64,000 nucleotides of DNA, from positions 2,166 through 66,165 of the forward strand of contig JAADIO010000032.1 in assembly GCA_013151235.1 (NCBI GenBank), given 5' to 3'. Origin of the DNA: Deltaproteobacteria bacterium (GTDB lineage: Bacteria; CG2-30-53-67). A program made the translations under genes and the position numbers. Positions within the stretch are counted from its first letter, which is position 1; each line of letters begins with the position of its first letter. The notes beneath the pieces were generated by a model, which saw only the letters and a list, made by a program, of their open reading frames with translations, was not told the DNA's origin and ran no database searches. Below, one piece after another: positions 1-64,000 of the stretch.

Positions 1-13
1 AGGCCGGAAACAT

Positions 14-1342
14 TCATCTTGTGCGTGCATGTTCCATACGCTTAGTAGTTGATAGTGCTTCTTGCGGTGTATCTTGAATCTCTTTTCTTATGATAGCGGA
101 AACGATAATTTGTATCGGCAGAAAAACGGCCGTAATTGCGTTTATGAAGAAAATACAGACACAAAAACCAGCAATCCCTGCTTCTATTGCTCCTAAAAAT
201 GAAAACAGTTCTTTATTTTTTTCTGTAACCGGGATGATTTTTCTGAGTGTCCTGTTTTTGAGAAACGTACCGAAAACAAGCAGAAAGTAGGGAACAGCCG
301 CAAATAGTCCGGCATCGGAAAGAATTTCAATATAGGTATTATGAGTAACCTTGGGATTATAATTCCTGAAGACCCATGCCTTGAAATCAGGTTCCAGATA
401 GTCGAAGTTGTTTTCATATTCCATTTTTGCCAATGGGTAGGAAAGAAACCCGGTACCGAATAAAGGGTGGTCCCGGAATACCATCAGACCAGCCTTCCAG
501 AGGATTATACGGGACTTTGCGGACCATCCCAGGGTTTCTTCGTTTTCCATTGATGAGACCCTTCGCACGTAACTCTGGCTTATGAATGGTAAAACGATGA
601 CCGTGATCAGAAGGGCGGCTATCAGGGCTTTGGTTCTGTTATTTATTCTAAGAATCATCACGGCGACAACCGTGGCAAATCCCAGAAGTCCTCCCCGCGA
701 CTGAGTAAATATGACCAACAAGATCATAATAGTTGAAGCCGTGAAACCAATAAACTTTGTCTTGTTATTGTCCCCGTCGAAGAGCTTTTGAAAGGCCAGT
801 GGAGAAGTTAGGACAAAAAGTGCCGCTACACCATTCGTATCTGAAGAAGCATGTCCACCCAGACCTTCCAGACGAGCATTTCCTAAAAAGTGTTGCTGTA
901 TCCCCCAGATTCCGAGCAGCACAAAACTGAAGAGTATGAAGTTCTCAAGTGTTCTGATTTCCTGAAAGTTATTAACAAGAACAACAAGCAATACAGCATA
1001 AAGATAGGTTTTGACGATTTCGTTTGCATAATAATAGGATCTTGAAATTTCATAGTGAGACAGAAAGATAGAGAGAATCAATGCGCCATAAAGCCATAGG
1101 ATTAGCAAGGGCTGTGGTTCCAGAAATGACTTGAAGGTAAACCGACCGGAATTCAGGATAGTGGCGATCCATGTGCAAGCAAAGAGAACCACAAAAGTTT
1201 TTGCACCAGTGTTCCCACCCCAAAAAAACATCTCCGGGCGGATGATGTTGAAAAAGGTATACAGGATCAGTCCCCATAGGGGTCTTCTCCAGATGAAGGG
1301 AAGAGAAAGAAAGATGAATGCCCAATAAACGGATGCTCTCAA
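14..1342 (-). CDS. O-antigen ligase / Wzy-like polysaccharide polymerase family membrane protein
   Basis: 442-aa ORF that is almost entirely hydrophobic helices, with a loop region (HFLGNARLEGLGGHASSDTNG ... TQSRGGLLGF) typical of Wzy_C/O-antigen-ligase proteins. Last gene of the co-directional EPS operon. Confidence 0.6.
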   Translation of the reverse strand: MRASVYWAFIFLSLPFIWRRPLWGLILYTFFNIIRPEMFFWGGNTGAKTFVVLFACTWIATILNSGRFTFKSFLEPQPLLILWLYGALILSIFLSHYEISRSYYYANEIVKTYLYAVLLVVLVNNFQEIRTLENFILFSFVLLGIWGIQQHFLGNARLEGLGGHASSDTNGVAALFVLTSPLAFQKLFDGDNNKTKFIGFTASTIMILLVIFTQSRGGLLGFATVVAVMILRINNRTKALIAALLITVIVLPFISQSYVRRVSSMENEETLGWSAKSRIILWKAGLMVFRDHPLFGTGFLSYPLAKMEYENNFDYLEPDFKAWVFRNYNPKVTHNTYIEILSDAGLFAAVPYFLLVFGTFLKNRTLRKIIPVTEKNKELFSFLGAIEAGIAGFCVCIFFINAITAVFLPIQIIVSAIIRKEIQDTPQEALSTTKRMEHARTR

Positions 1343-1420
1343 AATACGCTCGTATATAAGTTGTTGAAAACTTCAGCTCTCAGGTTTTTTGCCAAGGTTC
1401 CTGAAGCTGCTGTTTCCCTA

Positions 1421-3238
1421 TTATTGCCTGACAATAAACGGTCCCATCGCGAGATAAGGAAGGTCCCCCTGATTAAAAGCCTTGATGGCATCTTGGGGAG
1501 TGCAGACAATGGGTTCTTCATGCATATTGAAACTTGTGTTGATAATCGAAGGAATCCCGGTTATGGACGCATATTCTTTGATGATGTTATAGAAACTTTC
1601 ATTTGTCTGCGGGCTTACAAGCTGTGGCCGTGCGGTTTTGTCAACATGCACGGCCGCCGGACACTTTCCCACCATAAAATCTGTACAATCAAATGTGATC
1701 GTCATAAACTGAGCCGTATATTCTGCCCCATGAATATTCTTGTAGCACTTGTTCCTTTCTTCATATAATGTTGCCGGTGCGAAGGGCATGAATTCCGTTC
1801 GTTTTAATTGCTGGTTGAGCCAGAGATTGACCGAGGGATCGGTTGCGTGGTAGAGGATGGACCTGTTGCCGAGGGCCCTGGGGCCGTATTCCATCCTGCC
1901 GTTGAATCGTGCTACGATGTTGCCGTCCGCAAGAAGTTCCGCAATCCGTCTTTCAATATTTTGAGGTCTTTCCGGTTTAAGCCCGGCCTGATGTATGGCG
2001 GAAAGCATTTCTTCCTCAGGATATTCCGGTCCCCAATAGACATCATCAATACGTTCGGTCTGAAGAGAGCTCGTCTCCTGGGTATAAAGTGCCATGGCTG
2101 CACCCACGCAACATCCACCATCCCCCATGTTCGGGTGGATGAAGATATTTTCCACCCCGTCGATCTCGAAAATACGCTGGTTTGCCTTAACGTTTGCGAC
2201 GACACCGCCGGATAGTGCGACATTCTTTATCCCGGTTTGTTTTACATAATACGCGATATATTCGCATGCGATGTCCTCCAGAACCTTCTGATAGGCTGCT
2301 GCAACTGCCGGTTTTGAAAAACGGGATGCCAGATAGCGTGAGAAAACGAAATTATGCGGCAGATGATAATAAATATCGCCGTCGGATGTTTCGAAGAAAG
2401 AGCGTACCGTATCATAGAGGATGTCGGCTTTTTCGTATGCGGCTAATCCGACGATTTTGCCTTCGTGCCGGCCGGGCTTGAAACCAAGCGATGATGTTAC
2501 CTTTTCATAAAATTCTCCAAGACTGACAGGATGCTTCAGGGCATGTATCCGTTCTATCCCGCCATTGCGGCCGATGGAGACACTTCCGGCAAGCCCGCTT
2601 CCATAACCGTCGAGTGTAATAAGCAGTGCCTCGTCAAAGCCTGAGGTAAAGTAGGTATTTGCGGCATGACAAAGGTGATGGTCGAAACGTTGCAGTTTAT
2701 GGTCAATGCCGAATTTCTGCAATCCCTTGATCAGCTCTTCCTGCCAATGTCTGTGGTCCCGGCTTGCTCCTTCCACCCATTGTTTTCTTTTACGTCTTCC
2801 CATTATGGTGCCTATCCATGAATAGGTACTCAGCATTCTATATGCGATGTTCATATATCCCGGCTTCTTCATGTACAATTTTTTTTCCGTAAGAGCCGGT
2901 ATGTTGTATTTTTTTTCCGGTTGTTCCGGCAAGTTCCGCATGTGATGGAAAAGGTTTTGAGGAGGATATACTTTTTCTTTGTCGGCATGCCAACGTGCTG
3001 AGCTTCTCATCAGCTCCGATTCCCTTTGCCAGTCATAAAATGAGTATGCGACGTGATCGACCGATTGAGCGGTAAGCCCGTATCGCTGGAAAAGCTCTTG
3101 CAAAGCCAGATAGGGGAACCCGGCATGTATCTTGATCCGGCTCAGTCTTTCTTCAGCAATTGCAGCGATCACTTTCCCGTCTTCCAGCAGGCAAACGGTA
3201 GCGTCTTTGTCTAAGGGGGATATACCGATAATTTTCAT
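1421..3238 (-). CDS. Carbamoyltransferase (NodU/CmcH family)
   Basis: 605 aa. The N-terminus MKIIGISPLDKDATVCLLEDGKVIAAIAEERLSRIKIHAGFPY, the internal GGVVANVKANQ and the C-terminal TSFNMHEEPIV are characteristic of NodU/CmcH carbamoyltransferases. Confidence 0.85.
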   Translation of the reverse strand: MKIIGISPLDKDATVCLLEDGKVIAAIAEERLSRIKIHAGFPYLALQELFQRYGLTAQSVDHVAYSFYDWQRESELMRSSARWHADKEKVYPPQNLFHHMRNLPEQPEKKYNIPALTEKKLYMKKPGYMNIAYRMLSTYSWIGTIMGRRKRKQWVEGASRDHRHWQEELIKGLQKFGIDHKLQRFDHHLCHAANTYFTSGFDEALLITLDGYGSGLAGSVSIGRNGGIERIHALKHPVSLGEFYEKVTSSLGFKPGRHEGKIVGLAAYEKADILYDTVRSFFETSDGDIYYHLPHNFVFSRYLASRFSKPAVAAAYQKVLEDIACEYIAYYVKQTGIKNVALSGGVVANVKANQRIFEIDGVENIFIHPNMGDGGCCVGAAMALYTQETSSLQTERIDDVYWGPEYPEEEMLSAIHQAGLKPERPQNIERRIAELLADGNIVARFNGRMEYGPRALGNRSILYHATDPSVNLWLNQQLKRTEFMPFAPATLYEERNKCYKNIHGAEYTAQFMTITFDCTDFMVGKCPAAVHVDKTARPQLVSPQTNESFYNIIKEYASITGIPSIINTSFNMHEEPIVCTPQDAIKAFNQGDLPYLAMGPFIVRQ

Positions 3239-4221
3239 GAAAGATTTTCCTCCAGCATCTTTGTATATGCCTCTCTTATGGTAAGGAAATCCGCGTGATA
3301 GGTTTTCTGAATGTAAGTTACAACATTTTCAATGGTTCTGAAAAAGTTCTGTTTATCCTGCGGCGTGGTTACGTAGGCCGTACTGCCCGGTCGTAGATCC
3401 GAGCTGTGAAAAAAAAGGTTAATAACGCTGTTGCCGTTATGGATGTTCATGTCAATACAGCGACAAATATCTTCGGTAGTGTAACCTTCCGGGGTAATGG
3501 CTACTTTTCGCAATAATTTCAGGCGCCACAAGATTCCGATCACATGCAGCCTGGCAACCTTGGGGGTGGAGAGAATGCGATACAACTTATTTGAGAACTG
3601 AAACCAGGGGAGAGTAAATCCTGCTGTGGCCGGTATCTCCAATAGCGAACGCTGCTTTCCTTGTGCAAGGCAGTTCTCGAAATCGGGATAATAAGGATAA
3701 AGAAGGGCGTTGTCGTACGAAAAATCCTTTTCGCTATAAAAAGGTCTGATGCTGGAGTCGACTTGATAGCCATAATGCGCTAATAAACGCATGATTTTCC
3801 CGTCCATACCCCATCTTCCTGAACGGAAAGAAAAAGGATGTATGCCGAAGCGTTCCTTGATAATATCGGTAAGCTTTTTCAATTTCCTTTCTACCAGGAG
3901 GATGGGCAGATTGATTATAAATGAGTTATGATCGTTGATTTCTTCCGTGACAGGAGGGTTGCACCATGGATGCAGATGAGCACCGATGTCGCACTCCTTT
4001 TTTTTGAAATAGCTCTTTAAAGTCGCGCAGTTTTCTTCTTTTTCCACGACGGCATGGTCAACAAAGTAGGTTGGAATAATGGAAAGAGACCGGCAAAGAT
4101 CCTGGAATTCATGAATGTACGAGATATTCTCCGTCGAGTACGGTGGAACAGGGAGCGGCCCGGACCAATCCCATTCCTCTTCCGTGTCTATGGTGATTAA
4201 AAAGATAACTCGTTTTTTCAT
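3235..4221 (-). CDS. Divergent polysaccharide deacetylase-like protein (WalW-type)
   Basis: 328 aa. N-terminal FLITIDTEEEWDWSGP and GAHLHPWCNPP motifs resemble WalW/NodB-fold deacetylase-like proteins. 4-nt ATGA overlap with the downstream carbamoyltransferase. Confidence 0.45.
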   Translation of the reverse strand: MKKRVIFLITIDTEEEWDWSGPLPVPPYSTENISYIHEFQDLCRSLSIIPTYFVDHAVVEKEENCATLKSYFKKKECDIGAHLHPWCNPPVTEEINDHNSFIINLPILLVERKLKKLTDIIKERFGIHPFSFRSGRWGMDGKIMRLLAHYGYQVDSSIRPFYSEKDFSYDNALLYPYYPDFENCLAQGKQRSLLEIPATAGFTLPWFQFSNKLYRILSTPKVARLHVIGILWRLKLLRKVAITPEGYTTEDICRCIDMNIHNGNSVINLFFHSSDLRPGSTAYVTTPQDKQNFFRTIENVVTYIQKTYHADFLTIREAYTKMLEENLS

Positions 4222-4289
4222 TCCTGAATTGCTTCGACGTAATTTCTAAGAGTTGGAAATCTTTATCCGTGAAAGAAGTACCTGTGATC

Positions 4290-5330
4290 CTACCACGAAA
4301 GAAACGATTTTCGATACTCAAAGAAGCCTGACATGCTCAATCGATAAAAGCTTTTACGTGCTGATATGTCATTGCCCACACCGACGCGAGGGATAGAAAG
4401 TGGATGGTCCTTGCCCGGATTGTACAGTCCGTAATCCGTGGCAAACGCGCATTTGTAGCCGTAATGAGCCAGTAATTTCCTATGTTCTGGTGAGTAATCC
4501 TTTCCAAACTGGCCATTCGGGTAACAGAACGCCCTGATCTCATGCCCTAACTTTTTTTCAAGCCTTATTTTCGACCCGGCCAATTCTCCTTCAAGCAGTT
4601 CCTCCGGTGTGTTTGTGAGAATTCTGTGGGTAGCGGTATGGGAGCCGAATTCAATCAGTCCTTCTTTGTCCATCTTGAATACTTCAGGCCAGGTCAACAT
4701 CCCGAAATCATCTATGTAAGTGGATCGGTCGAAGCCAACCTGGGAGACAACCTGCTGCAAAAGAGCGGATCTTTCATTGCCGTGCTTTCTCTTCAGGTAT
4801 TCCACCTCCATGTGGTAAGCTTCATAATATTGTTTTTTCGAGAAAAGAAAGTTTGCCTGTGGGTTGGTAAGCCGGAGGTTTGCTTGCTGTTTTCCGGCTT
4901 CGAGAATGGTCAGCAATAGTTCGTCAACCCAGAAAAACCGGTCCGAGTTTATGTAATCAACAGTAAGGAAAATAACGGTTGGAATCCTGTATCTTTTCAG
5001 GATCGGGTAGGCGACAGTCATGTTATTCCTGAAACCGTCATCCAGGGTGATTAAAACGGAATGATCAGGGAGGGGGTTGTCTGTTGCCGCCGCCGACAAG
5101 ACTTCATTTAATGAAACGGGGTTATAGTATTTCGCGAGCCAGGAGATCTGTTGCTCGAAGATGCGCGCAGGTAACAATGTCCATGCAGAAGGAGGATTTT
5201 TGCTTTGTGTAACTCCATGATACGTCACTACCAGAAGGCGTTTCCGGTATCTGTGCCGCAGAAATCGGCTGACGCCTGCAAAAAGCAGGATGTTACAGAA
5301 GGCAATCTTTGTGAACTCCTTAAATGTCAT
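4290..5330 (-). CDS. Polysaccharide deacetylase (NodB homology domain), PEP-CTERM-locus type
   Basis: N-terminal TM segment, then LVVTYHGV and LITLDDGFRNN (NodB motif 1) and HTATHRIL. I moved the start to MTFKEF (5330), which gives an ATGA overlap with the stop of the upstream 862-aa ORF. The track ORF extends to 5393. Confidence 0.75.
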   Translation of the reverse strand: MTFKEFTKIAFCNILLFAGVSRFLRHRYRKRLLVVTYHGVTQSKNPPSAWTLLPARIFEQQISWLAKYYNPVSLNEVLSAAATDNPLPDHSVLITLDDGFRNNMTVAYPILKRYRIPTVIFLTVDYINSDRFFWVDELLLTILEAGKQQANLRLTNPQANFLFSKKQYYEAYHMEVEYLKRKHGNERSALLQQVVSQVGFDRSTYIDDFGMLTWPEVFKMDKEGLIEFGSHTATHRILTNTPEELLEGELAGSKIRLEKKLGHEIRAFCYPNGQFGKDYSPEHRKLLAHYGYKCAFATDYGLYNPGKDHPLSIPRVGVGNDISARKSFYRLSMSGFFEYRKSFLSW

Positions 5331-7915
5331 TTGTTTTTTATACGGGCTTTCAGCCAGTTCCACTCTCTTTTTAGATTTGTCTTTGCACAACATCCGGCAA
5401 CATCAGACAGGATTCTACGAAAAAGTCCGGGCATTGTGTAACGGAATGGCGATGAACTGTATTGTCCGCTGCCGGGGCTTTTCCTTTCGTGAACGGGATG
5501 GACGGATTCGCCGGGGTCCGGGATCCATCCGTTCTGCAGGGCCAGGACCATGGGGCGTGTCAGGAATCGTGTTTCACGGCTCTGTAATTCTTTGAAACTT
5601 TCCGTCAGGAAGAACCGGCAACGTTCAATGAATCGCTTGCGATTCTCGGATGGGGCGTATCGAGCTGCAAGATAAAAGACGACGCTTTTCCGAAGGTCCT
5701 GGGCGGCCCACGTTTCGTTAGGGTATTCAAGGACTCCGGGCCTTGTCAAAGTCGGGTATTCATTCTCTGCCATCCAGCCTGCATAGTGCAGCAGGGTGTC
5801 TTTTGCATAAACGTAATCATTGTCGAACTCGTTTAATTCACTCTTTTTCTCAAGATACTTCCCGGTTGCAACCAGAAAAACCGTATAGGACCACCAGCGT
5901 TCGACATTATTCAAGTCGCGGGAGGCGATGTTGTCATTCGGGTGCACCGTGCCCTGGATCAGGCGGGTTGCGATATCGAGATATTTCCTGTCCGACGAAA
6001 GCTCAAAGGCATCTAGAGCCGCGGAAAGGCAATTTCCGGTGCCTCGGTCAAGAGGAAAACACGGCCATATTCCCGCTTCTCGTTTCCCGCGCCACCAGGA
6101 ATGCAGATATTTCTTTGCTCTCAGAAAAGATGCGAGAATGGTTTGCGGCCCTTTCAAGGAGAGGTAACACCAGTCGGCGAGCCTGAGTACCTCCTCCCGG
6201 AAACGAGGATTCCCGGTCAGAAGATGATGAACCATAAGTCCTGTTGTATAACAGTGTTGCGCGGCAGGCCCGCCTCCAACGAATGCGGGGTTTTTGTGTT
6301 TCAAGTGTTCCCTGGATGAACTTCGATGAGTACTGAGTCCGGCATCCAGGTAATGGTCGGTGTGCCAGAAAAGGCCGTGACAGTATTCCTCACGGTCTTC
6401 ATCCGTATGGTTGATATCAATGTCAATGACATGACGGGCCAGATCCGAGGCCAGCCCCGCCCATCGGAAGTCGCCGGTGCGGAAATACTCGCGATAAAAA
6501 GAGGCGACGGCATCGTATTGGTTATTGTAATGTGAGACAAAAGGCCTCTTCCCCCTGTGGTAGACCGCCTCGTGGTCGGCGTACAGTTCCCCGAAATTAC
6601 GCCATCCGTATTCGTCGACCATTTCCCGCTTGGCCATAAAATTGTTCGGTCCTTCAAGAGCTGCGGCCGTAAATTCCAGGTATTGGGGGTCGGCTGGCTC
6701 GCCGCCGGTAATGTCGTTGGACAGCCCGGACTGCCCGATCGTTTCCTGTGAAAATGTTATCTCCGGTGGCCCAAGTCCCCAACCCGCCTGATCCAGAGTA
6801 GTTGCAAAATCAAGATGAAGAAGATGTGTTTTTTGCTCCCCCCCCTGTAATTCATGCAAGTCTGGAAACTTTTCCGGGAAGAATGATATATTTATCATAT
6901 CGTCATGGAATCCCATTGCTTTGGGGAATTCCTGCCAGAATTGCGAAAGGACGACAGAAAGTCCGTTGGTGCTTGGTCCCGCCCAGAGAATCGGCCCGGC
7001 CCTCTTCCCGGTCATTATGACATGATCATCCTGCAATACCTGATATCCTCGTATCGTCATAGGGACATTGCCGTTTCGGTTCCTATGATTGGGGCTGCAC
7101 CAGTTTTCACCGCCGCTCGACTCCTGGTAAATGATTAGTGGCCCGCCTTTCTCGAAAGTCCGCCATGGTTCCCCGATAGAGGTTTTGTAATAATAATCGG
7201 CGCCGAAGTCTTTATTCAGGGACAGAGACACAACGAGTTCCTTGAACAAGAATGAAGAAGGATCACCAAGATCCCAGATTCCGTCCGGATGTTTTGCCGC
7301 TCGGGAATTGTGGAGTGTAAACTCGATGCATGTTTTTGCAGTCCCTGTATAAAAATGCAGTCTTGCCTGGAATAAGAGTTTTTTGTCCCGGCCGAAATGG
7401 CCCTTGATATTGAGCGTTAAGCGGACCGGACCACGGGCTTCAATGGCTGTTTTTTCAATGACGGCAGGCAACTTCAGGTTATCCTGATCTTTTAGCCAGA
7501 GGTCACTGCCGGTATCACCGAGGATATCCTGTCCCTCTACCCGTACCCTCCGGAAAGGGAGCAGCCTGGAAGAATCCAGGACAAAAAAAGCGGCGCCGGT
7601 ATCGATCTCGATCATATTGCCGGCTGAATTGCAGTATATTACCTCCTGCGCATGTTTCAAGGTCTTCACGGGTTCAAGACGCAGATGGACCTGTTCCTCG
7701 GGTGCCATGTCGACGAGGAAATCACAGCGCAGCCATTTAACGCTTCTGTCCGGCCAGTGGGCCAATGGTGTTGTCTGAACCGGGATTGACCGGCCCTTCC
7801 CGTTGAGAACAAAATCGCTGTCCTGCTTCACGATGCCTTGCGGGCAGGGAATGCCGATCGTGGCCGGGTATCTTGTTCGTTGGAGATGGGATGGATTTGT
7901 GATTTTTATTTGCAT
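5327..7915 (-). CDS. Large hypothetical protein, possibly a glycan-active enzyme (PcRGLX/YetA-like three-domain architecture)
   Basis: 862-aa ORF with no signal peptide or TM segment. The N-terminus (IGIPCPQG...FVLNGKGRSIPVQTTPLAHWPDRSVKWLRCDFLV) recalls the RIFT-barrel N-domain of exo-rhamnogalacturonan-lyase-like proteins. The C-terminal half looks helical and toroid-like. The CDS is solid; the function is uncertain. Confidence 0.5.
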   Translation of the reverse strand: MQIKITNPSHLQRTRYPATIGIPCPQGIVKQDSDFVLNGKGRSIPVQTTPLAHWPDRSVKWLRCDFLVDMAPEEQVHLRLEPVKTLKHAQEVIYCNSAGNMIEIDTGAAFFVLDSSRLLPFRRVRVEGQDILGDTGSDLWLKDQDNLKLPAVIEKTAIEARGPVRLTLNIKGHFGRDKKLLFQARLHFYTGTAKTCIEFTLHNSRAAKHPDGIWDLGDPSSFLFKELVVSLSLNKDFGADYYYKTSIGEPWRTFEKGGPLIIYQESSGGENWCSPNHRNRNGNVPMTIRGYQVLQDDHVIMTGKRAGPILWAGPSTNGLSVVLSQFWQEFPKAMGFHDDMINISFFPEKFPDLHELQGGEQKTHLLHLDFATTLDQAGWGLGPPEITFSQETIGQSGLSNDITGGEPADPQYLEFTAAALEGPNNFMAKREMVDEYGWRNFGELYADHEAVYHRGKRPFVSHYNNQYDAVASFYREYFRTGDFRWAGLASDLARHVIDIDINHTDEDREEYCHGLFWHTDHYLDAGLSTHRSSSREHLKHKNPAFVGGGPAAQHCYTTGLMVHHLLTGNPRFREEVLRLADWCYLSLKGPQTILASFLRAKKYLHSWWRGKREAGIWPCFPLDRGTGNCLSAALDAFELSSDRKYLDIATRLIQGTVHPNDNIASRDLNNVERWWSYTVFLVATGKYLEKKSELNEFDNDYVYAKDTLLHYAGWMAENEYPTLTRPGVLEYPNETWAAQDLRKSVVFYLAARYAPSENRKRFIERCRFFLTESFKELQSRETRFLTRPMVLALQNGWIPDPGESVHPVHERKSPGSGQYSSSPFRYTMPGLFRRILSDVAGCCAKTNLKREWNWLKARIKNK

Positions 7916-7977
7916 CTATCGACGATGGGAAAAATATTTTTCCTGCCGGACTTTTTTAAGCTTTCGGCAGGAGTGAA

Positions 7978-9165
7978 TCAGAAGCTGGGCCATTCGCCCC
8001 TGCCCGCAAAATAGAGGTAGATCGCTTCCAACTGTTGCACCCTTTTACGGAAATTGAACCTGTTCTGGATACGTTGCCGGGCCATCCGCCCCATCCGGGA
8101 TCGGAGTTGCGGCCGTTGCAGGAGTTCTGTGACCGCATCGGCAAGAGAGGCGGTATCCCCCGCCGGGCACAGGAGTCCGGTTTCATGTCCCAGAACAACT
8201 TCCGGTATGCCGCCGACGTCCGTCGAGACGACGGGAACCTCCAAGGCCATGGCTTCAAGTATCGTGTTCGGCAGTCCTTCCGTCCGCGAAGTCATCAGGA
8301 AAAGATCGAAGGATGCATAAATATCGGAAAGGTCGGTCCGGTGACCGGTAAAATGAACGACATGACCCAGGCCCATTCCGGCAGCATCTGATTTGGCCTT
8401 TTCCAGTTCATTGCCGAGACCGTCGCCGACCACAACGAATTTTACATTAGGCATCCGCGCCGTCACTTGTCGTACCACCTCAAAAAAGGTCGGCAAATCC
8501 TTGTCGTAGGTGATCCTTGCCACGGTCCCCACCAGGAGATCACCCTTTGCCAAGTTGAGTTCTTTTCTCAGTACGGGTTCCGCCAGGGAGCGCGACCAGG
8601 AAGCAATGTCGATTCCATTGTACAGCACCTGGACATCGTTCTCCTTCAGACCGCCGCGGATCAAGCGCTGCCGTGTATCTTCCGATATTGTGAGAATCGG
8701 GAGCGCATGACGCTTCATCAGCCACAGAATGAATCTCTTGCGAAACAGGAACCTCAGGTACGCCACGGTCTTTGCAAATGATTCCCTGTCGTACTCGGCA
8801 TGAGAGTGGCAGGTGTGCATGATACGCAGTCCGGGCACGAGATATTTCAGGAGGGCTCCGTAGAGGAGTGTTTTGTCATCGTGTGTATGGACTAACGTAA
8901 TCCTTCTCTGCCGGACGACCCGTCTCAAAGAACCGATGCATTTCCGATCCAGAAGATTTCTGTCGACAAAATCCACGTAATCAATCCCGAGTTGCCGTGC
9001 CATGTCGGCAATCCGGAATTCCCGGTCCTCCGGTTGACGGATGTATGTAACCAGTACCTCAACTTTTGAGCTGTTGTGCATGGCTGCGGAGTGCAGAATG
9101 GTTTTGTCCGGCCCTCCACCTCCTTTGTAGGTCCCGCGTACATCCATGATCCGGATCGATTCCAC
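7978..9165 (-). CDS. Glycosyltransferase family 4 (GT-B)
   Basis: 395 aa. The C-terminal EGLPNTILEAMALEVPVVSTDVGGIPEVV (E-x7-E region) is typical of GT4. Confidence 0.85.
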   Translation of the reverse strand: MESIRIMDVRGTYKGGGGPDKTILHSAAMHNSSKVEVLVTYIRQPEDREFRIADMARQLGIDYVDFVDRNLLDRKCIGSLRRVVRQRRITLVHTHDDKTLLYGALLKYLVPGLRIMHTCHSHAEYDRESFAKTVAYLRFLFRKRFILWLMKRHALPILTISEDTRQRLIRGGLKENDVQVLYNGIDIASWSRSLAEPVLRKELNLAKGDLLVGTVARITYDKDLPTFFEVVRQVTARMPNVKFVVVGDGLGNELEKAKSDAAGMGLGHVVHFTGHRTDLSDIYASFDLFLMTSRTEGLPNTILEAMALEVPVVSTDVGGIPEVVLGHETGLLCPAGDTASLADAVTELLQRPQLRSRMGRMARQRIQNRFNFRKRVQQLEAIYLYFAGRGEWPSF

Positions 9166-9179
9166 CGGTAGATACCCTT

Positions 9180-9692
9180 TCAGGTTTGTTTTCGGATCAC
9201 GCAGGGGTTTCCAAAGACAACCGAGTTTTCCGGGACATCTTGATTGACCATGGCATTGGCACCGATCCGGCAGTTATCACCGATCGAAATTTCTCCGATG
9301 ATCTTGGCGCCGGCGCCGAACAATACATTATTCCCGATCCTGGCTGCGTTTCCGCTTCCACCCCTGTCTCCGATGGTGACATGATGGTAGATCGTACAAT
9401 TCTCTCCGATGACGACCGACGGATGCAGGATGATCCCTCCAAAATGATGAATGCGAAGCCCTGGGCCGATGGTGCATTCCGCCGGGATGGAGATCCCCGT
9501 GGTGATTTCCGTCAACCGTTCAACCAGGAAACGAAATGGCTGGGCGGGTACGTGATGCCTGTGAAACCAGTTGAAGAAACGATACACGATGATTGCCTGG
9601 AATCCCTGGGACAAGAGTCCCCGGATCATCGGTCGCAGGGTGGATTGCCCGGAACCCAATCTTTTGAGATCGTGTTTTATGTTTCGGAACAT
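9180..9692 (-). CDS. Hexapeptide-repeat O-acetyltransferase (serine acetyltransferase-like)
   Basis: Left-handed beta-helix repeats (IHPSVVIGENCTIYHHVTIGD...IGNNVLFGAGAKIIGEISIGDNCRIGANAMV). I moved the start to MFRNIKHD (9692) so that it no longer overlaps the upstream AsnB-like gene, which ends at 9700. Confidence 0.75.
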   Translation of the reverse strand: MFRNIKHDLKRLGSGQSTLRPMIRGLLSQGFQAIIVYRFFNWFHRHHVPAQPFRFLVERLTEITTGISIPAECTIGPGLRIHHFGGIILHPSVVIGENCTIYHHVTIGDRGGSGNAARIGNNVLFGAGAKIIGEISIGDNCRIGANAMVNQDVPENSVVFGNPCVIRKQT

Positions 9693-9699
9693 GACGGAA

Positions 9700-11565
9700 T
9701 CACTGAGGTTTGAAGCACTCCAGCCATAAAGAAAAGATGAACAGGCTCCAGAGTACGGTTCCGTGGTCTTCTTTTCCCGACAGGTGCCTGTCCCATAGAG
9801 TACGAATCTCCGGGAGATGAAAATAGGGGGCCATCTGCTCATTCGCAAAGAGGGCGTCTTCGGCCATGGGTCTCAGTTCATGGCGGAGCCAGTCCGCCAG
9901 CGGGACGACAAAACCATGTTTTTCCCTGTGGATGATGTCCTTCCCGACGATTTCCCCAAACGCTCTTTTCAATAGATATTTTTGCGTGGTCCCATGCAGT
10001 TTCAAAGAGGAGGGGATCCTCGCCGCATATTCTATGATCTTATGATCCAGGAGGGGAGAGCGAACCTCCAGGGAGTTGGCCATGCTCATGCGGTCTACCT
10101 TGGCCAGGATATCGCCCGGAAGATAGAGCTTCAGATCGGTATATAAGATCCTGGACAGATGATCCGGGCCATTTGCCTTGTCGTAAAATTTTTTTACATG
10201 CCCCGAAGGATCATAAGCCTCAACTTCTTTTCGGAAGCTGTCGGATGCCACCCGGCGTAATTGCCGGTCTGTGATAAAGGTGTTTGTAACATAGAAGGCT
10301 TCCGCCGGCGAGAGGAGGGAGGATCTACAGAGCGAATGCAGCCTCTTGAGCGGTCCCCTTTCCGCTTCTTGGGTGAATCGCATGACACCGCTGAGCAGGG
10401 ATCCGGGAACCCATTGCCGGGCAAGGTTTTCATACCGGTCCACGGTATATTTGTCATAGCCGGCAAAGTTTTCGTCCCCGCCGTCACCCGACAACGCGAC
10501 GGTGACGTTCTTTCTGGCAATTTCCGAAACATAATAGGTCGGCACCATGGAGGAGTCGGCAAATGGTTCGTCACAGTGCCAGACCAGTTTTTTGATGATC
10601 CTGGCCGGTTCGTCATGGATATAATATTCGTGATGGTCGGTCCCGAGTCTTGCAGCGAACGCCTTCGCGTACACGGCTTCATCGTGTTTTTTGTCGTCAA
10701 AACCGATGGTGCAGGTCTTGACAGTCCGGTCTTTCGTCCGTGCCATCAAGGCGACGATGCCGGACGAATCCACCCCGCCGCTCAGGAAGGCCCCGAGAGG
10801 CACATCGGATATAAGTCTGCACCGTACGGCCTCTTCTATTTTATGGAGAAGTTCTTCTTCAAGTTCCGTGATGTCCGCCCGAACAGGCCTTGAGAAATCT
10901 ACATCCCAATATTCCGTGATCTTCAAGGCTCCATTTCGGTAGGTCAGATAATGCCCCGGTTCCAGTTTCCGTATTTGGCGATAGATACTTTTGGGATGAG
11001 GGACATAGAGGTATTTCAGGTAATCGATCAGTGCGGTCGGATCGATCTCCCTTCCGACGCCGATTTCGAGGAGGGACTTGATTTCAGAGGAAAAAGCAAA
11101 CCGGTCTTCGGCAAAATAATAATAGAAAGGTTTCTTGCCGATCCGGTCTCTCGCGGCGAACAGCCCGCCCTCCAGCCTGTCCCATATTGCGAAGGCGAAC
11201 ATCCCTCTAATTTGTTCCAGACAGGCCGGTCCGTATGCCGCGTAGCTGGCAAGAAGGACCTCCGTGTCGGTCCGGGTGTGGAACCGGAATCCCCGGTCTG
11301 ATAATGCGCGACGCAATTCCTGAAAATTATATATTTCCCCGTTAAAAACAATCGTAAATCTCCCGTCGGCGCTTGTCATCGGCTGTCTGCCGTCCCCGGA
11401 AAGGTCGATGATCGAAAGTCTTCTGTGGCAAAGTCCCATACTTGCATCCAGAAAGATGTCGCCCATGTCAGGGCCCCTATGGGTCATGACAGCGTTCATC
11501 CGTTCCAGCGACTTTTCCGGAAAGTCTCCCAGCATATTCCGGGTAGCTCCTGCAATACCGCACAT
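9700..11565 (-). CDS. Asparagine synthase (glutamine-hydrolysing)-type amidotransferase, exosortase-locus associated
   Basis: 621 aa. MCGIAG N-terminal nucleophile Cys, SGGVDSS PP-loop, and a C-terminal AsnB domain. Confidence 0.9.
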   Translation of the reverse strand: MCGIAGATRNMLGDFPEKSLERMNAVMTHRGPDMGDIFLDASMGLCHRRLSIIDLSGDGRQPMTSADGRFTIVFNGEIYNFQELRRALSDRGFRFHTRTDTEVLLASYAAYGPACLEQIRGMFAFAIWDRLEGGLFAARDRIGKKPFYYYFAEDRFAFSSEIKSLLEIGVGREIDPTALIDYLKYLYVPHPKSIYRQIRKLEPGHYLTYRNGALKITEYWDVDFSRPVRADITELEEELLHKIEEAVRCRLISDVPLGAFLSGGVDSSGIVALMARTKDRTVKTCTIGFDDKKHDEAVYAKAFAARLGTDHHEYYIHDEPARIIKKLVWHCDEPFADSSMVPTYYVSEIARKNVTVALSGDGGDENFAGYDKYTVDRYENLARQWVPGSLLSGVMRFTQEAERGPLKRLHSLCRSSLLSPAEAFYVTNTFITDRQLRRVASDSFRKEVEAYDPSGHVKKFYDKANGPDHLSRILYTDLKLYLPGDILAKVDRMSMANSLEVRSPLLDHKIIEYAARIPSSLKLHGTTQKYLLKRAFGEIVGKDIIHREKHGFVVPLADWLRHELRPMAEDALFANEQMAPYFHLPEIRTLWDRHLSGKEDHGTVLWSLFIFSLWLECFKPQ

Positions 11566-11615
11566 CGATCTGGACCTCCGTTGAAGCTTTGCTTGTGGTG
11601 TCGGGGGCGGAACCG

Positions 11616-12533
11616 TCAGAAAATGGCGCAGAATCTTGCAAGATAATACACATTATAGAGGAGAAGCAGATGGGGATATTGTCTCATACCCGAGTTATGT
11701 CGAATCTTCAGTCCGGCTGAGATCATCAGGGGGGTTTGCCACAGGATAATCATTGCATAAAGCCATGTGGTTTCCGCTCGTATGACGAGCAATATAAAAA
11801 TGAGCAGCACAAAGATCCCAAAATAAAAGGGAAGGACAAGACTCGGCACTTCTTTGAATCGAAAACCATGTCTGAGGGCTCCCCGGTAATTACTTTTCCC
11901 GCGCCAGAGTTCCTTGCGGAAGAACTCCCGGATTGTTCGCGCCTCTCCATGATGGATCGCTTTGATGTCCGGATCCGAGATGATTTTTCCCTGTGCCGAG
12001 AGGCGATAGGAAATGTCCACATCTTCACAGGTGGTCAAGGTTTCGTCAAAGCCTCCAACTTGTTCAAAAGCATCTTTCCGCACGAATAGATTCATCGATT
12101 CCAGCCAGTCCGTTTCCCGGAGTTTTTCCTCCGGATTCCGTACCAGGAGCCAGGTTTGTTGTACCCAGGTCGGGTTTGCGGGAATATACGGTGGCGATCC
12201 GAAACAGGCGACATCTTCCCGTTGAAAGTACCGGGAGGCACTTTCAAGCCAGTCTCGTTCCACCGTACAGTCTGCGTCAAGAAAAGCGAGCACCTTGCCC
12301 CTCGATTTTTTTGCTCCGTAATTTCTCAGCGCTGAGACCGTAACCCCGGGTCTTCGGTAGACGATTCCTCCGCAGGACTTTGCAAGGTCTGCCGTTCTGT
12401 CCGTCGAGCCATTGTCCACCACGATCACCTCGTATTCCTTTGAAGAGAACGTATTTGCATGGATCGATTTCATGCAGCGAACAATATTCATTTCTTCGTT
12501 TCTTGCGGGTATGATGATGGAGATCAGGATCAT
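11616..12533 (-). CDS. Glycosyltransferase family 2
   Basis: 305 aa. ISIIIPARNEE...VVDNGSTDRT...FLDADC (DxD-type motif), followed by C-terminal TM helices. Confidence 0.8.
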   Translation of the reverse strand: MILISIIIPARNEEMNIVRCMKSIHANTFSSKEYEVIVVDNGSTDRTADLAKSCGGIVYRRPGVTVSALRNYGAKKSRGKVLAFLDADCTVERDWLESASRYFQREDVACFGSPPYIPANPTWVQQTWLLVRNPEEKLRETDWLESMNLFVRKDAFEQVGGFDETLTTCEDVDISYRLSAQGKIISDPDIKAIHHGEARTIREFFRKELWRGKSNYRGALRHGFRFKEVPSLVLPFYFGIFVLLIFILLVIRAETTWLYAMIILWQTPLMISAGLKIRHNSGMRQYPHLLLLYNVYYLARFCAIF

Positions 12534-12540
12534 GAATCAT

Positions 12541-14985
12541 TCAGTCCGACTGCAACCTGTGGAACTTGGTCCATGTGACCGGCTGTTTGTTCAATATTCC
12601 CTTATAGATTCCGTATAATGCCGCTCCATTCATCAGGCAGAAATAATAAGGAAACAGGAATGTTTGTAATGGGTGGTCTCTCCGCTTTACCACGAAACCG
12701 GTGAAGGCGAATCCGTAGAAGAGAAACTGGACGGCCAAGATCATGCGGTAACCCGGCTGTCCGTAGGACAGGGCGAGGTGAATATTTGCAAGAAACAATG
12801 AAATCAGGAAAAAAGGCGCAAACCAGCGCAGCAGTTTATGTGACAGATAACAAAACATCTCCCGTGTGACGAGGGATGAGGGGATCCCCTGCCTCTGCTT
12901 GAGCGACTGGATGGCTCCCGCGATGACCCTTGCTTGCCGGAAGAATTCCTCCCGGGGAGAAAGAAAATTCCGTTCTTCTGCGATCGCTTCTTCTTCGTAT
13001 ATCAGGCGGTGACCGCTCGAGACGATCGTCATAGAAATTACAAAGTCGTCCAGAATGGTATCCGGCGGTGGTGGTACGAAAAGTTCTTTCCGGATGGCGT
13101 ACAGGCCGCCGTCGGCCCCGATCATGGATCCAAGATCCGTCTCTTTCCGCTGGATCCAGCGTTCATAGATGTAATAGATTGATCCGGATTTCCCCAAAGT
13201 TGTTTCCTCGCCGCGGAGGATTACGTCCGCGCTGACGGCCCCTACGGAAGGGTCGGCGAAGTTTTGTACCAGTTTACGTACGGCATCCCGTCGGCACATG
13301 GTGTTGGCATCGGAAAAAATGATGATCTCACTGTCAATCTCCGGGACCGTCTTGTTGATCACCGCTGTTTTCCCTTCTCGGGTCTGATATTGCATTAGGG
13401 TTACGCGATCCTCATCCTCCCGGAACTTTTGTATCCTTTCTCGGGTGCGGTCCGTAGACCCGTCGGAAGCAATGATAAACTTGATTTTGTCTGTTGGATA
13501 GTCCAGTTCAAGGCAGTTCCTGATTTTCTCTTCGATGACTTCCTCTTCGTTATATGCACAAATCAACAAAGAGACCGTTGGAGTGATCTCCTGTTTCTTG
13601 ATCTTCCTTCGATAAAAGAGAGTGACGATTCCCAAGATAAGCGGATAACCGACATACACGTATCCGAGCAGGAGAAGTGAGAACCGGAAAACAAGGTGTG
13701 TGAAAAACCGGAGCGGAATCCGGCCTAAGTGGAGAGCGAGACAGATTGCATAGATCGACAGCACTGCCATGAACAGGTGGATGATACAGCGGTTCCGGGT
13801 GAGGAGGTTTTCGGATACTTTGTCTTCTTGCCCTCTCGCGTGGTTCCATGTCGAGATGATATTTCCCTGCAAGCTTTTTGCGATACCCAGCAGGGAGGCA
13901 ATGTTCATCAGAATGAAGTAGTAGGCATAGGGAACAAGAGGCGCCCGGATATGTTTTTCGGAAAGGAGCATTCCCAGATAAGCCATACCGGTGAATGCTA
14001 CAATAAAGAGAAATGTGAATTGATAGACGGATCGTCCGGAAGCGGAGAGCAGGAAGCAGGAAACAAAGAATAAAAACAGAAATAGAGGTGAAAACCATCG
14101 CAGCAGTTTGTGAGAAATAACCTCAAGCGCGAATATTCCCGTTTTGAAAGGGTTCATAACGCCTTTCAGTCTCATCAGGCCGCTGAAGCTCCTGTTGACG
14201 ATCCGGATTTTACGTCTGAACTCTTTTTCATAGGTCCCGGCCGCCTCTTCATAGGAAATTGCGGCGGGTTCATAGATGCCGCGGTATCCTTTCAAAATGA
14301 TCTGGAGGGGGTTCACGAAATCATTGATGTCTGTTTCTAATAACGGTTCGTAAAGATCTTTCCGGATTGCATAGATGGCGCCATCGCCGCCGACGATGGA
14401 ATGCAGGTCGGACTCCATTTTTTTAATGAGGGTTTCATGATTCCAGTAGAGGTTTTCGCTTTTCCCGGCCATGGTTCTTCCCGGATCGGTGTAACGGGCT
14501 TGTCCCACGACGTATCCCACGGTGGGATCATGAAAATTTCGGACTAATTTTTTAATTGCATTCTTCCGGTAGATTGCATTGGCATCGGAAAAGATGATCA
14601 GTTCACCCTTTGCGAGCGGTATCGCCAGGTTGAGGCCGGATGTTTTGCCCATACGTTTTTCTTGGCGAACCAGCCTCACCCCTCGGTCCTCATATTCGCG
14701 AACGATCGAGTCTGTCTGATCCGTAGATGCATCGGAGACGACCAGTATATCCAGCTTGCCTTTTGGATAGTCCAGCGACAAACAGTTTTCAAGCTTCGAT
14801 CGGATAACATCCTCTTCATTGTAGCAGGAGATCAGCAAACTGACGGACGCTCCGGTCTTCTCCCGGAGGATTTCTTTTTTCGGAATTACAAATCGCAGTA
14901 CCACGAGGAGAAGCGGGTATCCGATGTAAGTATAGAGAAGTATCAGAAGTGACAGGAATGCAGTGACCTCAAGAAAAGGGATCAT
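12541..14985 (-). CDS. Tandem-duplicated membrane glycosyltransferase family 2 (two complete GT2 modules in one polypeptide)
   Basis: 814 aa. Module 1 reads VSLLISCYNEEDVI..LDYP..VSDASTD..IIFSDANAIY..SHKLLRWFSP. Module 2 reads VSLLICAYNEEEVI..LDYP..ASDGSTD..IIFSDANTMC..SHKLLRWFAP. Each module is flanked by TM helices. Confidence 0.8.
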   Translation of the reverse strand: MIPFLEVTAFLSLLILLYTYIGYPLLLVVLRFVIPKKEILREKTGASVSLLISCYNEEDVIRSKLENCLSLDYPKGKLDILVVSDASTDQTDSIVREYEDRGVRLVRQEKRMGKTSGLNLAIPLAKGELIIFSDANAIYRKNAIKKLVRNFHDPTVGYVVGQARYTDPGRTMAGKSENLYWNHETLIKKMESDLHSIVGGDGAIYAIRKDLYEPLLETDINDFVNPLQIILKGYRGIYEPAAISYEEAAGTYEKEFRRKIRIVNRSFSGLMRLKGVMNPFKTGIFALEVISHKLLRWFSPLFLFLFFVSCFLLSASGRSVYQFTFLFIVAFTGMAYLGMLLSEKHIRAPLVPYAYYFILMNIASLLGIAKSLQGNIISTWNHARGQEDKVSENLLTRNRCIIHLFMAVLSIYAICLALHLGRIPLRFFTHLVFRFSLLLLGYVYVGYPLILGIVTLFYRRKIKKQEITPTVSLLICAYNEEEVIEEKIRNCLELDYPTDKIKFIIASDGSTDRTRERIQKFREDEDRVTLMQYQTREGKTAVINKTVPEIDSEIIIFSDANTMCRRDAVRKLVQNFADPSVGAVSADVILRGEETTLGKSGSIYYIYERWIQRKETDLGSMIGADGGLYAIRKELFVPPPPDTILDDFVISMTIVSSGHRLIYEEEAIAEERNFLSPREEFFRQARVIAGAIQSLKQRQGIPSSLVTREMFCYLSHKLLRWFAPFFLISLFLANIHLALSYGQPGYRMILAVQFLFYGFAFTGFVVKRRDHPLQTFLFPYYFCLMNGAALYGIYKGILNKQPVTWTKFHRLQSD

Positions 14986-16133
14986 AGGCTTCCCTGATAA
15001 AGTTGCAAATAACGTGACAGCATTTTCTGGAAGGAAAAGTCTTTGGACGCCCTTTCGGCGGCATTGGCCCCCATGGTTTTTTGTTTCTCTGGGGAACGAA
15101 GCAGTTCCAGGACCTTGGTTGCCATGGTCTGTTCCTCTCCGGTGGGTACAAGGTATCCGGTTTTCCCATCGATTACAACCTCGGGGTTTCCTCCTACTGC
15201 TGTTACAACAGAAGGGACTCCGGCGGCCATGGATTCCAGGAGTGTGATCGAAATTCCTTCCGTAAAGGATGTGAGAAGAAACACGTCAAACAAGGGATAG
15301 ATTTCCGGCAGGTCGTATCTCAGTCCCAAGAAAACCACCCGGTCTTCGACGCCGAGATGTTTCGAAAGATCTTTCAGCTCTTTCTCCTTAGGGCCTTTCC
15401 CCGCGATCAGCAGATAGGTTTGCGGCATTTGAGCCAGAACACGCTTGAAAACGTGAAGCAACATGGGGATATTTTTGATCTCGTCGAGACGGGCGGCCGT
15501 GCCCATAACCCGGCTTGTGTTATCCAACTGCAGCAACCGGCGTTTTGTGGATGGAACGATATTTGTCTTGGAGTCGTCAAAGTGCACGCCGTTAAAGATA
15601 ACTTCTATCTTTTGTGCGGGGAAGTTATCATACATCACCATGGCTTTTTTCGTGCTTTCAGAGATGGAAACGATATGGTCTGTCATGCCGGCAAGCAGCG
15701 GATTAAAGAGGTATCTCTTTATTCTTCGCCGATCAGGATATAATCGACCATGCTCTGTAAATATGAGTCTGATTTTCTTTCCCATTAATGAGGAGAGAAC
15801 CGCATAGAAATAGGGGGTATATTGATGGGCATGTACCACATCGATTTTTTCTCGGACAATGATCCTGTTTAAGCGTTTAACGAGGCCCCAGTCGATGCCC
15901 CTTTTTCTTTTAAGGTAATAGACCCGGATACCCTGTGTGACCAATTTGTCACCCAGGGGGCCGATCATGTCGAGGCAGCAGACAGTGGGGGTAATGTTTT
16001 TTTGCGGAAGCCCCTGAATTATGTCATAGACCAGTTTTTCTGCTCCTCCCACACCCATAGAGAGCACCACAAACAAAACGCGAAGGAGCCTTCTGTTGTG
16101 ACTGTCTATACTTATTTTTTTGGAATATGGCAT
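14982..16133 (-). CDS. Glycosyltransferase family 4
   Basis: 383 aa. GVGGAEK N-terminal motif and EGISITLLESMAAGVPSVVTAVGGNPEVV. 4-nt overlap with the downstream tandem GT2. Confidence 0.85.
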   Translation of the reverse strand: MPYSKKISIDSHNRRLLRVLFVVLSMGVGGAEKLVYDIIQGLPQKNITPTVCCLDMIGPLGDKLVTQGIRVYYLKRKRGIDWGLVKRLNRIIVREKIDVVHAHQYTPYFYAVLSSLMGKKIRLIFTEHGRLYPDRRRIKRYLFNPLLAGMTDHIVSISESTKKAMVMYDNFPAQKIEVIFNGVHFDDSKTNIVPSTKRRLLQLDNTSRVMGTAARLDEIKNIPMLLHVFKRVLAQMPQTYLLIAGKGPKEKELKDLSKHLGVEDRVVFLGLRYDLPEIYPLFDVFLLTSFTEGISITLLESMAAGVPSVVTAVGGNPEVVIDGKTGYLVPTGEEQTMATKVLELLRSPEKQKTMGANAAERASKDFSFQKMLSRYLQLYQGSL

Positions 16134-16135
16134 TT

Positions 16136-17272
16136 TTAGAAGATGGATTCTTTGGCTCGCCGGTAATAATATTTCAGGGTTTCCAGCATGGAGGGATAAT
16201 AGACCCGCATGTTGCAGTTGTTGCAGATCGCGATCTTTTTCTTTTGCTGCAGCGACACGAATTGCCTGTGTCTTTCATTTCCCCATATTTTGTCCAGGTC
16301 TGTTTTTAGAAGATTTCCAATGACGTAGGAGCGGTAAAACGGACAGGGAACGACATCTCCGTTCGGATTGAGAGTGACAAAGGTGGTTGCAATATGACAG
16401 TGTTTATAATCATACAGGCCCGACAGAAATGTCTGTTCGCTGGTGACGTCGAGCGCTCTGAAATTTACATAGATTTTCTGATGATGTTTCTTTGTCTGCT
16501 TGATGAGTTCTTTGAACTCGACCAGTTGCTCACGGTTCAGCAGGTGTGATGCATCCTCGGAAGATACGAAGTAGGGCTCGGGCTGAACTCCGTTGATCTT
16601 GGATAAATTGATGTTCTCCTGGCTAAATTCCCCTAAAAACCGGGGGTAAACTGCATCGATATGGTATTGTTCAAGAAACCGGATAATTTGGGGAAAATCC
16701 CGGTAATTCATGTTGGAAAGCGTGTTGCATATAATGATCTTGGGGTAGGTGCGGGAGCCTCGGATATCAATGAAGTTCTCGAGTGCATCCGTTATTTTCT
16801 GAAAGGTTCCGTCGATGCCCCGGATCCCGTCATGCTTTGTGCCGACATCGTCTATAGAGAGATAGACGGTATGTAACCCGTACTCTATCAAGGTGCGGAT
16901 CGTTTCTTTGTCGCACAGATTCCCGTTTGTCGGGAAATAGGTCCGGATCCCGTTTTTTGCACAATATTGAATCATATCAAAAACGGCATCCTTTCTTAAA
17001 AGGGCATCGCCGCCGAAGATTTCAAATGACCGGATGCCGTGATCTTTCAGTCTTGCAAGAATCGTCAGCCACTCGTCTCGACCTAATTCTTGCGGTTGTT
17101 CGCTGTTCCTCTTCCATATATTGCAGGTCTTGCACCGGCTTGTGCACCGATAGGTTAAAAACCCCATAGAGTCCGCTGCGCTTAAGGATAAATGGCGATA
17201 TTCATAGCGGATCAATTCCGGGATCTCCCGGAGGCCGGGAACGATATTTCGGATGATTTTAGAGGCATTCAT
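16136..17272 (-). CDS. Radical SAM protein with C-terminal SPASM/twitch-like Cys cluster
   Basis: CTSRCKTCNIW (CxxxCxxC) near the N-terminus. C-terminal HC..x..GDVVPC...CNNC cysteines. I chose the start at MNASKII (17272) to avoid overlap with the upstream DUF362 gene. Confidence 0.75.
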   Translation of the reverse strand: MNASKIIRNIVPGLREIPELIRYEYRHLSLSAADSMGFLTYRCTSRCKTCNIWKRNSEQPQELGRDEWLTILARLKDHGIRSFEIFGGDALLRKDAVFDMIQYCAKNGIRTYFPTNGNLCDKETIRTLIEYGLHTVYLSIDDVGTKHDGIRGIDGTFQKITDALENFIDIRGSRTYPKIIICNTLSNMNYRDFPQIIRFLEQYHIDAVYPRFLGEFSQENINLSKINGVQPEPYFVSSEDASHLLNREQLVEFKELIKQTKKHHQKIYVNFRALDVTSEQTFLSGLYDYKHCHIATTFVTLNPNGDVVPCPFYRSYVIGNLLKTDLDKIWGNERHRQFVSLQQKKKIAICNNCNMRVYYPSMLETLKYYYRRAKESIF

Positions 17273-17282
17273 TGATTTGCCC

Positions 17283-18296
17283 TTACAGGGAAAGATGGAT
17301 GCTGCGCGGGTTGGTTGTCCCCAATCCACGATCGGCGGCGGTCTGGATGAAGACCGGGGCAGGAGACACCGGTTCCAGGCCGTGTTCTTTGCGTTTCTTA
17401 TCGATGATTTTCCATCCGGTATAATCTATCGCTACCGGATCGTCTGAAATGATCAGTTGATTCAAGGGATCTACATATTTCTGGTCTCTTCCGTTGATCC
17501 ACTTGTATTCGACGAAGATGGCGTCCAGCACGATCAGGCGGGTCTTGTCCCGGATTTGCGGTTGGGCGTTCAGGTGGGGCAAAAACTCCATGATATCCTT
17601 GTGGTGATGCGACGGGTTCCCGATGGAGCCGTAATGATTCTTCATGCTGAGAGATACGCCGGAGTAACCTTCCAGGGCCTTCAGGACAGGCACATTGATC
17701 AGATAATCACACCGGTATTTGTTCTCACTGAGAGGAATGCCGCCGGTTAACAATTTCGCCATACGGTTAAAAAGGAAACGGTGATAACCACCGAGATCGT
17801 CGACCGTCCCGACCTTGATCCCCGGCCCGAGATTTTTCTCGAAGCCGGCATAACGGAATGCGTGATCGGTCTTGTCATAGATGACGATATTGTCCGGTCG
17901 GACCCCACGCTGGATCAGTCCGTCCGTGACAGCCTTGACAACCTTCGATTTGGTATAGATGCCTTGGATCTGGCAGTTAATCTTGATCGCAACCCTCTTG
18001 GCCGGATCCGGAATGATTTTTGACCAAGCTTTTAACAAGTTTCTTTCACCGGTAAAAGACTTGATCCCTTCATCCAGCATCTGTTTGATCACTTGTTCAT
18101 CCAGATTCTTGTTATCGCGTTCGTCCGTAAGGTCTGATGCCCTGTCGTGATGGACGGAGACGAGCATACTCTTTCTTCCACTGTGCGCATGACTGTTTTT
18201 CAGAGAGGGCAACCACTTCAGGAAAAAACCGGCACCCAGAACAGATAAAACTTTTACCAGGAAGTGTCGCCGGTTTATATTACGTAAAAACGACAT
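17283..18296 (-). CDS. DUF362-like protein with twin-arginine (Tat) signal
   Basis: 337 aa. N-terminal NRRHFLVKVLSVLGAGFF looks like a Tat signal. The body (VAIKINCQ..., DPVAIDYTGWKII) resembles DUF362 proteins, a family call made from memory. Confidence 0.5.
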   Translation of the reverse strand: MSFLRNINRRHFLVKVLSVLGAGFFLKWLPSLKNSHAHSGRKSMLVSVHHDRASDLTDERDNKNLDEQVIKQMLDEGIKSFTGERNLLKAWSKIIPDPAKRVAIKINCQIQGIYTKSKVVKAVTDGLIQRGVRPDNIVIYDKTDHAFRYAGFEKNLGPGIKVGTVDDLGGYHRFLFNRMAKLLTGGIPLSENKYRCDYLINVPVLKALEGYSGVSLSMKNHYGSIGNPSHHHKDIMEFLPHLNAQPQIRDKTRLIVLDAIFVEYKWINGRDQKYVDPLNQLIISDDPVAIDYTGWKIIDKKRKEHGLEPVSPAPVFIQTAADRGLGTTNPRSIHLSL

Positions 18297-18314
18297 GCGT
18301 TACCCCGTGCTCGA

Positions 18315-19187
18315 TTACGTGTGGAAAACATTCTGCATGATGGAATATACCTTTTTATCCCTTCCGGTTTTGTCTTTCAGATAGTCATCGAGAATGCCTG
18401 CATCGATGTTTTGCCAGACCCGTTGAAGTACTTCCGGAGTGATCATTCGATTCAGGTACAGTGCTCCTTTCTCCGTTAATGCGCAACTCCGGGCTCGATC
18501 GTTTTCGATATCTTCTATGGCCCGGATCATCATTTCGATGCCGAGTTTTACGACCTTTACATAAAGTGTTTCCGGGTTGTCAATTCCGGATATCTCCGGC
18601 CTTCCCTGGTACAGTATGTCCCCGTCATCGATTCCCTTGTCCACGTAATGTACGGTGGCGCCGATATATTCCGGTTCTCCGTTAAAGAGTGCCCAAAGAG
18701 TCGTACACGTACCCCTGTATTTTTGTGCGAGTCCGCCATGTAGATTCAGCACTCCCTTGGGGGGGATGGAGAGGACCTTCTCCTGCAGCACGGACGTACC
18801 ACAGACGGCAATTACGTCGGGCTTGATCTCCTGGATCGCATGGATATAACCCGGTTCATTAATTGTTTTTCCCCCTTCCGTATATACCACCGTTTGGCCT
18901 GCATGAGGCAGGATATGGCGTCCTTCTTCACCGAAATATGTTTTATCAACGATTGTGGTCTTTCGGAAGTGTTCTTTGACAATCCGGTTATCCGATATTT
19001 TTTTGAAGAGAAGCAGTGGGTGTGCCATAAACCGGAGTGCCTTGAGTAACCGGAGAGGCAGATTGCTGCCGCCGTGCTGTTCTTCGACAAAAACGGCTGC
19101 GACATTCAGCCTTCGGGTCAACCGGTTTGCAAAGTAAATATCGGATGGATCCGAGCTGACAAGAATTACGACCTTTGGTTTGTTCAT
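18315..19187 (-). CDS. Formyltransferase-family protein (Fmt/ArnA N-domain-like)
   Basis: 290 aa. VLNLHGGLAQKYRG (the N-x-H...R-G formyltransferase catalytic motif) and HYVDKGIDDGDIL. Confidence 0.7.
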   Translation of the reverse strand: MNKPKVVILVSSDPSDIYFANRLTRRLNVAAVFVEEQHGGSNLPLRLLKALRFMAHPLLLFKKISDNRIVKEHFRKTTIVDKTYFGEEGRHILPHAGQTVVYTEGGKTINEPGYIHAIQEIKPDVIAVCGTSVLQEKVLSIPPKGVLNLHGGLAQKYRGTCTTLWALFNGEPEYIGATVHYVDKGIDDGDILYQGRPEISGIDNPETLYVKVVKLGIEMMIRAIEDIENDRARSCALTEKGALYLNRMITPEVLQRVWQNIDAGILDDYLKDKTGRDKKVYSIMQNVFHT

Positions 19188-19202
19188 ACGCGCTTTGAAA
19201 AT

Positions 19203-20354
19203 CTATGCTGATTTACGGAGAATACGTTTGATTGCGGGAATAAACCTGTATTCAACGCCATACAACAATTTTGAATATAATGTGACATTAAAAAGATGAA
19301 CGTTGATATGCCTTCTGCAGTTCCGTGTCCACTTTTCCTTGTAGTGGTCAGAACTTCCCCCCAGGTCATATTCGGTTATCTCCCCCTTTTCGAAGAGTTG
19401 TTGAACGATATGCGCGTCCAGAAAAACACCCGGTGACATCCGGCCGTAATCTTTTTTGTGCGATGCCCGCATGCCGTAAATTTTATCATTATATTTCAGG
19501 TGATATTCAAACGCAACCGGATCGCCTTTGACCTTTAGTAACCAGACCGAGAGCCATCCCTTTTCGGCGGCTACGCGCGAAAGTTGATCGAAGAAACGGC
19601 GGTTCGCCGGGGAGCTTAGCGAGTCTCCAATTTCTTCCGTCCAGCTGTTTCTTGCAATCTCATACAATTCCGGTGCGATGCTTTGAAATGTTGCATAATC
19701 ATTAATTTCTTGTACGGAAAAATCCCTTTCCCGCTTGAAGCGGTTGCGAATATTCCGGAGGGTTTTACGTGCTTTGGATGATCGGCTTTTGTAATAACTC
19801 TCCCAGTCTGAGTTGATTGTGATGTAGGGCGATATCAAGGCGGGTTGTGTGCCGTAAAGAAAATTCTTGTCTTTCAGGATTTTTCGGAGAAAGTCACAGT
19901 TTCGGGAATTTTCGGGGATATTCTTGAATTCGACAAGATCCCAGCAGTCCTTCTCGGCCATCAGGTGATCGAGAATCGCACGTAACGCCTTCTCTCTCTT
20001 TTCCGGATGTAAGAGAAAGTCATTGTGCAGGGAGTTTCCATTCTCGACAAAGGTGAACATCCTGATCGGGAATCCTCGATTACGTTGTCGCCGGATCATC
20101 ATCGGTGCGATCCCGATCAGCTCTTCATTCTCACGGATCAGGAAAATGCGCAGGAGATTCTGCTGCCCGAAGGTTTGCCACCAGCAGCGATACCATTCGG
20201 GCGTGTAAAATACAGTGCTTTCCTTTTTCTGCAGGATCAGCAGGTTGTTCCATTCGGCCTCCAGCGGATGGATCCGATCGAGGTTGTCGATTGAGTGAAC
20301 GGTAATCACCTTTCCCGCCCGTGAGATCTCCGGCGAACCGGAAGGGTTGTCCAA
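19203..20354 (-). CDS. CelD/BcsL-like GNAT acyltransferase (FemAB-related fold)
   Basis: RIHPLEAEWNNLL...VFYTPEWYRCWWQTFG...IGIAPMMI resembles the CelD-type acetyltransferase family. The track ORF reaches 20534 and would overlap the upstream gene by 178 nt. A TTG at 20354, 2 nt after the upstream stop, is a plausible start, but the start remains uncertain. Confidence 0.6.
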   Translation of the reverse strand: MDNPSGSPEISRAGKVITVHSIDNLDRIHPLEAEWNNLLILQKKESTVFYTPEWYRCWWQTFGQQNLLRIFLIRENEELIGIAPMMIRRQRNRGFPIRMFTFVENGNSLHNDFLLHPEKREKALRAILDHLMAEKDCWDLVEFKNIPENSRNCDFLRKILKDKNFLYGTQPALISPYITINSDWESYYKSRSSKARKTLRNIRNRFKRERDFSVQEINDYATFQSIAPELYEIARNSWTEEIGDSLSSPANRRFFDQLSRVAAEKGWLSVWLLKVKGDPVAFEYHLKYNDKIYGMRASHKKDYGRMSPGVFLDAHIVQQLFEKGEITEYDLGGSSDHYKEKWTRNCRRHINVHLFNVTLYSKLLYGVEYRFIPAIKRILRKSA

Positions 20355-20356
20355 AC

Positions 20357-21397
20357 TTATGCGATAATGTTCTTCCGTACCATCGGCCCCATAATCTTGC
20401 TCAGTCCGACCGGAAGTCTTTTCCAGACTGCGACCATCCGTGCCATGGCGGGACTGATCCGGTTTCCGGCTTCCGTCATGCCCTGGTTTTTTGCCCAGCA
20501 GTCCCAATAGAGTTGTTTCGGTTCCGCCCCCCACTGTGCCTTGAACCGGTATGTCCCCCCGTTCGGGGTGGATCTGCCGAAGTCGAATTTTCGGAATCCA
20601 TGTTCACAGGCATACTCGAGGGTCTTCCAGTACAGGAGCATGTTCGGGGCGAAACGGTTGTAGCTTCTGAGGGATGAGGCCCACGGGATTTCAAGGCGAC
20701 CGCGAAATCCGATGAGAAAACCCGAGGCGACCGGGACCTCCCGTGCGTATACAACACAGATCACGGCCCGGTTCGGGAAGAGGTCCAGGATATTACGGAA
20801 CAGCTTCTTGCCGTGTACCGGAGAGCCGAGATCCCGCATGTTTACGGCAAAGACATGGTAGAAATCATCCAGCAGTTCCTTGCTTCCGAAGTGTGCTTCG
20901 AACCCCTCCTTCATTGGTTTTTTGATCTGGCTTCTGAGCTTGGATCTGAAGGAAGTCCAGAGTTCATCGGGGGATTCGGGAAGATCGAGGATCATGGAGA
21001 CCTTGCACTGATTCCGGGTGAGGCCGAGTTCATAAGATTCCGCATGGCGTAGCTCCAGCGCCATCCGATGCTTCCCGGCAAGTTCGATCGCCGCATCGAG
21101 CAGTTTTGTCCGGACATCGTTATTCTCTGCAACGATGCCTCCGTAGTTCACGAAGGGCATGGAAACCAGGAAACGACCGAAGATCAGGCTCTTGACGTAC
21201 ACCAAGGGAAGAACCCCGACGATCTGATCTTCTTTTTCGGCACATAGGTAACAGGTTTGATGAGGAAAGGTCCTTTCCATCAGTTTCTTCCAGGAGAAAA
21301 GATGATAGAGCGATGCCGAAGGAGTCTGAAGAACGAAATCGTCCCAGGCTGTTTTTTGCTCCGGGACTAGGTAGGATATTTGAATGCTTTGTTTCAC
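20357..21397 (-). CDS. FemAB-family protein, PEP-CTERM/exosortase-system associated
   Basis: 346 aa. AWDDFVLQTPSASLYHLFSWKKLMERTF...LPLVYVKSLIFGRFLVSMPFVNYGG is typical of the FemAB-like proteins found next to exosortases. Confidence 0.7.
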   Translation of the reverse strand: MKQSIQISYLVPEQKTAWDDFVLQTPSASLYHLFSWKKLMERTFPHQTCYLCAEKEDQIVGVLPLVYVKSLIFGRFLVSMPFVNYGGIVAENNDVRTKLLDAAIELAGKHRMALELRHAESYELGLTRNQCKVSMILDLPESPDELWTSFRSKLRSQIKKPMKEGFEAHFGSKELLDDFYHVFAVNMRDLGSPVHGKKLFRNILDLFPNRAVICVVYAREVPVASGFLIGFRGRLEIPWASSLRSYNRFAPNMLLYWKTLEYACEHGFRKFDFGRSTPNGGTYRFKAQWGAEPKQLYWDCWAKNQGMTEAGNRISPAMARMVAVWKRLPVGLSKIMGPMVRKNIIA

Positions 21398-21401
21398 TGT
21401 C

Positions 21402-22046
21402 TCAGGAGGAGGTCTTTGTGGACCATTCTAATAGATAAGGATAGAATTTCAGAAGGAAATTTTGCAGGGTCCTCCATTGTTGTTCCGGTCTTTTCTCTAT
21501 CGGCATGGAAATCCGTACAAGCGCACCGTTGGTTCGGTTGTTCTGCAACGCGCGGCGGATCAGGTCAAACCGCTGGAGATACTCGTTTGCAATCACCCGG
21601 TTGTCCGCCTGGTACCAGTAGGCGACCAGCCGTTTGTCGGTGCCGTTTTCGATTATCATCCGGTTGATGTGAATCTTCCGGTCTCCAACCGGAACGGCAA
21701 CGACCTCCCTGCGAACCGGGGTCCAACCGCTGCCGGGATAACAGTGTAGGGGGGAGTGGATCTGTGTGCCGTTCTGCTGGGTTCGGTAGTAGCCGATGTA
21801 GAGCCAGATCGTTTGACCGTCGAGGGTATGGTAGGCCCGGTTCAGAATTGCATCGGCGCCGAGTTTTTTTAGGACGGCCGGTTTTAGGGGGATCTCTTCG
21901 CTCTGCCATTTACCGATCCGGTCCGGGAAGGTTGAAAAATTCCGGACGAGCGGAACCGGGATGGGGTGAGAAAGGGACCGACTGTAGAAAAAGACCCCGA
22001 TCAGCAGGATGAAAATCACCGAGAAATAGAGGTTGGATTTTTTCAT
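21402..22046 (-). CDS. EpsI-family exosortase-associated protein
   Basis: 214 aa. N-terminal TM anchor, then the IHSPLHCYPGSGW motif typical of EpsI. ATGA overlap with the exosortase stop. Confidence 0.8.
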   Translation of the reverse strand: MKKSNLYFSVIFILLIGVFFYSRSLSHPIPVPLVRNFSTFPDRIGKWQSEEIPLKPAVLKKLGADAILNRAYHTLDGQTIWLYIGYYRTQQNGTQIHSPLHCYPGSGWTPVRREVVAVPVGDRKIHINRMIIENGTDKRLVAYWYQADNRVIANEYLQRFDLIRRALQNNRTNGALVRISMPIEKRPEQQWRTLQNFLLKFYPYLLEWSTKTSS

Positions 22047-22963
22047 GATGGTTTCACCTGCTCCGGGTGTGCCGGCCGCCGATGAAACGCCTGCAGGAGT
22101 TCATTCACCCCGAATATGAGAAGCGTAGCGGTCGTATAGACCACGATCCCGGAGGTTTCGTGGAGGAATCCCTGAGCCGTGTCGGGTCCTTTGTAAACGG
22201 CGAGAAGGGCCGTGACGACAAGGCGGAGAATGTTGCTGATCACGGCTATGGGGAAGATAGCGACAACCAGGAGAGCCCGGGGAAGGAAGCGTTGCTGGGC
22301 GATGTAGGTGAAGGCGATCCCGAAGGTGAGAAGTGAGGTCAGGGAGCGCAGTCCGCTGCAGGCATCGGCGACCTCCAGGGTGGTGTTCGGAAGATAAATG
22401 ATGTTTCCTTCATGGTGGACGGTAATGTGAAGAAGGTCAATAGTGAACACCGCCCATTTCGTAGCGAAGAGTTTCATGGGGGATGCGATGGCGTAATAGA
22501 GAATGTACGGCAAGGGGATCATCAGCAGGAGATAGAGGATCGGGAATACAATCGTCTTGCTCCCTTTCTTCCCCCACATGGTCAGGAGGATTCCAAGCAG
22601 AACAATGATGAAAGAAATCCGTGTGGTAAAAAGTTCATTCCCTGCGATGCCGATCAGGTAGGTTGTAAATCCGAACAGAACGACGAACAGCCCCGGGCCG
22701 TAAGGTTCCGGCTGAATTCGTGAGATTTTTTTTCTTTTACGCCAGACGAGAAATGCCGAGATGAGAGGAACAAAGATTCCGTAACCGTAGTTCGGGTCCT
22801 GATTCCAGTCCCGCCAGAGTTCCGGAAATACGGGCGCATATAGAACAAGCAAACCGAAGCCCAGAAGGCTGAGTTGCAACGGAAAGATTTTCCGGGAGGG
22901 CGATATCTTGTCTGTCTGTACGTGCTCTGTGGCCTTCATACAGCTCCGCCCTCTCGGTTCCAT
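22043..22963 (-). CDS. Exosortase (EpsH/Xrt family transpeptidase)
   Basis: Polytopic membrane protein with the catalytic-Cys motif DACSGLRSLTSLL. It is followed by EpsI, and a PEP-CTERM substrate lies in the window. The start could instead be the internal MKATEH. Confidence 0.85.
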   Translation of the reverse strand: MEPRGRSCMKATEHVQTDKISPSRKIFPLQLSLLGFGLLVLYAPVFPELWRDWNQDPNYGYGIFVPLISAFLVWRKRKKISRIQPEPYGPGLFVVLFGFTTYLIGIAGNELFTTRISFIIVLLGILLTMWGKKGSKTIVFPILYLLLMIPLPYILYYAIASPMKLFATKWAVFTIDLLHITVHHEGNIIYLPNTTLEVADACSGLRSLTSLLTFGIAFTYIAQQRFLPRALLVVAIFPIAVISNILRLVVTALLAVYKGPDTAQGFLHETSGIVVYTTATLLIFGVNELLQAFHRRPAHPEQVKPS

Positions 22964-23115
22964 CCGGAAGAGCTTGAGGTTCTTCCTCCATATGGAACTT
23001 CACCTTCCCTCATGGAAGGGCCGGCAGGACCGGCCGGTATTTGTTGGTCTGAACAGGGCTCACCTCATTGAAGTCTTTACTGCGGCTTCATGGTGAGACC
23101 ATCCCGGGATGCCTT

Positions 23116-24069
23116 TCAGGGTTCTACCAGAACACTTTGATACCAGCGAATTGTTTCGGTCAGCCCCTTTTCCAGATCAAATTGAGGGTGATAAGCGAGA
23201 TACTTCTCGGCGTAGGAGATGTCGGCCAGGGAGTGCCGGATATCTCCTTGTCGTTTCTCCCTGTAGCTGATCTCGGAACGGGAGCCTGTGATCTCGATGA
23301 TCTTCTCCGCCAGTTCCAGGATACTGATCCGCTCGCCGTACGCGATGTTGAAGGACCGGCCGGCTGCTTGATCCTGCACAAATCCGGCGAGGTTGGCCGC
23401 AACCACGTCGTCGATGTAGGTGAAGTCCCTGGTCTGTCCACCGTCCCCTTCAATGGTAATCGGCTCTCCCTTGAGCGCAGCGGTGACAAACTTGGGAATG
23501 ACGGCGGCATAATCCGATTTCGGGTCTTGTTTTCGTCCGTAGACATTGAAATAGCGGAGTCCCACGGTGTCGAGGCCGTAGATGTCGTGGAAGACCTTGA
23601 GATAGAGTTCCTTGGTGACCTTGGAGACGGCGTAAGGGGACTGAGGGTTGTAGGGCATCGTTTCGCGCTTGGGCAGTTCCGGGGTGTCGCCGTAGACGGA
23701 GGAGGAGATGGCCGTGACGACTTTTTTTACCCCGGAGTCGAGAGCGGCCTTCAACATGTTCAGCGTTCCCGTGACATTGATCTCGTTTGTAGCGAGGGGA
23801 TCCTCCACGCTCCGCGCGACGCTGGGGCGCGCCGCCTGATGTGAAACCGCCTCAATGCTGAAGGTTTGCATCACGTCGGTTAGATGGCTCCGGTCGAGAA
23901 TGCTCCCTTCAATGAGGGTGAAATCGGGATGATCGATGATTCCCTCCAGGTTTTCCCTGCGTCCCGTGCTGAAATCGTCGAAGACGACCACCGTATGTCC
24001 CGCCTGGATGGATTGTTCGGCAAGGTTGCTTCCGATAAATCCTGCGCCGCCGGTAATGAGAATTTTCAC
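23116..24069 (-). CDS. NAD-dependent sugar-nucleotide epimerase/dehydratase (UDP-hexose/GlcNAc 4-epimerase-like SDR)
   Basis: ILITGGAGFIGSNL Rossmann motif and a YAVSK catalytic YxxxK. I prefer a GTG start at 24069, preceded by GAGGAG 7 nt upstream. The track ORF extends to the ATG at 24129. Confidence 0.85.
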   Translation of the reverse strand: MKILITGGAGFIGSNLAEQSIQAGHTVVVFDDFSTGRRENLEGIIDHPDFTLIEGSILDRSHLTDVMQTFSIEAVSHQAARPSVARSVEDPLATNEINVTGTLNMLKAALDSGVKKVVTAISSSVYGDTPELPKRETMPYNPQSPYAVSKVTKELYLKVFHDIYGLDTVGLRYFNVYGRKQDPKSDYAAVIPKFVTAALKGEPITIEGDGGQTRDFTYIDDVVAANLAGFVQDQAAGRSFNIAYGERISILELAEKIIEITGSRSEISYREKRQGDIRHSLADISYAEKYLAYHPQFDLEKGLTETIRWYQSVLVEP

Positions 24070-24139
24070 GTCTTGCTCCTCTGAATATGAATGGGGGATA
24101 ACCCTGTCAATTTTACTATTATACTTCATTCGTGTTGTC

Positions 24140-24167
24140 GGGGAAAACCTTTTTTCAGGTTTTCCCC
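24140..24167. repeat. Perfect 10-bp inverted repeat in the divergent control region
   Basis: GGGGAAAACC-ttttttca-GGTTTTCCCC. It lies between the minus-strand EPS operon and the plus-strand pilus-like operon, with no flanking T-run on either strand. Confidence 0.5.
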
Positions 24168-24391
24168 GAATTAATATTCCGCCCGGGTAGGGGTTGTGCT
24201 CAAGTTTCCGGGTTGCTGAGCCGATAAGAGAGATACTCAGTCGAAAAATGATGGAAGTCTATAGGAATCTTCACTGGAAATCTACGAAGTCAAGGGATCC
24301 TGCCCTATGGCTTCCGAACTCTTTCGGTTGTGCGGCAGGTCTAATAATCCCGGCTCATGATGGAGCCCGGGAAAATCAACGGAGGTGTACA

Positions 24392-25006
24392 ATGAAAAGA
24401 TTGGGAAGAACATCAGGTTTTACCCTGATCGAGATTATCGTGGTCATTGCCGTCATCGCGATCCTGGCGGCAATCATGACCCCCTCGATCATCAAAAATA
24501 TCGATGATTCCAGAATCGCACGGGCCAAGAACGATGTCCAGGTCCTGGGAGCGTCCGTTGCCGATTTCTACAAGGATACGGGAAAATGGCCGACCGATAA
24601 TGACCCGAGCGCCGGGAACAGTAACTATCTTTATGTGTTGGAGACTGTCGGCGGGACCACCCCCAGTCACAGTGGAACGGATACCAACGGCTGGACCACA
24701 TGGGGGGCCGCACGACGTGACACCTTTGAGAACCAGTTGGTTCTGAACGATCCGAAGGGAGGCGGCAATGCCTATCCGACGACCGGCGAGTTCCGATGGA
24801 AGGGACCCTATATTAACGAGATCAAGAGCGATCCGTGGGGGAACAAATACTACTGTAACGTAATCGGGCTCTGGTACGGCAGGGGCTACGAAGCCGTCTT
24901 TGTCCTTTCCGCCGGTCCCGACGGGGTCATCAATACCGATGTAAAACAGCTTATTTCTTCCAGTCCGACGCTGGGGGGGGACGATATCGGTTTCCGAATA
25001 AAATGA
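24392..25006 (+). CDS. Prepilin-type (GspG-like) pseudopilin/pilin
   Basis: MKRLGRTSG/FTLIEIIVVIAVIAILAAI is a class III signal with a conserved Glu at +5. IARAKNDVQ...GPYINEIKSDPWGNKYY...SAGPDG resembles GspG. Start set at the MKRL ATG (24392). Confidence 0.8.
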   Translation: MKRLGRTSGFTLIEIIVVIAVIAILAAIMTPSIIKNIDDSRIARAKNDVQVLGASVADFYKDTGKWPTDNDPSAGNSNYLYVLETVGGTTPSHSGTDTNGWTTWGAARRDTFENQLVLNDPKGGGNAYPTTGEFRWKGPYINEIKSDPWGNKYYCNVIGLWYGRGYEAVFVLSAGPDGVINTDVKQLISSSPTLGGDDIGFRIK

Positions 25007-25097
25007 TGTGATCGTTTCATGAGGATAAGCTGTTCCTGCTGACCATTGCACCGGGTCCGATTTTTACCATCGGTCACGGGATGAAAGGTTCCTTCTG

Positions 25098-26768
25098 ATG
25101 CCGGTAAGTACACCTCCGAAAACCCGTCCTTTAGGGGAACGTCTGATTGATGCGGGGCTTTTAACCTCCGAGCAGCTTCGCATCGCGCTGAAGGAACAGA
25201 AACGAACGAAAGAGATGCTGGGCCGGATCCTGGTCCGGCTGGGATTTACCACACAGGAGCAGATCGAGGCGGCCCTGGCGCAGGAGTCGGGGACCGTTCA
25301 GAAAAATCTCGAATTTGTCGAGATTGATCTTGATGCCGTCAAACTGATCAATGAGGAGACGGCCCGGAAATACAAACTGATTCCGGTCTCCCGGGAGGGA
25401 GAGGTGCTGACGGTTGCCATGGTCGACACCTTTGACGTGGTGGCCATTGACGAAGTCCAGAACGAGTCAGGTCTTGATGTGAACGTGATTGCCGCCTCGG
25501 AGAAGGATGTCCTGGAGGCGATCAACAAGTATTGCGGATTTTCCGGGTCCATCGATGAAGTGGTCGATCAGGCCCTTGCCGAGGGGCTGGGGCGTGATCG
25601 GGCCGACCAGGAGGCCCAGGAGGCTCCGATCATCCGCCTGGTCAATCAGTTGATCCTTCGCGGGATTAATGAAGCGGCAACGGATATTCACTTCGAACCG
25701 GACGAAAAGGTCCTGCGGATTCGTTACCGTCTGGACGGGGCCTTGCAGCAGGGGTTTCTCCTGCCCAAGCAGTTGCAGCCTTCGGTCATTGCCCGGATCA
25801 AAATCCTGGCCGACCTGAACATTGCTGAATCGCGCATCCCCCAGGACGGCAAGATCCGTTTTCAAATCGGGAAGAAAGATATCGATCTCCGTGTTTCCAC
25901 CCTTCCGACCATTTACGGGGAGAACGTGGTGATGCGGATTCTCGACAAGTCAAAGGTCCTTCTGGGGCTGGAGGACCTCGGTTTTTCCCCGCAGAATCTC
26001 GAGATTTTCACCGAGATGATTCAGCGCCCTCACGGGATCATTCTCGTCACCGGGCCCACCGGATCGGGCAAGACGACGACGCTCTACACGGCTCTTTCCC
26101 ATATCAACTCTCTGGACAAGAAGATCTGCACCCTGGAGGATCCTGTGGAATATCAGCTCTCGGTGATTCGTCAGACCCAGATTAATGAAGAGATCGGTAT
26201 GACCTTTGCCGCCGGTCTGCGCTCCTTGTTACGACAGGACCCCGATGTGATTCTTGTGGGAGAGATGCGGGATACGGAAACCGCGGAGATGGCCATCCGG
26301 GCGGCCCTGACCGGACACCTGGTCTTTTCCACCCTTCATACCAACGATGCCGCCGGCGCTCTGCCGCGGTTGATCGATATGGGGCTGGACCCTTATCTCC
26401 TGGCCTCTTCCATCATCATGGTCCTGGCCCAGCGGCTGGTCCGAAAGATCTGCCCCGACTGCAAGGAGGCCTATACGGTCCCTGCCGAAGAACTGCGGGC
26501 TCTTGGACTGGCCGAGATGGAAGGGTTTTCCTTCTACAGGGGGGCGGGCTGCGATAAGTGTAATCAGTCCGGCTATCGGGGGCGGGCGGCCATTTATGAA
26601 CTTCTTCCGGTGGATCACACCGTTCATGATCTGATTCTGCAAGGGGCTTCCTCCGTCGAGATTCAGAAATCTGCGATGTCACAGGGGATGACGACCATGC
26701 GGAACGACGGATTCAAAAAAGTAGTGGTCGGTTTGACGACCCTCGACGAAGTGATGCGCCTGACGTAA
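25098..26768 (+). CDS. GspE/PilB/MshE-family secretion ATPase with N-terminal MshEN c-di-GMP-binding domain
   Basis: 556 aa. Walker A GPTGSGKTTT, Asp box, Walker B ILVGEMRD and a tetracysteine motif (CPDC...CDKC). The N-terminal tandem 24-residue MshEN motifs are described in the findings. Confidence 0.9.
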   Translation: MPVSTPPKTRPLGERLIDAGLLTSEQLRIALKEQKRTKEMLGRILVRLGFTTQEQIEAALAQESGTVQKNLEFVEIDLDAVKLINEETARKYKLIPVSREGEVLTVAMVDTFDVVAIDEVQNESGLDVNVIAASEKDVLEAINKYCGFSGSIDEVVDQALAEGLGRDRADQEAQEAPIIRLVNQLILRGINEAATDIHFEPDEKVLRIRYRLDGALQQGFLLPKQLQPSVIARIKILADLNIAESRIPQDGKIRFQIGKKDIDLRVSTLPTIYGENVVMRILDKSKVLLGLEDLGFSPQNLEIFTEMIQRPHGIILVTGPTGSGKTTTLYTALSHINSLDKKICTLEDPVEYQLSVIRQTQINEEIGMTFAAGLRSLLRQDPDVILVGEMRDTETAEMAIRAALTGHLVFSTLHTNDAAGALPRLIDMGLDPYLLASSIIMVLAQRLVRKICPDCKEAYTVPAEELRALGLAEMEGFSFYRGAGCDKCNQSGYRGRAAIYELLPVDHTVHDLILQGASSVEIQKSAMSQGMTTMRNDGFKKVVVGLTTLDEVMRLT

Positions 26769-26784
26769 TTCCCGGGGACAGGCA

Positions 26785-27984
26785 ATGCCCGAATATACCT
26801 ATAAAGCGAGAAATACGGAAGGCAAACTGATCAACGGTGTGATGGCTGCGGTCAACCCGGAGGATCTCTATGCAAAGCTGTCCGGGATCGGCTGTTATCC
26901 CACCGGTTTCGAGATCCGGAAGAATGTCTCCCTCGGGGTGAGGAAAAGGGTCTCACGGCGGGATCTGATTACTTTCACGGTTCATCTCGGAACCATCCTT
27001 GCCTCGGGGATCCCGATCCTCACCGGCCTGAAGGACCTGCTGGAGCAGACCGAGGTCGGGTTTTTCCGTCAGGTCATTGAAGACATCCATCGGAATATCG
27101 AGGCCGGTCTTTCCCTCTCGGCCGCGATGGCGGAGTACCCGCAGGTCTTTTCCGAACTGTATGTGGCCATGGTTTCCGCCGGGGAGAGTACCGGGAAAAT
27201 GGAGGAAACCTTCCAGAGTCTGACCTCCTATCTGGAGTGGCAGGAGGACCTGATGGGGCAGATCAAGCAGGCGACCCTTTATCCCATTGTTGTTTTCTGG
27301 GCCATCGTTGGGCTGGTGGCCCTGATCTTTACCGTGGTCCTGCCGAAATTTCTCGTTATCTTTGAAAAGAGCCATGTGGCGCTCCCCCTTCCGACCCGGA
27401 TCATTATTTCGATCAGTCATTTCATGCTCCACTCCTGGCCGATGCTGCTGTGCGGGATCTTTCTCTTTTTCCTGGCGCTGCGCTTCATCAAAGGGATTCC
27501 CGCCACCCGGATCGCCTATGACCGGCTCAAATTGATGATCCCAGTTTTCGGGGCCTTAAGTCACAAGATTATCCTGGCCCGGTTTGCGCATACCTTCAGT
27601 TCCCTGTACCGTTCCGGCGTCAATATTATTCATGTTCTGGAATTGATGGAGAAAACAACGGGCAACCGGGTTTTTGAAAGAGCGGTCGTGGAGATCCGCC
27701 AGAGGGTTCAGGAAGGACGGGGTGTTGCCGAGACGATGCGGGAGACGGGGCTCTTTCCTCCCCTGTTCGTTCGGATGGTTTCCATCGGGGAAGAGACAGG
27801 AAGCCTTGATTTTACCCTGGAGAAACTGAGCGGTTTTTACGACCGTGAGGTTCCGATGACCGTTAAAAAGGTCTTCGGTATCATGGAACCGTTGATCATT
27901 GTGATTTTGGGGGGAATCGTGGGGACGGTGGCCATGTCGGTTTTTCTGCCCCTCTACAAGATGATGAGTGTGGCCGGAGGTTAA
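26785..27984 (+). CDS. GspF/PilC/MshG-family inner-membrane platform protein
   Basis: 399 aa. Two repeated T2SS_F domains and 3 TM segments, positioned immediately after the ATPase. Confidence 0.9.
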   Translation: MPEYTYKARNTEGKLINGVMAAVNPEDLYAKLSGIGCYPTGFEIRKNVSLGVRKRVSRRDLITFTVHLGTILASGIPILTGLKDLLEQTEVGFFRQVIEDIHRNIEAGLSLSAAMAEYPQVFSELYVAMVSAGESTGKMEETFQSLTSYLEWQEDLMGQIKQATLYPIVVFWAIVGLVALIFTVVLPKFLVIFEKSHVALPLPTRIIISISHFMLHSWPMLLCGIFLFFLALRFIKGIPATRIAYDRLKLMIPVFGALSHKIILARFAHTFSSLYRSGVNIIHVLELMEKTTGNRVFERAVVEIRQRVQEGRGVAETMRETGLFPPLFVRMVSIGEETGSLDFTLEKLSGFYDREVPMTVKKVFGIMEPLIIVILGGIVGTVAMSVFLPLYKMMSVAGG

Positions 27985-27987
27985 ACG

Positions 27988-29577
27988 GTGGTTTTTTTTT
28001 CATCCAGATTGGTTGTCGGCATGGAGATCAGCGGGAACGTCATTCGTCTGGCTCTGCTCCGGCGCTTGCGAAAAAAAGATTCTCTGGAGGGGCTGATTCG
28101 ACTGGAAGCACCGTCCGACAATATCGAGGATGTCCGCCGGACGCTCACCGATGGTGTCCGCCGGAACGGTCTGACGGGAACGCCCGCAGCCATGATTCTC
28201 CAGGACCCCCGCATCCTGCACCGGGCTTTCGCCTTGCCGAAGATGTCGCAGAAAGAGATTGATGCTGTCGTTCCCTTTGAAGCACGAAAGGCCTTCGGGG
28301 TCAGGCGGGACTTCCGGATCGTTTACCATGTACATACCCGTTATCGGGAAGAAGGGGTCCCGAAGATTGAGGTCCTTGCCGCTGCGGTCCCGGGGGAGAT
28401 CGTGCAGAATGCCCTCGATCTGATTCGGGCCGCCGATCTGGTCCCGTACTATCTCATGTCCCTTCCATTTGTACAGTCGCAGCTACCTTCAGCCGCTCTG
28501 ATCTCGGAAACGGAGGAGACGGTGGCTCATCTCCATATCACCCGTATGGGGGTCGATCTGACGGTAACCCGGGGGGGGCATTTTCTCTTTTCCCGCTTGA
28601 TCCGAAAGGAGATCGACTTTTCCCGATTTGATATGACGCCGATGTCGGCGGAACCGGCCTCTTTTGAGAACGACGGCATGGAAATTCTCTCTATTGCCGA
28701 GGAGACGACCGGTGAAAAGGACGATCCTTTCGAACGTCTCTGTACGGAAATCAATCGATCCTTCCTCTATGTCAAACAACAGAACAAGGAGTCCGTAAAG
28801 CGGATTCGGCTGACCGGGGAAGGAAAAAGATTCCCGAACCTGGTGGAGCAGTTGCAACATCACTTAAAACTTCCGCTGACCGTCCTTGAAAATTTGCCGG
28901 GGCTGGATCGGCCGGTCATCTGTACGCCGGCAGCGGGAGAGGAGGGGGAATACGATCTTTGCGTGGCGGTGGCCAAAACCCCCTCGATCTTTTCCACGGC
29001 CAATCTCCTGCCGGAAGAGGAGCAGCTTGAATGGAAAAAGCGATCCGCCCAACGGATTGCAAAGGTTGCCTACATGGTGACGTCGGTCCTGGTCCTGTTT
29101 CTTTATGTGCAGCTTTCCTATCATGTGTATCATGATCAAGTGGAGGCACGGAGATTGCGGCAGGGATATGCCCGGGTGGATCACCGGTTTGAAGGGGTGC
29201 GCCGCACACTTCAGGTTCAATCCGACCGCCTGTTGAGGCGGGCGCTCTGCCGGGGACTCACTTCGGCATCCATTCCTCCGGAGGATGTTCTGGCGGCACT
29301 TGCCCTCTATGCGCCGGATACCGTTGTCCTGAAGCAGTTGGTGGTGCAAGGGGGAAGCCGACCCTTTTTCATGAGGCTGTCGGGAAGGATCGTCCTGCCC
29401 GATTATTCCGGTGGGGAGAAAGAACTGGATCACTTTTTGAATCAATGTAAAAAGACGGGTTTATTCAAGACCGTCCGGGGACGAATCGGTGCCGCTGCGG
29501 ATCAGGGGGAATCGGGACGGGTACAAGTTGCCTCCGTCGGCCGGAGGCGGATCCCGATCGAAATCGAAGGAGAATGA
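27988..29577 (+). CDS. PilM-PilN fusion (MshI-like) assembly protein
   Basis: 529 aa. An N-terminal actin-like region of ~330 aa, a single TM segment (AYMVTSVLVLFLYVQLSY), then a PilN-like periplasmic tail. GTG start. Confidence 0.6.
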   Translation: MVFFSSRLVVGMEISGNVIRLALLRRLRKKDSLEGLIRLEAPSDNIEDVRRTLTDGVRRNGLTGTPAAMILQDPRILHRAFALPKMSQKEIDAVVPFEARKAFGVRRDFRIVYHVHTRYREEGVPKIEVLAAAVPGEIVQNALDLIRAADLVPYYLMSLPFVQSQLPSAALISETEETVAHLHITRMGVDLTVTRGGHFLFSRLIRKEIDFSRFDMTPMSAEPASFENDGMEILSIAEETTGEKDDPFERLCTEINRSFLYVKQQNKESVKRIRLTGEGKRFPNLVEQLQHHLKLPLTVLENLPGLDRPVICTPAAGEEGEYDLCVAVAKTPSIFSTANLLPEEEQLEWKKRSAQRIAKVAYMVTSVLVLFLYVQLSYHVYHDQVEARRLRQGYARVDHRFEGVRRTLQVQSDRLLRRALCRGLTSASIPPEDVLAALALYAPDTVVLKQLVVQGGSRPFFMRLSGRIVLPDYSGGEKELDHFLNQCKKTGLFKTVRGRIGAAADQGESGRVQVASVGRRRIPIEIEGE

Positions 29578-29581
29578 CCCC

Positions 29582-30214
29582 ATGGAACGACTCCCCGGGG
29601 TGAAACGATTTTTGAAGACCCACCAGAACTGGGTGCAGATGACCCTTCCAGGGCTGGTGATTGCGGGGCTGGTCCTGGTTCTGATCGTTCCGAAGGTCAG
29701 GCAGTGGTATGCCCTGCAGCAGGAGATTGGAAAGGTGGGCAGGCAAATGGAACGAGTCTCGATGGATTTGGCTTCTCTCCCGCCGGAGCGGCTTCAGCGC
29801 CTTGCCCGGGCCGATGCGGACGATCGGGAACGGCTGCCCGGCCGGGGTCGGTTCTACACCTACCTGGGGCACCTCCGGGAACTGGGCCGCTCCCTGGGGA
29901 TTGATGAGATCACTTATTTTCGGGGTGCAGTGGAACGGGTCGACATGGATGAGATTCTGGCTCGTTCGACCTTCAATGAGTTGCCCATCTCTCTGGATCC
30001 GGACTCGAATGTCTTGTATGGCATTCCCGTGAAGATCCAGTTTCAGGCCCCCTACCGGACCCTCTATCGGTTTCTGAGGTCGCTCCGGGGAGGAAAACGG
30101 TTGACCGATATCCGGGAAGTGCGGGTCAAAAAAAAATCCGGATCTCTTGCGGTGGAGATGAAGATGGAACTCTATTATCTTGTGAAAAATTCGGGAAGAA
30201 AAGATGCTGCGTAA
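29582..30214 (+). CDS. PilO/MshJ-like assembly protein
   Basis: 210 aa. One N-terminal TM segment, a coiled-coil segment (QWYALQQEIGKVGRQMERV) and a periplasmic domain. Called from position and topology only. AAGGAGAA Shine-Dalgarno upstream of the ATG at 29582. Confidence 0.4.
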   Translation: MERLPGVKRFLKTHQNWVQMTLPGLVIAGLVLVLIVPKVRQWYALQQEIGKVGRQMERVSMDLASLPPERLQRLARADADDRERLPGRGRFYTYLGHLRELGRSLGIDEITYFRGAVERVDMDEILARSTFNELPISLDPDSNVLYGIPVKIQFQAPYRTLYRFLRSLRGGKRLTDIREVRVKKKSGSLAVEMKMELYYLVKNSGRKDAA

Positions 30215-30677
30215 CAAGGTCTTCTTCCTGCTCCTGATCGTGTCGGTGTTCTTCGCCGTTTACCGGAATTATACCTTTTTCCGCAAACGGTTCCATGCCA
30301 TGACACCGTCGGCGATGGCCTCTCTGCCGGTTTCGCCGGATCGGGTGCCGGGGGAGAAGAAAGAAGACAAAGTCGATGGACTCTCCACCGCCGACCGGCT
30401 CCGGTTTGCGGCGGGCGCAGGCCGGGACCCTTTTGTCCTTCCTGGAGGAGAGACTTTCGCTGTGCCGCAAGTGTCGTCGAAAACGAACCGGTTGCCCCGC
30501 CTGAACGCTGTTCTGTGGAGCCGGGGACGTCGGGTTGCCTTGTTGGATGGGGAGATCCATCAGGAAGGGGAGAATATCTCCGGACACAGGATCCTCCGGA
30601 TTGAGCCGGATCGGGTGATCCTGGCCGGTGGGGGAGGCGAGGTGATGATCGAGCTGAAAAAGGGGGAAACCCCCTGA
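30204..30677 (+). CDS. PilP/MshK-like small periplasmic protein
   Basis: 157 aa. N-terminal TM/signal anchor. The C-terminal beta-rich segment (VALLDGEIHQEGENISGHRILRIEPDRVIL) is typical of PilP/GspC HR-type domains that contact secretins. Confidence 0.35.
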   Translation: MLRNKVFFLLLIVSVFFAVYRNYTFFRKRFHAMTPSAMASLPVSPDRVPGEKKEDKVDGLSTADRLRFAAGAGRDPFVLPGGETFAVPQVSSKTNRLPRLNAVLWSRGRRVALLDGEIHQEGENISGHRILRIEPDRVILAGGGGEVMIELKKGETP

Positions 30678-30696
30678 ACACAAAGGAGGAAATCTT

Positions 30697-32283
30697 TTGA
30701 AAAATATCCGTATCATCCTGCCGGGGCTTTTGCTCCTCATCCTCTGGGGATGTGCCGCCGGGAGCAAGACGATCGCAAAGCCGGCGCTTCCGGAACAATA
30801 TACGCCGAAACCTTCCGTGCAGTCGGCCCCTCCGGGGGCCGAGTATCTCCTCCCGCAGATGGCCGGAAAGGAGTCGATCAAGGGAATCGACGGAGAGCGG
30901 TTCTCCATCGCCGTGCAGGATACAAAGCTCAAGGATGTTCTCATGGTTCTGGCCCGGGGCAGCCGTTATAATATGATCGTCGATCCCGCCATCAATGAAT
31001 CCGTTACCATTGACCTGAAAAAGATGACCATGGGAGAGGCCCTGCAGGCGATTCTTTCTCCTCTGCACCTGCAGTACACGATTCGTGGGAACACGATTGA
31101 AGTTCTCCGCCCCCGAATGTCGACCCGCGTCTTCACCCTGAATTATATTACCGCCAGCCGGACCGGTGAAACCGGGTTGATTGTCAGCAGCGGTGGGAGA
31201 GGCGGGGAAAAGAGCTCCGCCGGGGACTACGGTACCGTAAAGTCGACGAACAAGGTGGACCTCTGGGCGGAGATCCGCAAAGGCCTGAACAGCATCCTTT
31301 TCGGTGGCGGCGGAGAGAATGGGAGTGGTCATCAGGAAGAGCGGCTGGTGATCAACGAGCATTCCGGGACCATTCTGGTCACGGCCCTGCCGGCGAAACT
31401 GATGGAGATCGCCGATTTTCTGGAGCGCGTCGAAGGATCGATCCAGCGGCAGGTAATGATCCAGGCCAAGATTATCGAAGTGACCCTTTCCGACGGATTC
31501 AAGGCGGGAATCGACTGGGCGGGGATTCCCAATTTGCGGGGCTCCTTCGTGGGGAACCTTACCTCGGGATTGGCTGCTGCACAACCCCTTCCCGCTTCCG
31601 TGGTACAGCATTTGAGTCCGGGTACCGGCAACTTCCAGATCGGCGCCACCAAGGGGGATATCTCCATTCTCCTCGACATGATCGCCACCCAGGGGAAGGT
31701 TCATGTCCTCTCCAGTCCGAGGATCTCGACCCTGAACAACCAGAAGGCGATTATCAAGGCGGGGCGGGAGGACACCTTCTTCACCGTGAACAAGGAAACA
31801 AATACCGAGGGAGGCGTCCTGCAGGAAAATTTCAATGTCGACCGGGAGGACTACACCATCGGCGTGGTCCTTGATGTGACGCCCCAGATCTCATCCGATG
31901 GGACGATCATCATGAATATTCATCCCAGCATCACCGATTTTGTTGAGGAAAAGACCTTCCCTCCGGGGGCTGTAGGGGTTGACATCTTGGCCAATGCGCC
32001 CGTTCTTGATGTCCGGGAAGTCGACACCATGGTCCGAGTCAAGGACGGCGAGACGATTGTGATTGCCGGTCTGATGCAGGAAAAGACCGAGGAATCGACG
32101 ACGTCCGTTCCGGTCCTGGGGGATATCCCGGTGTTCGGAAAACTGTTCCGGCGGGTGGAGAAGAAAAAGGAAAACACGGAACTGGTGATCCTGTTGCAGC
32201 CGGTTGTTGCCGTCGGCAGAAGCCCGGAAGCTGTCTCCTTTTCCTCTGGTGGGACACCTCCTTTGACTCTGAGGCAACCATGA
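30697..32283 (+). CDS. Secretin (MshL/PilQ/GspD family), lipoprotein-type
   Basis: 528 aa. Lipobox LLILWGC, N-domains, and a C-terminal secretin core (VPVLGDIPVFGKLFR...ELVILLQPVV). TTG start 6 nt after AAGGAGGA. Confidence 0.85.
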   Translation: MKNIRIILPGLLLLILWGCAAGSKTIAKPALPEQYTPKPSVQSAPPGAEYLLPQMAGKESIKGIDGERFSIAVQDTKLKDVLMVLARGSRYNMIVDPAINESVTIDLKKMTMGEALQAILSPLHLQYTIRGNTIEVLRPRMSTRVFTLNYITASRTGETGLIVSSGGRGGEKSSAGDYGTVKSTNKVDLWAEIRKGLNSILFGGGGENGSGHQEERLVINEHSGTILVTALPAKLMEIADFLERVEGSIQRQVMIQAKIIEVTLSDGFKAGIDWAGIPNLRGSFVGNLTSGLAAAQPLPASVVQHLSPGTGNFQIGATKGDISILLDMIATQGKVHVLSSPRISTLNNQKAIIKAGREDTFFTVNKETNTEGGVLQENFNVDREDYTIGVVLDVTPQISSDGTIIMNIHPSITDFVEEKTFPPGAVGVDILANAPVLDVREVDTMVRVKDGETIVIAGLMQEKTEESTTSVPVLGDIPVFGKLFRRVEKKKENTELVILLQPVVAVGRSPEAVSFSSGGTPPLTLRQP

Positions 32284-33248
32284 ATACCGGAGAATCAACG
32301 AGGGAACGGCGGGAAGGAGAAGGAGCCGGGTTGCACCTCTTCATGAACCGGAAAAGAATCCGGGGCTATGGCAGTCTCGCGCTGATGTTTCTCTTTGTCA
32401 TTGTCAGCCTGAAACTTCTCTTTCCGCCTGTGCCGGTAGGGGCTCTCGTGACGACAAACGAGCCCCTCATCCCGACGAAACCGCCGGTACAAAAAGGGGG
32501 AAAAAGGATAGACATCCCTGTGGCGGAACACCCGAAAATCGTCCGGAGAAAGCTGCCCGGGGAGTTCGCTCCTCCGGAAAAGGCGGAAGTCGGGCAGATC
32601 ACCATCTTGTCCCCGAAGCAGGCTGAAGTGAATGAGAAGACCTCCCGTAAGCTGATGGAACTTTCCACCTTTAATGAAGGAGTGGACGCGTTGGCGAGCG
32701 GAAACTACCTGGAGGCGGTGCTGAACTTCAACCGGACCCTCTCCGTTAACCCTCTCAATGTCCGGGCCTGTAACAATCTCGGGCTGGCCTTGATGGAAAC
32801 GGGAAAGGGGAAAGCCGCTGAAGAGGCCTTCCGCAAGGGGCTCGTCATCGACCCCGGGGATGTACGGTGCCTGAACAATCTTGCCCTCCTCTATATCCAA
32901 AGAGGAGAACCTGCCCGATCCCTCCCCTTGCTGGAGCGAATTGTTAAAGACCATCCGGGAGATGCCGTTGCCTGGACCAACCTGGGGGTGGCTGAAGGAA
33001 GAACAGGGAAAGCGGCTGCCGCCGAGACCGCCTACCGCCGGGCACTGAAACTGACCCCCGGGGATTACCGGGTCCATTTCAATCTTGCCCGAACCCTTGA
33101 AAAGGAGGGGCGGCTTATCGAAGCGATCTACTATTATCGGGCCTGTTTGCGGTTCCTTCCTTCGGCGGAAACCGGTCGGGCCCGGAAGGTGATCGCTCAT
33201 CTGAAACAACTCCGGTCATCCCTCACCATTCCCGCCGTCCGGAAGTAA
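32280..33248 (+). CDS. TPR-repeat protein (MshN-like position)
   Basis: 322 aa. N-terminal TM anchor, then several TPR units (AVLNFNRTLSVNPLNVRACNNLG..., AEEAFRKGLVIDPGD..., AETAYRRALKLTPGD...). ATGA overlap with the secretin stop. Confidence 0.75.
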   Translation: MNTGESTRERREGEGAGLHLFMNRKRIRGYGSLALMFLFVIVSLKLLFPPVPVGALVTTNEPLIPTKPPVQKGGKRIDIPVAEHPKIVRRKLPGEFAPPEKAEVGQITILSPKQAEVNEKTSRKLMELSTFNEGVDALASGNYLEAVLNFNRTLSVNPLNVRACNNLGLALMETGKGKAAEEAFRKGLVIDPGDVRCLNNLALLYIQRGEPARSLPLLERIVKDHPGDAVAWTNLGVAEGRTGKAAAAETAYRRALKLTPGDYRVHFNLARTLEKEGRLIEAIYYYRACLRFLPSAETGRARKVIAHLKQLRSSLTIPAVRK

Positions 33249-33468
33249 TTCTGCACATAAATGGTTGCAATCATTCACTGTAGGATTTCTTTTCAATCAT
33301 AACCTGCTGATTATAAAGAATTTTACGGTGAGACCCCGATTTTTCTCCCCAATCTGTCGGTTTTTCGTACAGGTTCCCCTTTGGTAGGGATGGGATCTGC
33401 GGCATTTGCCCTTTATCCATGCCGTAAATGTTCTGCAAAATGAATAGGTTACTGTAATATATTAATAT

Positions 33469-33484
33469 TGGCATCGATTATGCA
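33469..33484 (+). promoter_or_regulatory. Sigma-54 (-24/-12) promoter candidate upstream of the PEP-CTERM gene
   Basis: TGGCATcgattaTGCA, with GG and GC separated by the canonical 10 nt. It lies 73 nt upstream of the ATG at 33557. Confidence 0.6.
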
Positions 33485-33556
33485 TTCATGCTATGCAGTT
33501 ATTGATTACTGCATTTTATATGGCTTGTTTGAAAAAATATTAAGGAGGTACGGATC

Positions 33557-34150
33557 ATGATCAAGAAAATGTGGAAAATTACGATGGTTGCCTTCCTCGG
33601 GGTTTTATTCTTGGCGCCGGATCTTTTCGCTTTCCCGGTGCTGGGATATGTCGATCCTGGTTTCGGTTCTGGCTATTCCTTGTCGACGACAAAGGTCGGG
33701 ACGGCCACTTACACATTCAAAAATCTTGTCTCCGGATCAAACCTGAATCTTCAGTCGATTTCTCTGGATTTTGAGAAAGATGTTTTTGACATGGACAACA
33801 CCTCTCCTGTGTCGGGAAGCCTTCCTCCGGGCTGGTACTTTGCTCCTCCTATAGACCTTGGAACATATTCTTTTCAGATTACATTTACGCCCGGATTTGG
33901 AATACCGGAAGGCGGAGAGCTTTCATTCCAGATGGATTATACACTATGGGATGATGCCCTTTCCCTGGATTGGGACGAAGGGGGATACTGGGAACAAGGC
34001 TTCGGAGTGAAATATACAGGTGTGCATTTGCTTGTACCCGGCGGTTCAACTGCTCCCGTCCCGGAACCTGCGACCATGCTCTTGTTCGGGATCAGTCTCA
34101 TCACCGTTGCCGGGTATGGAAGGCATCGTATGAACCGTAACAACAGTTAG
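33557..34150 (+). CDS. PEP-CTERM sorting-domain secreted protein (exosortase substrate)
   Basis: Signal peptide MIKKMWKITMVAFLGVLFLAPDLFA. C-terminal VPEPATMLLFGISLITVAGYGRHRMNR gives the PEP motif, a TM helix and a basic tail. Strong TAAGGAGGT Shine-Dalgarno. Confidence 0.85.
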   Translation: MIKKMWKITMVAFLGVLFLAPDLFAFPVLGYVDPGFGSGYSLSTTKVGTATYTFKNLVSGSNLNLQSISLDFEKDVFDMDNTSPVSGSLPPGWYFAPPIDLGTYSFQITFTPGFGIPEGGELSFQMDYTLWDDALSLDWDEGGYWEQGFGVKYTGVHLLVPGGSTAPVPEPATMLLFGISLITVAGYGRHRMNRNNS

Positions 34151-34185
34151 GGTGCGATTTAAAAGAGAATAAGGGGCTTTTCGGG

Positions 34186-34224
34186 AAGGCGTTTACAGTG
34201 ATTGTAAGCGCCTTTTTCTTGTTT
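34186..34224 (+). terminator. Rho-independent terminator after the PEP-CTERM gene
   Basis: AAGGCGTTTACA-gtgat-TGTAAGCGCCTT (12-bp stem with one mismatch), followed by TTTTCTTGTTT. Confidence 0.7.
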
Positions 34225-34345
34225 GCCCGGCATGGTGGTAAACCCGGTTCCGGTAACCGGGACGTGACCCTGACCAGGGGAAAGACAACCGGAATCGCAA
34301 GGGAATTGCCGGCAACGGCTGGGTCTGGAGGAAGCGATAGGATGT
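34225..34345 (+). other. Candidate structured leader RNA of unknown class
   Basis: GC-rich segment with nested helices (CGGTT-ccggt-AACCG; CCGGAAT-cgcaaggga-ATTgCCGG; GACCC...GGGTC). It sits between a terminator and a GGAGGAAG Shine-Dalgarno. It resembles GEMM-I strings (GGTAAACC...GGACGTGACCC) only partially. Confidence 0.25.
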
Positions 34346-34347
34346 GA

Positions 34348-34860
34348 GTGATACATATGGACTTGATCCGGCGTCCTGGGAGGGCAAGCGTGCAAGAGAT
34401 CACGAAGTCCGATCGCTGCTTGAATTTTTTTTCCGGTTGTGATAGAAAATGCGACATGGGGGGATCTTCAAGACCGCTGACAGGACTGATGAGCTGGGAA
34501 CGGGTGGATGAACTGATTAAGCAGATCAGGTCCATAGGTCCCTGGTATATCTTTTCTCCCGCGGAAGGGGTTGATTCACTCTTTGAAGCAGGGGGGGAGG
34601 AGGCCTCTCGTTTTCTCGTCGCCCGTACGGAGGAGTTGAAAGCTCGTCCCTATGGTCCCGGATGGGTCTACGTTCATTCCCCCGATGCCCCCTCTTGGAT
34701 CAAGATCTACGATCCCTGCAAATGCGGTTCTTCCTGCAGTATCACAACTCCCCCTGCTTGGTGGGAGATGGATTTGATCGATCCTGCGGATCGAATCGCC
34801 CCCGAGAATTCTTCGATGGAAGAAAAGAAGTTCCTTCTGCACTTTTTTAAGGGCAAATGA
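34348..34860 (+). CDS. Hypothetical protein (no family recognised)
   Basis: 170-aa ORF with a GTG start. Its real start could be an internal Met. It has no TM or signal sequence and contains a CKCGSSC segment. Confidence 0.35.
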   Translation: MIHMDLIRRPGRASVQEITKSDRCLNFFSGCDRKCDMGGSSRPLTGLMSWERVDELIKQIRSIGPWYIFSPAEGVDSLFEAGGEEASRFLVARTEELKARPYGPGWVYVHSPDAPSWIKIYDPCKCGSSCSITTPPAWWEMDLIDPADRIAPENSSMEEKKFLLHFFKGK

Positions 34861-34972
34861 CACGCACCCGGGGGAAATCACGCACCTCCTGAGATTCCTC
34901 CTGCCGGTTTTTCCACATTCGACCTTCTTGCAACATCTGTGTTTGCGGCATGGTATGAAAAAAACTTCTCAA

Positions 34973-35014
34973 ATTGGGAATTTTTTTTCCTATATTGGGA
35001 AAAAATTTTCCAAT
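34973..35014. promoter_or_regulatory. Candidate enhancer (UAS) for the downstream sigma-54 promoter
   Basis: ATTGGGAAttttttttcctatATTGGGAAAAAATTTTCCAAT. This is a direct repeat of ATTGGGAA plus a near-palindrome, 105-146 bp upstream of the -24 element at 35120. Confidence 0.35.
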
Positions 35015-35118
35015 TCACAGATCGAAAATATCCAGAATAGAGCATAATCCATCCATATACCAGTAAAAACAGTCCTAATTATCTGTTTTTTGAGGGTATA
35101 TCCAAGTAATTGTGATTA

Positions 35119-35134
35119 TGGCATCGTATTTGCT
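35119..35134 (+). promoter_or_regulatory. Sigma-54 (-24/-12) promoter
   Basis: TGGCATcgtatTTGCT is a near-consensus match to TGGCAC-N5-TTGCW. It lies 54 nt upstream of the ORF starting at 35188. Confidence 0.7.
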
Positions 35135-35187
35135 GTTATCGAGTATGGGAAGGGATGTTTCAGTGAGAAGAAAGGGGTGGTGTCGTC

Positions 35188-35634
35188 TTGAAGGAGCAAA
35201 CCGAGAACCGACAAACGAATCGAGATCGACGCCGGAAACCGACGCCGATTTTCAGTCGGCATACCTTTTTCGGTCGCAGGAAATTGAACCGTCGAAGCTC
35301 CGACAGACATTACAATTACTATGTTGATTTATACAGTGCCCGCCTTTTTCTCATCCTCCTTCTGATTGTCATCATGTCTCTCCTCGATGCCGGTTATACC
35401 TACCGGTATATCTCGATGGGCGGCAAGGAGCTGAACCCGGTCATGGACTATTTTCTGAGCCGGGGAGTTTTCTCCTTTTTTTCTTACAAGTTCGTGATGA
35501 CGGCTATCGGGGTTTTCGTCCTCTGTCTCCATAAGAACTTCCTCTTTGCCCGGAACATGATTTCCGTGATCCTGGTCAGTTATATCCTCCTCATGTTCTA
35601 CCATGTCTCCATTCTCTACGCTACGCTTCAATAA
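35188..35634 (+). CDS. Small membrane protein with Arg-rich N-terminus (DUF5658-like)
   Basis: 148 aa with a TTG start. The N-terminal NRQTNRDRRRKPTPIFSRHTFFGRRKLNRRSSDR is followed by 3-4 TM helices. Confidence 0.5.
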   Translation: MKEQTENRQTNRDRRRKPTPIFSRHTFFGRRKLNRRSSDRHYNYYVDLYSARLFLILLLIVIMSLLDAGYTYRYISMGGKELNPVMDYFLSRGVFSFFSYKFVMTAIGVFVLCLHKNFLFARNMISVILVSYILLMFYHVSILYATLQ

Positions 35635-35785
35635 AGGCAGAGGCACAGAGTTCAAAGGCAAACGTGGTCGCCACCCATCAAGATTGATACTGTGCACTAA
35701 TTATAATCCCCCTTTTCAATATGATTAAGAATTTCCAGTTCCCCGATCCCCAATCTCTGTCAAGGTCTGCTATCCAAAGATCTTC

Positions 35786-35814
35786 TTGACGGGCTCGGGA
35801 AGTTCAACTATAGT
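35786..35814 (+). promoter_or_regulatory. Sigma-70-type promoter candidate for the PilZ gene
   Basis: TTGACG, a 17-nt spacer, then TATAGT. It lies ~20 nt upstream of the TTG start at 35835. Confidence 0.5.
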
Positions 35815-35834
35815 AAAGTTCCCGGAAAGGATTT

Positions 35835-36542
35835 TTGAGCCCTTTTCCTGCCGTTTTTTCCCAATTGCAGGTCGTTTCCATGGAGTCCTTTACAAATATC
35901 GTCAAAAAGATCGATTCGGTCCTTTCGGTGAATCAGAATATTGAGATCACTTTTGACCATCCCGATTTCATGGTGGAATACAAAAGCCGGGTGGAGAGCA
36001 TTCTGACCGACGGCATTGCCGTGGCTCCACCCACACGCAGGTGTATTGACGTCGGTACCTCCTGCTGGGTCTATTTTTTGACCAAGGGACAACGCTACGG
36101 CTTTTCAAGCCGGGTGAGAGGCTATGGAAAGGAGCGGGTCGTCCTGTTGCTCCTAGCCCGCCCCCAGGAGATCCTGCGCCTTCAGCGGAGAAAATATTTC
36201 CGTGTTCCCGTCGAGATCCCTGTCGATTTCCAGGTACGGGAAGAAACAGAGACGTCTCTCCTGTCCGGTGTGATCCGCAACATCAGTTCCGGTGGTGTTC
36301 TCCTGATAGTCTCCCGGGATGTAGTTCCAGTGGGCAAAGAACTGCGGCTGCGTTTTACCCTGAGTTCCGAGATTTCCCTTACGGAGATTCCGGGAAAAAT
36401 CGTCCGTGTGGAAGAGGCGAAGAACGGAAAGAAATATGAATACGGTGTGGAGTTCATTGATGTCCATAATCGTCTCCGGGATATCATCATGCGTTTTGTT
36501 TTTAACCGCGAAATTGAGTTGAACCGTTTGAGGCGGAGATAA
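35835..36542 (+). CDS. PilZ-domain c-di-GMP receptor (YcgR-like two-domain architecture)
   Basis: 235 aa. QRRKYFRVPV (RxxxR) and RNISSGGVLL ([D/N]xSxxG) motifs in the C-terminal half, with a YcgR-N-like domain before them. The start is ambiguous (TTG at 35835 or ATG at 35880). Confidence 0.8.
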   Translation: MSPFPAVFSQLQVVSMESFTNIVKKIDSVLSVNQNIEITFDHPDFMVEYKSRVESILTDGIAVAPPTRRCIDVGTSCWVYFLTKGQRYGFSSRVRGYGKERVVLLLLARPQEILRLQRRKYFRVPVEIPVDFQVREETETSLLSGVIRNISSGGVLLIVSRDVVPVGKELRLRFTLSSEISLTEIPGKIVRVEEAKNGKKYEYGVEFIDVHNRLRDIIMRFVFNREIELNRLRRR

Positions 36543-36647
36543 CCTGCCCTCGTATCCGGGGCTCGGATCGTCTTGCGGAGCCGGCGGAAACTGTGATATA
36601 AATGCACAATCTCCTGTGACCTATCCTGTGACGAAAAGAGGGCTTTT

Positions 36648-38393
36648 ATGGAAGATTCTACGGGTAGTTTTACCTTTGTATTGCATGCACATCTTCCCTA
36701 TGTGGCTTCTCACGGGAAGTGGCCCCACGGTACCGACTGGCTGAATGAAGCGGCTGCCGAAACCTATCTCCCCCTGCTGAACGTATTTCACCGGCTCCTT
36801 CAGGAGGGACTCACCCCCCGGGTGACCCTCGGCATTACGCCCGTTCTGACGGAGCAATTAGCGGATCCGGGTTTTAAGGAAGAATTTAAGACCTACCTTG
36901 TCCAGAAGCGGGAAGCAGCCCGTGCCGATCAGCGGGAGTTTCAGCGGACCGGAGAAAAACATCTCCGTGAAGTTGCTCTTTACTGGGAAGAGGTCTTTGA
37001 CGCACGATTACGGGAATTCACCAAAATCTACGGGGAGGACCTGGTCGGGGCCTTCCGGTCGTTGCAGGATCGGGGGGCGATCGAGATCATCACCTGCGGT
37101 GCCACCCATGGTTATCTCCCGCTGATTGGAAGGGACGAATGTGTTCAGGCACAGATCCGGCAGGCCGTCCGTTCCTATGAACGGCATTACGGTAGGCGGC
37201 CGCGGGGAATCTGGCTGCCGGAATGTGCCTATCGGCCCCGGTATGAATGGAAACGGCCCCTGAAGGAGAATGTCAAGGATCCTGCCGTTCTTCGGAAGGG
37301 GGTGGAGGAATTCCTGGGCGAAGAGGAAATCGACTTCTTTGTGATCGATGCTCACCTCCTGCGGGGCGGGAAGGCGATTGGGGTTTATCTCGACCGGTTC
37401 GAGGGATTGCAGCGGCTCTGGGGACAGTTTGCCGACCGCTACAGCCCGACAAAGGAAAATACGGAACGTTCACCCTATCACTCTTACTATGTCGGCTCCT
37501 TCGGGGAGGAAAAAAAACGTCCTGTTTCGGTCCTCACCCGGGATCCCCGGACAGGGATTCAGGTCTGGAGTGGAGAGCACGGGTACCCCGGCAATCCGGA
37601 TTATCTCGACTTTCACAAGAAACATTTTCCCGGCGGTCACCGCTACTGGCGTGTGACCGATGCGAAAGCGGACCTGGCCGACAAGCAGCCCTACGACCCC
37701 CGGAAGGTGCCGGAGATCGTGAGTCAACAGGCGGAACATTTCGTCGAACTGGTCAGGGAGATTCTTGCCGAGGCCCGGAAGAAAGGAGTGGAACAACCGT
37801 TGTTAACGGCTCCCTACGATGCAGAACTCTTCGGTCATTGGTGGTATGAAGGACCGGAATGGCTCTATGAGGTTCTGAAAAGACTCGACCGTGATCTTGA
37901 GGTCGATTTGACGACCGGTTCCCGTTATCTTTCCCGCTGTCCGAACACTACCGTGATCTCCCTGCCGGAAGGCTCCTGGGGGGAGGGAGGGTTTCACTGG
38001 ATCTGGCTCAATGAATGGACGGAGTGGGCCTGGAAGAAAATCTACGCGGCGGAGGACCGGATGGTGGATCTGGCCGGCCGGTTCCGGGGCCGGACGGAGA
38101 TTCCCCTGGTGCGGGTCTTAAATCAGCTTGCACGGGAACTCCTGCTTCTTGAAAGCTCGGACTGGCCCTTCTTGATCAGTACTCTGAGTGCCGGGGATTA
38201 CGCCGAACTGCGAATCACTGAGCATGTGGAGGCCTTTCGAAGACTCGCCGATCTGGCGGAAAAAGTTGCGGAACGGAAGGGATTCAAAGAGGAGGAAGAA
38301 GAGATGCTGACTCTTTACGAGACACAGGACCACCTTTTTCCCGATATTGATTATCGTTGGTGGGCCGAGGTTGATTATCCGGTTCGGGCGTAG
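36648..38393 (+). CDS. GH57-family 1,4-alpha-glucan branching enzyme
   Basis: 581 aa. FTFVLHAHLPYV...GKWPHGTDWLNEAAAETYLPLL, then GAIEIITCGATHGYLPL, and a C-terminal DUF1957-like helical domain. Confidence 0.85.
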   Translation: MEDSTGSFTFVLHAHLPYVASHGKWPHGTDWLNEAAAETYLPLLNVFHRLLQEGLTPRVTLGITPVLTEQLADPGFKEEFKTYLVQKREAARADQREFQRTGEKHLREVALYWEEVFDARLREFTKIYGEDLVGAFRSLQDRGAIEIITCGATHGYLPLIGRDECVQAQIRQAVRSYERHYGRRPRGIWLPECAYRPRYEWKRPLKENVKDPAVLRKGVEEFLGEEEIDFFVIDAHLLRGGKAIGVYLDRFEGLQRLWGQFADRYSPTKENTERSPYHSYYVGSFGEEKKRPVSVLTRDPRTGIQVWSGEHGYPGNPDYLDFHKKHFPGGHRYWRVTDAKADLADKQPYDPRKVPEIVSQQAEHFVELVREILAEARKKGVEQPLLTAPYDAELFGHWWYEGPEWLYEVLKRLDRDLEVDLTTGSRYLSRCPNTTVISLPEGSWGEGGFHWIWLNEWTEWAWKKIYAAEDRMVDLAGRFRGRTEIPLVRVLNQLARELLLLESSDWPFLISTLSAGDYAELRITEHVEAFRRLADLAEKVAERKGFKEEEEEMLTLYETQDHLFPDIDYRWWAEVDYPVRA

Positions 38394-38431
38394 CATCTTT
38401 TCAGCAACAACAGTAGTCGCAGGGAGGAGAA

Positions 38432-38875
38432 GTGATGCCGGAAGAGAAGAAGGAAAAAAGTTTTGTTTTTGTGGACAAGCGCAAGGTGACGGAACGTGAG
38501 GATTCGGAGCCGAAGGCCGGTACGAAACCGCCGACAGTGAGCGCCGAAGGATCAACGGACCCGCAGGCAGCCCCGGGACCCTCGGCGGAAACGCAAGAGG
38601 AGCGGGGCCGGGAAGAACCGCTCCCCGAGATTGATTTCAACTCCTTTATTCTTTCTCTTAGCAGTTCGGCCATGATGCACTTGGGACTGCTGGCCAACCC
38701 CGTGACGGAGAAGACGGAAGAGAATCTGCCCCTGGCCAAACAGACGATCGATATTATTTCAATGCTCCGAAAAAAAACCGAGGGAAACCTGAGAGATGAA
38801 GAATCAAAATTTCTCGAAGCGATCCTCTATGACCTTCGCATGAACTTTGTGAAAATCAGTCGGCGGAAAGATTAA
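38432..38875 (+). CDS. DUF1844-domain protein
   Basis: 147 aa. Acidic, low-complexity N-terminus, then IDFNSFILSLSSSAMMHLGL...NLPLAKQTIDIISMLRKKTEGNL, typical of DUF1844. Confidence 0.6.
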   Translation: MMPEEKKEKSFVFVDKRKVTEREDSEPKAGTKPPTVSAEGSTDPQAAPGPSAETQEERGREEPLPEIDFNSFILSLSSSAMMHLGLLANPVTEKTEENLPLAKQTIDIISMLRKKTEGNLRDEESKFLEAILYDLRMNFVKISRRKD

Positions 38876-38898
38876 CCGGGATAGAAGGGGAGACGGCT

Positions 38899-41169
38899 AT
38901 GAAGAAGTTCATTATCATTGCAGTCGGTCTGGTTGTTGTTGTCGTTGTCCTTCTGGCCGGACTGGCGGCGGTCTCGCCCCTTTTCCTGAACAAGTACAAA
39001 GAACCGATCCTGGCCCGGGTGGAAAAGACGATCGACCGGAAGGTTGAACTGGGCGATATCCGCCTGACCCTTTTCACGGGGATCGGGGTGCGTCTGTCCG
39101 ATCTGATCGTGGGCAATGTCGAGGGGTTTCGGAGTGAACCGATGCTGACCATGAAGGGACTCGACCTGAAGGTCAAGCTCCTTCCCCTGCTTCGAAAGAA
39201 GGTTGAAGTGGAGCGGGTCGTTCTCCGGGAACCCAGAATCGTGATCGAAAAGAATGAAGACGGGGTGTTCAATTTCTCGGACCTTGTCGGCGGCGACCGG
39301 TCGGCCCCGCAGGAGTCGAAAGCCCCTCCCGCTTCCGGGACCGATTCCCCCTCGGTCCTGGGCGCTCTGCTGGTCTCCCGGATTCGTATCACCGGGGGAC
39401 GCCTGGCATACTATGATGCAAAAATTCCCGTGTTGCAGGAGGGGGTGAAGATCGAAAACCTGAACCTCAACCTGGAGAATGTCTCACTCGATCGTGCCGT
39501 CTCCTTTTCCCTTTCCTTTGGCATCAACCGCAAGAAGACCGATCTTCAGTTGAGCGGGACCGTCGGCCCGGTGGGGCGGAAGATCGATCTGAAGTCGATG
39601 CCCCTCTCCCTGCAGGTGGCCGTCCACGATTTTGACCTGACCCGGCTTATGCCCTATCTGGGAGAGAATCCGACGGTGATGATTCGGAAGGGGACCGTGG
39701 AGATCACGGGGGACTTGGCCGGGGACCCGGAAACGGGGTTGAATATCAAAACTGAAATGCGGCTCAACGCTTTGACTGTACAGGGTCCTGAAAAAGGGGA
39801 GACGCTGGTTCGGGATCTGAACATGCAGGTCCGCAAGGAGGTGTTGCTGGAACTGAGCAGAAATCGCGTGTTGGTGAAAAAGAACGAGATCAACGTCGGG
39901 TCTGCGACCCTCCGCTTTACCGGAGAGATCAACCACCTGAAAAGTAATCCGGAGCTGGCCCTGAAGATGGAGAGTGATGGGATCCCCCTGGCCGGGTGGG
40001 AGAAATTCTTTCCCGCCCTAAAGGGCGTCGGCCTCGACGGATTGCTTCGGACCGATGGGACGGTGTCGGGGCATCCGTCCGGAAAGATGCAGGTCGTGCT
40101 GAATTTTTCTTTTCCGAACCTGGTGGTTCGGCTCCCGAAGAAAGAACCGGCCGCGGTGCGGGAGGAAAAGGTGGGGACGCTTTTCTTGCCGGGGACGGCT
40201 GCGGCGGCGGAGAGGCCGGAGAAGGAGGCTCCGCAGGGACCGTCCTCTCCCTCTCCCCTTCCTGAGAACATCGACATCAAGGGGGTCGTGGAGGTTGCAA
40301 AAGGAAAGATCGACAACCTGACCTTCTCCCGGCTTCATGCCAATTACGGAAAGGTGGGCAATCGGATCTTCCTGAAGAATCTTTCCGTCCGTGGTTTCGG
40401 CGGGGAGGGGGAGATCAAGGGCGCGGCCGGGATCGACTTCGGAAAGAAGCCTCCGGCCTATCGGACGAACCTTCAGTGCAGTCGGGTTGACCTGTCGGTC
40501 CTCCAGGAAGTCTTTCCCGCGCGGAAGGAGAAGGTCGGAGGTCTCCTCAGTGCGGATCTGAAGGTCGAAGGTGCAGGGTTCGGCATGAAGGAGATTGAAA
40601 AAAATCTCAGCGGCGGCGGGAGTTTCAAGATCGACCAGGGTGCCCTGCAGAATGTAAATATCGAGGAACGGGTCATCAAGACGGTCGCAGAAAAACTCAA
40701 TCTTCCCGTTGTTTCCGTGGCTCGGATGACTGGGGTGGAAATCACTCCGGGGAACCGGACACCTTTTGAGAAGTTGCAGGGGCTCTTCCGGATCGGCGGC
40801 GGTAAAATCGACATCCTCAATGCCATTCTCACCTCACGGGATCACGGGTTCTCCACGACCGGGGTTGTGGGGCTCAACGGAAAGATGGATCTGGCGGCTC
40901 GTATGATCCTGCGCAAGGTGGGAAAGGCCTCGGGGCGGAAATTCACCTACTATCTCGTGGATGAACAGAACCGGAAATACATTCCCTTCAAGGTGACGGG
41001 GGATGTGGCGAGTCCGAAGGTTAAAGTCGATCTTGATGCCCTTATCCGGGGGCAGGCGAAGAGGGCGATCAGGAAGGAAGAAAAGAGATTGGAGGATCGC
41101 CTTGAAAAGAAACTCGGCCCCGGAGGAGGGAAGATATTAAAACCCCTGAAGAGGTTATTCAATTTTTAA
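38899..41169 (+). CDS. AsmA-family outer-membrane biogenesis protein
   Basis: 756 aa. N-terminal TM anchor plus KYKEPILARVEKTIDRKVELGDIRLTLFTGIGVRLSDL, then a long beta-rich repetitive body and an AsmA_2-like C-terminus. Confidence 0.8.
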   Translation: MKKFIIIAVGLVVVVVVLLAGLAAVSPLFLNKYKEPILARVEKTIDRKVELGDIRLTLFTGIGVRLSDLIVGNVEGFRSEPMLTMKGLDLKVKLLPLLRKKVEVERVVLREPRIVIEKNEDGVFNFSDLVGGDRSAPQESKAPPASGTDSPSVLGALLVSRIRITGGRLAYYDAKIPVLQEGVKIENLNLNLENVSLDRAVSFSLSFGINRKKTDLQLSGTVGPVGRKIDLKSMPLSLQVAVHDFDLTRLMPYLGENPTVMIRKGTVEITGDLAGDPETGLNIKTEMRLNALTVQGPEKGETLVRDLNMQVRKEVLLELSRNRVLVKKNEINVGSATLRFTGEINHLKSNPELALKMESDGIPLAGWEKFFPALKGVGLDGLLRTDGTVSGHPSGKMQVVLNFSFPNLVVRLPKKEPAAVREEKVGTLFLPGTAAAAERPEKEAPQGPSSPSPLPENIDIKGVVEVAKGKIDNLTFSRLHANYGKVGNRIFLKNLSVRGFGGEGEIKGAAGIDFGKKPPAYRTNLQCSRVDLSVLQEVFPARKEKVGGLLSADLKVEGAGFGMKEIEKNLSGGGSFKIDQGALQNVNIEERVIKTVAEKLNLPVVSVARMTGVEITPGNRTPFEKLQGLFRIGGGKIDILNAILTSRDHGFSTTGVVGLNGKMDLAARMILRKVGKASGRKFTYYLVDEQNRKYIPFKVTGDVASPKVKVDLDALIRGQAKRAIRKEEKRLEDRLEKKLGPGGGKILKPLKRLFNF

Positions 41170-41256
41170 AGCATGTTCTAAAAGATTCTGGGGGAAAAGG
41201 TGTTGCCGTAAGCCGCCGGGCATATCTCGTCATTCAACAATACTCGGAGTGTGAGC

Positions 41257-41652
41257 ATGTCGATCGAACTGAAGGTGGAAGAGGGTTATCGTTTTGCTGT
41301 GACCTGCCGGGAACACACGGTCATCATCGATCAGCCGGTAAAAGAGGGCGGCACGAACCAGGGGATGGATCCGGTGGAGCATTTCATTACATCTCTCTCC
41401 GGTTGTGTCGGTTTTTATGCTGTAAACTTTATGAACCGGAAAAAGATCACAACCGGCGGGTTTCGGGTGACGGCGGACTGGGAGATGGCGAAGAATCCTT
41501 ACCGGATCGGAAAAATCCGAATGACCCTCCATCTTCCTGCGGGCTTTCCCGCGGAGCAGCAGGAGGCGCTGCTGGCCGTCTGCCGAGGTTGTACACTCCA
41601 TCATACATTAGAACAGGGGCCGGTTACGGAATATGCAATCCGTGAGGGGTGA
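41257..41652 (+). CDS. OsmC/Ohr-family peroxiredoxin-like protein
   Basis: ~131 aa. GGTNQGMDPVEHFITSLSGCVG and AVCRGCTLHHTL provide the two conserved Cys. The ATG at 41257 lies 7 nt after a GGAG. Confidence 0.7.
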   Translation: MSIELKVEEGYRFAVTCREHTVIIDQPVKEGGTNQGMDPVEHFITSLSGCVGFYAVNFMNRKKITTGGFRVTADWEMAKNPYRIGKIRMTLHLPAGFPAEQQEALLAVCRGCTLHHTLEQGPVTEYAIREG

Positions 41653-41679
41653 TGATTTCCCGATCATTCAGTTTTCCAT

Positions 41680-44232
41680 GTGTTGCGGAAACTTGAAGTT
41701 TGGCGGGTCGCCCTGTATACTCGGATTATGGGGTTGACAATGCACCATCAGTCGGGCCGGCTTCTGGAGATCCTGGACAGTCTGAATATTCCGCTCCTTC
41801 TTCTGGATTCCTCCGGCAAAGTGAAGTCCCACAACGGTATGGTCGAGGAGATCTTCGGGTATTCCTCCGCCGATCTGATCGGTCTTCCCTCGAATAACCT
41901 GATTGCACGATTCATAGCGTCCGAAAGTCCGGTCGGCGTCTCCTCTTCGTCCCCCGATCCTTTCCATGCAGATCTTTCTTCCCCCCTGCAACGGGAGGTG
42001 ACCTGCCGGAGAAAAAACGGTGGGGAATTCCCCGCACAGGTGACTTTCATCCCCTGGGGGGACGGGACCTTCCGGTTGATGGCGGTTCAGGATGTCTCCG
42101 GTCAACGGCGTCTGGAACAGCGTGCCACCCAGCGGACCAAGGAACTGACTCTCTTTAATACCTTCGCAGAGATCTTAAGCCGCGGTGGAAAACCCCGCGC
42201 GCTCCTGCAGGAGACCGTCGATATGCTTCCCGGGATCTTGGGGATTAAGGCCGCGATGATTCACCTACAGGATCAAGAGACCGGGAATCTTGTCCCCGCG
42301 GCCCGGCAGGGATTTGACGCTTCCTTTCTGGCTTCGGTAGGGGAGGTGGAACCGGGACAGGGGTTGTTCGGGAAGGTCCTGACCTCCGGGCTGCCTCTCC
42401 TCGTGGAGAAGGCCTCCGAGGATCCCCGAACGCTCAATTTTGATCTGCATCAGAGCGGTCTTCAAAGCTTTGCCTCCGTACCGGTTTCTTCAAAAGGCGC
42501 CGTCCGGGGGGTCCTGACCGTGGCGAGCCGGCGGGTCTCCTCTTTTACCGCCATGGACATGCAACTTCTTGATGCCCTCGGGAGCCAGTTGGGGATCGCC
42601 ATTGAGAATGCGGAACTGATTGCCCAGCTCAAAGAGAAGATGAACCAGATCGCCCTGACCAATGAATTGAGCGGGACGATCAATTCCAGCCTGAGTATCG
42701 GCACGATCTTCCGGATGATGGTTTCGGAAATCCGGAAGTTGATTGAATACGACCGTGCCGGCCTCTTGCTCTACGATGAGAAGAAGGGGAACCTGTTGAT
42801 CTTCGCCCTCGATACGGGGCTGAAGACGGAGATGACCCGGGGGGTTAAGGCACCCATCGAGGGGACCTCGGCCGGTTGGGCCTTAAAGCATAACCGGCCA
42901 TGGATCAATCGGGACCTGCTCTCGGAGATGCTCTTCCCGCTAGACGGAAAGCTGCGCGACGAGGGGATTCGCTCGACTATCAGCATTCCTTTGACCCAGG
43001 AGAAGAGGCTCGGCGTATTCAACCTCGATAGTCGGGAGGCGGCAAAGTATTCGGAAACGGATCTGCAGATCCTTCTGCCGGTGGCGAAACAGATCTCCAT
43101 CGCGCTGGAGAATGCCCTCCTCTTCGAGGAGATCTCGAGGGAAAAGAAGGAGTGGGAGAAGACCTTTGATGCATTTACGGACATGGTTTGGATCGACGAT
43201 CATCGTCAGCGGATCCTTCGGGCGAATCAAGCCCTGCTCCAGGGGGCAGAGGTGACCATGGCGGGGCTTTCGGACCTCCATTGCGCGAATCTGCTCGACC
43301 GGCTCGGCGTCGGTCCTTCCTGTCTGTGCTGCGAGACCGTAACCACGCAGCGCCAGACCTTCCGGGAGGTTCATGGGCGAGAGGGAAAGATCTTCCATTT
43401 CTGGGCTTATCCTCTCCTCGACGATGAGGGACAGCTCTATGCCGTCCTTCACTATCTCAAGGATGTGACGGAACGCAAAAGGCTGGAACAGCAGCTTCTC
43501 CGGGCGGACAAGCTTGCTTCCCTGGTGACGCTGGTGGCGGGAATCGCTCATGAGATCAACAACCCGCTCGGGATTATCGCCGGTTATGCCGAGGCCCTCC
43601 TTGATCGTGCCGGAGATCCTGCTCTTCGGGGGATGGAAGCCTTTGAGGATTTTCCCGAGTATCTGGATACCATCCACAAGGAGATCTTTCGCTGCAAGGA
43701 GACCCTGGGAAGTCTCCTGGAGTTTGCCCGGCCCCACGGGAGAAAGTCCCGGGAACTCGATATCAATGAACTGCTCAAAGAAGTGATCCTCCTGGTGAAT
43801 CACAAGGCCAAACGTCTTCACTGCCGGATTGAGCATCAGCTCAACCGGGAACTGCCGAAGATCTGTGCCGAACCGGGGAGTCTGCGACAACTCTTCATGA
43901 ATATCATCATTAATTCCCTCTACCATACGCCGGAAGGGGGAAAGATCGAGATTACGACGGAACTCAACCGGAACGATCCGAAAGAGATGATCCAGGTGGC
44001 GATTCGTGACACCGGTCCGGGGATCCGACACGAGGTGATCGACAAGATTTTTGATCCCTTCTTTACGACCAAACCGGTCGGGGAGGGGACCGGATTGGGG
44101 CTTTCCATCTGTCACAAAATTGCAGAGGAACACAACGGGGTGATCGATGTCGAAAGTGAGGTCGGCCGCGGCACGACCTTCTTTATCAAGCTGCCTGCGA
44201 AAGGGAACCATGGCCCGGATACTTGTCGTTGA
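41680..44232 (+). CDS. Cytoplasmic multi-sensor histidine kinase (PAS-GAF-GAF-PAS-HisKA-HATPase)
   Basis: 850 aa with no TM segments. H-box [12 protein letters not shown]-box [11 protein letters not shown] and G-boxes [15 protein letters not shown]. Two GAF-like regions. One PAS domain carries an H-C-x13-C-x-C-C cluster. Confidence 0.85.
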
Positions 44233-45574
44233 CGACGAAGAACCCTTTCGTCGCCTGCTGAAAAAAGAACTGACCCGGAAAGGGTTTTCCGTTGAGGTGG
44301 CCCCGGAAGGGGAAACGGCGCTGAAACTTTTGAAGGAGAGTGTCTTTGATCTGCTTCTCCTCGATGTTCTGATGCCGGGACTGGACGGAATTTCCGTGAT
44401 GAAACGGCTGCGTAAGGACCCGACGGCGCCGCCGGTGATCGTCTTGACGGGGAAGGCCACGATTGAAACGGCGGTCGAGGCGATGAAGAACGGCGCCTAT
44501 GACTATCTGACGAAACCCTACAAGCTTGATGAGTTGGAAATCGTCATCAACCGAGCCTGTGAATTCGGGAATTTGAAACACAAAAGCCGGGTACTTGAGC
44601 AGGAGCTGGTTCGAAAAGAATCCAAGGTTGAATTTATCGGGGAAAGCCCGCAGTTCCAGGCGATTTTGACGCTGATTCGCAAGATCGCCCCCACCGACTC
44701 CACGGTTCTTATCCAGGGGGAAAGCGGCACCGGCAAGGAGTTGGTGGCGAATGCCATCTGGCATCACAGCCGTCGGAATAATCTGCCTCTTATCGCCCTG
44801 AACTGTGCCACCCTTTCCGAAACCCTCATGGAATCGGAACTTTTCGGACATGAAAAAGGCGCCTTTACCACGGCTTACCGGACCAAGTACGGTATCGTAG
44901 AGGTTGCCGATAAGGGGACCCTCTTCCTGGATGAGGTGGCCGAGATGCCGATGGGACTCCAGGCCAAGCTCCTCCGCTTTCTTGATCGGGGGGAGTTCCG
45001 TCGTGTGGGCGGAAACAAGACCTTGCAGGTCGATGTCCGGATGATTGCTGCGACCAACAAGAATCTGGAGGAACGGGTTCGGCGGAAAACCTTTCGGGAA
45101 GATCTTTTCTATCGCCTCCATGTGATTAATATCAAGATTCCGCCGCTTCGCGAACGTCCGGAGGATATCCGGGACATTGCCCTTCATTTTGCCAAACAAT
45201 ATTCCCGCAAAATAGGAAAGTCGGTCTGGAAGATTGACGCCGATGCCCTGGGGATTCTCCGGCGTTATGCCTGGCCGGGAAATGTTCGGGAGCTGGAAAA
45301 TGAAATCGAGCGGAGTGTGATCCTCTGTGAAGGCGAGGCGATCGGTGTCCACGACCTTTCGATCGCCGATCGGGTTGCAACGCCCACCTCCGGGACGCAG
45401 CCGATGCTGGAGGAGATCGAGAAGGAGTGTATCCTCAGGGTCCTCCGGGAGACCGGCGGCAACCAGACCCGGGCCAGCAAAATCCTCGGCATCAACCGTA
45501 AAACCCTCTACCTAAAACTTCGCAAATACGGTGCACTTACATCGCAGGATAGCGAGATTCCCCCTGAGGTATAG
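44210..45574 (+). CDS. Sigma-54-dependent response regulator (NtrC family enhancer-binding protein)
   Basis: REC domain (ILVVDDEE...LLLDVLMPGLDG...KP). AAA+ domain with GESGTGKE Walker A and a GAFTTA (GAFTGA-type) loop. C-terminal Fis-type HTH (TRASKILGINRKTLYLKLRKYG). Start set at MARILVVDD, overlapping the kinase stop by 23 nt. Confidence 0.9.
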   Translation: MARILVVDDEEPFRRLLKKELTRKGFSVEVAPEGETALKLLKESVFDLLLLDVLMPGLDGISVMKRLRKDPTAPPVIVLTGKATIETAVEAMKNGAYDYLTKPYKLDELEIVINRACEFGNLKHKSRVLEQELVRKESKVEFIGESPQFQAILTLIRKIAPTDSTVLIQGESGTGKELVANAIWHHSRRNNLPLIALNCATLSETLMESELFGHEKGAFTTAYRTKYGIVEVADKGTLFLDEVAEMPMGLQAKLLRFLDRGEFRRVGGNKTLQVDVRMIAATNKNLEERVRRKTFREDLFYRLHVINIKIPPLRERPEDIRDIALHFAKQYSRKIGKSVWKIDADALGILRRYAWPGNVRELENEIERSVILCEGEAIGVHDLSIADRVATPTSGTQPMLEEIEKECILRVLRETGGNQTRASKILGINRKTLYLKLRKYGALTSQDSEIPPEV

Positions 45575-45600
45575 TACCCCGCATGGCGGGGTAATTTTCC
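45575..45600 (+). terminator. Rho-independent terminator candidate after the NtrC-type gene
   Basis: TACCCCGC-atg-GCGGGGTA (8-bp GC-rich stem, 3-nt loop), followed by ATTTTCC. Confidence 0.5.
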
Positions 45601-45678
45601 CCGCCTTAGATCTTCTCCTCTTTGGGAAATTCAACATTAACTTTCTTAAATCAACAGGTTAAATGTTTGATGCTGTTA

Positions 45679-45694
45679 TGGCATGGGATTTGCT
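45679..45694 (+). promoter_or_regulatory. Sigma-54 (-24/-12) promoter of the methyltransferase island
   Basis: TGGCATgggatTTGCT. The extended string TTATGGCATnnnATTTGCTGTT is shared with the promoter at 35119. Confidence 0.65.
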
Positions 45695-45707
45695 GTTCTA
45701 TTACGGT

Positions 45708-46070
45708 ATGAACGATATCCTTTTATGCTCATCGGATCCGATCTTCATAAAGAATCTCTACGGGATTCTCCGGGAGGACGGTTACCGTGTCGATATTGCC
45801 GGCCATGCGTCTATGGCCGTCCGGATGGTTTTTGAAAAGAGTTTTGCAGCGGTGATCCTCGATTCCGATGCTGTCGGTATGTCTTCGGGGGAGGCTGCAC
45901 GTATCATTTTGAGAGTCATCTCGGGGATCCCTGTAATTCTTGCAGGGGAAAGTCTGTTACCCGAGGGGGCGTTTTCGATCAGCAAACCTCTGGATCTGGA
46001 GGAGGTCCTGGAGGTTCTTCGAACCGTTCGTTTAATTCATTTTCCGGAAAGGAGTGTGAGCGGCCTATGA
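45708..46070 (+). CDS. Stand-alone receiver (REC)-like protein
   Basis: ~120 aa. CheY-like pattern ILLCSSD...AVILDSD...PVILAG...ISKP, including a candidate phospho-acceptor Asp and a K-P pair. Start set at MNDILL because the sigma-54 promoter lies inside the longer track ORF. Confidence 0.45.
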   Translation: MNDILLCSSDPIFIKNLYGILREDGYRVDIAGHASMAVRMVFEKSFAAVILDSDAVGMSSGEAARIILRVISGIPVILAGESLLPEGAFSISKPLDLEEVLEVLRTVRLIHFPERSVSGL

Positions 46071-47098
46071 CACCACGAGAGATTATTTTGCAGGCCTTTG
46101 AAGGGGGGAAGCCCGAGCGGGTGCCGGTTTCTCTCTTCGGTGCCGGCATGTGGAGCATCAAGAGTTTTGAAAGCAGTTTCGAGGAGTTGTCGACCGATGC
46201 AGCGAAGATGTCGGATATGTTGGTGACCCTGTCGGACAAACTGTTGTGTGATATTGTCTATGCCGGCTCCGGGTACAACAACTTTCACGCCGCTGCGTTC
46301 GGCGGGGAGATCAAGTTTCGTTCCATGGGAGCGCCGGATCTGAAGGAACATCTCGTTTCCTCCGTGGAGGACATTGAAAAATTTGATCTATCGGCGCTCG
46401 ACAATGAAGCGACCCTCAATATCGTCAAGGATGCCCTGCATCGTACACGGGAACAGATCGGTGACAAATATGTGGTGAGCATGACGGCCTGGGGACCCTT
46501 TACCCTCGGGGCACGTTTCGTCGGGGAAGAGACGATGATGAAGGCGACCTTCAAGAATCCCGACCTGGTCCACCGGGTCACTGATTTTGCAACGGACCTT
46601 CTGATCCATCTTTATGAACCCCTGGTTGATGACGGGACGCTGGAAGTGATCAGTCTGGCCGATCCGACGGCCTCGGGGGACCTGATTTCCCGCAAGCAGT
46701 TTGAAAAGTTTGCCGTTCCCTACCTGAAAAAGTTTACCGACTGGGCCAGATCGAAGAAGGCGTATACCCTCCTGCACATTTGCGGGAATACGACGGACCG
46801 CCTGGATGTGATGCCCGGGACCGGGGCGAGCTGTATCAGCCTGGATCACAAAACCGATATCGGGAAGGCCTATGAGGCACTCCACGGAAGGATCTGTTTT
46901 GCCGGCAATGTGGATCCTGTCGGTGTCATGCTTCAGGGCTCGGTCGACGATGTGGAGAGGGCCTGCCGGGAGGTGATCGAAAGGGCCGGCACGGAGGGGG
47001 GGTTCGTTCTCATGCCGGGATGCGATATTCCGCCGACCGTCCCTTATGAAAATATTCGGAAATTCATCCAGGTCGCGCGGGAGTGGAAATTGACATAA
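46067..47098 (+). CDS. MtaA/CmuA-type (URO-D fold) methylcobamide methyltransferase, paralogue 1
   Basis: 343 aa. URO-D family pattern with LHICGNT (H-x-C) and MPGCDIPP (C) zinc ligands, as in methylcobamide:CoM methyltransferases. ATGA overlap with the REC gene. Confidence 0.8.
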   Translation: MTPREIILQAFEGGKPERVPVSLFGAGMWSIKSFESSFEELSTDAAKMSDMLVTLSDKLLCDIVYAGSGYNNFHAAAFGGEIKFRSMGAPDLKEHLVSSVEDIEKFDLSALDNEATLNIVKDALHRTREQIGDKYVVSMTAWGPFTLGARFVGEETMMKATFKNPDLVHRVTDFATDLLIHLYEPLVDDGTLEVISLADPTASGDLISRKQFEKFAVPYLKKFTDWARSKKAYTLLHICGNTTDRLDVMPGTGASCISLDHKTDIGKAYEALHGRICFAGNVDPVGVMLQGSVDDVERACREVIERAGTEGGFVLMPGCDIPPTVPYENIRKFIQVAREWKLT

Positions 47099-47251
47099 GG
47101 CGAAGAGGGGGTAGTAAGTCCGTGTTGTTCAGGTCCCATTGACCTTGTGAGAGAGGGGGTTGTGATGGGTACATTCTGGGAAAATCTCAAAAATATGTTT
47201 GTGCGGACTGTTCCTCCGGGAGCAGCCGGGCAATCGCAGAAAGGAGCTGCC

Positions 47252-47698
47252 ATGGCTGACGAAAAGAAGATGACGCTGGAAGAAGTAAATCAGTATATGC
47301 AGGAAAAGTGCGGGTTCGTGCCGAGGATGTTCAAGATTATCAATACCGTGACGCCGGAGCCCGGCCGAACCTTTGCCGATTTCTACGCGAGCATTTTCGG
47401 GGAGGGCGCACTTTCCAAGAGCGTCAAGGAATTGATGTTCATGTCCGGTGGTGTCGCCTACTGTTCGCCTCGCTGCATCATTCATGTCGTACCGGCGATC
47501 AATGCCGGTGCAACGTCGGAACAGGTCTTCGAGGCGGCGTCCGTCGGGATGATCCTGGCCGGTTTTGTCCCGAACGGTCCGGGAATTCCCTATGCCTTTG
47601 AATATGCCTTGAAGTGCATTGACATCGACACGAAGTTCCGGAAGGGCGAGGAGTGGGAATACCTGCCGCCCCCGAAATTTGATCACGGGATTTACTGA
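47252..47698 (+). CDS. Carboxymuconolactone decarboxylase / AhpD-like family protein
   Basis: ~148 aa. KELMFMSGGVAYCSPRCIIHV resembles the AhpD-core Cys/His segment, though the Cys spacing is atypical. The ATG at 47252 lies 5 nt after AAGGAG. Confidence 0.5.
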   Translation: MADEKKMTLEEVNQYMQEKCGFVPRMFKIINTVTPEPGRTFADFYASIFGEGALSKSVKELMFMSGGVAYCSPRCIIHVVPAINAGATSEQVFEAASVGMILAGFVPNGPGIPYAFEYALKCIDIDTKFRKGEEWEYLPPPKFDHGIY

Positions 47699-47775
47699 GC
47701 GCTTCAGCCGCGGGAGGGGGGAATCCCCCCTCTTTTGCCCCCCTCCTGCGGATTTTACCCATTTTTAATTTAAGG

Positions 47776-48747
47776 ATGATACATATGTTCACCTTTGAAA
47801 CGGAACAAAAGGTTTGCAAGATCGGCGGATTAAAGGTTGGAGGCCGACCGGCGGAAAATCCCCCTCTCCTGATTGCCTCCATGTTTCATAACAAGGACCG
47901 AATCCTGCAGGATCGTAAAGGGAATTTCGACCGCGTCCGGGCGACAGAACTGATCCGGAAGCAGGAAGAGCTGACCGAAGCCACCGGCATTCCCGGTATG
48001 GTGGCCATGATGGCCAATTCCGCCGGGGAAGCAAAGATCTATATCGATTTCTTTGTGGAAACCACCGACATGCCCTTCGCCATCGATATGTGGGTTGCCG
48101 AGAAACGGATGGCCGCGACGGAATATGTGGCGAAGTTAGGTCTGCAGGACCGGTTTGTCTATAACAGTATTACCCCCTGGGACAAGGACATTCCGGGGCA
48201 GGTGCAGCGGGTCAAAGAGCTCGGCATCAAACACGTATTTGTCCAGGCCTTTGATGATGCCGATCAGTCTCCGAAAGGACGGCTGACCTCATTGGAAAAA
48301 TTGCTTGATCAGGGAGCGGGTGATTTCGAGTCGGTCCTTGTCGATTCCTCGGTGATGAATCTTCCCGCTGCCTCTTTCTCCATGCTGGCAAACCGGATGA
48401 TCAAAGAGAAGTTAGGGCTCCCCTGCGGAAGCGCCTATTCCAATGGCACCCACATGTGGAAAGAGGCCAAGGAGATCTGGGGGCTCGACGGTTTCAAGGC
48501 GATGGATGCTGTGGCCCAGGGGATGTCGACGGCCCTCTGGTCGGATTTTAATTTTTACGGTCCCATCGTGACGGCGCCCCGGATCTTCCCCGGTGTGGCC
48601 ACGGCAAACATCCTGCTTTCGACCCTGGTCTTTGATGAAACCGGGGAGGTCTCGGAAAATGAAGACCTGCCGATCCGGAAGCACTTTTCGGAATTTCTTG
48701 AGAAGATGATCGCCGGTGGTGCAAGAAAAAAGGCGCAGGCCCGATAA
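47776..48747 (+). CDS. MtrH-like pterin-binding methyltransferase (methylcorrinoid:tetrahydrofolate/H4MPT type)
   Basis: 323 aa. CKIGGLKVGGRPAENPPLLIASMFH...AIDMW...YNSITPW resembles the tetrahydromethanopterin S-methyltransferase subunit H family. Confidence 0.75.
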   Translation: MIHMFTFETEQKVCKIGGLKVGGRPAENPPLLIASMFHNKDRILQDRKGNFDRVRATELIRKQEELTEATGIPGMVAMMANSAGEAKIYIDFFVETTDMPFAIDMWVAEKRMAATEYVAKLGLQDRFVYNSITPWDKDIPGQVQRVKELGIKHVFVQAFDDADQSPKGRLTSLEKLLDQGAGDFESVLVDSSVMNLPAASFSMLANRMIKEKLGLPCGSAYSNGTHMWKEAKEIWGLDGFKAMDAVAQGMSTALWSDFNFYGPIVTAPRIFPGVATANILLSTLVFDETGEVSENEDLPIRKHFSEFLEKMIAGGARKKAQAR

Positions 48748-48780
48748 TCGATAACCCTAATATCAGAAGGAGAAAACGTT

Positions 48781-49803
48781 TTGACGGAAACCATGACATC
48801 AAGAGAACGGGTACTGAGACTGTTTCGGGGGGAACCGACGGATCGTCCGGCCTGTTTCAGCGGGATGGGTAATGCGACAACGGAAGGGCTGAACCAGCTC
48901 GGCTACAAGTTTGCCCAGGTTCATCTCGATGCGAAACAGATGGCGGAGACGGCCATGACGACGCCCCGGCTTTTCGGGTTTGACGCCTGCGTCCTTCCGT
49001 TTGACCTCTGTGTCGAAGCGGAAGCGATGGGCGCAAGGATCAATACCTATTCGAACTCGGACGACCTGCTCTATCCCACGATCAAAGAGAAGGTAATCCA
49101 TGGCGAAGAGGAGATGGAGATCAACCTCCCCTCCGACCTGGTCACGCGCGGGCGGATCCCCCTCATGAAGGAGGCGATCGGGATCGCCAGGGAAACCATC
49201 GGAGAGACCGTGGCGATCGGTTCTTACCTGCTCGGACCGTTTACGCTCGCCGGTCAGATCATGGAACTGAACGATCTGCTGAAACTTTCTTTCAAGAAAC
49301 CGGACAAGGTCGGGAAACTTCTGGCCGATCTGACCTGCGTGATCGTGGCGGTTGCGAAGGAGTATGAAGCGGCCGGTGTTGACTACCTGACGGTACGGGA
49401 GATGGGTGCAACCTCCGACGTGTTGAGCCCCAGGGTTTTCAAGAGCCTGATACTGCCCCATCTCAAGAATATTTTCGAACAGATCAGTGTTCCCAGTGTG
49501 CTGCATATCTGCGGCAAGACGAACAACATCGTCGTTCCGATGGTGGAAACGGGTGCGACGGCCATCAGTGTTGACCAGAAGAATGATGTGGTCGACAGCC
49601 GGAAAAAGCTCGGATCCGATGCCCTGATTTTCGGGAACTACGACCCCTATAACGTGCTTGTTTCGGGTACGCCGGAACTGGTCAAAGAGGCGATGCAAAA
49701 GTGTTTGGAAGACGGCGTCAGTGCCGTCTGGCCCGGCTGTGATATCTGGCCCACGGTGCCGGCGGAGAATTTTAAGGCCATGATGGAAACCATGAATGAA
49801 TAG
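48781..49803 (+). CDS. MtaA/CmuA-type (URO-D fold) methylcobamide methyltransferase, paralogue 2
   Basis: 340 aa. RERVLRLFRGEPTDRPA N-terminus, with VLHICGKT (H-x-C) and WPGCDIWP (C) zinc ligands. TTG start after AAGGAGAA, or the ATG at 48793. Confidence 0.8.
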   Translation: MTETMTSRERVLRLFRGEPTDRPACFSGMGNATTEGLNQLGYKFAQVHLDAKQMAETAMTTPRLFGFDACVLPFDLCVEAEAMGARINTYSNSDDLLYPTIKEKVIHGEEEMEINLPSDLVTRGRIPLMKEAIGIARETIGETVAIGSYLLGPFTLAGQIMELNDLLKLSFKKPDKVGKLLADLTCVIVAVAKEYEAAGVDYLTVREMGATSDVLSPRVFKSLILPHLKNIFEQISVPSVLHICGKTNNIVVPMVETGATAISVDQKNDVVDSRKKLGSDALIFGNYDPYNVLVSGTPELVKEAMQKCLEDGVSAVWPGCDIWPTVPAENFKAMMETMNE

Positions 49804-49817
49804 TCAGGAGGCATGGA

Positions 49818-50513
49818 ATGGCAACTGAAGAGAGAACCCGGGAAATCCTGGAGAAAATGGAGAAAGCCGTGATTGAGTATGACGAAGATGCGGCCAAGGA
49901 GGGTGCCCAGGCGGCCCTCGATGAAGGGGTCAATCCCAATGATGCCATCTTCGACGGTCTGGTCAGCGGGATGCAGGAAGTCGGCAAGCTCTTTGAGGCC
50001 GAAGAGTATTTCGTCCCGGAGCTGCTCATGTGCGCCGATGCCCTTTATGCCGGTCTCGATATCTTAAAACCCCATGTGAAACAGCTCGACCTGGGGGTGA
50101 AAGGCTCGGTGGTGATCGGTACCGTGGAGGGAGATGTTCACGATATCGGGAAGAACATCGTGAAGATGATGTTCGATGTCGCCGGGTTTGAGGTCCATGA
50201 CCTGGGACGGGATGTGCCGCTGGATCAGTTTGTTGAGGAACAGATCAAAACCGATTCCGAACTGGTCTGCCTCTCCGCCATGATGACGACGACCATGATG
50301 GGGATGCAGAAGGTCATCGAGGACCTGAAGAAGAAGAATCCCGATATCAAGATCATGATCGGCGGTGCTCCCGTTTCCGGTGATATCGCCGAGAAATGGG
50401 GAGCGGACGGCTATGCCGATGACGCGACCAATGCCCTCGCAGATGCCATCAACATGGTCAGCTCTCTGAAAAAGATGAAGGAAGAAGCGGAAGCCAGGGA
50501 AAAACGGAAGTGA
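49818..50513 (+). CDS. Corrinoid (B12-binding) protein, MtaC/MtbC/MttC-like
   Basis: 231 aa. N-terminal helical cap domain, then a Rossmann B12 domain with GTVEGDVHDIGKN (DxHxxG), SAMMTTT (SxL-type) and IGGAPV (GG). Confidence 0.9.
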   Translation: MATEERTREILEKMEKAVIEYDEDAAKEGAQAALDEGVNPNDAIFDGLVSGMQEVGKLFEAEEYFVPELLMCADALYAGLDILKPHVKQLDLGVKGSVVIGTVEGDVHDIGKNIVKMMFDVAGFEVHDLGRDVPLDQFVEEQIKTDSELVCLSAMMTTTMMGMQKVIEDLKKKNPDIKIMIGGAPVSGDIAEKWGADGYADDATNALADAINMVSSLKKMKEEAEAREKRK

Positions 50514-51175
50514 GCAGTGCATTCTTGAAAAAGATGCTCCTCGGTTCCGGGGCGACCGTGGTGGGTGTGGCGGAACTGGATGCGTATCTTGACGGAGAGA
50601 TCCGTCATCTCAACCGAGGGGTTTCCATCGCGGTGGACCGGACGCTTCGGGAAGATACCCTGAAACATCTGGGCCGGCTGCAGAAAAAAGTGGTCCGCTA
50701 TCTGAAAGGGAAGGGATTCCGTACCCTCAGTATCCCCCCTGATTCGGACCGCATCCGGAATAAGTTTGTTGCCGAACTTTATTCCCTTTTGACCCACAAG
50801 ATGGCAGCCACCTGCGCGGGGATCGGCTGGATCGGGCGGAATGGGTTACTGATCAGTCCCCATTTCGGGCCGCGGCTTTCCCTGGCGACGGTCCTGACCG
50901 ATGCGCCCCTGAAGAGCGATATTCCCTATGAACAGAGCCGTTGCGGCAATTGCCGGCTTTGTGTTGACTACTGCCCGTCGAAGGCGATCACGGGCAAAAC
51001 CTGGTCCCGGCGGGACCCTTACAGCGGCCTGGTCAAGCCCCACCGGTGTCGTGTACACAAAGAGGGGGCCCGGGGAGTGACGGATCGGCCCAATTGCGGT
51101 CTCTGCCTGCAGATCTGCCCCTACGGGCGGGCGAAAGGGAGGACCAAACCGAAAGATGTTATGGAGATTGTATAA
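50510..51175 (+). CDS. QueG/RdhA-like 2x[4Fe-4S] ferredoxin-domain protein
   Basis: 221 aa. GWIGRNGLLISPHFGPRLSLATVLTDAPL is an epoxyqueuosine-reductase-like core. Two cluster motifs are present, CGNCRLCVDYCP and CGLCLQICP. 4-nt overlap with the corrinoid protein gene. Confidence 0.6.
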   Translation: MSSAFLKKMLLGSGATVVGVAELDAYLDGEIRHLNRGVSIAVDRTLREDTLKHLGRLQKKVVRYLKGKGFRTLSIPPDSDRIRNKFVAELYSLLTHKMAATCAGIGWIGRNGLLISPHFGPRLSLATVLTDAPLKSDIPYEQSRCGNCRLCVDYCPSKAITGKTWSRRDPYSGLVKPHRCRVHKEGARGVTDRPNCGLCLQICPYGRAKGRTKPKDVMEIV

Positions 51176-51177
51176 AG

Positions 51178-53154
51178 ATGAGCAGCAAATATAAAGTGAA
51201 TTTTCAGCCCTCGGGAAGTCGGGGGGAAGTGGATGCAGGGAAAACCCTCCTTGATGCGGCCCAGCGTTTAGGGGTTGATCTGGAATCAGTCTGTGGCGGC
51301 AAGGGGACCTGCGGGAAATGCAAGGTCCGTGTTGAGGAAGGATATTTTGAAAAAGATGCCATGGAATCAAGAATGTCCCATCTGTCTCCTCTGACGGACG
51401 TGGAACGCAAATTCATCAAACCGGAAGACGGACCCCGAATGCGTTTGGCCTGTGCCGCCGAGGTGCGGGGGGATGTGAAACTTTTCGTGCCGGAAAAGTC
51501 CCGTGCCGGGAAACAGATCGTTCGCAAGGCCGCAAAAGATATTACGATCGCCCTCGACCCCGCCGTGAAAAAATATTGTATCCGGCTGGATGCCCCGACC
51601 CTGCACGATCTTTCCAAGGGGGATCTTGAACGGATTCTGGGGGCGCTGAAAATGGAGTACAACCTGGAAAACCTTGCCATAGACTATCTGGTCCTCCAGA
51701 AGCTCCAGGATATTCTTCGGGCCGGGAACTGGGAGGTGACGGTTTCGGTCTGGAAAGGCAAAGAGATCATCAAGGTGGAGCCGGATTTTGTGGACGTCTC
51801 CTACGGTCTGGCCGTGGATGTCGGGACGACGACGGTGGCAGCCTATCTGTGTGATCTGAACACGGGCAAGGTGCTTAACACCGAATCGATGATGAATCCC
51901 CAGGTCCCGTACGGCGAAGATGTCATGTCGAGGATTACTTACGCCATGACCCATGACGACGGTCTTGCGATCATGCAGAAGGCAATCATCGAGGGCTTAA
52001 ACGATCTGATTGAGAAGATTACCGCCGACATCCGTTCCAACGGAACGCCCGGCGGTACCTCCATCGTCGATATGACGGTGGTTTTTAATACCGCCATGCA
52101 TCACATCTTCCTGGGATTCAACCCGGTCTACATCGGACGGTCTCCCTTTATTCCTGCCGTGCAGGATTGTGTTGATCTCAAGGCACGGGATCTGGGACTT
52201 CAAATCAATGAAGCTTCCTACATTCATGTCCTTCCCATTGAGGCCGGTTTTGTCGGCGCCGACAATGTGGGGGTTCTCATCGCCGAAGAGCCGTACAATT
52301 CCGAGGACAATGTCCTGATTATCGACATCGGGACGAACGGTGAACTCCTCCTCGGGAACAAGCATGCGGTCTGTTCCACTTCCTGCGCTACGGGACCGGC
52401 CTTTGAAGGGGCCCAGATCAAGTTCGGAATGCGAGCCGCCCCGGGAGCGATTGAAAAGGTCCGGATCGATCCGGAGACGAAAGAGCCACAGTACAAGGTG
52501 ATCGGCAAGGCCGACTGGCATACCCATATCAAGGATGTCAATGCCAAGGGGATCTGCGGTTCCGCCATCATCGACGTGATTGCCGAGATGTTCAAGGCGG
52601 GAGTCATCGACAAGTCCGGGAAATTCGTCAAGGATCTTGACATACCCCGCATCCGGAAGGATGCCGACGGCAAACCGGAGTACGTCCTGGCCTGGGCGGA
52701 TGAAACCTCCATCGGGAGCGACATCACCGTGACGCAGGGGGATGTCCGGGCGTTGCAGCTCGCCAAGGGGGCACTCTACGCCGGGGCGAAACTGATGATG
52801 CAGAAGATGGGGATCGAAAAACTCGACCGGGTGGTTCTGGCGGGGGCCTTCGGGAGTCATATCAATACGGAGGCCTCGATGACCCTCGGGATGTTCCCCG
52901 ATTGTGCCATCGAAAAGGTCTATGCCGTGGGGAATGCCGCCGGCGACGGGGCGATCATGGCCCTGCTGAACCTGGGGAAACGACGTGAGGCCGGCGAAAA
53001 GGCCCGGTGGGTCCGGTTCCTGGAGATTGCCGTGGAGCCGGAATTTGAAAAGGAATTCATGAAGGCGATGCATATTCCGCACATGAAGGATCCTTTTCCC
53101 AATCTCAAGTCGTTGCTGGAGAAGGACCATTTGCCGGTGACGATCAAGGGGTGA
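51178..53154 (+). CDS. Reductive activator of corrinoid proteins (RACo / ASKHA-fold, N-terminal [2Fe-2S] ferredoxin)
   Basis: 658 aa from MSSKYKVNF. Plant-type ferredoxin motif CGGKGTCGKCKV...C, then a large ASKHA ATPase region (GLAVDVGTTTVAAYL, IIDIGTNGE). Start moved from 51046 to the ATG at 51178, 2 nt after the upstream stop. Confidence 0.85.
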   Translation: MSSKYKVNFQPSGSRGEVDAGKTLLDAAQRLGVDLESVCGGKGTCGKCKVRVEEGYFEKDAMESRMSHLSPLTDVERKFIKPEDGPRMRLACAAEVRGDVKLFVPEKSRAGKQIVRKAAKDITIALDPAVKKYCIRLDAPTLHDLSKGDLERILGALKMEYNLENLAIDYLVLQKLQDILRAGNWEVTVSVWKGKEIIKVEPDFVDVSYGLAVDVGTTTVAAYLCDLNTGKVLNTESMMNPQVPYGEDVMSRITYAMTHDDGLAIMQKAIIEGLNDLIEKITADIRSNGTPGGTSIVDMTVVFNTAMHHIFLGFNPVYIGRSPFIPAVQDCVDLKARDLGLQINEASYIHVLPIEAGFVGADNVGVLIAEEPYNSEDNVLIIDIGTNGELLLGNKHAVCSTSCATGPAFEGAQIKFGMRAAPGAIEKVRIDPETKEPQYKVIGKADWHTHIKDVNAKGICGSAIIDVIAEMFKAGVIDKSGKFVKDLDIPRIRKDADGKPEYVLAWADETSIGSDITVTQGDVRALQLAKGALYAGAKLMMQKMGIEKLDRVVLAGAFGSHINTEASMTLGMFPDCAIEKVYAVGNAAGDGAIMALLNLGKRREAGEKARWVRFLEIAVEPEFEKEFMKAMHIPHMKDPFPNLKSLLEKDHLPVTIKG

Positions 53155-53164
53155 GACGTCGAAA

Positions 53165-53482
53165 ATGACCCGTGTGAAAATCGACCCGGGCGTCTGTGGT
53201 TTTCCCGCTCTCGTGACGGTCGAAAAAAAGGACAGGCAGCACTTTCGGGTAACGATCGAGTCCAATTGTGAAATGGTACGGAAATTGGGAGAGGAAATTG
53301 CATCCCTGACGATGCAGGATGCCTTCATCCGGTTTTCCGATAACCGGGTCTATGAGAAGGCCTCAACCTGTCTGAAACACACGGCCTGTCCGGTCCCGTC
53401 GGGCATCCTGAAGGCCCTGGAGGTTGAGGCCGGTCTGGCGGTGCCGCGGAACGTAACGGTGGAATTTCTTGCCGGGGAGTGA
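53165..53482 (+). CDS. Small conserved-Cys hypothetical protein
   Basis: 105 aa with four Cys (C11, C35, C69, C75). Translationally coupled to the next gene by a 4-nt overlap. Confidence 0.4.
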   Translation: MTRVKIDPGVCGFPALVTVEKKDRQHFRVTIESNCEMVRKLGEEIASLTMQDAFIRFSDNRVYEKASTCLKHTACPVPSGILKALEVEAGLAVPRNVTVEFLAGE

Positions 53483-54744
53483 CAGTGATGAGCGACTATC
53501 TTCTGCATTGCCGGAAATGCGGTGCTCTTTTGCAGCCGCAAGAGTCCGCTTCCGGGGTTCATTGTCCCGATGCCTTGATGAAAAGTGAATTTCCCGACCG
53601 GCGGTTCCGCCTTGAGGGGCGTCGGGGGATCTGGCGCTTCAACTGGCTTCCGGTGCATGCACCCCGTGAAGATACCGCCGCACCGGTGGTTTATCACGCG
53701 GAGGGGCTGGGGCGGCGTCTTGGACTTCGGCATCTCTTTGTCGTATTCAACGGTTTCCGGCCGGAAAAGGGGGCGGAGATCGAGACCTGTACCTTCAAAG
53801 AGTTCGAGGCCGAGGTTGTTCTGCAAAACGCACGGGAACTTGGAAAGGGCGGCCTCGTCGTCGCCTCGGCGGGGAATACCGCCCGCGCCTTTGCCCACCT
53901 TTCGATTCGGACCGATTTCCCCGTGTTCATTGTGGTTCCACGCATGTGTCTTCATGAGATGTGGTTTCTGAAGTCGAAGGAGTCCGTTCCGACGGCTGTC
54001 CTGCAGGACGGTGACTATGCCGACGCCATCGATGTGGCCGAGCGGATCGCCCGGATTTCAGGTATTCCCTTCGAAGGAGGGGTACGCAATTCGGCCAAGC
54101 GGGACGGACTCGGTGTCGTACTGATGGAAGCGGTCTCCTTCCTCGGCCGCCTGCCCGATGCCTATTTTCAGGCAGTCGGGAGCGGCGCCGGGGCGGTGGC
54201 CACCTGGGAGATGGCGGAACGGTTTTTGCGGGACGGCCGTTTCGGGAACCGGCTTCCCCGTCTCCACCTGGCACAGAATCTCCCCTTTGCACCCATGTTT
54301 CATGCCTGGAGACGGGGGGAACGGAATCTGAAACCTGAGGACCTTGATCCGGGCCTGATTGAGAAGATTTCCACCCGGGTTCTGTCCAGTCGTTATCCCG
54401 CCTATTCGATTCTGGGGGGGGTCTACGATGCCTTGACGGCATCCGGGGGGAACATGTACGGGATTACCAACGGAGGGATGGCCGAGGCCCGGACGCTCTT
54501 CGAAGAAACGGAAGGGGTCGATATCGTTCCCGCGTCGGCCATTGCCCTGGCGGCACTGAAAGAGGCCGTAGCGGCGGAAGAGGTCTCTCCCGACGAGCTG
54601 ATCCTGCTCAATATCACCGGGGGTGGGGAAAGGGCCATCCGGCGTGCGGGACGTGCCGTCCCGGTGGCGGGAGACGCAATCTCGAAAAATATTACGGATG
54701 ATGAAATCGAAGAACTTTTATGCACAGTCCTGAAAAAGAGCTGA
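53479..54744 (+). CDS. Threonine-synthase-fold PLP enzyme, cysteate synthase-like
   Basis: 421 aa. N-terminal Cys ribbon (HCRKCG...HCPD), TFKEFEA (PLP-Lys region), ASAGNTARAF and LNITGGG. Its size, ribbon and pairing with ComDE mirror archaeal cysteate synthase. I cannot exclude a different beta-replacement specificity. Confidence 0.55.
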   Translation: MTVMSDYLLHCRKCGALLQPQESASGVHCPDALMKSEFPDRRFRLEGRRGIWRFNWLPVHAPREDTAAPVVYHAEGLGRRLGLRHLFVVFNGFRPEKGAEIETCTFKEFEAEVVLQNARELGKGGLVVASAGNTARAFAHLSIRTDFPVFIVVPRMCLHEMWFLKSKESVPTAVLQDGDYADAIDVAERIARISGIPFEGGVRNSAKRDGLGVVLMEAVSFLGRLPDAYFQAVGSGAGAVATWEMAERFLRDGRFGNRLPRLHLAQNLPFAPMFHAWRRGERNLKPEDLDPGLIEKISTRVLSSRYPAYSILGGVYDALTASGGNMYGITNGGMAEARTLFEETEGVDIVPASAIALAALKEAVAAEEVSPDELILLNITGGGERAIRRAGRAVPVAGDAISKNITDDEIEELLCTVLKKS

Positions 54745-55856
54745 TTTCGATTCTGAAAGGGGCGGGCGTCGATCTTCTAGCGACCCTTCCCTGTGACCGG
54801 GTGCGCAACCTGATCGCCCTTGCGGATGCATCGATTGACCGCATCCCTCTGACCCGGGAAGAAGACGGCGTCGGGATTTGTGCCGGAGCGGCCCTGGGCG
54901 GGCGGCGGCCGGCCATGATTGTTCAAAGCTCCGGGATCGGCAATATGATCAACGCCCTTCTCTCCCTGACCGGATTCTATGAACTTCCCTTGGCACTTTT
55001 CGTCAGTCAGCGGGGAGTCTATAAGGAGGGGATCGACGCCCAGGTTCCGATGGGCAAGGTCCTGCCGGGGCTTTTTGAATCCGTGGGGATCGGTTACACT
55101 CTGATCGACCGGTCCGAAGCGATCCCCGCCATCGGGAAGGAACTGGAGTCTCTCTACCGGGAGAAACGGATCCATGCTTTCCTGCTCAGCCCGGCCCTCT
55201 GGGAAGGCTCCCCCCTGGAGATTTCCCAGAGCCTCAAACGCCGCCATTGTGAAGCGATCGATCCTGAACGGGGTCGGGAGAATCCGGCCCCGGTCCTGAC
55301 CCGCTATGGGGTCCTTTCGACCCTCTGTCCCGAACTGGAAGGGCAGGCGGTGATCTGCAATCTGGGGGTCCCGTCGAAGGAACTTCATGCCCTCCTTCCC
55401 CAACCATCGAATTTCTACATGCTGGGCAGCATGGGATTGGCGACGCCCATCGGTCTCGGTGTGGCCTTCTCAACGGACAAACCGGTTTTCGTCATTGACG
55501 GGGACGGCAGTCTGCTTATGAATCCCGGGACCCTGGCGACGGTCGCCATGGCCCGACCGGGGAACCTGACCATTATTGCTGTTGACAATGCCTCCTACGG
55601 TTCCACGGGGGATCAACCGACCCTGACGGCCGGTTGTGTCGATCTGGAACTGGTGGCCCGTGGATTCGGTATCTGTAACTCTGTGAAGGCTGCGTCCCGG
55701 GAGGAGCTGCGGGAGGCGTTGCAGACCCCCTTCGGCGGTGCCCTCTTTGTCCATGCCCTTGCCCTGCCCGGAAATGCCGCCGTCCCCAATATCCCCCTGG
55801 GTGCCCGGGAGATCAAGGAGGGGTTCCAGGCGTTCCTGGAATCCGGGAGGTTATAG
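54720..55856 (+). CDS. comDE: Fused sulfopyruvate decarboxylase alpha+beta (ComD-ComE), ThDP-dependent
   Basis: 378 aa. The N-half DLLATLPCDRV...TREEDGVGICAGAALGGRRPAMIVQSSGIGNMINALLSL closely matches the ComD pattern. The C-half GSMGLATPIGLGVA...VIDGDGSLLMNPG...NASYGSTG carries the ThDP motif and matches ComE. The homologous phosphonopyruvate decarboxylase is the alternative assignment. Confidence 0.7.
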   Translation: MHSPEKELISILKGAGVDLLATLPCDRVRNLIALADASIDRIPLTREEDGVGICAGAALGGRRPAMIVQSSGIGNMINALLSLTGFYELPLALFVSQRGVYKEGIDAQVPMGKVLPGLFESVGIGYTLIDRSEAIPAIGKELESLYREKRIHAFLLSPALWEGSPLEISQSLKRRHCEAIDPERGRENPAPVLTRYGVLSTLCPELEGQAVICNLGVPSKELHALLPQPSNFYMLGSMGLATPIGLGVAFSTDKPVFVIDGDGSLLMNPGTLATVAMARPGNLTIIAVDNASYGSTGDQPTLTAGCVDLELVARGFGICNSVKAASREELREALQTPFGGALFVHALALPGNAAVPNIPLGAREIKEGFQAFLESGRL

Positions 55857-55891
55857 GAATGATCGTCTCTTGTGGGAGTGGATGCAAGGGT

Positions 55892-56731
55892 TCAAGGATC
55901 GGGGAGACGGCCACCGTCCGGAGTTGAAAAGTGATCGGGGTTTTTCCGATACTTTTCCGGGATGGTTGCGATCCTCGGTACCGGGCTCAAGGGGTATTGA
56001 TCGACCAGCAGCGTGCAGCCGTAACTCTTCCGTAATTGTTCCGCCGTCAAGACCTCTCCGGGGCGTCCGGTCTTTTCAATTTCCCCCTCCTTCAGAAGAA
56101 GAAGGCGGTCTCCGTAGAGGGCCGCCAGGTTCAGGTCATGGGAAATCATGATCACCGTGATCCGCCGGGTGCGGCGGAGCCGTTCCATCAGATCCATAAT
56201 GCGGGATTGGTGGGAAGGATCGAGGGAGGCCGTCGGTTCATCGAGAAAGATGATCCGGGGTTGCTGGCAGATGGCCCGGGCGATCATGACTCGCTGCCGT
56301 TCTCCGCTGCTTAACTGATCCAGCCGTCTTTCCGCCAGGTGTGTAATGTCGGTAAAGTGCATCGCCTCTTCGGCAATTCGGTAATCCTCACGTTTTTCCA
56401 TGCTCCAAAGCCCGAGATGAGGAGAGCGGCCCATCAGGACCGTTTCCGTAACGGGAAAGGGGAAATCAAGGGGGACCTGCTGTGGGACCACGGCGAGAAG
56501 ACGGGAGAGGGATCGCCGTGAATAATGATGAAGCGCTTTGCCCAGAATGTTAATCTCCCCCCTTTGCGGCTGGATCATGCCGGCGCAGGCCTTGAGTAGT
56601 GTGGTTTTTCCCGCGCCGTTGGGGCCGATGATGATGAAGAATTCCTCCTCCGGGACGTGGAAGGTGAGCCCGTGAAGAATCCCTTTATGTGCATAGTCGA
56701 GATGGAGGTTTTCGACGGAGAGGGCGGTCAT
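55892..56731 (-). CDS. ABC transporter ATPase, BtuD/FecE-type (cobalamin/iron-chelate uptake)
   Basis: 279 aa. Walker A GPNGAGKTT, signature LSSGERQRV and Walker B IIFLDEPT. Confidence 0.85.
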   Translation of the reverse strand: MTALSVENLHLDYAHKGILHGLTFHVPEEEFFIIIGPNGAGKTTLLKACAGMIQPQRGEINILGKALHHYSRRSLSRLLAVVPQQVPLDFPFPVTETVLMGRSPHLGLWSMEKREDYRIAEEAMHFTDITHLAERRLDQLSSGERQRVMIARAICQQPRIIFLDEPTASLDPSHQSRIMDLMERLRRTRRITVIMISHDLNLAALYGDRLLLLKEGEIEKTGRPGEVLTAEQLRKSYGCTLLVDQYPLSPVPRIATIPEKYRKNPDHFSTPDGGRLPDP

Positions 56732-57735
56732 TGGTTTGCTCTCCAGAGAAGGTAGACAAAGAGGGGCGCTCCGATCATGGCCGTGATGATTCCCACGGGC
56801 ATTTCCCCTCCGACCGACAGGATGCGTGCCAGGAGGTCGCAGAGAATCAGGTAGGTTGCCCCCCCCAGGATGGAAGCGGGGATCAGCAGGCGATGATCCG
56901 GTCCCAGCACCAGCCGCAGGAGGTGCGGAATCACCAGTCCGACGAATCCCACCAGGCCGGACTGACAGACCACCAGGCTGACCATCAACGACGTCAGGAC
57001 CAGGAGAACCAGGGTGACGGTTTTGACATTTACCCCCATGGAGAGAGCGCTTTCCTTTCCCATTACGAGGAGATTCATCGGACGGGCCAGCAGAAAGATG
57101 ACCAGGAAACAGAGCAGGATCGGAAAGAGGACCGGCAGTTGCCGGGTGCTGACCCGGGAGAGATCTCCCATCAGCCAGAAGAGAATCTGTTGGACCTGTT
57201 CGGATCGGGTAATCGAGATCAGGAAGAGAATGACGGCGGCGCAGAAGGCATTCATCATGACGCCTCCGAGGAGCAGTGCATCCCTGCTCTGCCGGGGCCG
57301 CCCCATGACGAGCAGGAGGATCAGGCCCAGGACCGCCATACTGCCGGTGAAGGCCGCCAGGGGGACTCCCGGAAAAGGGGAAAGCCCGGCCAGCAGCCCG
57401 CCGATCGCCCCGATTGCCGAACCGCCCGAAATGCCGAGGATGTAGGGTTCGGCCAGGGGGTTTCGCAGGAGTGCCTGAAAAACCAGCCCGCCGAGGGAGA
57501 GGGTGGAACCGACGGCGGCTGCCAGGATGACCCGGGGAATCCGGATGCGCCGGATGATGGTGGCGGCGATTGAGTTCTGATCTCCGTAGCCGGCCAGGAT
57601 GGCGAGAGTCCCGGACAGGTCGCTGCCGGAAGAGCCCATGGAGACGCCGAGGAAGGCCGCGATCATCAGCAGTGTGCCGAAGAAGAGTGTGATCGTGATG
57701 AGCTTCCGGGGGAGAGGATGGAACCTAACGTTCAT
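56728..57735 (-). CDS. ABC transporter permease, BtuC/FecCD family
   Basis: ~335 aa, ~9-10 TM helices, with the AAAVGSTLSLGGLVFQALLRNPLAEPYILGISGG motif. Start set at MNVRF (57735). 4-nt overlap with the ATPase gene. Confidence 0.85.
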   Translation of the reverse strand: MNVRFHPLPRKLITITLFFGTLLMIAAFLGVSMGSSGSDLSGTLAILAGYGDQNSIAATIIRRIRIPRVILAAAVGSTLSLGGLVFQALLRNPLAEPYILGISGGSAIGAIGGLLAGLSPFPGVPLAAFTGSMAVLGLILLLVMGRPRQSRDALLLGGVMMNAFCAAVILFLISITRSEQVQQILFWLMGDLSRVSTRQLPVLFPILLCFLVIFLLARPMNLLVMGKESALSMGVNVKTVTLVLLVLTSLMVSLVVCQSGLVGFVGLVIPHLLRLVLGPDHRLLIPASILGGATYLILCDLLARILSVGGEMPVGIITAMIGAPLFVYLLWRANQ

Positions 57736-58690
57736 CGGTGCGCTTCCCTTTTTTCGCAACCTCCGGGTGAATAATCGCCAGCAGGGTCTCCAGTCCGTCG
57801 ACCAGGTGGGGAGTCGGACGATCAAAGAGGTCGGAATCGACAAGATAGATCTTTCCCTTCCGGACGGCCGGGATTTGCGGCCACTTCCGCCAGCTCCCTT
57901 TCAGCCATTGCGGGGTATGACCGCCCGCCATGGAACTGATGATGACAATCTCCGGTTGAAGGGTCAGAACCTTCTCCCAGGTCAACCGGGGATAAGGGGC
58001 CTTCCCTGCGGTCACATTGGTTCCCCCTGCCAGGGTGATCAGTTCGTTGATGGAGGTCCGGCTTCCCACGGAGACCATCGGTTCGGCATCAATCTGAAAA
58101 AAGACACGAGGTCGGGTGTGGGTCCGGGCGACACGGGAGCGGACCCGGTCGATCCGCCGTTCCATATTCCGAACGATTTCCTCCGCACGGGTGGAAGCGT
58201 TCAGAAGATCTCCGATCCCTTTGATAGTCGTCATGATCCCCTGAAGGTTTAATGGATTGACGACATAAACCGGGATTCCGAGGGCCTCAATTCGCGCCAC
58301 GATATATTTGGGATTGCCGTCTTTGATGGCCAGGCAGAGATCGGGGTGGAGAGCAACGATCCGTTCCAGGTCGAGGTGGACATAGGAGCCGACCCGGGGC
58401 AGGGCACGGGCCGCTTCCGGGGTTGTACTGAATCGGGTGACCCCTTTGAGGCGGGGGCCTTTGTTCAGAAGAAAAATGATTTCCGTGAGACTCGGTGCCA
58501 AGGCGATCACCCGCCGGGGGGAGGCCGGCACATCGACCCTGCGGCCCACCGGATCCGTGAGCGTACGGGCTGAGGCAATGGGAAGGAAAAGTTGGAGTGC
58601 GAGGAAGATCACCGGCAGGAGTATGCCGGGGGAAACTCTCCGAAAAGAGCCCTGTCGTCGATGGAGAATGTGCAGGAACGCAGGTATCAT
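57725..58690 (-). CDS. Periplasmic substrate-binding protein, BtuF/cluster-A type
   Basis: 321 aa. Signal-anchor N-terminus, then PRRVIALAPSLTEIIF...LHPDLCLA...PEIVIISS, typical of cobalamin/siderophore-binding proteins. Preceded by a cobalamin riboswitch. Confidence 0.8.
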   Translation of the reverse strand: MIPAFLHILHRRQGSFRRVSPGILLPVIFLALQLFLPIASARTLTDPVGRRVDVPASPRRVIALAPSLTEIIFLLNKGPRLKGVTRFSTTPEAARALPRVGSYVHLDLERIVALHPDLCLAIKDGNPKYIVARIEALGIPVYVVNPLNLQGIMTTIKGIGDLLNASTRAEEIVRNMERRIDRVRSRVARTHTRPRVFFQIDAEPMVSVGSRTSINELITLAGGTNVTAGKAPYPRLTWEKVLTLQPEIVIISSMAGGHTPQWLKGSWRKWPQIPAVRKGKIYLVDSDLFDRPTPHLVDGLETLLAIIHPEVAKKGKRTDER

Positions 58691-58727
58691 GCCGGTCTCT
58701 TCGCAATCCCAACGCCCGGGCCTGAAG

Positions 58728-58762
58728 AAAAAAAAACCCAGACCAATAAATATTGATCCGGG
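58728..58762 (-). terminator. Riboswitch expression-platform intrinsic terminator
   Basis: Minus-strand RNA CCCGGAUCAAUAUUUAUUGGUCUGGG forms a stem of ~11 bp including G-U pairs. It is followed by U9, 38 nt upstream of the btuF-like ATG. Confidence 0.7.
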
Positions 58763-58820
58763 GATGTCCCTTTTTATCCACAGAACCGGTCGGTGAATCT
58801 CTGACCTCGAAGATTCGGCC

Positions 58821-58985
58821 GCTCATTTCCAGGCAGGTCTTCTGACTCTCGGTTCGTCCTACTTACCGTGTCTTCCCATCGTATTTCCCGACAGTGACAT
58901 CTTTCGGTTTTCGTCCCCGATCACAGCGGCGGGCCCGTCCCCGTTTTTACGGGATTCCCTTCTCAGCTCCTCATGGAAGCACCTG
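58821..58985 (-). promoter_or_regulatory. Cobalamin (B12) riboswitch aptamer
   Basis: The minus-strand RNA contains AAGGGAAUCCCGUAAAAACGGGGACGGGCCCGCCGCUGUGA, ...CACUGUCGGGAA...GAUGGGAAG..., and a canonical B12 box AGUCAGAAGACCUGCC (58832-58847). Confidence 0.9.
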
Positions 58986-58996
58986 AAAATATCCGA

Positions 58997-59025
58997 ACTT
59001 TACTTGAAAAACCCTGCAGAGTCAA
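58997..59025 (-). promoter_or_regulatory. Sigma-70-type promoter candidate for the riboswitch-btuFCD transcript
   Basis: Minus strand TTGACT, a 17-nt spacer, then TAAAGT. The predicted start lies just upstream of the aptamer 5' end. Confidence 0.5.
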
Positions 59026-59077
59026 GTAGAAAAAGAGGTTCGGAAAGTTCATCTGCGATGAAGGGAATTCGAATTGC

Positions 59078-59106
59078 TTGACAAATCGAAAGGATCTCTC
59101 TATAGT
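59078..59106 (+). promoter_or_regulatory. Sigma-70-type promoter candidate for hsp20 (copy 1)
   Basis: TTGACA, a 17-nt spacer, then TATAGT. It lies ~40 nt upstream of the ATG at 59145. Confidence 0.6.
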
Positions 59107-59144
59107 TTGTACGTCATTGACACGATGCAGGCAAAGGAGCTTTT

Positions 59145-59585
59145 ATGGCAATCCGACGTTGGGATCCCTTCCAGGATTTTTCCTTGACCCAGGAACGGCT
59201 GAACCACTTCTTTGATGATTCGGTCTATTCGGCGTCGGGTCTGGAGACGGAGAAAAGCTGTGTTTTTATGCCGGCCGTCGATATCTTGGAGACGGGCAAG
59301 GATATTATTCTCCGGGTTGAACTTCCCGGCGTGAGAAAAGAGGATATTGATATTCAGATTGATGGAGAGGTTCTCCACTTACGGGGGGAAAGAAAATTCA
59401 TCCGGGAGACGGGCCGGGAGAAATATTACCGTATGGAATGCTCCTACGGTTCCTTCCAGCGGGCGTTTACTCTTCCACAGAGTATCGTCAAGGAGGAAGT
59501 CCAGGCCCAGTTTGATAAAGGGGTCCTGGAGATCACTTTGCCCATAGAAAAAAAAGAAAAGACCATTCAGGTGGAAGTGGAATAG
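59145..59585 (+). CDS. Small heat-shock protein (Hsp20/alpha-crystallin family)
   Basis: 146 aa. WDPFQDF N-terminus and an alpha-crystallin domain (PAVDILETGKDIILRVELPGV...GVLEITLP). Confidence 0.9.
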   Translation: MAIRRWDPFQDFSLTQERLNHFFDDSVYSASGLETEKSCVFMPAVDILETGKDIILRVELPGVRKEDIDIQIDGEVLHLRGERKFIRETGREKYYRMECSYGSFQRAFTLPQSIVKEEVQAQFDKGVLEITLPIEKKEKTIQVEVE

Positions 59586-59710
59586 AATCTTCCTGAATTC
59601 TTGTCCCCGAAATGAGGTTTTGTTAACTTTTCTTCCTTTCATCAAAGCTGTTTTTTCTGAAGTTTCCCCCAATTCCGTCTTTATATTTGATTTTTTATTT
59701 CCCGGCAACA

Positions 59711-59739
59711 TTGACAGAAGGGGACTCAATAATTATATT
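59711..59739 (+). promoter_or_regulatory. Sigma-70-type promoter candidate for dnaK with overlapping HAIR-like half-palindrome
   Basis: TTGACA, a 17-nt spacer, then TATATT. The string aTTGAca-gaagggg-ACTCAAt matches 10 of 14 positions of the HspR operator consensus CTTGAGT-N7-ACTCAAG. Confidence 0.55.
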
Positions 59740-59804
59740 TCAGACAGACTCATATTTTTGAAGAAAAATCTTTTTATTTTCGTTTCATAAGGAGGGACGG
59801 CAAA

Positions 59805-61715
59805 ATGGGTAAGATTATCGGAATTGACCTGGGAACGACCAACTCCGTGGTTGCAGTGATGCAGGGGAATGATCCGGAGGTAATTACGAACGAGGAAGGA
59901 GGTCGGACAACTCCCTCCGTGGTGGCCTACGGCAAAGACGGGACCATTATGGTCGGACAGGTGGCGAAACGGCAGGCGGTCACCAATCCGGAGAATACGA
60001 TCTTCTCCATCAAGCGTTTCATGGGAAGGCGGTACGGGGAAGTCAGTGAGGAGATGCAGCTCGTTCCTTACAAAGTGACCTCCGGGGCGAACAACGAGGC
60101 GAAGGTCGTCGTCAAGGGGAAGGAATATTCACCGCCGGAGATCTCGGCCAAGATTTTGCAGAAGTTGAAAAAGTCGGCTGAGGATTTTCTGGGAGAAAAG
60201 GTGACGGAGGCCGTCATCACGGTTCCCGCCTATTTCAATGACAGTCAGCGACAGGCGACCAAGGATGCTGGAAAGATTGCAGGGCTCGACGTGAAGCGGA
60301 TTATCAATGAACCGACGGCGGCGGCCCTTGCCTACGGCCTGGACAAGAAAAAGGATCAGACGATCGCCGTGTACGATTTCGGCGGCGGCACCTTTGATAT
60401 CTCCATCCTGGAGGTGGGAGACAATGTGGTGGAGGTCAAGGCGACCAACGGTGATACCCATCTCGGCGGGGACAACCTCGACCAGCGGGTCATCGACTGG
60501 CTGATTGCAGAGTTTAAAAAGGACCAGGGAATCGACCTGAGTTCGGATCAGATGGTCCTGCAGCGGCTGAAGGAAGCGGCGGAGAAGGCAAAGATTGAGC
60601 TTTCCACCGTACAGGAGACGGAGATTAACCTTCCCTTCATTACCGCCGACGCTGCCGGTCCGAAGCATATGAATATCAAGTTGACCCGATCGAAATTCGA
60701 GCAACTGATCGAGGACCTGGTGGATCGGAGCAAGGAACCCTGCCGAAAGGCCTTGGCCGATGCGAAGATCTCGGCCGGTGAGGTGGATGAGGTGGTCCTG
60801 GTCGGTGGTTCGACTCGTGTTCCCCTGGTGCAGAAGGTGGTCAAAGAGGTCTTCGGAAAGGAGCCGGGCAAGGGGGTCAATCCGGATGAAGTCGTGGCCA
60901 CGGGTGCGGCCATTCAGGGGGGGGTTCTGGCCGGGGATGTGAAGGATCTTCTGCTTCTTGATGTAACGCCGCTCTCCCTCGGGATCGAGACGCTGGGCGG
61001 TGTGATGACGCGGCTGATCGAACGGAACACGACGATCCCTACCAAGAAGAGCCAGGTCTTCTCCACGGCGGAGGACAATCAGACCAGTGTTGAGATTCAT
61101 GTGCTCCAGGGAGAACGGGAGATGGCCCGGGACAACCGAACGCTGGGACGGTTCCACCTCGTGGGGATTCCCTCGGCACCCCGAGGGCTTCCTCAGATCG
61201 AGGTCTCCTTTGATATCGATGCCAACGGGATTGTGAATGTTTCCGCCAAGGACCTCGGGACCGGGAAGGAGCAACAGATTACGATCACCTCCTCCAGCGG
61301 TCTTGCGGAAGACGAGATTGACCGGATGGTCCATGAAGCCGAGTCCCATGCCGAAGAAGACAAGAAGAGGCGTGAGGCCATTGAGACCAAAAACCAGCTC
61401 GATAGTCTGATCTATAATACGGAAAAGACCTTGAATGAAAACAAGGACAAGCTGACCGAAGAGGACCTTAAAAACGTGGAAGAGGCGCTGGAAGAGGGGA
61501 AGAAGGCGCTCACCTCCGAAGAGACGGAGCCGATGAAGACGGCCATGGAGAAAATTACCCAGGCGTCTCATAAACTGGCGGAAGTTATCTACCAGCAGCA
61601 TGCCCGGCAGCAGGCTGCCGGACCGGAAGGGGGGGGCGGTGAGGCGACGGCCGAACCTGCGTCGGAGGAGGCGGAGGCCGAAGTTGTGGACGCGGAGTTC
61701 GAAGACGAAAAATAG
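59805..61715 (+). CDS. dnaK: Molecular chaperone DnaK (Hsp70)
   Basis: 636 aa. [17 protein letters not shown] and [10 protein letters not shown] signatures, with an acidic EEVD-less C-terminal tail. Confidence 0.98.
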
Positions 61716-61956
61716 GAACGGCACAGCTCACCTCTCTTTTGCCGAATGACTGGTTACGCCTTTGGCGTGACCCGCCTTAGATTTATCTTTGCCGCTTTCA
61801 GCGGCTCTGATGAATAAGGGATCTGGGGGTGTTGCGGTGCTCGAATCCTCAACGTATGACATATACGTTTCCGGTTCTGTGCTCCGCGCGCCTTGTCCTG
61901 CGGTAAAATCGAGGCAACCTGAACGGTTCCACACCATATGAGAAAAGGATACGATT

Positions 61957-62406
61957 ATGTCGATGAAAAAATGGGACCCCTTCCGGGATCTTCTATCGAT
62001 TCAGGACCGGATGAATCAGCTCTTTAATGAAACCCGGGCCCTGCAACCGGAGAGAGGGGAGGACTTCTGCAAGGGAAGTTGGTCGCCGCCGGTCGATATT
62101 TATGAAAACGGTCCCGATATTGTCCTGAAGGCGGAGATCCCGGGGATCTCTCAGGATGAAATCGAAATCAAGATCGAAGACGATACCCTGGTCCTGAAAG
62201 GGGAGAGGAAGTTCCGGAAAAAGACGGATGACGAGAACTATTACCGGATCGAACGTTCCTATGGGACGTTTGTTCGATCCTTTACCCTGCCGAACAGTGT
62301 CGATCAGGAGGGGGTCAAGGCCACCTATGAGGCCGGCGTTCTGAAGATCGTTATGCCGAAAAAAGAAGATAAAAAACCGAAGAGCATCCGGGTGAAAGTC
62401 GATTGA
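61957..62406 (+). CDS. Small heat-shock protein (Hsp20 family), copy 2
   Basis: 149 aa. WDPFRDL, then [21 protein letters not shown]...GVLKIVMP. Confidence 0.9.
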
Positions 62407-62447
62407 TCCGGGGAACATCTTCGAAAAAGGATCCGATCCGATACGTT

Positions 62448-63368
62448 ATGGCAAAGCGCGGTTATTACGAAATTCTTGGTGTATCACGAAATTCCGGGGC
62501 CGATGAGATCAAGAAGGCCTACCGGAAGCTGGCCCGGAAATATCATCCGGACGTCAACGTGAATTCCAAGGAGGCTGAGGCAAAATTCAAAGAGATCTCC
62601 CAGGCCTATGAGGTGTTGAGCGATCCCGAGAAGAAAAAGCAGTATGATCTCTTCGGGGAAGCGGGAACAGGGCCGGGGGGGAACGGAGCGCGGGGAACCT
62701 CCGCCCGGGGTGCGGGGTTCGATGGTTTCGATTTCAAGGCCGGGAATTTCGGGCGGGGAGGATTCGGCGGGTTTGAGGATATTTTCAGTGATCTCTTTGC
62801 CGGCGGTGGGCGGGCACGACCGAGCGGTCCCCGGAAAGGGCAGGATGTTCAGTATTCCATGGAGATCTCTTTCGAGGATGCTGCAAAGGGACTGAAGACA
62901 AGGATCAGCCGGAACGGAAGCCGGATTTCCGTAAAGATCCCGCCGGGTGTTGACACGGGTTCGAAGATTCGGATTGCCGGGAAAGGGGAGCCTGGTGTGC
63001 GAGGGGGGCCTCCGGGCGATCTTTTTATCGTCACCAAGGTCCGTCCCCATCCCCTCTTCCACAGGAAGGGGGATAATCTCTATCTTGATCTACCCGTTAC
63101 CTTCGCGGAAGCGGCGCTGGGAACCAAGATCCGGGTGATGACCATCGACGGTCCGATCCAGATGACGATCCCCCGGGGGACTCAGAGCGGTCAAAAACTG
63201 CGCCTCAGGGGAAAGGGGATGCCTCACCTCCGGGGAGGAGGAAGAGGAGACCAGTTCGTTGTGGTGAAAGTGGCCGTTCCGAAGAAACTGGATAAAAAAT
63301 CTGAAAAGCTGCTCAGAGAATTTGAACAAATGACCCATGAGGAACCGCGGCGTCATCTGAGGTGGTAG
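62448..63368 (+). CDS. cbpA: DnaJ-class co-chaperone lacking the zinc-finger domain (CbpA-like)
   Basis: J-domain YYEILGV...[14 protein letters not shown], a G/F-rich linker and C-terminal substrate-binding domains. No CxxCxGxG repeats. Start set at MAKRGYY. Confidence 0.85.
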
Positions 63369-63369
63369 T

Positions 63370-63732
63370 ATGGTTTCGGAAGAATATTTTACGATCAGTG
63401 CCGTGGCCCGGCAGTTTGACGTGCATCCTCAAACATTGCGTGTCTATGAGCGGGAAGGGCTGATCCATCCGCAACGTTCACCGGGGAATACGAGGCTCTA
63501 TTCCCGGCGGGATATTCAGCGGCTCCGGACGATTCTTAACCTGACCCGGGAGATGGGGGTGAACCTGGCCGGTGTCGAGGTGATCCTCCGGCTCAAGGAA
63601 CAGGTGGAGGCGTTGGAGCAGACGCAGGAAGAGATCCTCCGCTTCGTTATGGAAGAATTGCAGCCGATCAAAGGAAAGAGGGACGCCCTGGTCCGGATTC
63701 GGACGGGGCAACTCTGGAGAAAACAGTCATGA
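63370..63732 (+). CDS. hspR: MerR-family heat-shock repressor HspR
   Basis: 120 aa. HTH motif FTISAVARQFDVHPQTLRVYEREGLIHPQRSPGNTRLYS. The cbpA-hspR-clpB gene order is typical of HspR regulons. Confidence 0.8.
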   Translation: MVSEEYFTISAVARQFDVHPQTLRVYEREGLIHPQRSPGNTRLYSRRDIQRLRTILNLTREMGVNLAGVEVILRLKEQVEALEQTQEEILRFVMEELQPIKGKRDALVRIRTGQLWRKQS

Positions 63733-64000
63733 GACTTGATCGATTTACATTGAAGGCACAGGAGGCCGTGCAGGAAGGACAGACCCTTGCACGGCAGCTC
63801 GGGCACCAACAGGTTGACGGTGAGCATTTTCTGATGGCACTGCTCCATCAGGAAGGAGGAATCATTATCCCGATCCTGAAGCAGTTGGAGGTCGATCCTT
63901 CGCTGTTGGAAGGAACGTTGCGGGAAATGATGGAGAAGAAGCCGAAGGTCTCCGGCCCCTCGGCTCTGGATCAGATCTATGTAACAAAGGAACTGGAGCA
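63729..64000 (+). CDS. clpB: ClpB disaggregase, N-terminal fragment (runs off the window)
   Basis: MRLDRFTLKAQEAVQEGQTLARQLGHQQVDGEHFLMALLHQEGGII is a typical Clp_N repeat. ATGA overlap with the hspR stop. It is absent from the ORF track because no stop codon lies within the window. Confidence 0.85.
   Translation, partial: MRLDRFTLKAQEAVQEGQTLARQLGHQQVDGEHFLMALLHQEGGIIIPILKQLEVDPSLLEGTLREMMEKKPKVSGPSALDQIYVTKELE

Follow-up and report, generated by a model that had tools for sequence, protein, structure and literature searches.

The N-terminal domain of a type IV filament assembly ATPase encoded in a 64,000-nucleotide stretch of DNA (the window) from an uncultured deltaproteobacterium is likely to bind c-di-GMP. 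As judged from its sequence and its predicted structure, the first ~150 residues probably accommodate one molecule of the ligand. The gene lies at 25098..26768 (+) and encodes a 556-residue protein of the PilB/MshE/GspE class whose N-terminal sequence is MPVSTPPKTRPLGERLIDAGLLTSEQLRIALKEQKRTKEMLGRILVRLGFTTQEQIEAALAQE. An MshEN domain is followed by a T2SSE ATPase domain (Pfam, 8.1e-16 and 3.2e-138, respectively), and the public record of a MAG protein with 100% identity is already tagged with Pfam MshEN.

The T2SSE domain (PF00437, 460.8 bits) covers residues 172-554 (25611..26759, +) and carries the signatures of the GspE/PilB/MshE secretion-ATPase family, that is, the Walker A motif GPTGSGKT at 319, the Asp box/Walker B DPDVILVGEMRD at 381, the His box TGHLVFSTLH at 405, and a tetracysteine zinc motif composed of CPDC at 452 and CDKC at 485. 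The best sequence matches in the PDB are Geobacter PilB (5ZFR, 9e-156), Thermus PilF, and Myxococcus PilB. Geobacter PilB (5ZFR, 5TSG) is the best full-length match with a solved structure, covering residues 6-556, and has the same MshEN-plus-ATPase architecture. The NCBIfam equivalogs of PilB (TIGR02538, 623.4 versus a cut-off of 675.65) and GspE (TIGR02533, 610.1 versus 630.25) were not reached, and by these cut-offs the ATPase is a superfamily member that is neither a PilB nor a GspE equivalog. Its sequence indicates that the machine it serves is a type IV filament, either a pilus or a pseudopilus/secretion system.

The strict 24-residue MshEN motif is RLGxx(L/V/I)(L/V/I)xxG(L/V/I)(L/V/I)xxxxLxxxLxxQ, and the relaxed motif of Wang et al. 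2016 is [RKPN]hGxxhhxx[GAS]hhxxxxhxxxhxx[QNKRYWST] (PMC5013675). V. cholerae MshE contains two 24-residue motifs, Arg9-Gln32 and Arg38-Gln61, with a 5-residue spacer (PMC5013675). In the ATPase, motif I comprises residues 11-34 (PLGERLIDAGLLTSEQLRIALKEQ, 25128..25199, +); its one mismatch to the strict motif is Pro for Arg at position 1, and it has none to the relaxed motif. The spacer KRTKE (25200..25214, +) has the length found in MshE. Motif II comprises residues 40-63 (MLGRILVRLGFTTQEQIEAALAQE, 25215..25286, +), ends with Glu63 (25284-25286), and differs from the strict motif at five positions (M at 1, F at 11, T at 12, I at 17, and E at 24) and from the relaxed motif at three (1, 12, and 24, corresponding to M40, T51, and E63). 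The two motifs and the spacer form a 53-residue unit. The sequence-only reading had described a motif at residues 11-34 that was perfect save for its first residue, a 5-residue spacer, and a second, less exact copy over residues 40-63, laid out as in V. cholerae MshE; all of this was confirmed, including the coordinates, and the layout is borne out by the MshE paper and by phmmer, which aligns ATPase residues 10-63 to residues 8-61 of 5HTL with a constant offset of 2. Moreover, the NCBIfam model NF053729 ('c-di-GMP_motif', 53 residues) matches residues 11-62 over model positions 1-52 of 53, with a score of 63.6 bits (cut-off 38). Strict and relaxed scans of all six frames revealed no MshEN motif in the window beyond motif I, which is also the single match of the strict motif minus its first residue in the six-frame translation.

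The AlphaFold model of the domain has a mean pLDDT of 82.8, with values above 90 over most of a four-helix bundle. The helices span residues 12-18, 24-37, 41-48, and 53-64 and are followed by an alpha/beta subdomain of three strands with flanking helices, for which pLDDT is 81-93 per 10-residue block across residues 71-140. Pfam PF05157 covers this C-terminal subdomain at residues 70-149 (25305..25544, +). The model thus has the two parts of the MshEN fold, a four-helix bundle and an alpha/beta subdomain, although its overall TM-score to 5HTL is only 0.55. When the prediction was compared with the MshEN-c-di-GMP crystal structure, as had been suggested, V. cholerae MshEN bound to c-di-GMP (5HTL) ranked first in Foldseek (E 1.2e-11, probability 1.00), and PilF GSPII domains came next. 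The superposition on 5HTL has an rmsd of 5.3 A over 137 columns, and its global TM-score is uninformative on the binding site; in the model, a differing orientation of the subdomain would account for the low value. The N-domain of XpsE (2D27, 2D28) and PilF GSPII-A (9G1W) share the fold and are also among the Foldseek matches.

The correspondence between residues of the ATPase and 5HTL rests on the ungapped alignment ranges, which are offset by 2, and on the residue numbering of the MshE paper. The ATPase domain, with ~31% sequence identity to that of MshE, is in the same register as V. cholerae MshEN (5HTL, PMC5013675), and ATPase residue n corresponds to MshE residue n-2. In Geobacter PilB, by comparison, the spacer is two residues longer, and the tandem register of MshE is not maintained. 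Like MshE, it has Gly at positions 3 (G13, G42) and 10 (G20, G49), Leu at position 2, and hydrophobic pairs at positions 17/21 in both motifs. A Gln closes motif I, an Arg directly precedes it, and the four-helix bundle and alpha/beta subdomain are likewise fused to a T2SSE ATPase. In MshEN, the backbone amides at the Gly of position 3 read O6/N7 of guanine, and the G11 and G40 mutants lose binding; the Gly of position 10 forms the helix turn, and the Gln of position 24 contacts the phosphate and the 2'-OH. Mutations of Gly11, Gly40, Leu10, Leu25, Leu39, Leu54, and Leu58 abolish or strongly weaken binding by MshE, and their equivalents are present in the ATPase as Gly13, Gly42, Leu12, Leu27, Leu41, Ile56, and Leu60. 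The hydrophobic triad residues are also kept (L12, L27, and L31; L41, I56, a conservative change, and L60). The ATPase departs from MshE at position 1, where Pro11 and Met40 replace Arg9 and Arg38, at the end of motif II, where Glu63 replaces Gln61, and at Thr51, a site that calls for a hydrophobic residue. The position-1 Arg is therefore missing from both motifs, and the position-24 Gln is found in motif I (Q34) and replaced in motif II (E63). The earlier description of a complete tandem motif stands insofar as this is a genuine MshEN (GSPII) domain, but it overstates the match, because the position-1 Arg is absent twice and Glu63 takes the place of a phosphate-binding Gln.

The position-1 Arg stacks on guanine in MshEN; it is dispensable, however, because GSPII-B of PilF has Lys and Leu at this position and still binds, with a KD of 6 nM that becomes 2 nM in the K167L mutant. 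In PilF, affinity is higher when position 1 carries a large hydrophobic side chain, and the extended MshEN consensus admits R/K/L there. Pro at position 1 is within the relaxed motif of Wang (PMC5013675) and is also found, as P335, in the c-di-GMP-binding GSPII-C. Furthermore, motif II of the ATPase is strikingly similar to that of PilF GSPII-B (8PDK, 9GLG; PMC11731258, PMC12207366), which reads LLGRILVRKGLP-EEALYRALAEQ compared with MLGRILVRLGFTTQEQIEAALAQE, and both have a hydrophobic residue for Arg at position 1. In contrast, motif II of PilF is one residue shorter, its motif I begins with Lys rather than Pro, the wild-type protein has Gln at both motif ends, and PilF contains three tandem GSPII domains rather than one.

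Glu63 aligns with Q218 of PilF and Q61 of MshE, and the ATPase thereby carries by nature the change that was engineered into PilF as Q218E. This mutant was designed to disrupt binding, and its affinity was lowered 77-fold to 460 nM in a pH-dependent manner; nevertheless, it binds c-di-GMP via the protonated Glu, and a crystal structure of the mutant contains the ligand (PDB 9GLG; PMC11731258, PMC12207366). Because of Glu63, the ATPase domain would be expected to have an affinity in the sub-micromolar to micromolar range, which is moderate rather than nanomolar and may depend on pH.

Conservation was counted in the 120 closest homologues (52-100% identity) and in a second set of diverse representatives. 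In motif I, G13 is present in 116/116 ungapped rows, L27 in 119 of the 120 homologues, and Q34 in every one (120/120). The spacer length is constant in 116/120, the remaining four being N-terminal truncations, and 116/120 show no indels across the tandem unit. Residues L41, G42, G49, and L60 of motif II are conserved, with I56 as a conservative change, and the motif glycines G13, G42, G20, and G49 are invariant or nearly so. At position 24 of motif II, the 120 closest homologues have E in 59 cases and Q in 56, and Glu63 is thus a recurrent natural variant. At the same position of motif I, Glu does not occur in the close homologues (0/120) or the diverse representatives (0/125). The basic residue directly before motif I ('position 0') is Arg10 (25125..25127, +), and in MshEN an arginine ahead of motif I hydrogen-bonds the ligand phosphate. 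Among the close homologues, K/R at position 0 accompanies a motif II Glu in 48/55 cases, versus 18/54 otherwise; among the diverse representatives, the counts are 13/14 versus 33/87. These co-occurrences were assessed by Fisher tests that ignore phylogeny and are a lead only. The pattern of Gln to Glu in motif II, Arg to Pro/Leu in motif I, and a basic residue one position earlier may define a 'Glu-type' of MshEN domain. By analogy with engineered PilF Q218E, such domains may bind c-di-GMP via a protonated glutamate, with a lower, pH-tunable affinity. Taken as one joint reading, in which a natural and unrecognised 'Glu-type' subclass with pH-tunable binding by a protonated Glu gates an exosortase-paired machine, this is a speculative proposal that we consider improbable as a whole.

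The strongest alternative to c-di-GMP binding is that the MshEN (GSPII) fold has degenerated, has lost ligand binding at physiological concentrations, and serves only as a structural or partner-binding module, like XpsE or PilF GSPII-A; we regard it as a minor but serious possibility. The departures of motif II from the relaxed motif at positions 1, 12, and 24 and the lack of the position-1 Arg in either motif are in line with it, as is the 77-fold loss that a Glu at the phosphate-contacting position cost PilF. Applied by analogy to an MshE-like baseline of 0.5 uM, such a penalty would give tens of micromolar, beyond the physiological range; however, the same single Q-to-E mutant of PilF retains a sub-micromolar KD. 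XpsE is a known non-binding homologue, but the changes that inactivate the Xanthomonas protein (G11V, G40L, L54H, L58C, I19R, and L29R, among others) have no equivalent in the ATPase, which retains all of these key residues. GSPII-A has a near-consensus motif and does not bind, even with all consensus residues restored, so that the consensus alone is no guarantee of binding. In that domain, an extra, N-capped turn of helix and subdomain contacts block the site, whereas in the model of the ATPase no such helix extension is predicted; Pro6, Pro7, and Pro11, together with the modelled start of the first helix at residue 12, argue against an N-capped, extended helix 1 that would block the site as in GSPII-A. 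Degeneration is also at odds with the conservation of four glycines and both hydrophobic triads across 120 homologues, with a curated c-di-GMP motif model exceeded by 25 bits, and with the invariance of Gln34, which would be difficult to account for if no ligand were bound.

If c-di-GMP binding is accepted as the better explanation, the structures of MshE and PilF suggest how the ligand would be held. The gene product is a hexameric assembly ATPase of the PilB/MshE class that serves a type IV filament machine. Gly13-Glu14 and Gly42-Arg43 would recognise the guanines through their backbone amides, and the guanines would rest on the hydrophobic triads Leu12/Ile56/Leu60 and Leu41/Leu27/Leu31, with Pro11 and Met40 standing in for the stacking Arg residues. 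Gln34 would contact the ribose-phosphates from one side and Glu63 from the other, the latter probably becoming protonated as the ligand binds and perhaps assisted by Arg10. As in MshE, Myxococcus PilB, and PilF, ligand binding may raise ATPase function and thus promote filament assembly via the adjacent platform protein and the secretin; in that case, high c-di-GMP would switch the machine on.

The ATPase gene is one of eight in a conserved type IV filament cassette that is divergent from an exosortase/EPS locus, and we compared this cassette with four related loci (L001-L004). The first cassette gene encodes a prepilin/pseudopilin (24392..25006, +, with its likely start at M67 of the ORF 24194-25006) that has the class III signal MKRLGRTSG/FTLIE and matches the NCBIfam GspG N-terminus and prepilin methylation domain. 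The ATPase gene is followed by a platform protein of the GspF/PilC family (26785..27984, +; Pfam T2SSF 1.9e-55; NCBIfam GspF 320.6 bits, under its cut-off) and a PilM-like or MshI-like protein of 529 aa (27988..29577, +; Pfam PilM_2 3.3e-08), and a protein of ~520-535 aa occupies the PilM-like position in L001-L004. Two small genes of ~210 aa and ~157 aa (29489..30677, +, the start of the first being uncertain) have no Pfam or NCBIfam match in the window; their positional equivalents in the relatives give a faint PilO or weak T2SSB match, and they are possibly PilO/MshJ-like and MshK-like components. A secretin with an STN domain (30697..32283, +; Pfam Secretin 8.4e-43) is MshL-like, with 246.2 bits for NCBIfam pilus_MshL against a cut-off of 250.2, and the last conserved gene encodes a TPR protein (32280..33248, +) that matches multiple TPR families and is present in L001-L004. 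An MSHA-type pilus system combines MshE/MshG with an MshL-type secretin, the MshM AAA ATPase, the MshN TPR protein, and MshI/J/K-like components, and the near-cut-off MshL-like secretin, the TPR protein, and the PilM-like 529-aa protein may point to such a system. In contrast to the msh system, the window cassette is without an MshM-like ATPase; no MshM-like gene was found in the window, although L002, one of the related loci, has one. The gene order also differs from that of the V. cholerae msh locus.

Beyond the TPR gene lies a gene for a PEP-CTERM protein (33557..34150, +; Pfam PEP-CTERM 2e-05) with the C-terminus VPEPATMLLFGISLITVAGYGRHR, and L003 has a 57%-identical PEP-CTERM homologue after its TPR gene. 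A strong terminator-like hairpin of 16 pairs (34183-34217) lies 3' of this gene. On the opposite strand, the genes for exosortase (EpsH) and EpsI (21402..22963, -; Exosortase_EpsH 1.2e-70, DUF3485/EpsI 1.1e-55) head the divergent EPS locus, and an exosortase locus adjoins the cassette in L001 and L003 as well. In the searchable literature, we found no paper on a pairing of exosortase, secretin, and c-di-GMP, which is no proof of novelty.

A second predicted c-di-GMP receptor, separate from the ATPase as judged by its sequence, is a YcgR-like PilZ protein (35835..36542, +, probable start 35880; Pfam PilZ 1e-19, PilZNR 4.1e-11). Its gene looks to be transcribed apart from the cassette, because the hairpin at 34183-34217 intervenes and a promoter-like site of its own lies upstream (35786-35814). 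No PilZ gene occurs within 10 kb of the cassette in the related loci (0/4, L001-L004). The sequence-only reading had used this protein, together with the MshEN motif, to tie the pilus-like machine and the islet to c-di-GMP; its canonical motifs, RRKYFR (RRxxxR) and NISSGG (NxSxxG), support a receptor, whereas its separate transcription signals, its absence from the four related loci, and the lack of turnover genes in the window leave the tie weakly supported. In view of the transcription signals and the related loci, we discounted the PilZ gene as a reason to regard the cassette as an output of c-di-GMP. Pfam scans of ~50 window ORFs detected no GGDEF, EAL, or HD-GYP genes, so that the local genetic support for c-di-GMP signalling consists of two receptor candidates only.

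These findings also bear on an indirect route, in which the PilZ protein would bind c-di-GMP and dock on the MshEN domain, as in the PilB-PilZ-FimX system of Xanthomonas. The PilZ partner of PilB in Xanthomonas is a single-domain, non-binding protein, whereas the window protein, ~9 kb downstream of the ATPase and with canonical RRxxxR and NxSxxG motifs, has two domains (PilZNR and PilZ) as in YcgR. The model's structural matches include the complex of X. citri PilB (N-terminal) with PilZ (7LKM, 7LKO), but the sequence match to the X. citri PilB N-domain (7e-07) is weaker than that to MshEN (1e-16). Considering also the intervening hairpin, the gene's own promoter-like site, and its absence from the cassette flanks of the relatives, we judge this route very unlikely. 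Finally, a chance likeness in a helical, Leu-rich N-terminus, for which only the general abundance of Leu, Gly, and Gln in helices speaks, can be practically dismissed, as it is refuted by the NF053729 score, by Foldseek, and by residue shuffles of the six-frame translation (the strict motif minus its first residue in 0/200 and the relaxed motif at 0.065 matches per shuffle), with homology to MshEN evident by HMM, phmmer, and fold search and 16,367 representative proteins matching the domain at E <= 0.001.

Collectively, the ATPase N-domain is a further example of a well-known c-di-GMP-sensing domain, and its annotation is routine: MshEN domains were described in 2016 in >10,000 proteins. The sole unusual detail is the glutamate where the second half-site normally has glutamine. 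If the proposed role of this residue is true, Glu63 and the apparently compensating basic residue would represent a natural case of phosphate recognition by a protonated carboxylate, hitherto shown only in engineered PilF. If the 'Glu-type' reading is also true, the domain would gate a type IV filament/T2SS-like machine beside an exosortase/EPS locus and a PEP-CTERM gene. For the organism, an uncultured deltaproteobacterial MAG gains a predicted c-di-GMP input into a conserved filament/secretion cassette. The pairing of this cassette with an exosortase/PEP-CTERM locus hints at a route for PEP-CTERM proteins across the outer membrane, and by analogy with the export of GlyGly-CTERM and MYXO-CTERM proteins by the T2SS, the machine could be their outer-membrane export route.

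The ATPase, a 556-residue product of the ORF at 25098-26768 (+), begins with MPVSTPPKTRPLGERLIDAGLLTSEQLRIALKEQKRTKEMLGRILVRLGFTTQEQIEAALAQE and carries a tandem MshEN (GSPII) motif in this N-terminal part. The sequence-only reading had placed motif I at residues 11-34, a KRTKE spacer after it and motif II at residues 40-63, and these positions proved exact (25128-25199, 25200-25214 and 25215-25286, respectively). Compared with the published 24-residue motif, RLGxx(L/V/I)(L/V/I)xxG(L/V/I)(L/V/I)xxxxLxxxLxxQ (PMC5013675), motif I differs solely at position 1, where Pro replaces Arg, and it satisfies in full the relaxed search motif, which permits R, K, P or N at that position (PMC5013675). Motif II departs from the strict motif at five positions (M1, F11, T12, I17 and E24) and from the relaxed motif at three of them (M1, T12 and E24); a Phe at position 11 is also permitted by V. 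cholerae MshE (PMC5013675). A scan for the strict motif minus its first residue gave a single match across all six frames of the window and 0 in 200 shuffles. The two motifs and 5-residue spacer follow the layout of MshE (Arg9-Gln32 and Arg38-Gln61; PMC5013675), and phmmer aligns residues 10-63 with residues 8-61 of the MshE structure 5HTL at a constant offset of 2. Collectively, these results confirm the motif observation, and the interpretation as a whole is partly supported.

The protein is an ATPase of the PilB/MshE/GspE class. Pfam assigns T2SSE (3.2e-138) and MshEN (8.1e-16), the latter covering the C-terminal subdomain at residues 70-149, and the protein retains an intact Walker A motif, Asp box/Walker B motif and His box as well as two intact CxxC pairs. 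Among proteins of known structure, its closest matches are Geobacter PilB (9e-156), Thermus PilF and Myxococcus PilB; it misses the NCBI equivalog cut-offs for both PilB (623 vs 676 bits) and GspE (610 vs 630 bits). Residues 11-62 score 63.6 bits on the NCBI curated 53-residue model NF053729, whose cut-off is 38. Modeled with AlphaFold2 (mean pLDDT 82.8, with most of the bundle >90), residues 1-151 form helices at 12-18, 24-37, 41-48 and 53-64 and, after them, an alpha/beta subdomain. In the structural comparison that had been proposed, Foldseek ranked 5HTL, MshE with c-di-GMP, first in the PDB (E 1.2e-11), followed by the PilF GSPII domains, the X. citri PilB N-domain and XpsE, but the global TM-score with 5HTL was only 0.55; a different subdomain orientation could account for this value.

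Of the 120 closest homologues, which share 52-100% identity with the protein, 116 carry the 53-residue unit without indels, and the other 4 are N-terminally truncated. G13, G20, G42, G49, L12, L27, L31, L60 and Q34 show little or no variation, and position 1 varies in both motif I (L41/P30/R23/K11/M7) and motif II (R61/F17/L15/Y15/M11). The domain is very widespread, being matched at E <=0.001 by 16,367 representatives of 50%-identity clusters, in line with the >10,000 MshEN proteins reported in 2016, and at E <=1e-10 by 3,759. An identical MAG protein, labeled "Deltaproteobacteria bacterium", is already public and tagged with Pfam MshEN. The ATPase N-terminus is a new member of a well-known family and is unsurprising to a specialist.

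We predict that the N-domain probably binds c-di-GMP in a physiologically relevant manner. The residues most important in MshE are all present; in that protein, mutation of Gly11 or Gly40 abolishes binding, and each single mutation in the Leu triads weakens it >10-fold. The Arg at position 1 is dispensable, as GSPII-B of Thermus thermophilus PilF has Lys and Leu there and a KD of 6 nM, its K167L mutant binds at 2 nM, and the authors widened the consensus to (R/K/L) (PMC11731258, PMC12207366). GSPII-C, likewise a binder, has Pro at this position.

Glu63 is the one serious deviation from the binding motif. It aligns with PilF Q218 and MshE Q61, a Gln that contacts the phosphate and the 2'-OH. 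The same substitution engineered in PilF, Q218E, raises the KD from 6 to 460 nM, and a 77-fold penalty on a 0.5 uM baseline would be physiologically disabling. Q218E was nevertheless crystallized with ligand bound (9GLG); it engages c-di-GMP via a protonated glutamate, its affinity depends on pH (~25 nM at pH 4.5 and ~450 nM at pH 8.5), and binding is abolished only in the double mutant Q190E+Q218E. PilF GSPII-A fails to bind even after its consensus has been fully restored, its site being obstructed by subdomain contacts and by an additional, N-capped turn of helix 1. Pro6, Pro7 and Pro11, together with a helix predicted to begin at residue 12, would make such a block less likely here.

Glu at the end of motif II, which the sequence-only reading had not noted, is a recurrent natural variant, and Glu63 is the natural counterpart of Q218E. 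The last position of motif II is E59/Q56 in the close homologues and flips between near relatives (Glu in P0006, Gln in P0007); 125 ungapped tandem units from diverse 50%-cluster representatives give Q87/E14. At the equivalent position of motif I, Glu occurs in 0/120 close homologues and 0/125 diverse units. Lys or Arg immediately precedes motif I in 48/55 close and 13/14 diverse Glu-type units, compared with 18/54 and 33/87 Gln-type units. At motif I position 1, Arg or Lys is found in 1/55 and 1/14 Glu-type units, which carry Pro or Leu instead, and in 32/54 and 54/87 Gln-type units. Both co-occurrences have Fisher p values of 2e-4 to 5e-12, uncorrected for phylogeny. The window's protein conforms to this Glu-type pattern with Arg10 (25125-25127), Pro11 and Glu63 (25284-25286). 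In PilF, the last residue of motif II and the backbone amide of motif I position 2 form one phosphate pocket (Q218/L168), and in MshE the Arg preceding motif I hydrogen-bonds a phosphate; it is therefore reasonable to propose that Arg10 may compensate for the charge of Glu63. The relaxed motif of Wang et al. excludes Glu at the motif end (PMC5013675), and the papers examined on MshEN/GSPII domains do not describe Glu variants in nature.

The ATPase gene is the second of a plus-strand type IV filament cassette. It is preceded by a prepilin gene (24392-25006, MKRLGRTSG/FTLIE) and followed by genes for a GspF/PilC platform protein (26785-27984), a 529-residue PilM-like protein (27988-29577), two small proteins (29489-30677), an STN-secretin (30697-32283; 246.2 bits on the MshL model, cut-off 250.2) and a TPR protein (32280-33248). 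Four related loci, with ATPases that share 57-91% identity with that of the window, repeat this eight-gene order; one of them (L002) also has an MshM-like AAA gene. The machine may either assemble an adhesive pilus or serve as a T2SS-like exporter.

Divergently upstream lies a classic exosortase locus, in which an EpsH/EpsI pair at 21402-22963 (-) heads an EPS biosynthesis locus; the content comprises an epimerase, EpsH, EpsI, FemAB-like acetyltransferases, a radical SAM enzyme, glycosyltransferases, an Asn-synthase-type amidotransferase, a polysaccharide deacetylase and a Wzy-like protein. Of the four related loci, the closest pair (L001 and L003) preserves this adjacency, and the more distant L002 and L004 do not. 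Directly after the TPR gene, a PEP-CTERM protein is encoded at 33557-34150 (+), and its L003 counterpart (18635-19237, 57% identity) likewise follows the TPR gene. This protein could be a substrate of the machine or be co-expressed with it. Since T2SSs export GlyGly-CTERM and MYXO-CTERM proteins, export of PEP-CTERM proteins by this machine is a speculative but testable proposal. Downstream, 41680-45574 (+) encodes a PAS-GAF-PAS histidine kinase and a sigma-54-dependent response regulator (NtrC type), which could be PrsK/PrsR-like regulators of the PEP-CTERM system.

The YcgR-like PilZ protein (35835-36542, +; probable start 35880) has RRKYFR and NISSGG motifs. Its gene is separated from the cassette by a terminator-like hairpin of 16 pairs after the PEP-CTERM gene (34183-34217), has its own promoter-like site (35786-35814, 10/12 matches) and has no equivalent near the cassette in the four related loci; the two candidate c-di-GMP receptors in the window are therefore independent of each other. 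The proposal that PilZ and the ATPase jointly mark the machine and the islet as c-di-GMP outputs found weak support. Pfam scans of about 50 ORFs of the window revealed no GGDEF, EAL or HD-GYP gene. A DUF5658 membrane protein with an Arg-rich N-terminus (35188-35634, +) is encoded directly upstream of PilZ, and the interval between the PEP-CTERM and DUF5658 genes holds only putative ORFs without a family match (34348-34860, +, 170 aa; 34101-34535, -, 144 aa). After PilZ come a GH57-type glucan branching enzyme (36648-38393, +) and an AsmA/DUF748-family protein (38899-41169, +). A corrinoid-dependent methyltransferase set occupies 46067-53154 (+), with two URO-D/MtaA-like genes, MtrH, a B12-binding protein, a ferredoxin and a RACo-type reductive activase.

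Sequence and model together show that a four-helix bundle with tandem motifs is joined to an intact assembly ATPase, encoded within a conserved filament cassette. By the structures and genetics of MshE and PilF, one c-di-GMP would span the bundle, and its occupancy would promote ATPase function and filament assembly, such that high c-di-GMP would favor pilus or pseudopilus output. The affinity is probably moderate and possibly pH-sensitive because of Glu63. Two leads alone have some novelty: the Glu-type variant, with which an upstream basic residue co-varies, and the cassette's pairing with an exosortase locus.

Follow-up and report, generated by a model that had tools for sequence, protein, structure and literature searches.

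The described systems closest to the locus analysed here are those in which genes of PEP-CTERM proteins stand under sigma-54 control. Haft et al. reported in 2006 that proteobacterial PEP-CTERM genes are preceded by a 17-nt motif (motif 1, the PEP-CTERM box), which has the 3' end TTTACA and is sometimes repeated, and by a second motif of 17 nt (motif 2) with the -24 GG and -12 GC doublets, the start codon lying on average 71 nt further downstream (PMC1569441). Motif 1 and motif 2 were separated by a mean of 62.8 nt (range 32–92 nt over 99 sites), and the genes formed single-gene PEP-CTERM operons with long upstream regions (PMC1569441). The phylogenetic profile of the DNA motif led the same authors to PrsR (TIGR02915), PrsK (TIGR02916) and PrsT (TIGR02917), and the assignment of PrsR to the PEP-CTERM box rests on this phylogenetic profile and on gene linkage (PMC1569441). 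For pepA of Aquincola tertiaricarbonis RN12, a PEP-CTERM gene that adjoins prsT, published experiments have established the transcription start and the dependence on RpoN1; a previously predicted enhancer sequence was reported upstream of the mapped promoter, while complementation of the Aquincola prsK-prsR pair failed (PMC9850573).

The locus described below lies in a window of 64,000 nucleotides, by which we mean the whole stretch of DNA that was analysed. Its layout also recalls the NifA-dependent nif promoters, which combine a sigma-54 promoter with an IHF site and a UAS of the form TGT-N10-ACA.

The PEP-CTERM gene and its promoter

The only PEP-CTERM open reading frame in the window encodes NOY53172.1, a protein with a signal peptide, a conserved domain of approx. 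140 aa and the sorting tail VPEPATMLLFGISLITVAGYGRHR (VPEP...GYGRHR). The original prediction placed a sigma-54 promoter in front of this gene, at 33469–33484, and in this it was borne out, as the element has the exact GG/GC spacing, stands 73 nt before the ATG at 33557 and is conserved in six other lineages. The features of the predicted transcription unit are:

33469..33484, plus strand: sigma-54 -24/-12 element TGGCATCGATTATGCA (GG at 33470–71, GC at 33482–83; exact spacing)
33542..33548, plus strand: ribosome-binding site AAGGAGG, 8 nt 5' of the ATG
33557..34150, plus strand: gene of the PEP-CTERM protein NOY53172.1, 197 aa (Pfam PF07589)
34183..34227, plus strand: intrinsic terminator with a stem of 16 pairs and a T-run after it

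The element lies in sense orientation in non-coding DNA and agrees with the sigma-54 consensus at 9 of the 11 specified positions (TGGCAC-N5-TTGCW context, with the GG and GC doublets 10 nt apart). A two-strand scan of the window found only 11 sites as good as this one per 128 kb, the background density of sites of equal quality being 0.04 per 500 nt of one strand. Three of the 11 (33469, 35119 and 45679) are on the plus strand, at or just 5' of the starts of plus-strand open reading frames. To see how such an element fares at related genes, the contigs of the PEP-CTERM homologues (n = 8, 37–61% identity, with the PEP tail invariant across them in alignment A2) were compared, and a further locus, L013, was added from a scan of species-representative genomes with the PrsR protein P0013. 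Every homologue with upstream DNA has a -24/-12 element 52–128 nt before the called start; it reads TGGCATTAATTATGCA in L001 and L002, TGGCACATCATTTGCA in L005 and L006, TGGCACTAATAGTGCA in L007, TGGCATGCCCGTTGCT in L008 and TGGTATGAAAATTGCT in L013, and T, GG, A and TGC are invariant in the aligned elements. Since sites of equal quality are so rare in the window, and yet one stands before every orthologous gene, the element at 33469 is well beyond what chance would give.

By the usual -12 convention, transcription of the PEP-CTERM gene would start at approx. 33495. The ribosome-binding site AAGGAGG is kept in most orthologues (alignment A1), and an Rfam search of 33200–35900 showed a leader without a riboswitch or known RNA. 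A hairpin at 33493–33514, at the predicted 5' end of the mRNA, was considered and set aside, as it is not a conserved aligned block in the orthologues. A sigma-70 scan upstream of the PEP-CTERM gene gave no credible promoter, the sole match overlapping the ribosome-binding site and the ATG. Because a strong terminator stands 3' of the gene, it probably forms a single-gene transcription unit. No terminator was predicted between the stop of the preceding TPR gene (33248) and the promoter, so some read-through transcription is possible.

The minus-strand part of the window from 14 to 24129 is an exopolysaccharide cluster that includes an exosortase, EpsI and an XrtA-type amidotransferase. It is followed by an MSHA-like secretion or pilus cluster (24194 to 32283), the TPR gene (32280–33248) and the PEP-CTERM gene. 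The exosortase and EpsI (21402–22963) are the presumed pair of enzymes that act on the PEP-CTERM tail in sorting:

22043..22963, minus strand: exosortase (TIGR02602, 189 bits; cut-off 105.6)
21402..22046, minus strand: EpsI (TIGR02914, 149 bits; cut-off 42.8)

Neither prsK (TIGR02916) nor prsT (TIGR02917) was found within the window, where the TPR protein encoded at 32280–33248 reaches 67 bits on the PrsT model (cut-off 312), and rpoN is likewise absent within these 64 kb.

Two conserved boxes and two IHF-like sites

When the promoter regions are anchored at TGGCA, the alignment is gap-free over 200 nt, with both boxes in register and most of the intervening DNA divergent. The invariant columns are concentrated in the boxes, the IHF-like site and the -24/-12 element, and upstream of the promoter four blocks are conserved:

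33279..33295, plus strand: distal PEP-CTERM box TGTAGGATTTCTTTTCA, 17 nt, its end 173 nt before the T of TGGCA
33300..33312, minus strand: IHF-consensus-like site A, AATCAGCAGGTTA, with one mismatch to WATCAANNNNTTR, between both boxes
33355..33371, plus strand: proximal PEP-CTERM box TGTCGGTTTTTCGTACA, 17 nt, 97 nt before the T of TGGCA
33439..33451, plus strand: IHF-consensus-like site B, AATGAATAGGTTA, with one mismatch, just 5' of the -24 element

Scored with a matrix made from the other loci only, the distal box scores highest of all window positions, both strands included (23.7 bits), and the proximal box comes second (16.5 bits); in the control with 50 shuffles the highest score was 21.4 and the mean maximum 14.2. 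The invariant columns of the distal box are G17 T18 A19 ... T28 T29 C31 A32 (alignment A3), and its orthologous copies read TGTAGTGAATCTTTACA, TGTAGGTTTCCTTTACA and AGTAAGAAAAATTTACA. In the proximal box TGTCGG is invariant in 7 sequences, the orthologous copies being TGTCGGAATTCCATACA, TGTCGGATTTCCTTACA and TGTCGGATTTCTTTACA. The boxes of the window end in TTTTCA (distal) and CGTACA (proximal), each agreeing with TTTACA at 5/6, while the orthologous copies end in TTTACA itself.

The geometry is fixed as well. The spacer from box to promoter is 97 nt in the window and 97–98 nt in L001, L002 and L007 (the loci measured), and L005 and L006 have the same geometry in the anchored alignment, with a proximal box of 16 nt (dyad N10). 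The two boxes are 76 bp apart, with their centres approx. 132 and approx. 208 nt ahead of the start predicted at approx. 33495. As judged from this pattern of conservation, the conserved enhancer elements of the 33469 promoter are the two TGT-N11-ACA boxes, which are putative PrsR sites. Two other strings were tried as enhancer elements and rejected: the 16-nt string TGCCGGTTTTTCCACA at approx. 34901, a candidate third box serving the 35119 promoter, falls below the list of matrix matches, and TTCCCGCCGTCCGGAA at 33229, a candidate enhancer of the second class, falls inside the coding sequence of the TPR gene, has a high G+C content and belongs to a set of four matches in the window that chance would account for.

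Site A recurs with 0–1 mismatch and in the same orientation at -169 to -173 in the window, L001, L002, L005, L006, L007 and L013, and its columns TAA...TGA are invariant in the alignment. Site B is found as a one-mismatch match on the plus strand at -30 to -32 in all 7 close sequences. Both would be DNA-bending sites of the IHF type.

The boxes among other PEP-CTERM genes

A metagenome scan with the PEP-CTERM alignment returned approx. 80 PEP-CTERM genes, mostly unrelated apart from the sorting tail, of which 65 had usable upstream DNA. Because these proteins share only the sorting tail, they are no orthologues and were used as an independent sample of PEP-CTERM genes. A sigma-54-like site was present upstream on the sense strand in 39 of the 65 and on the antisense strand in none (0/65), and TGT-N11-ACA occurred upstream of those sites 17 times (approx. 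2.4 expected). The spacer has its mode at 62–63 nt (62–73 nt in the canonical examples), with boxes such as TGTCGGAAAATTTTACA, TGTCGAAAATCTTTACA and TGTCGGTTTTTTTTACA. The proximal box of the window matches the canonical boxes of such unrelated genes (e.g., TGTCGGAAAATTTTACA and TGTCGGTTTTTTTTACA), and by sequence the window's boxes fall within the PEP-CTERM box consensus.

PrsR as the probable activator

In the relatives, the PEP-CTERM gene has prs genes for neighbours. The order in L002 is PEP-CTERM gene, prsT (394 bits, cut-off 312) and prsR (563 bits), while in L005 (541 bits) and L013 (559 bits) prsR stands directly 5' of the boxes (cut-off 502.6), and in L013 prsT (342 bits) follows directly 3' of the PEP-CTERM gene. 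The PrsR proteins linked to these loci are 72–88% identical to one another and have in common the recognition-helix region GNISKAARELGISRVTLHDMLKKYG. No canonical PrsK was seen beside prsR in the relatives examined; beside prsR, L013 has a CheR-like gene and a gene for a 1036-aa kinase, and no TIGR02916 match was present among the 25 listed of the 35 family matches of this locus.

In the genome of the window, neither prsT nor prsR adjoins the PEP-CTERM gene. The original prediction was correct that sigma-54 control of PEP-CTERM genes is known for PrsK/PrsR systems (PMC1569441), and correct also that the only enhancer-binding protein of the window is not PrsR, since it scores 418 bits on TIGR02915 and the cut-off is 502.6. 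The puzzle that it implied, namely that a cognate regulator is missing and that a PAS/GAF kinase pair may have taken control, probably does not hold, because a bona fide PrsR is encoded in what is apparently the same genome. This protein, NOY53521.1 (P0013), which reaches 558 bits on TIGR02915, came up in a search with the PrsR of L002 and shares 88% identity with it. By accession it lies approx. 350 numbers from NOY53165.1, NOY53166.1 and NOY53172.1 of the window; its organism label and sources agree with theirs, the label given by NCBI being MAG Deltaproteobacteria bacterium. Going by the proximity of the accessions only, it would be encoded on another (52-kb) contig of the same genome, and with a PrsR so close in accession and under the same organism label the puzzle of the missing regulator would dissolve.

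Comparison with the known systems

The likeness to the PEP-CTERM box/Prs system extends over the 17-nt TGT...TTTACA-type motif, here in two copies, with a sigma-54 motif downstream; the distance to the start codon (73 nt here, approx. 71 nt as published); the single-gene operon with a long upstream region and with exosortase and exopolysaccharide genes nearby; and the prsR and prsT genes that adjoin the gene in relatives. There are also differences. The spacer of 97–98 nt is past the published maximum of 92, which is a descriptive statistic and not a definition; each box of the window is one base off TTTACA; prsR and prsT are not beside the gene in the window's genome; and the nearest relatives are labelled Nitrospirota, whereas the 2006 motif was found only in Proteobacteria. 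This label is carried by the closest relatives in GTDB representative genomes, including the nearest relatives of the PrsR. With pepA of A. tertiaricarbonis RN12 the locus shares a PEP-CTERM gene and a TGGCAC ... TGC -24/-12 promoter, although RpoN dependence and the start site are experimental there and sequence-based here, and the two proteins are alike only in the sorting tail (PMC9850573).

Since the enhancer appears to be the known PEP-CTERM box and not the string ATTGGGGA put forward in the original prediction (see below), the locus is best described as an ordinary, further example of the known design of PEP-CTERM box and sigma-54 promoter, and neither the long spacer nor the one-base departures of its boxes nor the Nitrospirota label of the nearest PrsR relatives alters its class. 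With the nif promoters it has in common a TGT...ACA dyad approx. 100–200 bp upstream, a bend of the IHF type in between and a -24/-12 promoter; unlike them, it has a dyad of N11 (N10 only in L005 and L006), its regulator would be a PrsR-family response regulator and not the GAF-domain NifA, and its target is a gene for a cell-surface protein.

More could be made of the differences. There may be a lineage-specific, fixed PrsR enhancer (boxes 76 bp apart, a 97–98-nt spacer approx. 35 nt above the canonical 63, two IHF-type sites), combined with a rearrangement that parted the gene from prsT/prsR, and perhaps with a second input via the ATTGGGRA/TCCCCAATCT strings that are common to the DUF5658 and PilZ promoters; we find this combination rather unlikely.

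It is also conceivable that the promoter and the boxes are real, but that the activator is another enhancer-binding protein and PrsR is linked to the gene for some other reason. Direct binding of PrsR to the box is not reported in PMC1569441 or PMC9850573, the spacer here is non-canonical, and in L008, the most distant homologue, a receiver-less enhancer-binding protein of 332 aa adjoins the gene in place of PrsR. Against this, L005 and L013 have prsR directly 5' of the gene and L002 has it two genes off, the box fits the published motif whose phylogenetic profile led to PrsR, and it is like the boxes before unrelated PEP-CTERM genes, so that we judge another activator to be quite unlikely.

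The regulator encoded in the window and the ATTGGGRA string

The candidate that lies nearest is the only enhancer-binding protein of the window, an AtoC/NtrC-like regulator (44147–45574) downstream of a PAS/GAF kinase (41680–44232). This regulator could activate the promoter via ATTGGGRA strings common to several promoters of the window, and the original prediction had indeed taken one such string as the upstream activator motif:

33346..33353, minus strand: string ATTGGGGA (TCCCCAAT on the plus strand), not conserved

Some observations are in line with such a role. The regulator has receiver, sigma-54-interaction and HTH_8 domains, there are 4–5 intergenic ATTGGGRA strings between 33346 and 35865, the 10-mer TCCCCAATCT is common to 33346 and 35747, and the window holds two more sigma-54-like sites, at 35119 and 45679. 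A metagenome scan with the DUF5658 protein of the window, whose promoter would be the one at 35119, found no relatives.

The string is present at 33346–33353, where it ends 2 nt before the proximal box, but as an activator motif it is neither conserved nor enriched. None of the 7 orthologous promoter regions contains ATTGGGGA or its 7-mer core, and no alignment column beneath the string is invariant. Of the related copies that had been listed, those at 34973 and 34994 (plus strand) and 35747 (minus strand) are confirmed, whereas 45621 reads CTTTGGGAAA and is no ATTGGGRA copy; a further copy at 35858 (minus strand) had been missed. The number of chance matches had been put at approx. 15, as though for a 7-mer; over the 8 positions that the motif really spans, the expectation is 3.7 by mononucleotide composition and 10.7 when dinucleotides are considered. 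As 11 matches were observed against these 10.7, there is no overall enrichment of ATTGGGRA in the window. In intergenic DNA of the window 4 were observed and 1.43 expected, with P = 0.057 for a post hoc comparison in which the motif was picked after seeing the sites. A regulatory role of ATTGGGGA is not supported by these comparisons.

The protein itself also differs from PrsR. It scores below the PrsR cut-off, its identity to the PrsR proteins linked to the orthologous loci is 39% overall and 31% within the DNA-binding region at the C-terminus, and where they have SRVTLHDMLKK in the recognition helix it has NRKTLYLKLRK. By its sequence it is a paralogue and most likely not the cognate activator, and control of the PEP-CTERM gene by this regulator seems to us very improbable.

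Hardly any credence is due to the notion that the -24/-12 match is fortuitous and that the gene is reached by read-through from the secretion/TPR operon or has a sigma-70 promoter that escaped recognition, since, for all that no terminator is predicted between 33248 and the promoter and that the consensus agreement is 9/11, the element and its spacing to both boxes are conserved in seven lineages, no credible sigma-70 promoter was found, and the same elements stand in L005 and L013 despite a different upstream gene (prsR).

Proposed mechanism and significance

The presence and conservation of the elements, their fixed geometry and the linkage to prsR and prsT in relatives are established here. 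The reading that we prefer, at a probability of roughly 85%, is that a PrsR-type, enhancer-dependent sigma-54 promoter drives a single-gene PEP-CTERM operon. Sigma-54 RNA polymerase would sit on TGGCAT-N5-ATGCA (33469–33484) as a closed complex, and phosphorylated PrsR, most probably NOY53521.1 from outside the window, would bind both 17-bp boxes. If IHF binds the IHF-like sites at 33300–33312 and 33439–33451, the bending of the DNA there would let the activator meet the polymerase across the 97-nt spacer, and ATP hydrolysis would open the promoter, with a start near 33495. The transcript would then have a leader of approx. 62 nt with a strong ribosome-binding site and would end at the terminator at 34183–34227, and the protein would be exported and handed over to the exosortase encoded 10 kb upstream.

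The finding carries little conceptual novelty, and its practical value is that of a correct annotation, together with a caution against taking the enhancer-binding protein that lies nearest in the window for the cognate regulator. For an uncultured bacterium, it proposes the regulatory logic of the one PEP-CTERM gene of the locus, whose expression would be tight, enhancer-dependent and signal-controlled via PrsR. It also shows that the PEP-CTERM box design, described from Proteobacteria in 2006, has been retained, its geometry fixed, in a lineage for which the closest relatives in genome collections carry the label Nitrospirota.

Further sigma-54-like sites in the window

Two more sigma-54-like elements were found in the window, the first of them with repeats upstream:

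35119-35134, TGGCATCGTATTTGCT, another good sigma-54-like match, 54 nt upstream of ORF 35188-35634 (DUF5658)
34972-35012, tandem dyads TTGGGAATTTTTTTTCCTA and TTGGGAAAAAATTTTCCAA, 21 nt apart, approx. 110-145 nt upstream of the 35119 element
45679-45694, third sigma-54-like element, TGGCATGGGATTTGCT, directly past the NtrC-type regulator gene and within the longest reading of ORF 45663-46070

The box-matrix scan of the window placed no PrsR box (the TGT-N11-ACA enhancer element) near the 35119 element, and the tandem dyads look like an enhancer for an activator other than PrsR; the ATTGGGAA copies found at 34973 and 34994 are parts of these dyads. The upstream region of DUF5658 also contains a 12-13-mer, ATTGGGAAAAAA, with an inverted repeat copy at 35854-35866, before the PilZ gene. 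The 35119 and 45679 sites have TTATGGCAT-N5-TTTGCTGTT in common. If the 45679 element is used, the receiver-like ORF would have to take the in-frame ATG at 45708 as its start codon, and its transcript would be nearly leaderless.

Dyads at unrelated PEP-CTERM genes

Dyads were also present in the sample of unrelated metagenomic PEP-CTERM genes having a sigma-54-like site and lacking a PrsR box, upstream of the sigma-54-like sites; the loci concerned are L094, L098, L115, L120, L128 and L129, and also L092, L097, L100, L103, L108, L135 and L137. TTCC-N8-GGAA dyads (e.g., TTCCGAATTCCTGGAA) lie 83-149 nt upstream of these sites in six loci, where 0.15 would be expected, and TTTTCCGGAAAA-like palindromes were found in several further loci. 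Such dyads and palindromes may represent a second enhancer class, serving another activator of PEP-CTERM genes.

Surroundings of the PEP-CTERM gene

Two features were seen close to the PEP-CTERM gene, one where its mRNA is predicted to begin and one just 3' of its terminator:

33493-33514, 7-bp hairpin ATGCAGT-N8-ACTGCAT, followed by TTTAT, right at the predicted mRNA 5' end
34306-34457, match to Rfam RF02001 (group II intron D1-D4), 28.5 bits, E = 0.003, below the gathering score of 32

The hairpin was not seen as a conserved block of the orthologues in the promoter alignments. The RF02001 match occupies the exact site of prsT/prsR in relatives and overlaps ORF 34348-34860, for which the family search gave no match; it may be what is left of the rearrangement that moved the PEP-CTERM gene and its regulator apart, or may have matched by chance. 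In one relative (L013, 5790-9940), prsR is preceded by genes for a CheR-like methyltransferase and a 1036-aa histidine kinase, and the PrsK model TIGR02916 was not among the best 25 of 35 family matches there; no kinase gene adjoins prsR in relatives L002 and L005.

MSHA-like cluster and possible c-di-GMP control

In the window and in relatives L001 and L002 alike, the exosortase/EPS genes and the PEP-CTERM gene have a conserved MSHA-like secretion or pilus cluster between them:

24194-32283 (656-8571 in L001 and L002), pseudopilin, ATPase, GspF, PilM-like, GspB-like and MshL-like secretin (246 bits, cut-off 250)
35835-36542, PilZ protein, near the cluster

In the cluster ATPase, the N-terminal domain is of the c-di-GMP-binding MshE type (NF053729, 63.6 bits, cut-off 38), and this domain, together with the PilZ protein nearby, hints at export under c-di-GMP control.

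Follow-up and report, generated by a model that had tools for sequence, protein, structure and literature searches.

Genes and features of the locus

The window (the whole 64-kb stretch of DNA that was analysed) contains a putative corrinoid methyltransferase operon, and the genes for a sensor histidine kinase and an NtrC-type activator lie directly before it. The features of the region are as follows, with distances counted from the predicted transcription start.

41680–44232, + strand: sensor histidine kinase with the domain order PAS-GAF-GAF-PAS-HisKA-HATPase (Pfam; exact start uncertain)
44210–45574, + strand: NtrC-type sigma-54 activator with a REC domain, an AAA+ sigma-54 interaction domain and a Fis-type HTH (HTH_8) (Pfam, NCBIfam)
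45574–45598, + strand: conserved G+C-rich dyad/hairpin, GTACCCCGC-ATG-GCGGGGTAATTTT, centred at about −121
45622–45628, + strand: TTGGGAA string at about −80, not conserved in alignment A1
45649–45661, + strand: IHF-like site AATCAACAGGTTA, a perfect match to the consensus WATCAANNNNTTR, centred at about −50
45676–45697, + strand: sigma-54 promoter, −24 element TGGCAT (45679–45684) and −12 element TTGCT (45690–45694)
45705, + strand: predicted transcription start (a G), 12 nt after the C of the GC doublet, giving the leader 5′-GGU-AUG
45708–46070, + strand: gene for a REC-like pseudo-receiver of 120 aa, first in the operon, its stop codon overlapping the next ATG (ATGA)
46067–53482, + strand: putative corrinoid methyltransferase operon (Pfam, NCBIfam), with the genes listed below
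From 46067, + strand: MtaA/CmuA-type methyltransferase, the first gene after the REC-like ORF
From 47147, + strand: AhpD/CMD-like protein (Pfam, NCBIfam)
From 47776, + strand: MtrH-type methyltransferase (Pfam, NCBIfam)
From 48781, + strand: second MtaA/CmuA-type enzyme (Pfam, NCBIfam)
From 49818, + strand: corrinoid protein (Pfam, NCBIfam)
From 50510, + strand: 4Fe-4S protein (Pfam, NCBIfam)
From 51046, + strand: RACo-type reductive activase (Pfam, NCBIfam)
From 53165, + strand: DUF6951 protein (Pfam, NCBIfam)

The gene content points to a corrinoid-dependent (vitamin-B12-type) methyl-transfer system. The methyltransferase gene at 46067 has a strong Shine-Dalgarno (SD) sequence of its own (GGAAAGGAG), and the order REC-like gene, URO-D, CMD-like, MtrH was kept in distant loci.

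The activator was recognized by its Sigma54_activat domain (Pfam, E = 4e-69) and is encoded by the only activator gene in the window, as tblastn returned nothing but the self match. The kinase is presumed to be its partner. Contigs of close relatives had the kinase, activator, REC-like and methyltransferase genes in a common order, and the synteny of the kinase was kept in L001, L002, L004 and L005. Among the distant loci, L025 carried a sigma-54 activator gene upstream on the same strand, as in the lineage of the window, and L020 had a divergent gene for a CobW GTPase and, after it, one for a sigma-54 activator of the GAF type. The loop by which the activator contacts sigma-54 reads GAFTTA instead of the canonical GAFTGA, and GAFTTA was kept in the orthologues; the term "GAFTTA" did not occur in searchable papers. 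This loop counts against the explanation that is preferred below. Neither an RpoN box nor an rpoN gene was found within the 64-kb window.

The sigma-54 promoter and the start of the pseudo-receiver gene

Direct reading of the window placed a GG doublet at 45680–45681 and a GC doublet at 45692–45693, exactly 10 nt apart, in TGGCATGGGATTTGCT (45679–45694), which is a perfect core of the TGGCAC-N5-TTGCW type. The pattern TGGCAYNNNNNTTGCW matched perfectly at 35119 and 45679 and nowhere else in the 64 kb, and TGGCAY-N5-TTGCW was likewise perfect only at these two sites. The first-pass annotation had remarked on the likeness of the two promoters, and direct reading confirmed both the positions of the 22-mers and their identity at 19 of 22 positions (TTATGGCATgggATTTGCTGTT, that is TTATGGCATGGGATTTGCTGTT, at 45676–45697, and TTATGGCATcgtATTTGCTGTT, that is TTATGGCATCGTATTTGCTGTT, at 35116–35137). 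A search with the 22-mer, leaving three positions free and allowing up to three mismatches, returned only the sites at 35116 and 45676, and none in 100 shuffled sequences.

Conservation was followed in two sets of loci: a close set of six relatives of the REC-like protein (83–100% identity) and a distant set of 15 loci (37–44% identity), the latter drawn from metagenome contigs that were scanned with protein alignment alone. In the six distinct close orthologues, TGGCAYGG-N3-TTGCT and the downstream ATG were invariant, and the promoter flanks drifted (intergenic regions, alignment A1). In the distant set, TGGCAY-N5-WTGCW was found 14–17 nt before the ATG in 15 of 15 loci, so that the motif is present in all 21 related loci, at protein identities from 37 to 100%. 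This constancy argues for a genuine sigma-54 (−24/−12) promoter at 45679–45694, with an ordinary core, and bears out the promoter call of the first-pass annotation. Because the upstream neighbours differ among the distant loci, the promoter is conserved independently of the architecture of the activator. The same annotation had placed the promoter directly after the terminator of the regulator gene; the hairpin at 45574–45598, by contrast, is followed by the −24 element only after about 80 nt, so the two do not adjoin.

Where the first gene of the operon starts was judged from the same loci. ATG codons were read at 45663 and 45708, and the promoter lies inside the longer of the two reading frames, which had been taken as forcing the start to 45708. 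The orthologues uphold this: the longer frame is interrupted in L005 and L006, where one inserted nucleotide stands between the −12 element and the ATG, and in L007 the ATGGCA or GTGGCA of the others is replaced by CTGGCA, leaving no ATG or GTG start at that place. In four further loci (L025, L026, L033 and L034), no start codon is possible in the ORF ahead of the ATG. The residues "MAW" that open the annotated 130-aa proteins correspond to ATG GCA TGG, which overlaps the −24 element TGGCAT. In a family profile, the shorter form and the Thermotoga receiver RR468, the best sequence match (E = 4e-5), aligned from residue 1 of each. These observations correct the public call for this family from 130 to 120 aa, with the start at ATG 45708.

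From this ATG on, the six orthologues contained no indels, and their variable columns fell on codon positions 1, 2 and 3 in the ratio 29/16/79, the pattern expected from purifying selection on a protein. An AF2 model of the product (pLDDT 69) had its first β-strand beginning at residue 4, and the top 15 Foldseek matches in the PDB were all receiver domains (TM 0.61–0.71). The coding pattern, the lack of indels and the modelled receiver fold refute the suggestion of the first-pass annotation that the REC-like ORF might be untranslated, and indicate that it is translated. No RNA family was found by an Rfam scan of 30000–56000, which gives no footing to a riboswitch or sRNA explanation.

The receiver is not a canonical one. 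Its Asp52 aligned with the acceptor Asp of RR468, and both D52 and K93 were invariant in the close set; by its position in the model, Lys93 would be the conserved receiver Lys after β-5. The acidic pair DD, however, is replaced by Ser-Ser (VVDDEP of RR468 aligned with LCSSDP), which is invariant in all relatives. The scores for PF00072 (Response_reg; 20.8 bits, cut-off 30.2) and for the NCBIfam model NF045717 (19.5, cut-off 160) were below threshold. Pseudo-receiver is the term that best fits this protein, which probably lacks canonical phosphorylation because the Mg2+-binding acidic pair is replaced and the scores lie below the cut-offs.

In standard sigma-54 numbering, the C of the GC doublet is −12. 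In the window this C is 45693, and 14 nt separate it from ATG 45708; across all loci the spacing is 14–17 nt. Position −3 from the ATG was a purine in 20 of 20 loci (G in 17), position −4 a pyrimidine in 18 of 20 and position −1 a pyrimidine in all 20. A pyrimidine-purine pair is the usual dinucleotide at transcription start sites. Because the conserved purine at −3 is preceded by a pyrimidine, transcription is predicted to start near 45705, with a leader of about 3 nt. What the loci seem to preserve is a transcription start 3 nt ahead of the AUG; with spacings of 14–17 nt, such a fixed leader needs starts from C+12 to C+15, the upper end of which is unusual.

No SD-like purine-rich stretch of the GGAGG or AAGG type was present in the 12 nt before the ATG in any locus, and the start codon was ATG in 20 of 20. 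In the window, TTCTATTACGGT precedes ATG 45708, and neighbouring genes have SD sites of the AAGGAGG or AAAGGGG type. The genes behind the two other sigma-54 promoters of the window also have SD sequences, with leaders of about 43 and 63 nt. The predicted 5′ end of the mRNA showed no significant fold (z = −0.78). The first-pass annotation had noted essentially no leader and no SD sequence before 45708; the latter was found to hold in every locus, and the former agrees with the predicted leader length. The predicted near-absence of a leader before the pseudo-receiver gene stands out as the unusual, conserved feature of the locus, to judge from the aligned loci.

Upstream elements and the promoter at 35119

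Apart from the promoter, two non-coding blocks upstream of it are conserved in the close orthologues. The first, GAGGTATAGTACCCCGC-N3-GYGGGGTAATTTT, spans 45564–45598 and comprises the dyad at 45574–45598 and its 5′ flank. The dyad is unique in the window; its arms and the 5′ flank GAGGTATAGTA were invariant across the orthologues except for one arm change, which is G-U compatible, and its loop varied (alignment A1). As RNA, it folds with −21.2 kcal/mol (z = −2.96). It is followed by a tail of only four T and was not flagged by the terminator scan. A 17-bp NtrC site has the geometry of a 3-nt spacer. The dyad fits a protein-binding site with such an NtrC-like spacer, and a hairpin fits equally well, since the single arm change is G-U compatible. 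It may act as a weak terminator behind the activator gene, as a site to which the activator binds, or as both. Counting of 7-mers revealed no convincing upstream activator motif shared by the distant REC-like loci; TGAGGTA recurred, at inconsistent positions.

The second block, AATCAACAGGTTA, is the only perfect match to the IHF consensus in the window, though about two would be expected by chance. It had no or one mismatch in all close orthologues and was not found at the same position in the distant L025. Lying between the dyad and the promoter, it is a candidate DNA-bending site, and we infer that the two blocks may act as enhancer and bending site. The TTGGGAA string that the first-pass annotation had noted upstream of the promoter is indeed at 45622–45628; the significance attached to it was not upheld, as the string is not conserved and the 7-mer occurs in the window five times on the + strand and four times on the − strand, which is chance level. 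It is probably a chance occurrence.

The other site with a perfect core lies 10 kb upstream, with these features.

34975–35011, + strand: tandem dyads TGGGAATTTTTTTTCC and TGGGAAAAAATTTTCC, 21 bp apart, at about −162 and −141 from the predicted start
35116–35137, + strand: second putative sigma-54 promoter, core TGGCATCGTATTTGCT at 35119–35134, predicted start near 35145
35188–35634, + strand: DUF5658 gene (membrane protein; Pfam DUF5658), TTG start

The core of this promoter was conserved in L009–L011 (alignment A2), which suggests that it is also real, and about 43 nt of leader, with a conserved AAAGGGG as SD sequence, separate its predicted start from the DUF5658 gene. The two copies of TGGGAA-N4-TTTTCC at 34975–35011 were nearly invariant in L009–L011, and no perfect match to this pattern was found elsewhere in the window, including the vicinity of 45679; they are an enhancer candidate of the 35119 promoter only. 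An ATG at 35145, at the predicted start of this promoter, was considered as a second leaderless ORF and rejected, as it is not conserved in L009–L011. More distant DUF5658 homologues (L035–L038) lie in exopolysaccharide clusters of G+C-rich organisms and are uninformative on the 35119 regulon; no sigma-54 motif was visible in the 120–210 nt upstream of them. A third, imperfect sigma-54 site, TGGCATCGATTATGCA, is found at 33469–33484, before the gene for a PEP-CTERM protein.

The loci L009 (DUF5658) and L001 (methyltransferase) are 99.3% identical to each other over 3.7 kb and are thus assigned to one sister species. In that species, the two promoters share 15 of 22 positions, which is the sigma-54 core alone, so the further matches that the window shows in the flanks (TTA, A and GTT) are not under conservation. 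In a collection of genome contigs that did not include the genome of the window, the 22-mer had eight matches in unrelated taxa, where about four were expected by chance according to an estimate.

Regulation and translation of the operon

As a whole, the observations are probably best explained by a sigma-54 promoter of the methyltransferase operon, an adjacent two-component activator and a near-leaderless start of the pseudo-receiver gene. The adjacent PAS/GAF histidine kinase and the NtrC-type activator (44210–45574) would most likely switch the promoter on. The activator would bind within the short intergenic region, for which the dyad at 45574–45598 is the candidate site, and the IHF-like site at 45649–45661 may aid the looping of the DNA. 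Transcription would begin about 3 nt before ATG 45708, and the pseudo-receiver of 120 aa would be translated from the 5′-proximal AUG without an SD sequence, as in leaderless mRNAs. The next methyltransferase gene would be coupled translationally via the ATGA overlap and would be served by its own SD sequence as well. The pseudo-receiver may possibly feed back on the kinase/activator pair. As part of this explanation, and with the same good but incomplete confidence, the likeness of the 35119 and 45679 promoters is attributed to the sigma-54 consensus and a few chance matches in the flanks, not to a shared regulator. A more far-reaching version is put forward tentatively: promoter and start codon might form a conserved, coupled module in which only transcripts begun by activated sigma-54 polymerase, with the AUG 3 nt from their 5′ end, allow leaderless translation, so that the product directly reports the activity of the activator and feeds back on the kinase/activator pair.

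From the near-identity of the two promoters, the first-pass annotation had suggested that the membrane protein and the methyltransferase island are co-regulated; the same activator would then drive both promoters, and the DUF5658 protein and the methyltransferase operon would be one regulon. The identity within the genome (19 of 22) does exceed the sigma-54 core, the window contains a single activator gene, TTGGGAA lies upstream of both promoters, and the base after TTGCT matches between the promoters, being G in the window and A in L009/L001. Promoter cores, however, bind sigma-54 and not the activator, which makes core identity uninformative on the regulator, and in the sister species the shared positions shrink to the core. 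Furthermore, the tandem TGGGAA-N4-TTTTCC of the 35119 promoter (about −140 and −160) has no counterpart near 45679, the blocks conserved upstream of the methyltransferase promoter are different ones, and TTGGGAA at 45622 is unconserved and at a different distance (about −80). Co-regulation is not supported by these data, and we regard it as unlikely. About equally improbable is that the sigma-54 transcript serves mainly the enzymes, with the REC-like protein made by SD-independent internal initiation on read-through transcripts from the activator gene and poorly, or not at all, from the sigma-54 transcript. The hairpin with its 4-T tail, unflagged as a terminator, makes read-through plausible in the lineage of the window, leaderless initiation in E. 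coli works less than optimally with 3 nt of leader, and a strong SD sequence serves the next gene. Read-through transcripts would lack an SD sequence as well, however, and most distant loci have no co-directional upstream gene but a divergent CobW gene instead; the sigma-54 promoter is therefore the only evident source of mRNA there, and the ORF, its ATG and the purine at −3 are still conserved.

The two other readings concern the ORF itself. The longer ORF would be real if translation began at ATG 45663 (135 aa) or at ATG 45678 (130 aa, the public annotation), with TGGCA...TTGC as coding sequence; gene callers did choose the 130-aa form in four of the six close relatives. Yet the extension is frame-shifted or startless in three loci, as described above, and is unconserved in the distant ones; only the bases of the sigma-54 core are conserved, without a codon pattern, and no residues ahead of residue 1 are required for the receiver fold. 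The longer form is accordingly given very little credence. Still less is given to the idea that the REC-like ORF is untranslated and the region a 360-nt 5′-UTR of the methyltransferase genes. The missing SD sequence and the subthreshold Pfam receiver score (20.8 versus 30.2 bits) would suit it; against it stand the third-position bias without indels in the six orthologues, a frame that is intact in 15 more loci with the protein conserved down to 37% identity, the receiver fold, and the finding that no Rfam family matches the region. The near-leaderless start at 45708 behind a sigma-54 promoter remains the explanation that we prefer.

In common with the classical sigma-54 promoters (E. coli glnAp2, Klebsiella nifH and Pseudomonas Pu), the locus has a TGGCAC-N5-TTGCW core in which 10 nt separate GG and GC. 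As in classical systems, an activator with an AAA+ domain and a Fis-type HTH adjoins together with a histidine kinase, and a candidate dyad is found some 120 nt ahead of the start; an IHF-consensus site is situated between the two. It differs in that the start codon follows 15 nt after the −12 C, which leaves no space for a leader or an SD sequence, whereas classical promoters have leaders of about 40–60 nt with an SD sequence, and in that the contact loop of the activator is GAFTTA and not GAFTGA. The core is textbook sigma-54; it is the conserved near-leaderless layout that is unusual.

This layout resembles that of leaderless mRNAs such as λ cI and Tn1721 tetR, in lacking an SD sequence and in having an AUG (20 of 20 loci) that lies at most a few nucleotides from the predicted 5′ end. 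Leaderless genes are many in Actinobacteria, Deinococcus, Caulobacter and rhizobia, and non-AUG starts are inefficient on leaderless mRNAs. A predicted leader of 3 nt is not strictly leaderless, and Krishnan et al. reportedly found in 2010 that extra 5′ nucleotides lower leaderless translation in E. coli. Leaderless mRNAs have been linked to promoters of the sigma-70 type, often with an extended −10 element (TGnTA) (PMC4842269; PMC3616915). Unlike these known cases, with a sigma-70-type promoter and a leader of 0 nt, the promoter here is of the sigma-54 type and the predicted leader 3 nt long. Among the matches checked in the searchable literature, which were mostly titles and abstracts, there was no report of a sigma-54-dependent leaderless mRNA.

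The product, for its part, resembles CheY, Spo0F, DivK and T. maritima RR468 in its modelled (βα)5 fold, its length of about 120 aa and the presence of Asp52 and Lys93, and differs from them by the invariant Ser-Ser (LLCSS[DN]P) in place of the acidic pair and by scores below the cut-offs. The operon is like the mec dichloromethane cassette and systems of the MtaABC/Mto type in that MtaA/CmuA, MtrH, a corrinoid protein and a RACo-type activase are clustered with a kinase and a regulator, a likeness by composition. In the mec cassette, methyltransferase families are clustered with two-component regulators (10.1101/2021.08.30.458270). In contrast to the mec, Mta and Mto cassettes, the regulator here is a sigma-54 activator, AhpD/CMD-like and DUF6951 proteins are added and the pseudo-receiver gene comes first. 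The mlp and mec clusters were considered as the same system and this was rejected; they are analogous, not demonstrably identical.

Most notable is the position of the start codon, which stays 14–17 nt behind the −12 element throughout about 20 loci, at protein identities down to 37% and with two activator architectures. The analysis flags an uncharacterised corrinoid methyltransferase operon of uncultured sediment and vent bacteria as probably being under two-component/sigma-54 control. If the predicted start is correct, a sigma-54 transcript with a leader of about 3 nt must be translated without an SD sequence, which would add the sigma-54 class to leaderless expression, so far described for promoters of the sigma-70 type, and would show a small pseudo-receiver tied to the output of an activator. 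Should promoter and start codon indeed form a coupled module, the locus would belong to the first family of leaderless, sigma-54-dependent mRNAs to be described, one that is conserved across lineages with different types of activator.

Activator and start of the REC-like gene

In the sigma-54 contact loop of the NtrC-type activator encoded at 44210-45574, the canonical GAFTGA motif is replaced by GAFTTA (residues encoded at about 44855-44872), and this variant is kept in every close orthologue of the activator (L001, L002, and L004-L007). At the distant loci, the activator of L025 carries GAFTSA in the loop, and the GAF-type activator of L020 carries GAFTGA. The string "GAFTTA" was absent from all searchable papers. 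At its 3′ end, the activator ORF of the window also departs from that of its orthologues, comprising 454 aa versus 447 aa (seven additional codons; window 45520-45574 compared with 9800-9870 of L001). A deletion in the window, relative to the orthologues, resulted in the loss of the orthologue stop codon together with a spacer of about 60 nt; the TAG stop of the window activator (45572-45574) now lies within the conserved block GAGGTATAGTA, adjoining the hairpin.

The REC-like gene is publicly annotated as GXP58_06115 (window 45678-46070) with 130 aa, versus 120 aa when read from the conserved start. In this entry and in three relatives, the annotated start codon (ATG or GTG) coincides in part with the -24 element of the promoter.

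Neighbors of the operon in distant lineages

One further gene product of the methyltransferase operon has counterparts in the distant loci:

47147-47698: AhpD/CMD-like protein of about 172 aa, also present in L020-L034

In the window and in L020-L034 alike, its gene is always flanked by the first MtaA-type gene on one side and the MtrH-type gene on the other. At the distant loci, PQPKFDHGVF forms the C-terminus of the protein, which by NCBIfam weakly resembles peroxidase-like proteins associated with systems for arsenosugar and arsenite methyltransferases. L020, L021, L029, L032, and L033 carry, on the minus strand upstream of the REC-like gene, a gene for a CobW-family GTPase (metal chaperone type). 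This gene is divergent from the REC-like/methyltransferase operon in these lineages, an arrangement that hints at a link to cofactor or metal insertion.

The 35119 promoter and the DUF5658 gene

Two sequence features are of note here, the second belonging to the 35119 promoter:

33469-33484: sigma-54-like site TGGCATCGATTATGCA, with one mismatch, in the -12 element
34975-35011: tandem dyad TGGGAA-N4-TTTTCC, two copies 21 bp apart, nearly invariant in the related loci L009-L011

About 75 nt downstream of the sigma-54-like site, a PEP-CTERM protein gene (33557) begins, which has a strong SD. The tandem dyad is a textbook-type candidate enhancer for some activator. Elsewhere in the window, a near-perfect 18-bp palindrome (7926-7943; TGGGAAAAATATTTTTCC) is similar to the half-sites of this enhancer, but its spacer is 6 nt.

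The NCBI annotation of the DUF5658 gene is 32 codons short (116 aa versus 148 aa from the TTG start). An ATG exactly where transcription from the 35119 promoter is predicted to begin (35145) opens a 60-codon ORF (35145-35327) overlapping the DUF5658 start in a different frame; since this ATG is missing from L009-L011, it is probably due to chance, and it was rejected as a second leaderless ORF. Distant DUF5658 homologues (L035-L038; 35-39% identity) sit within exopolysaccharide clusters rich in glycosyltransferases, which, together with the PEP-CTERM and PilZ genes neighboring the DUF5658 gene in the window, points to a possible function in surface polysaccharide or biofilm, unconnected with the methyltransferase operon.
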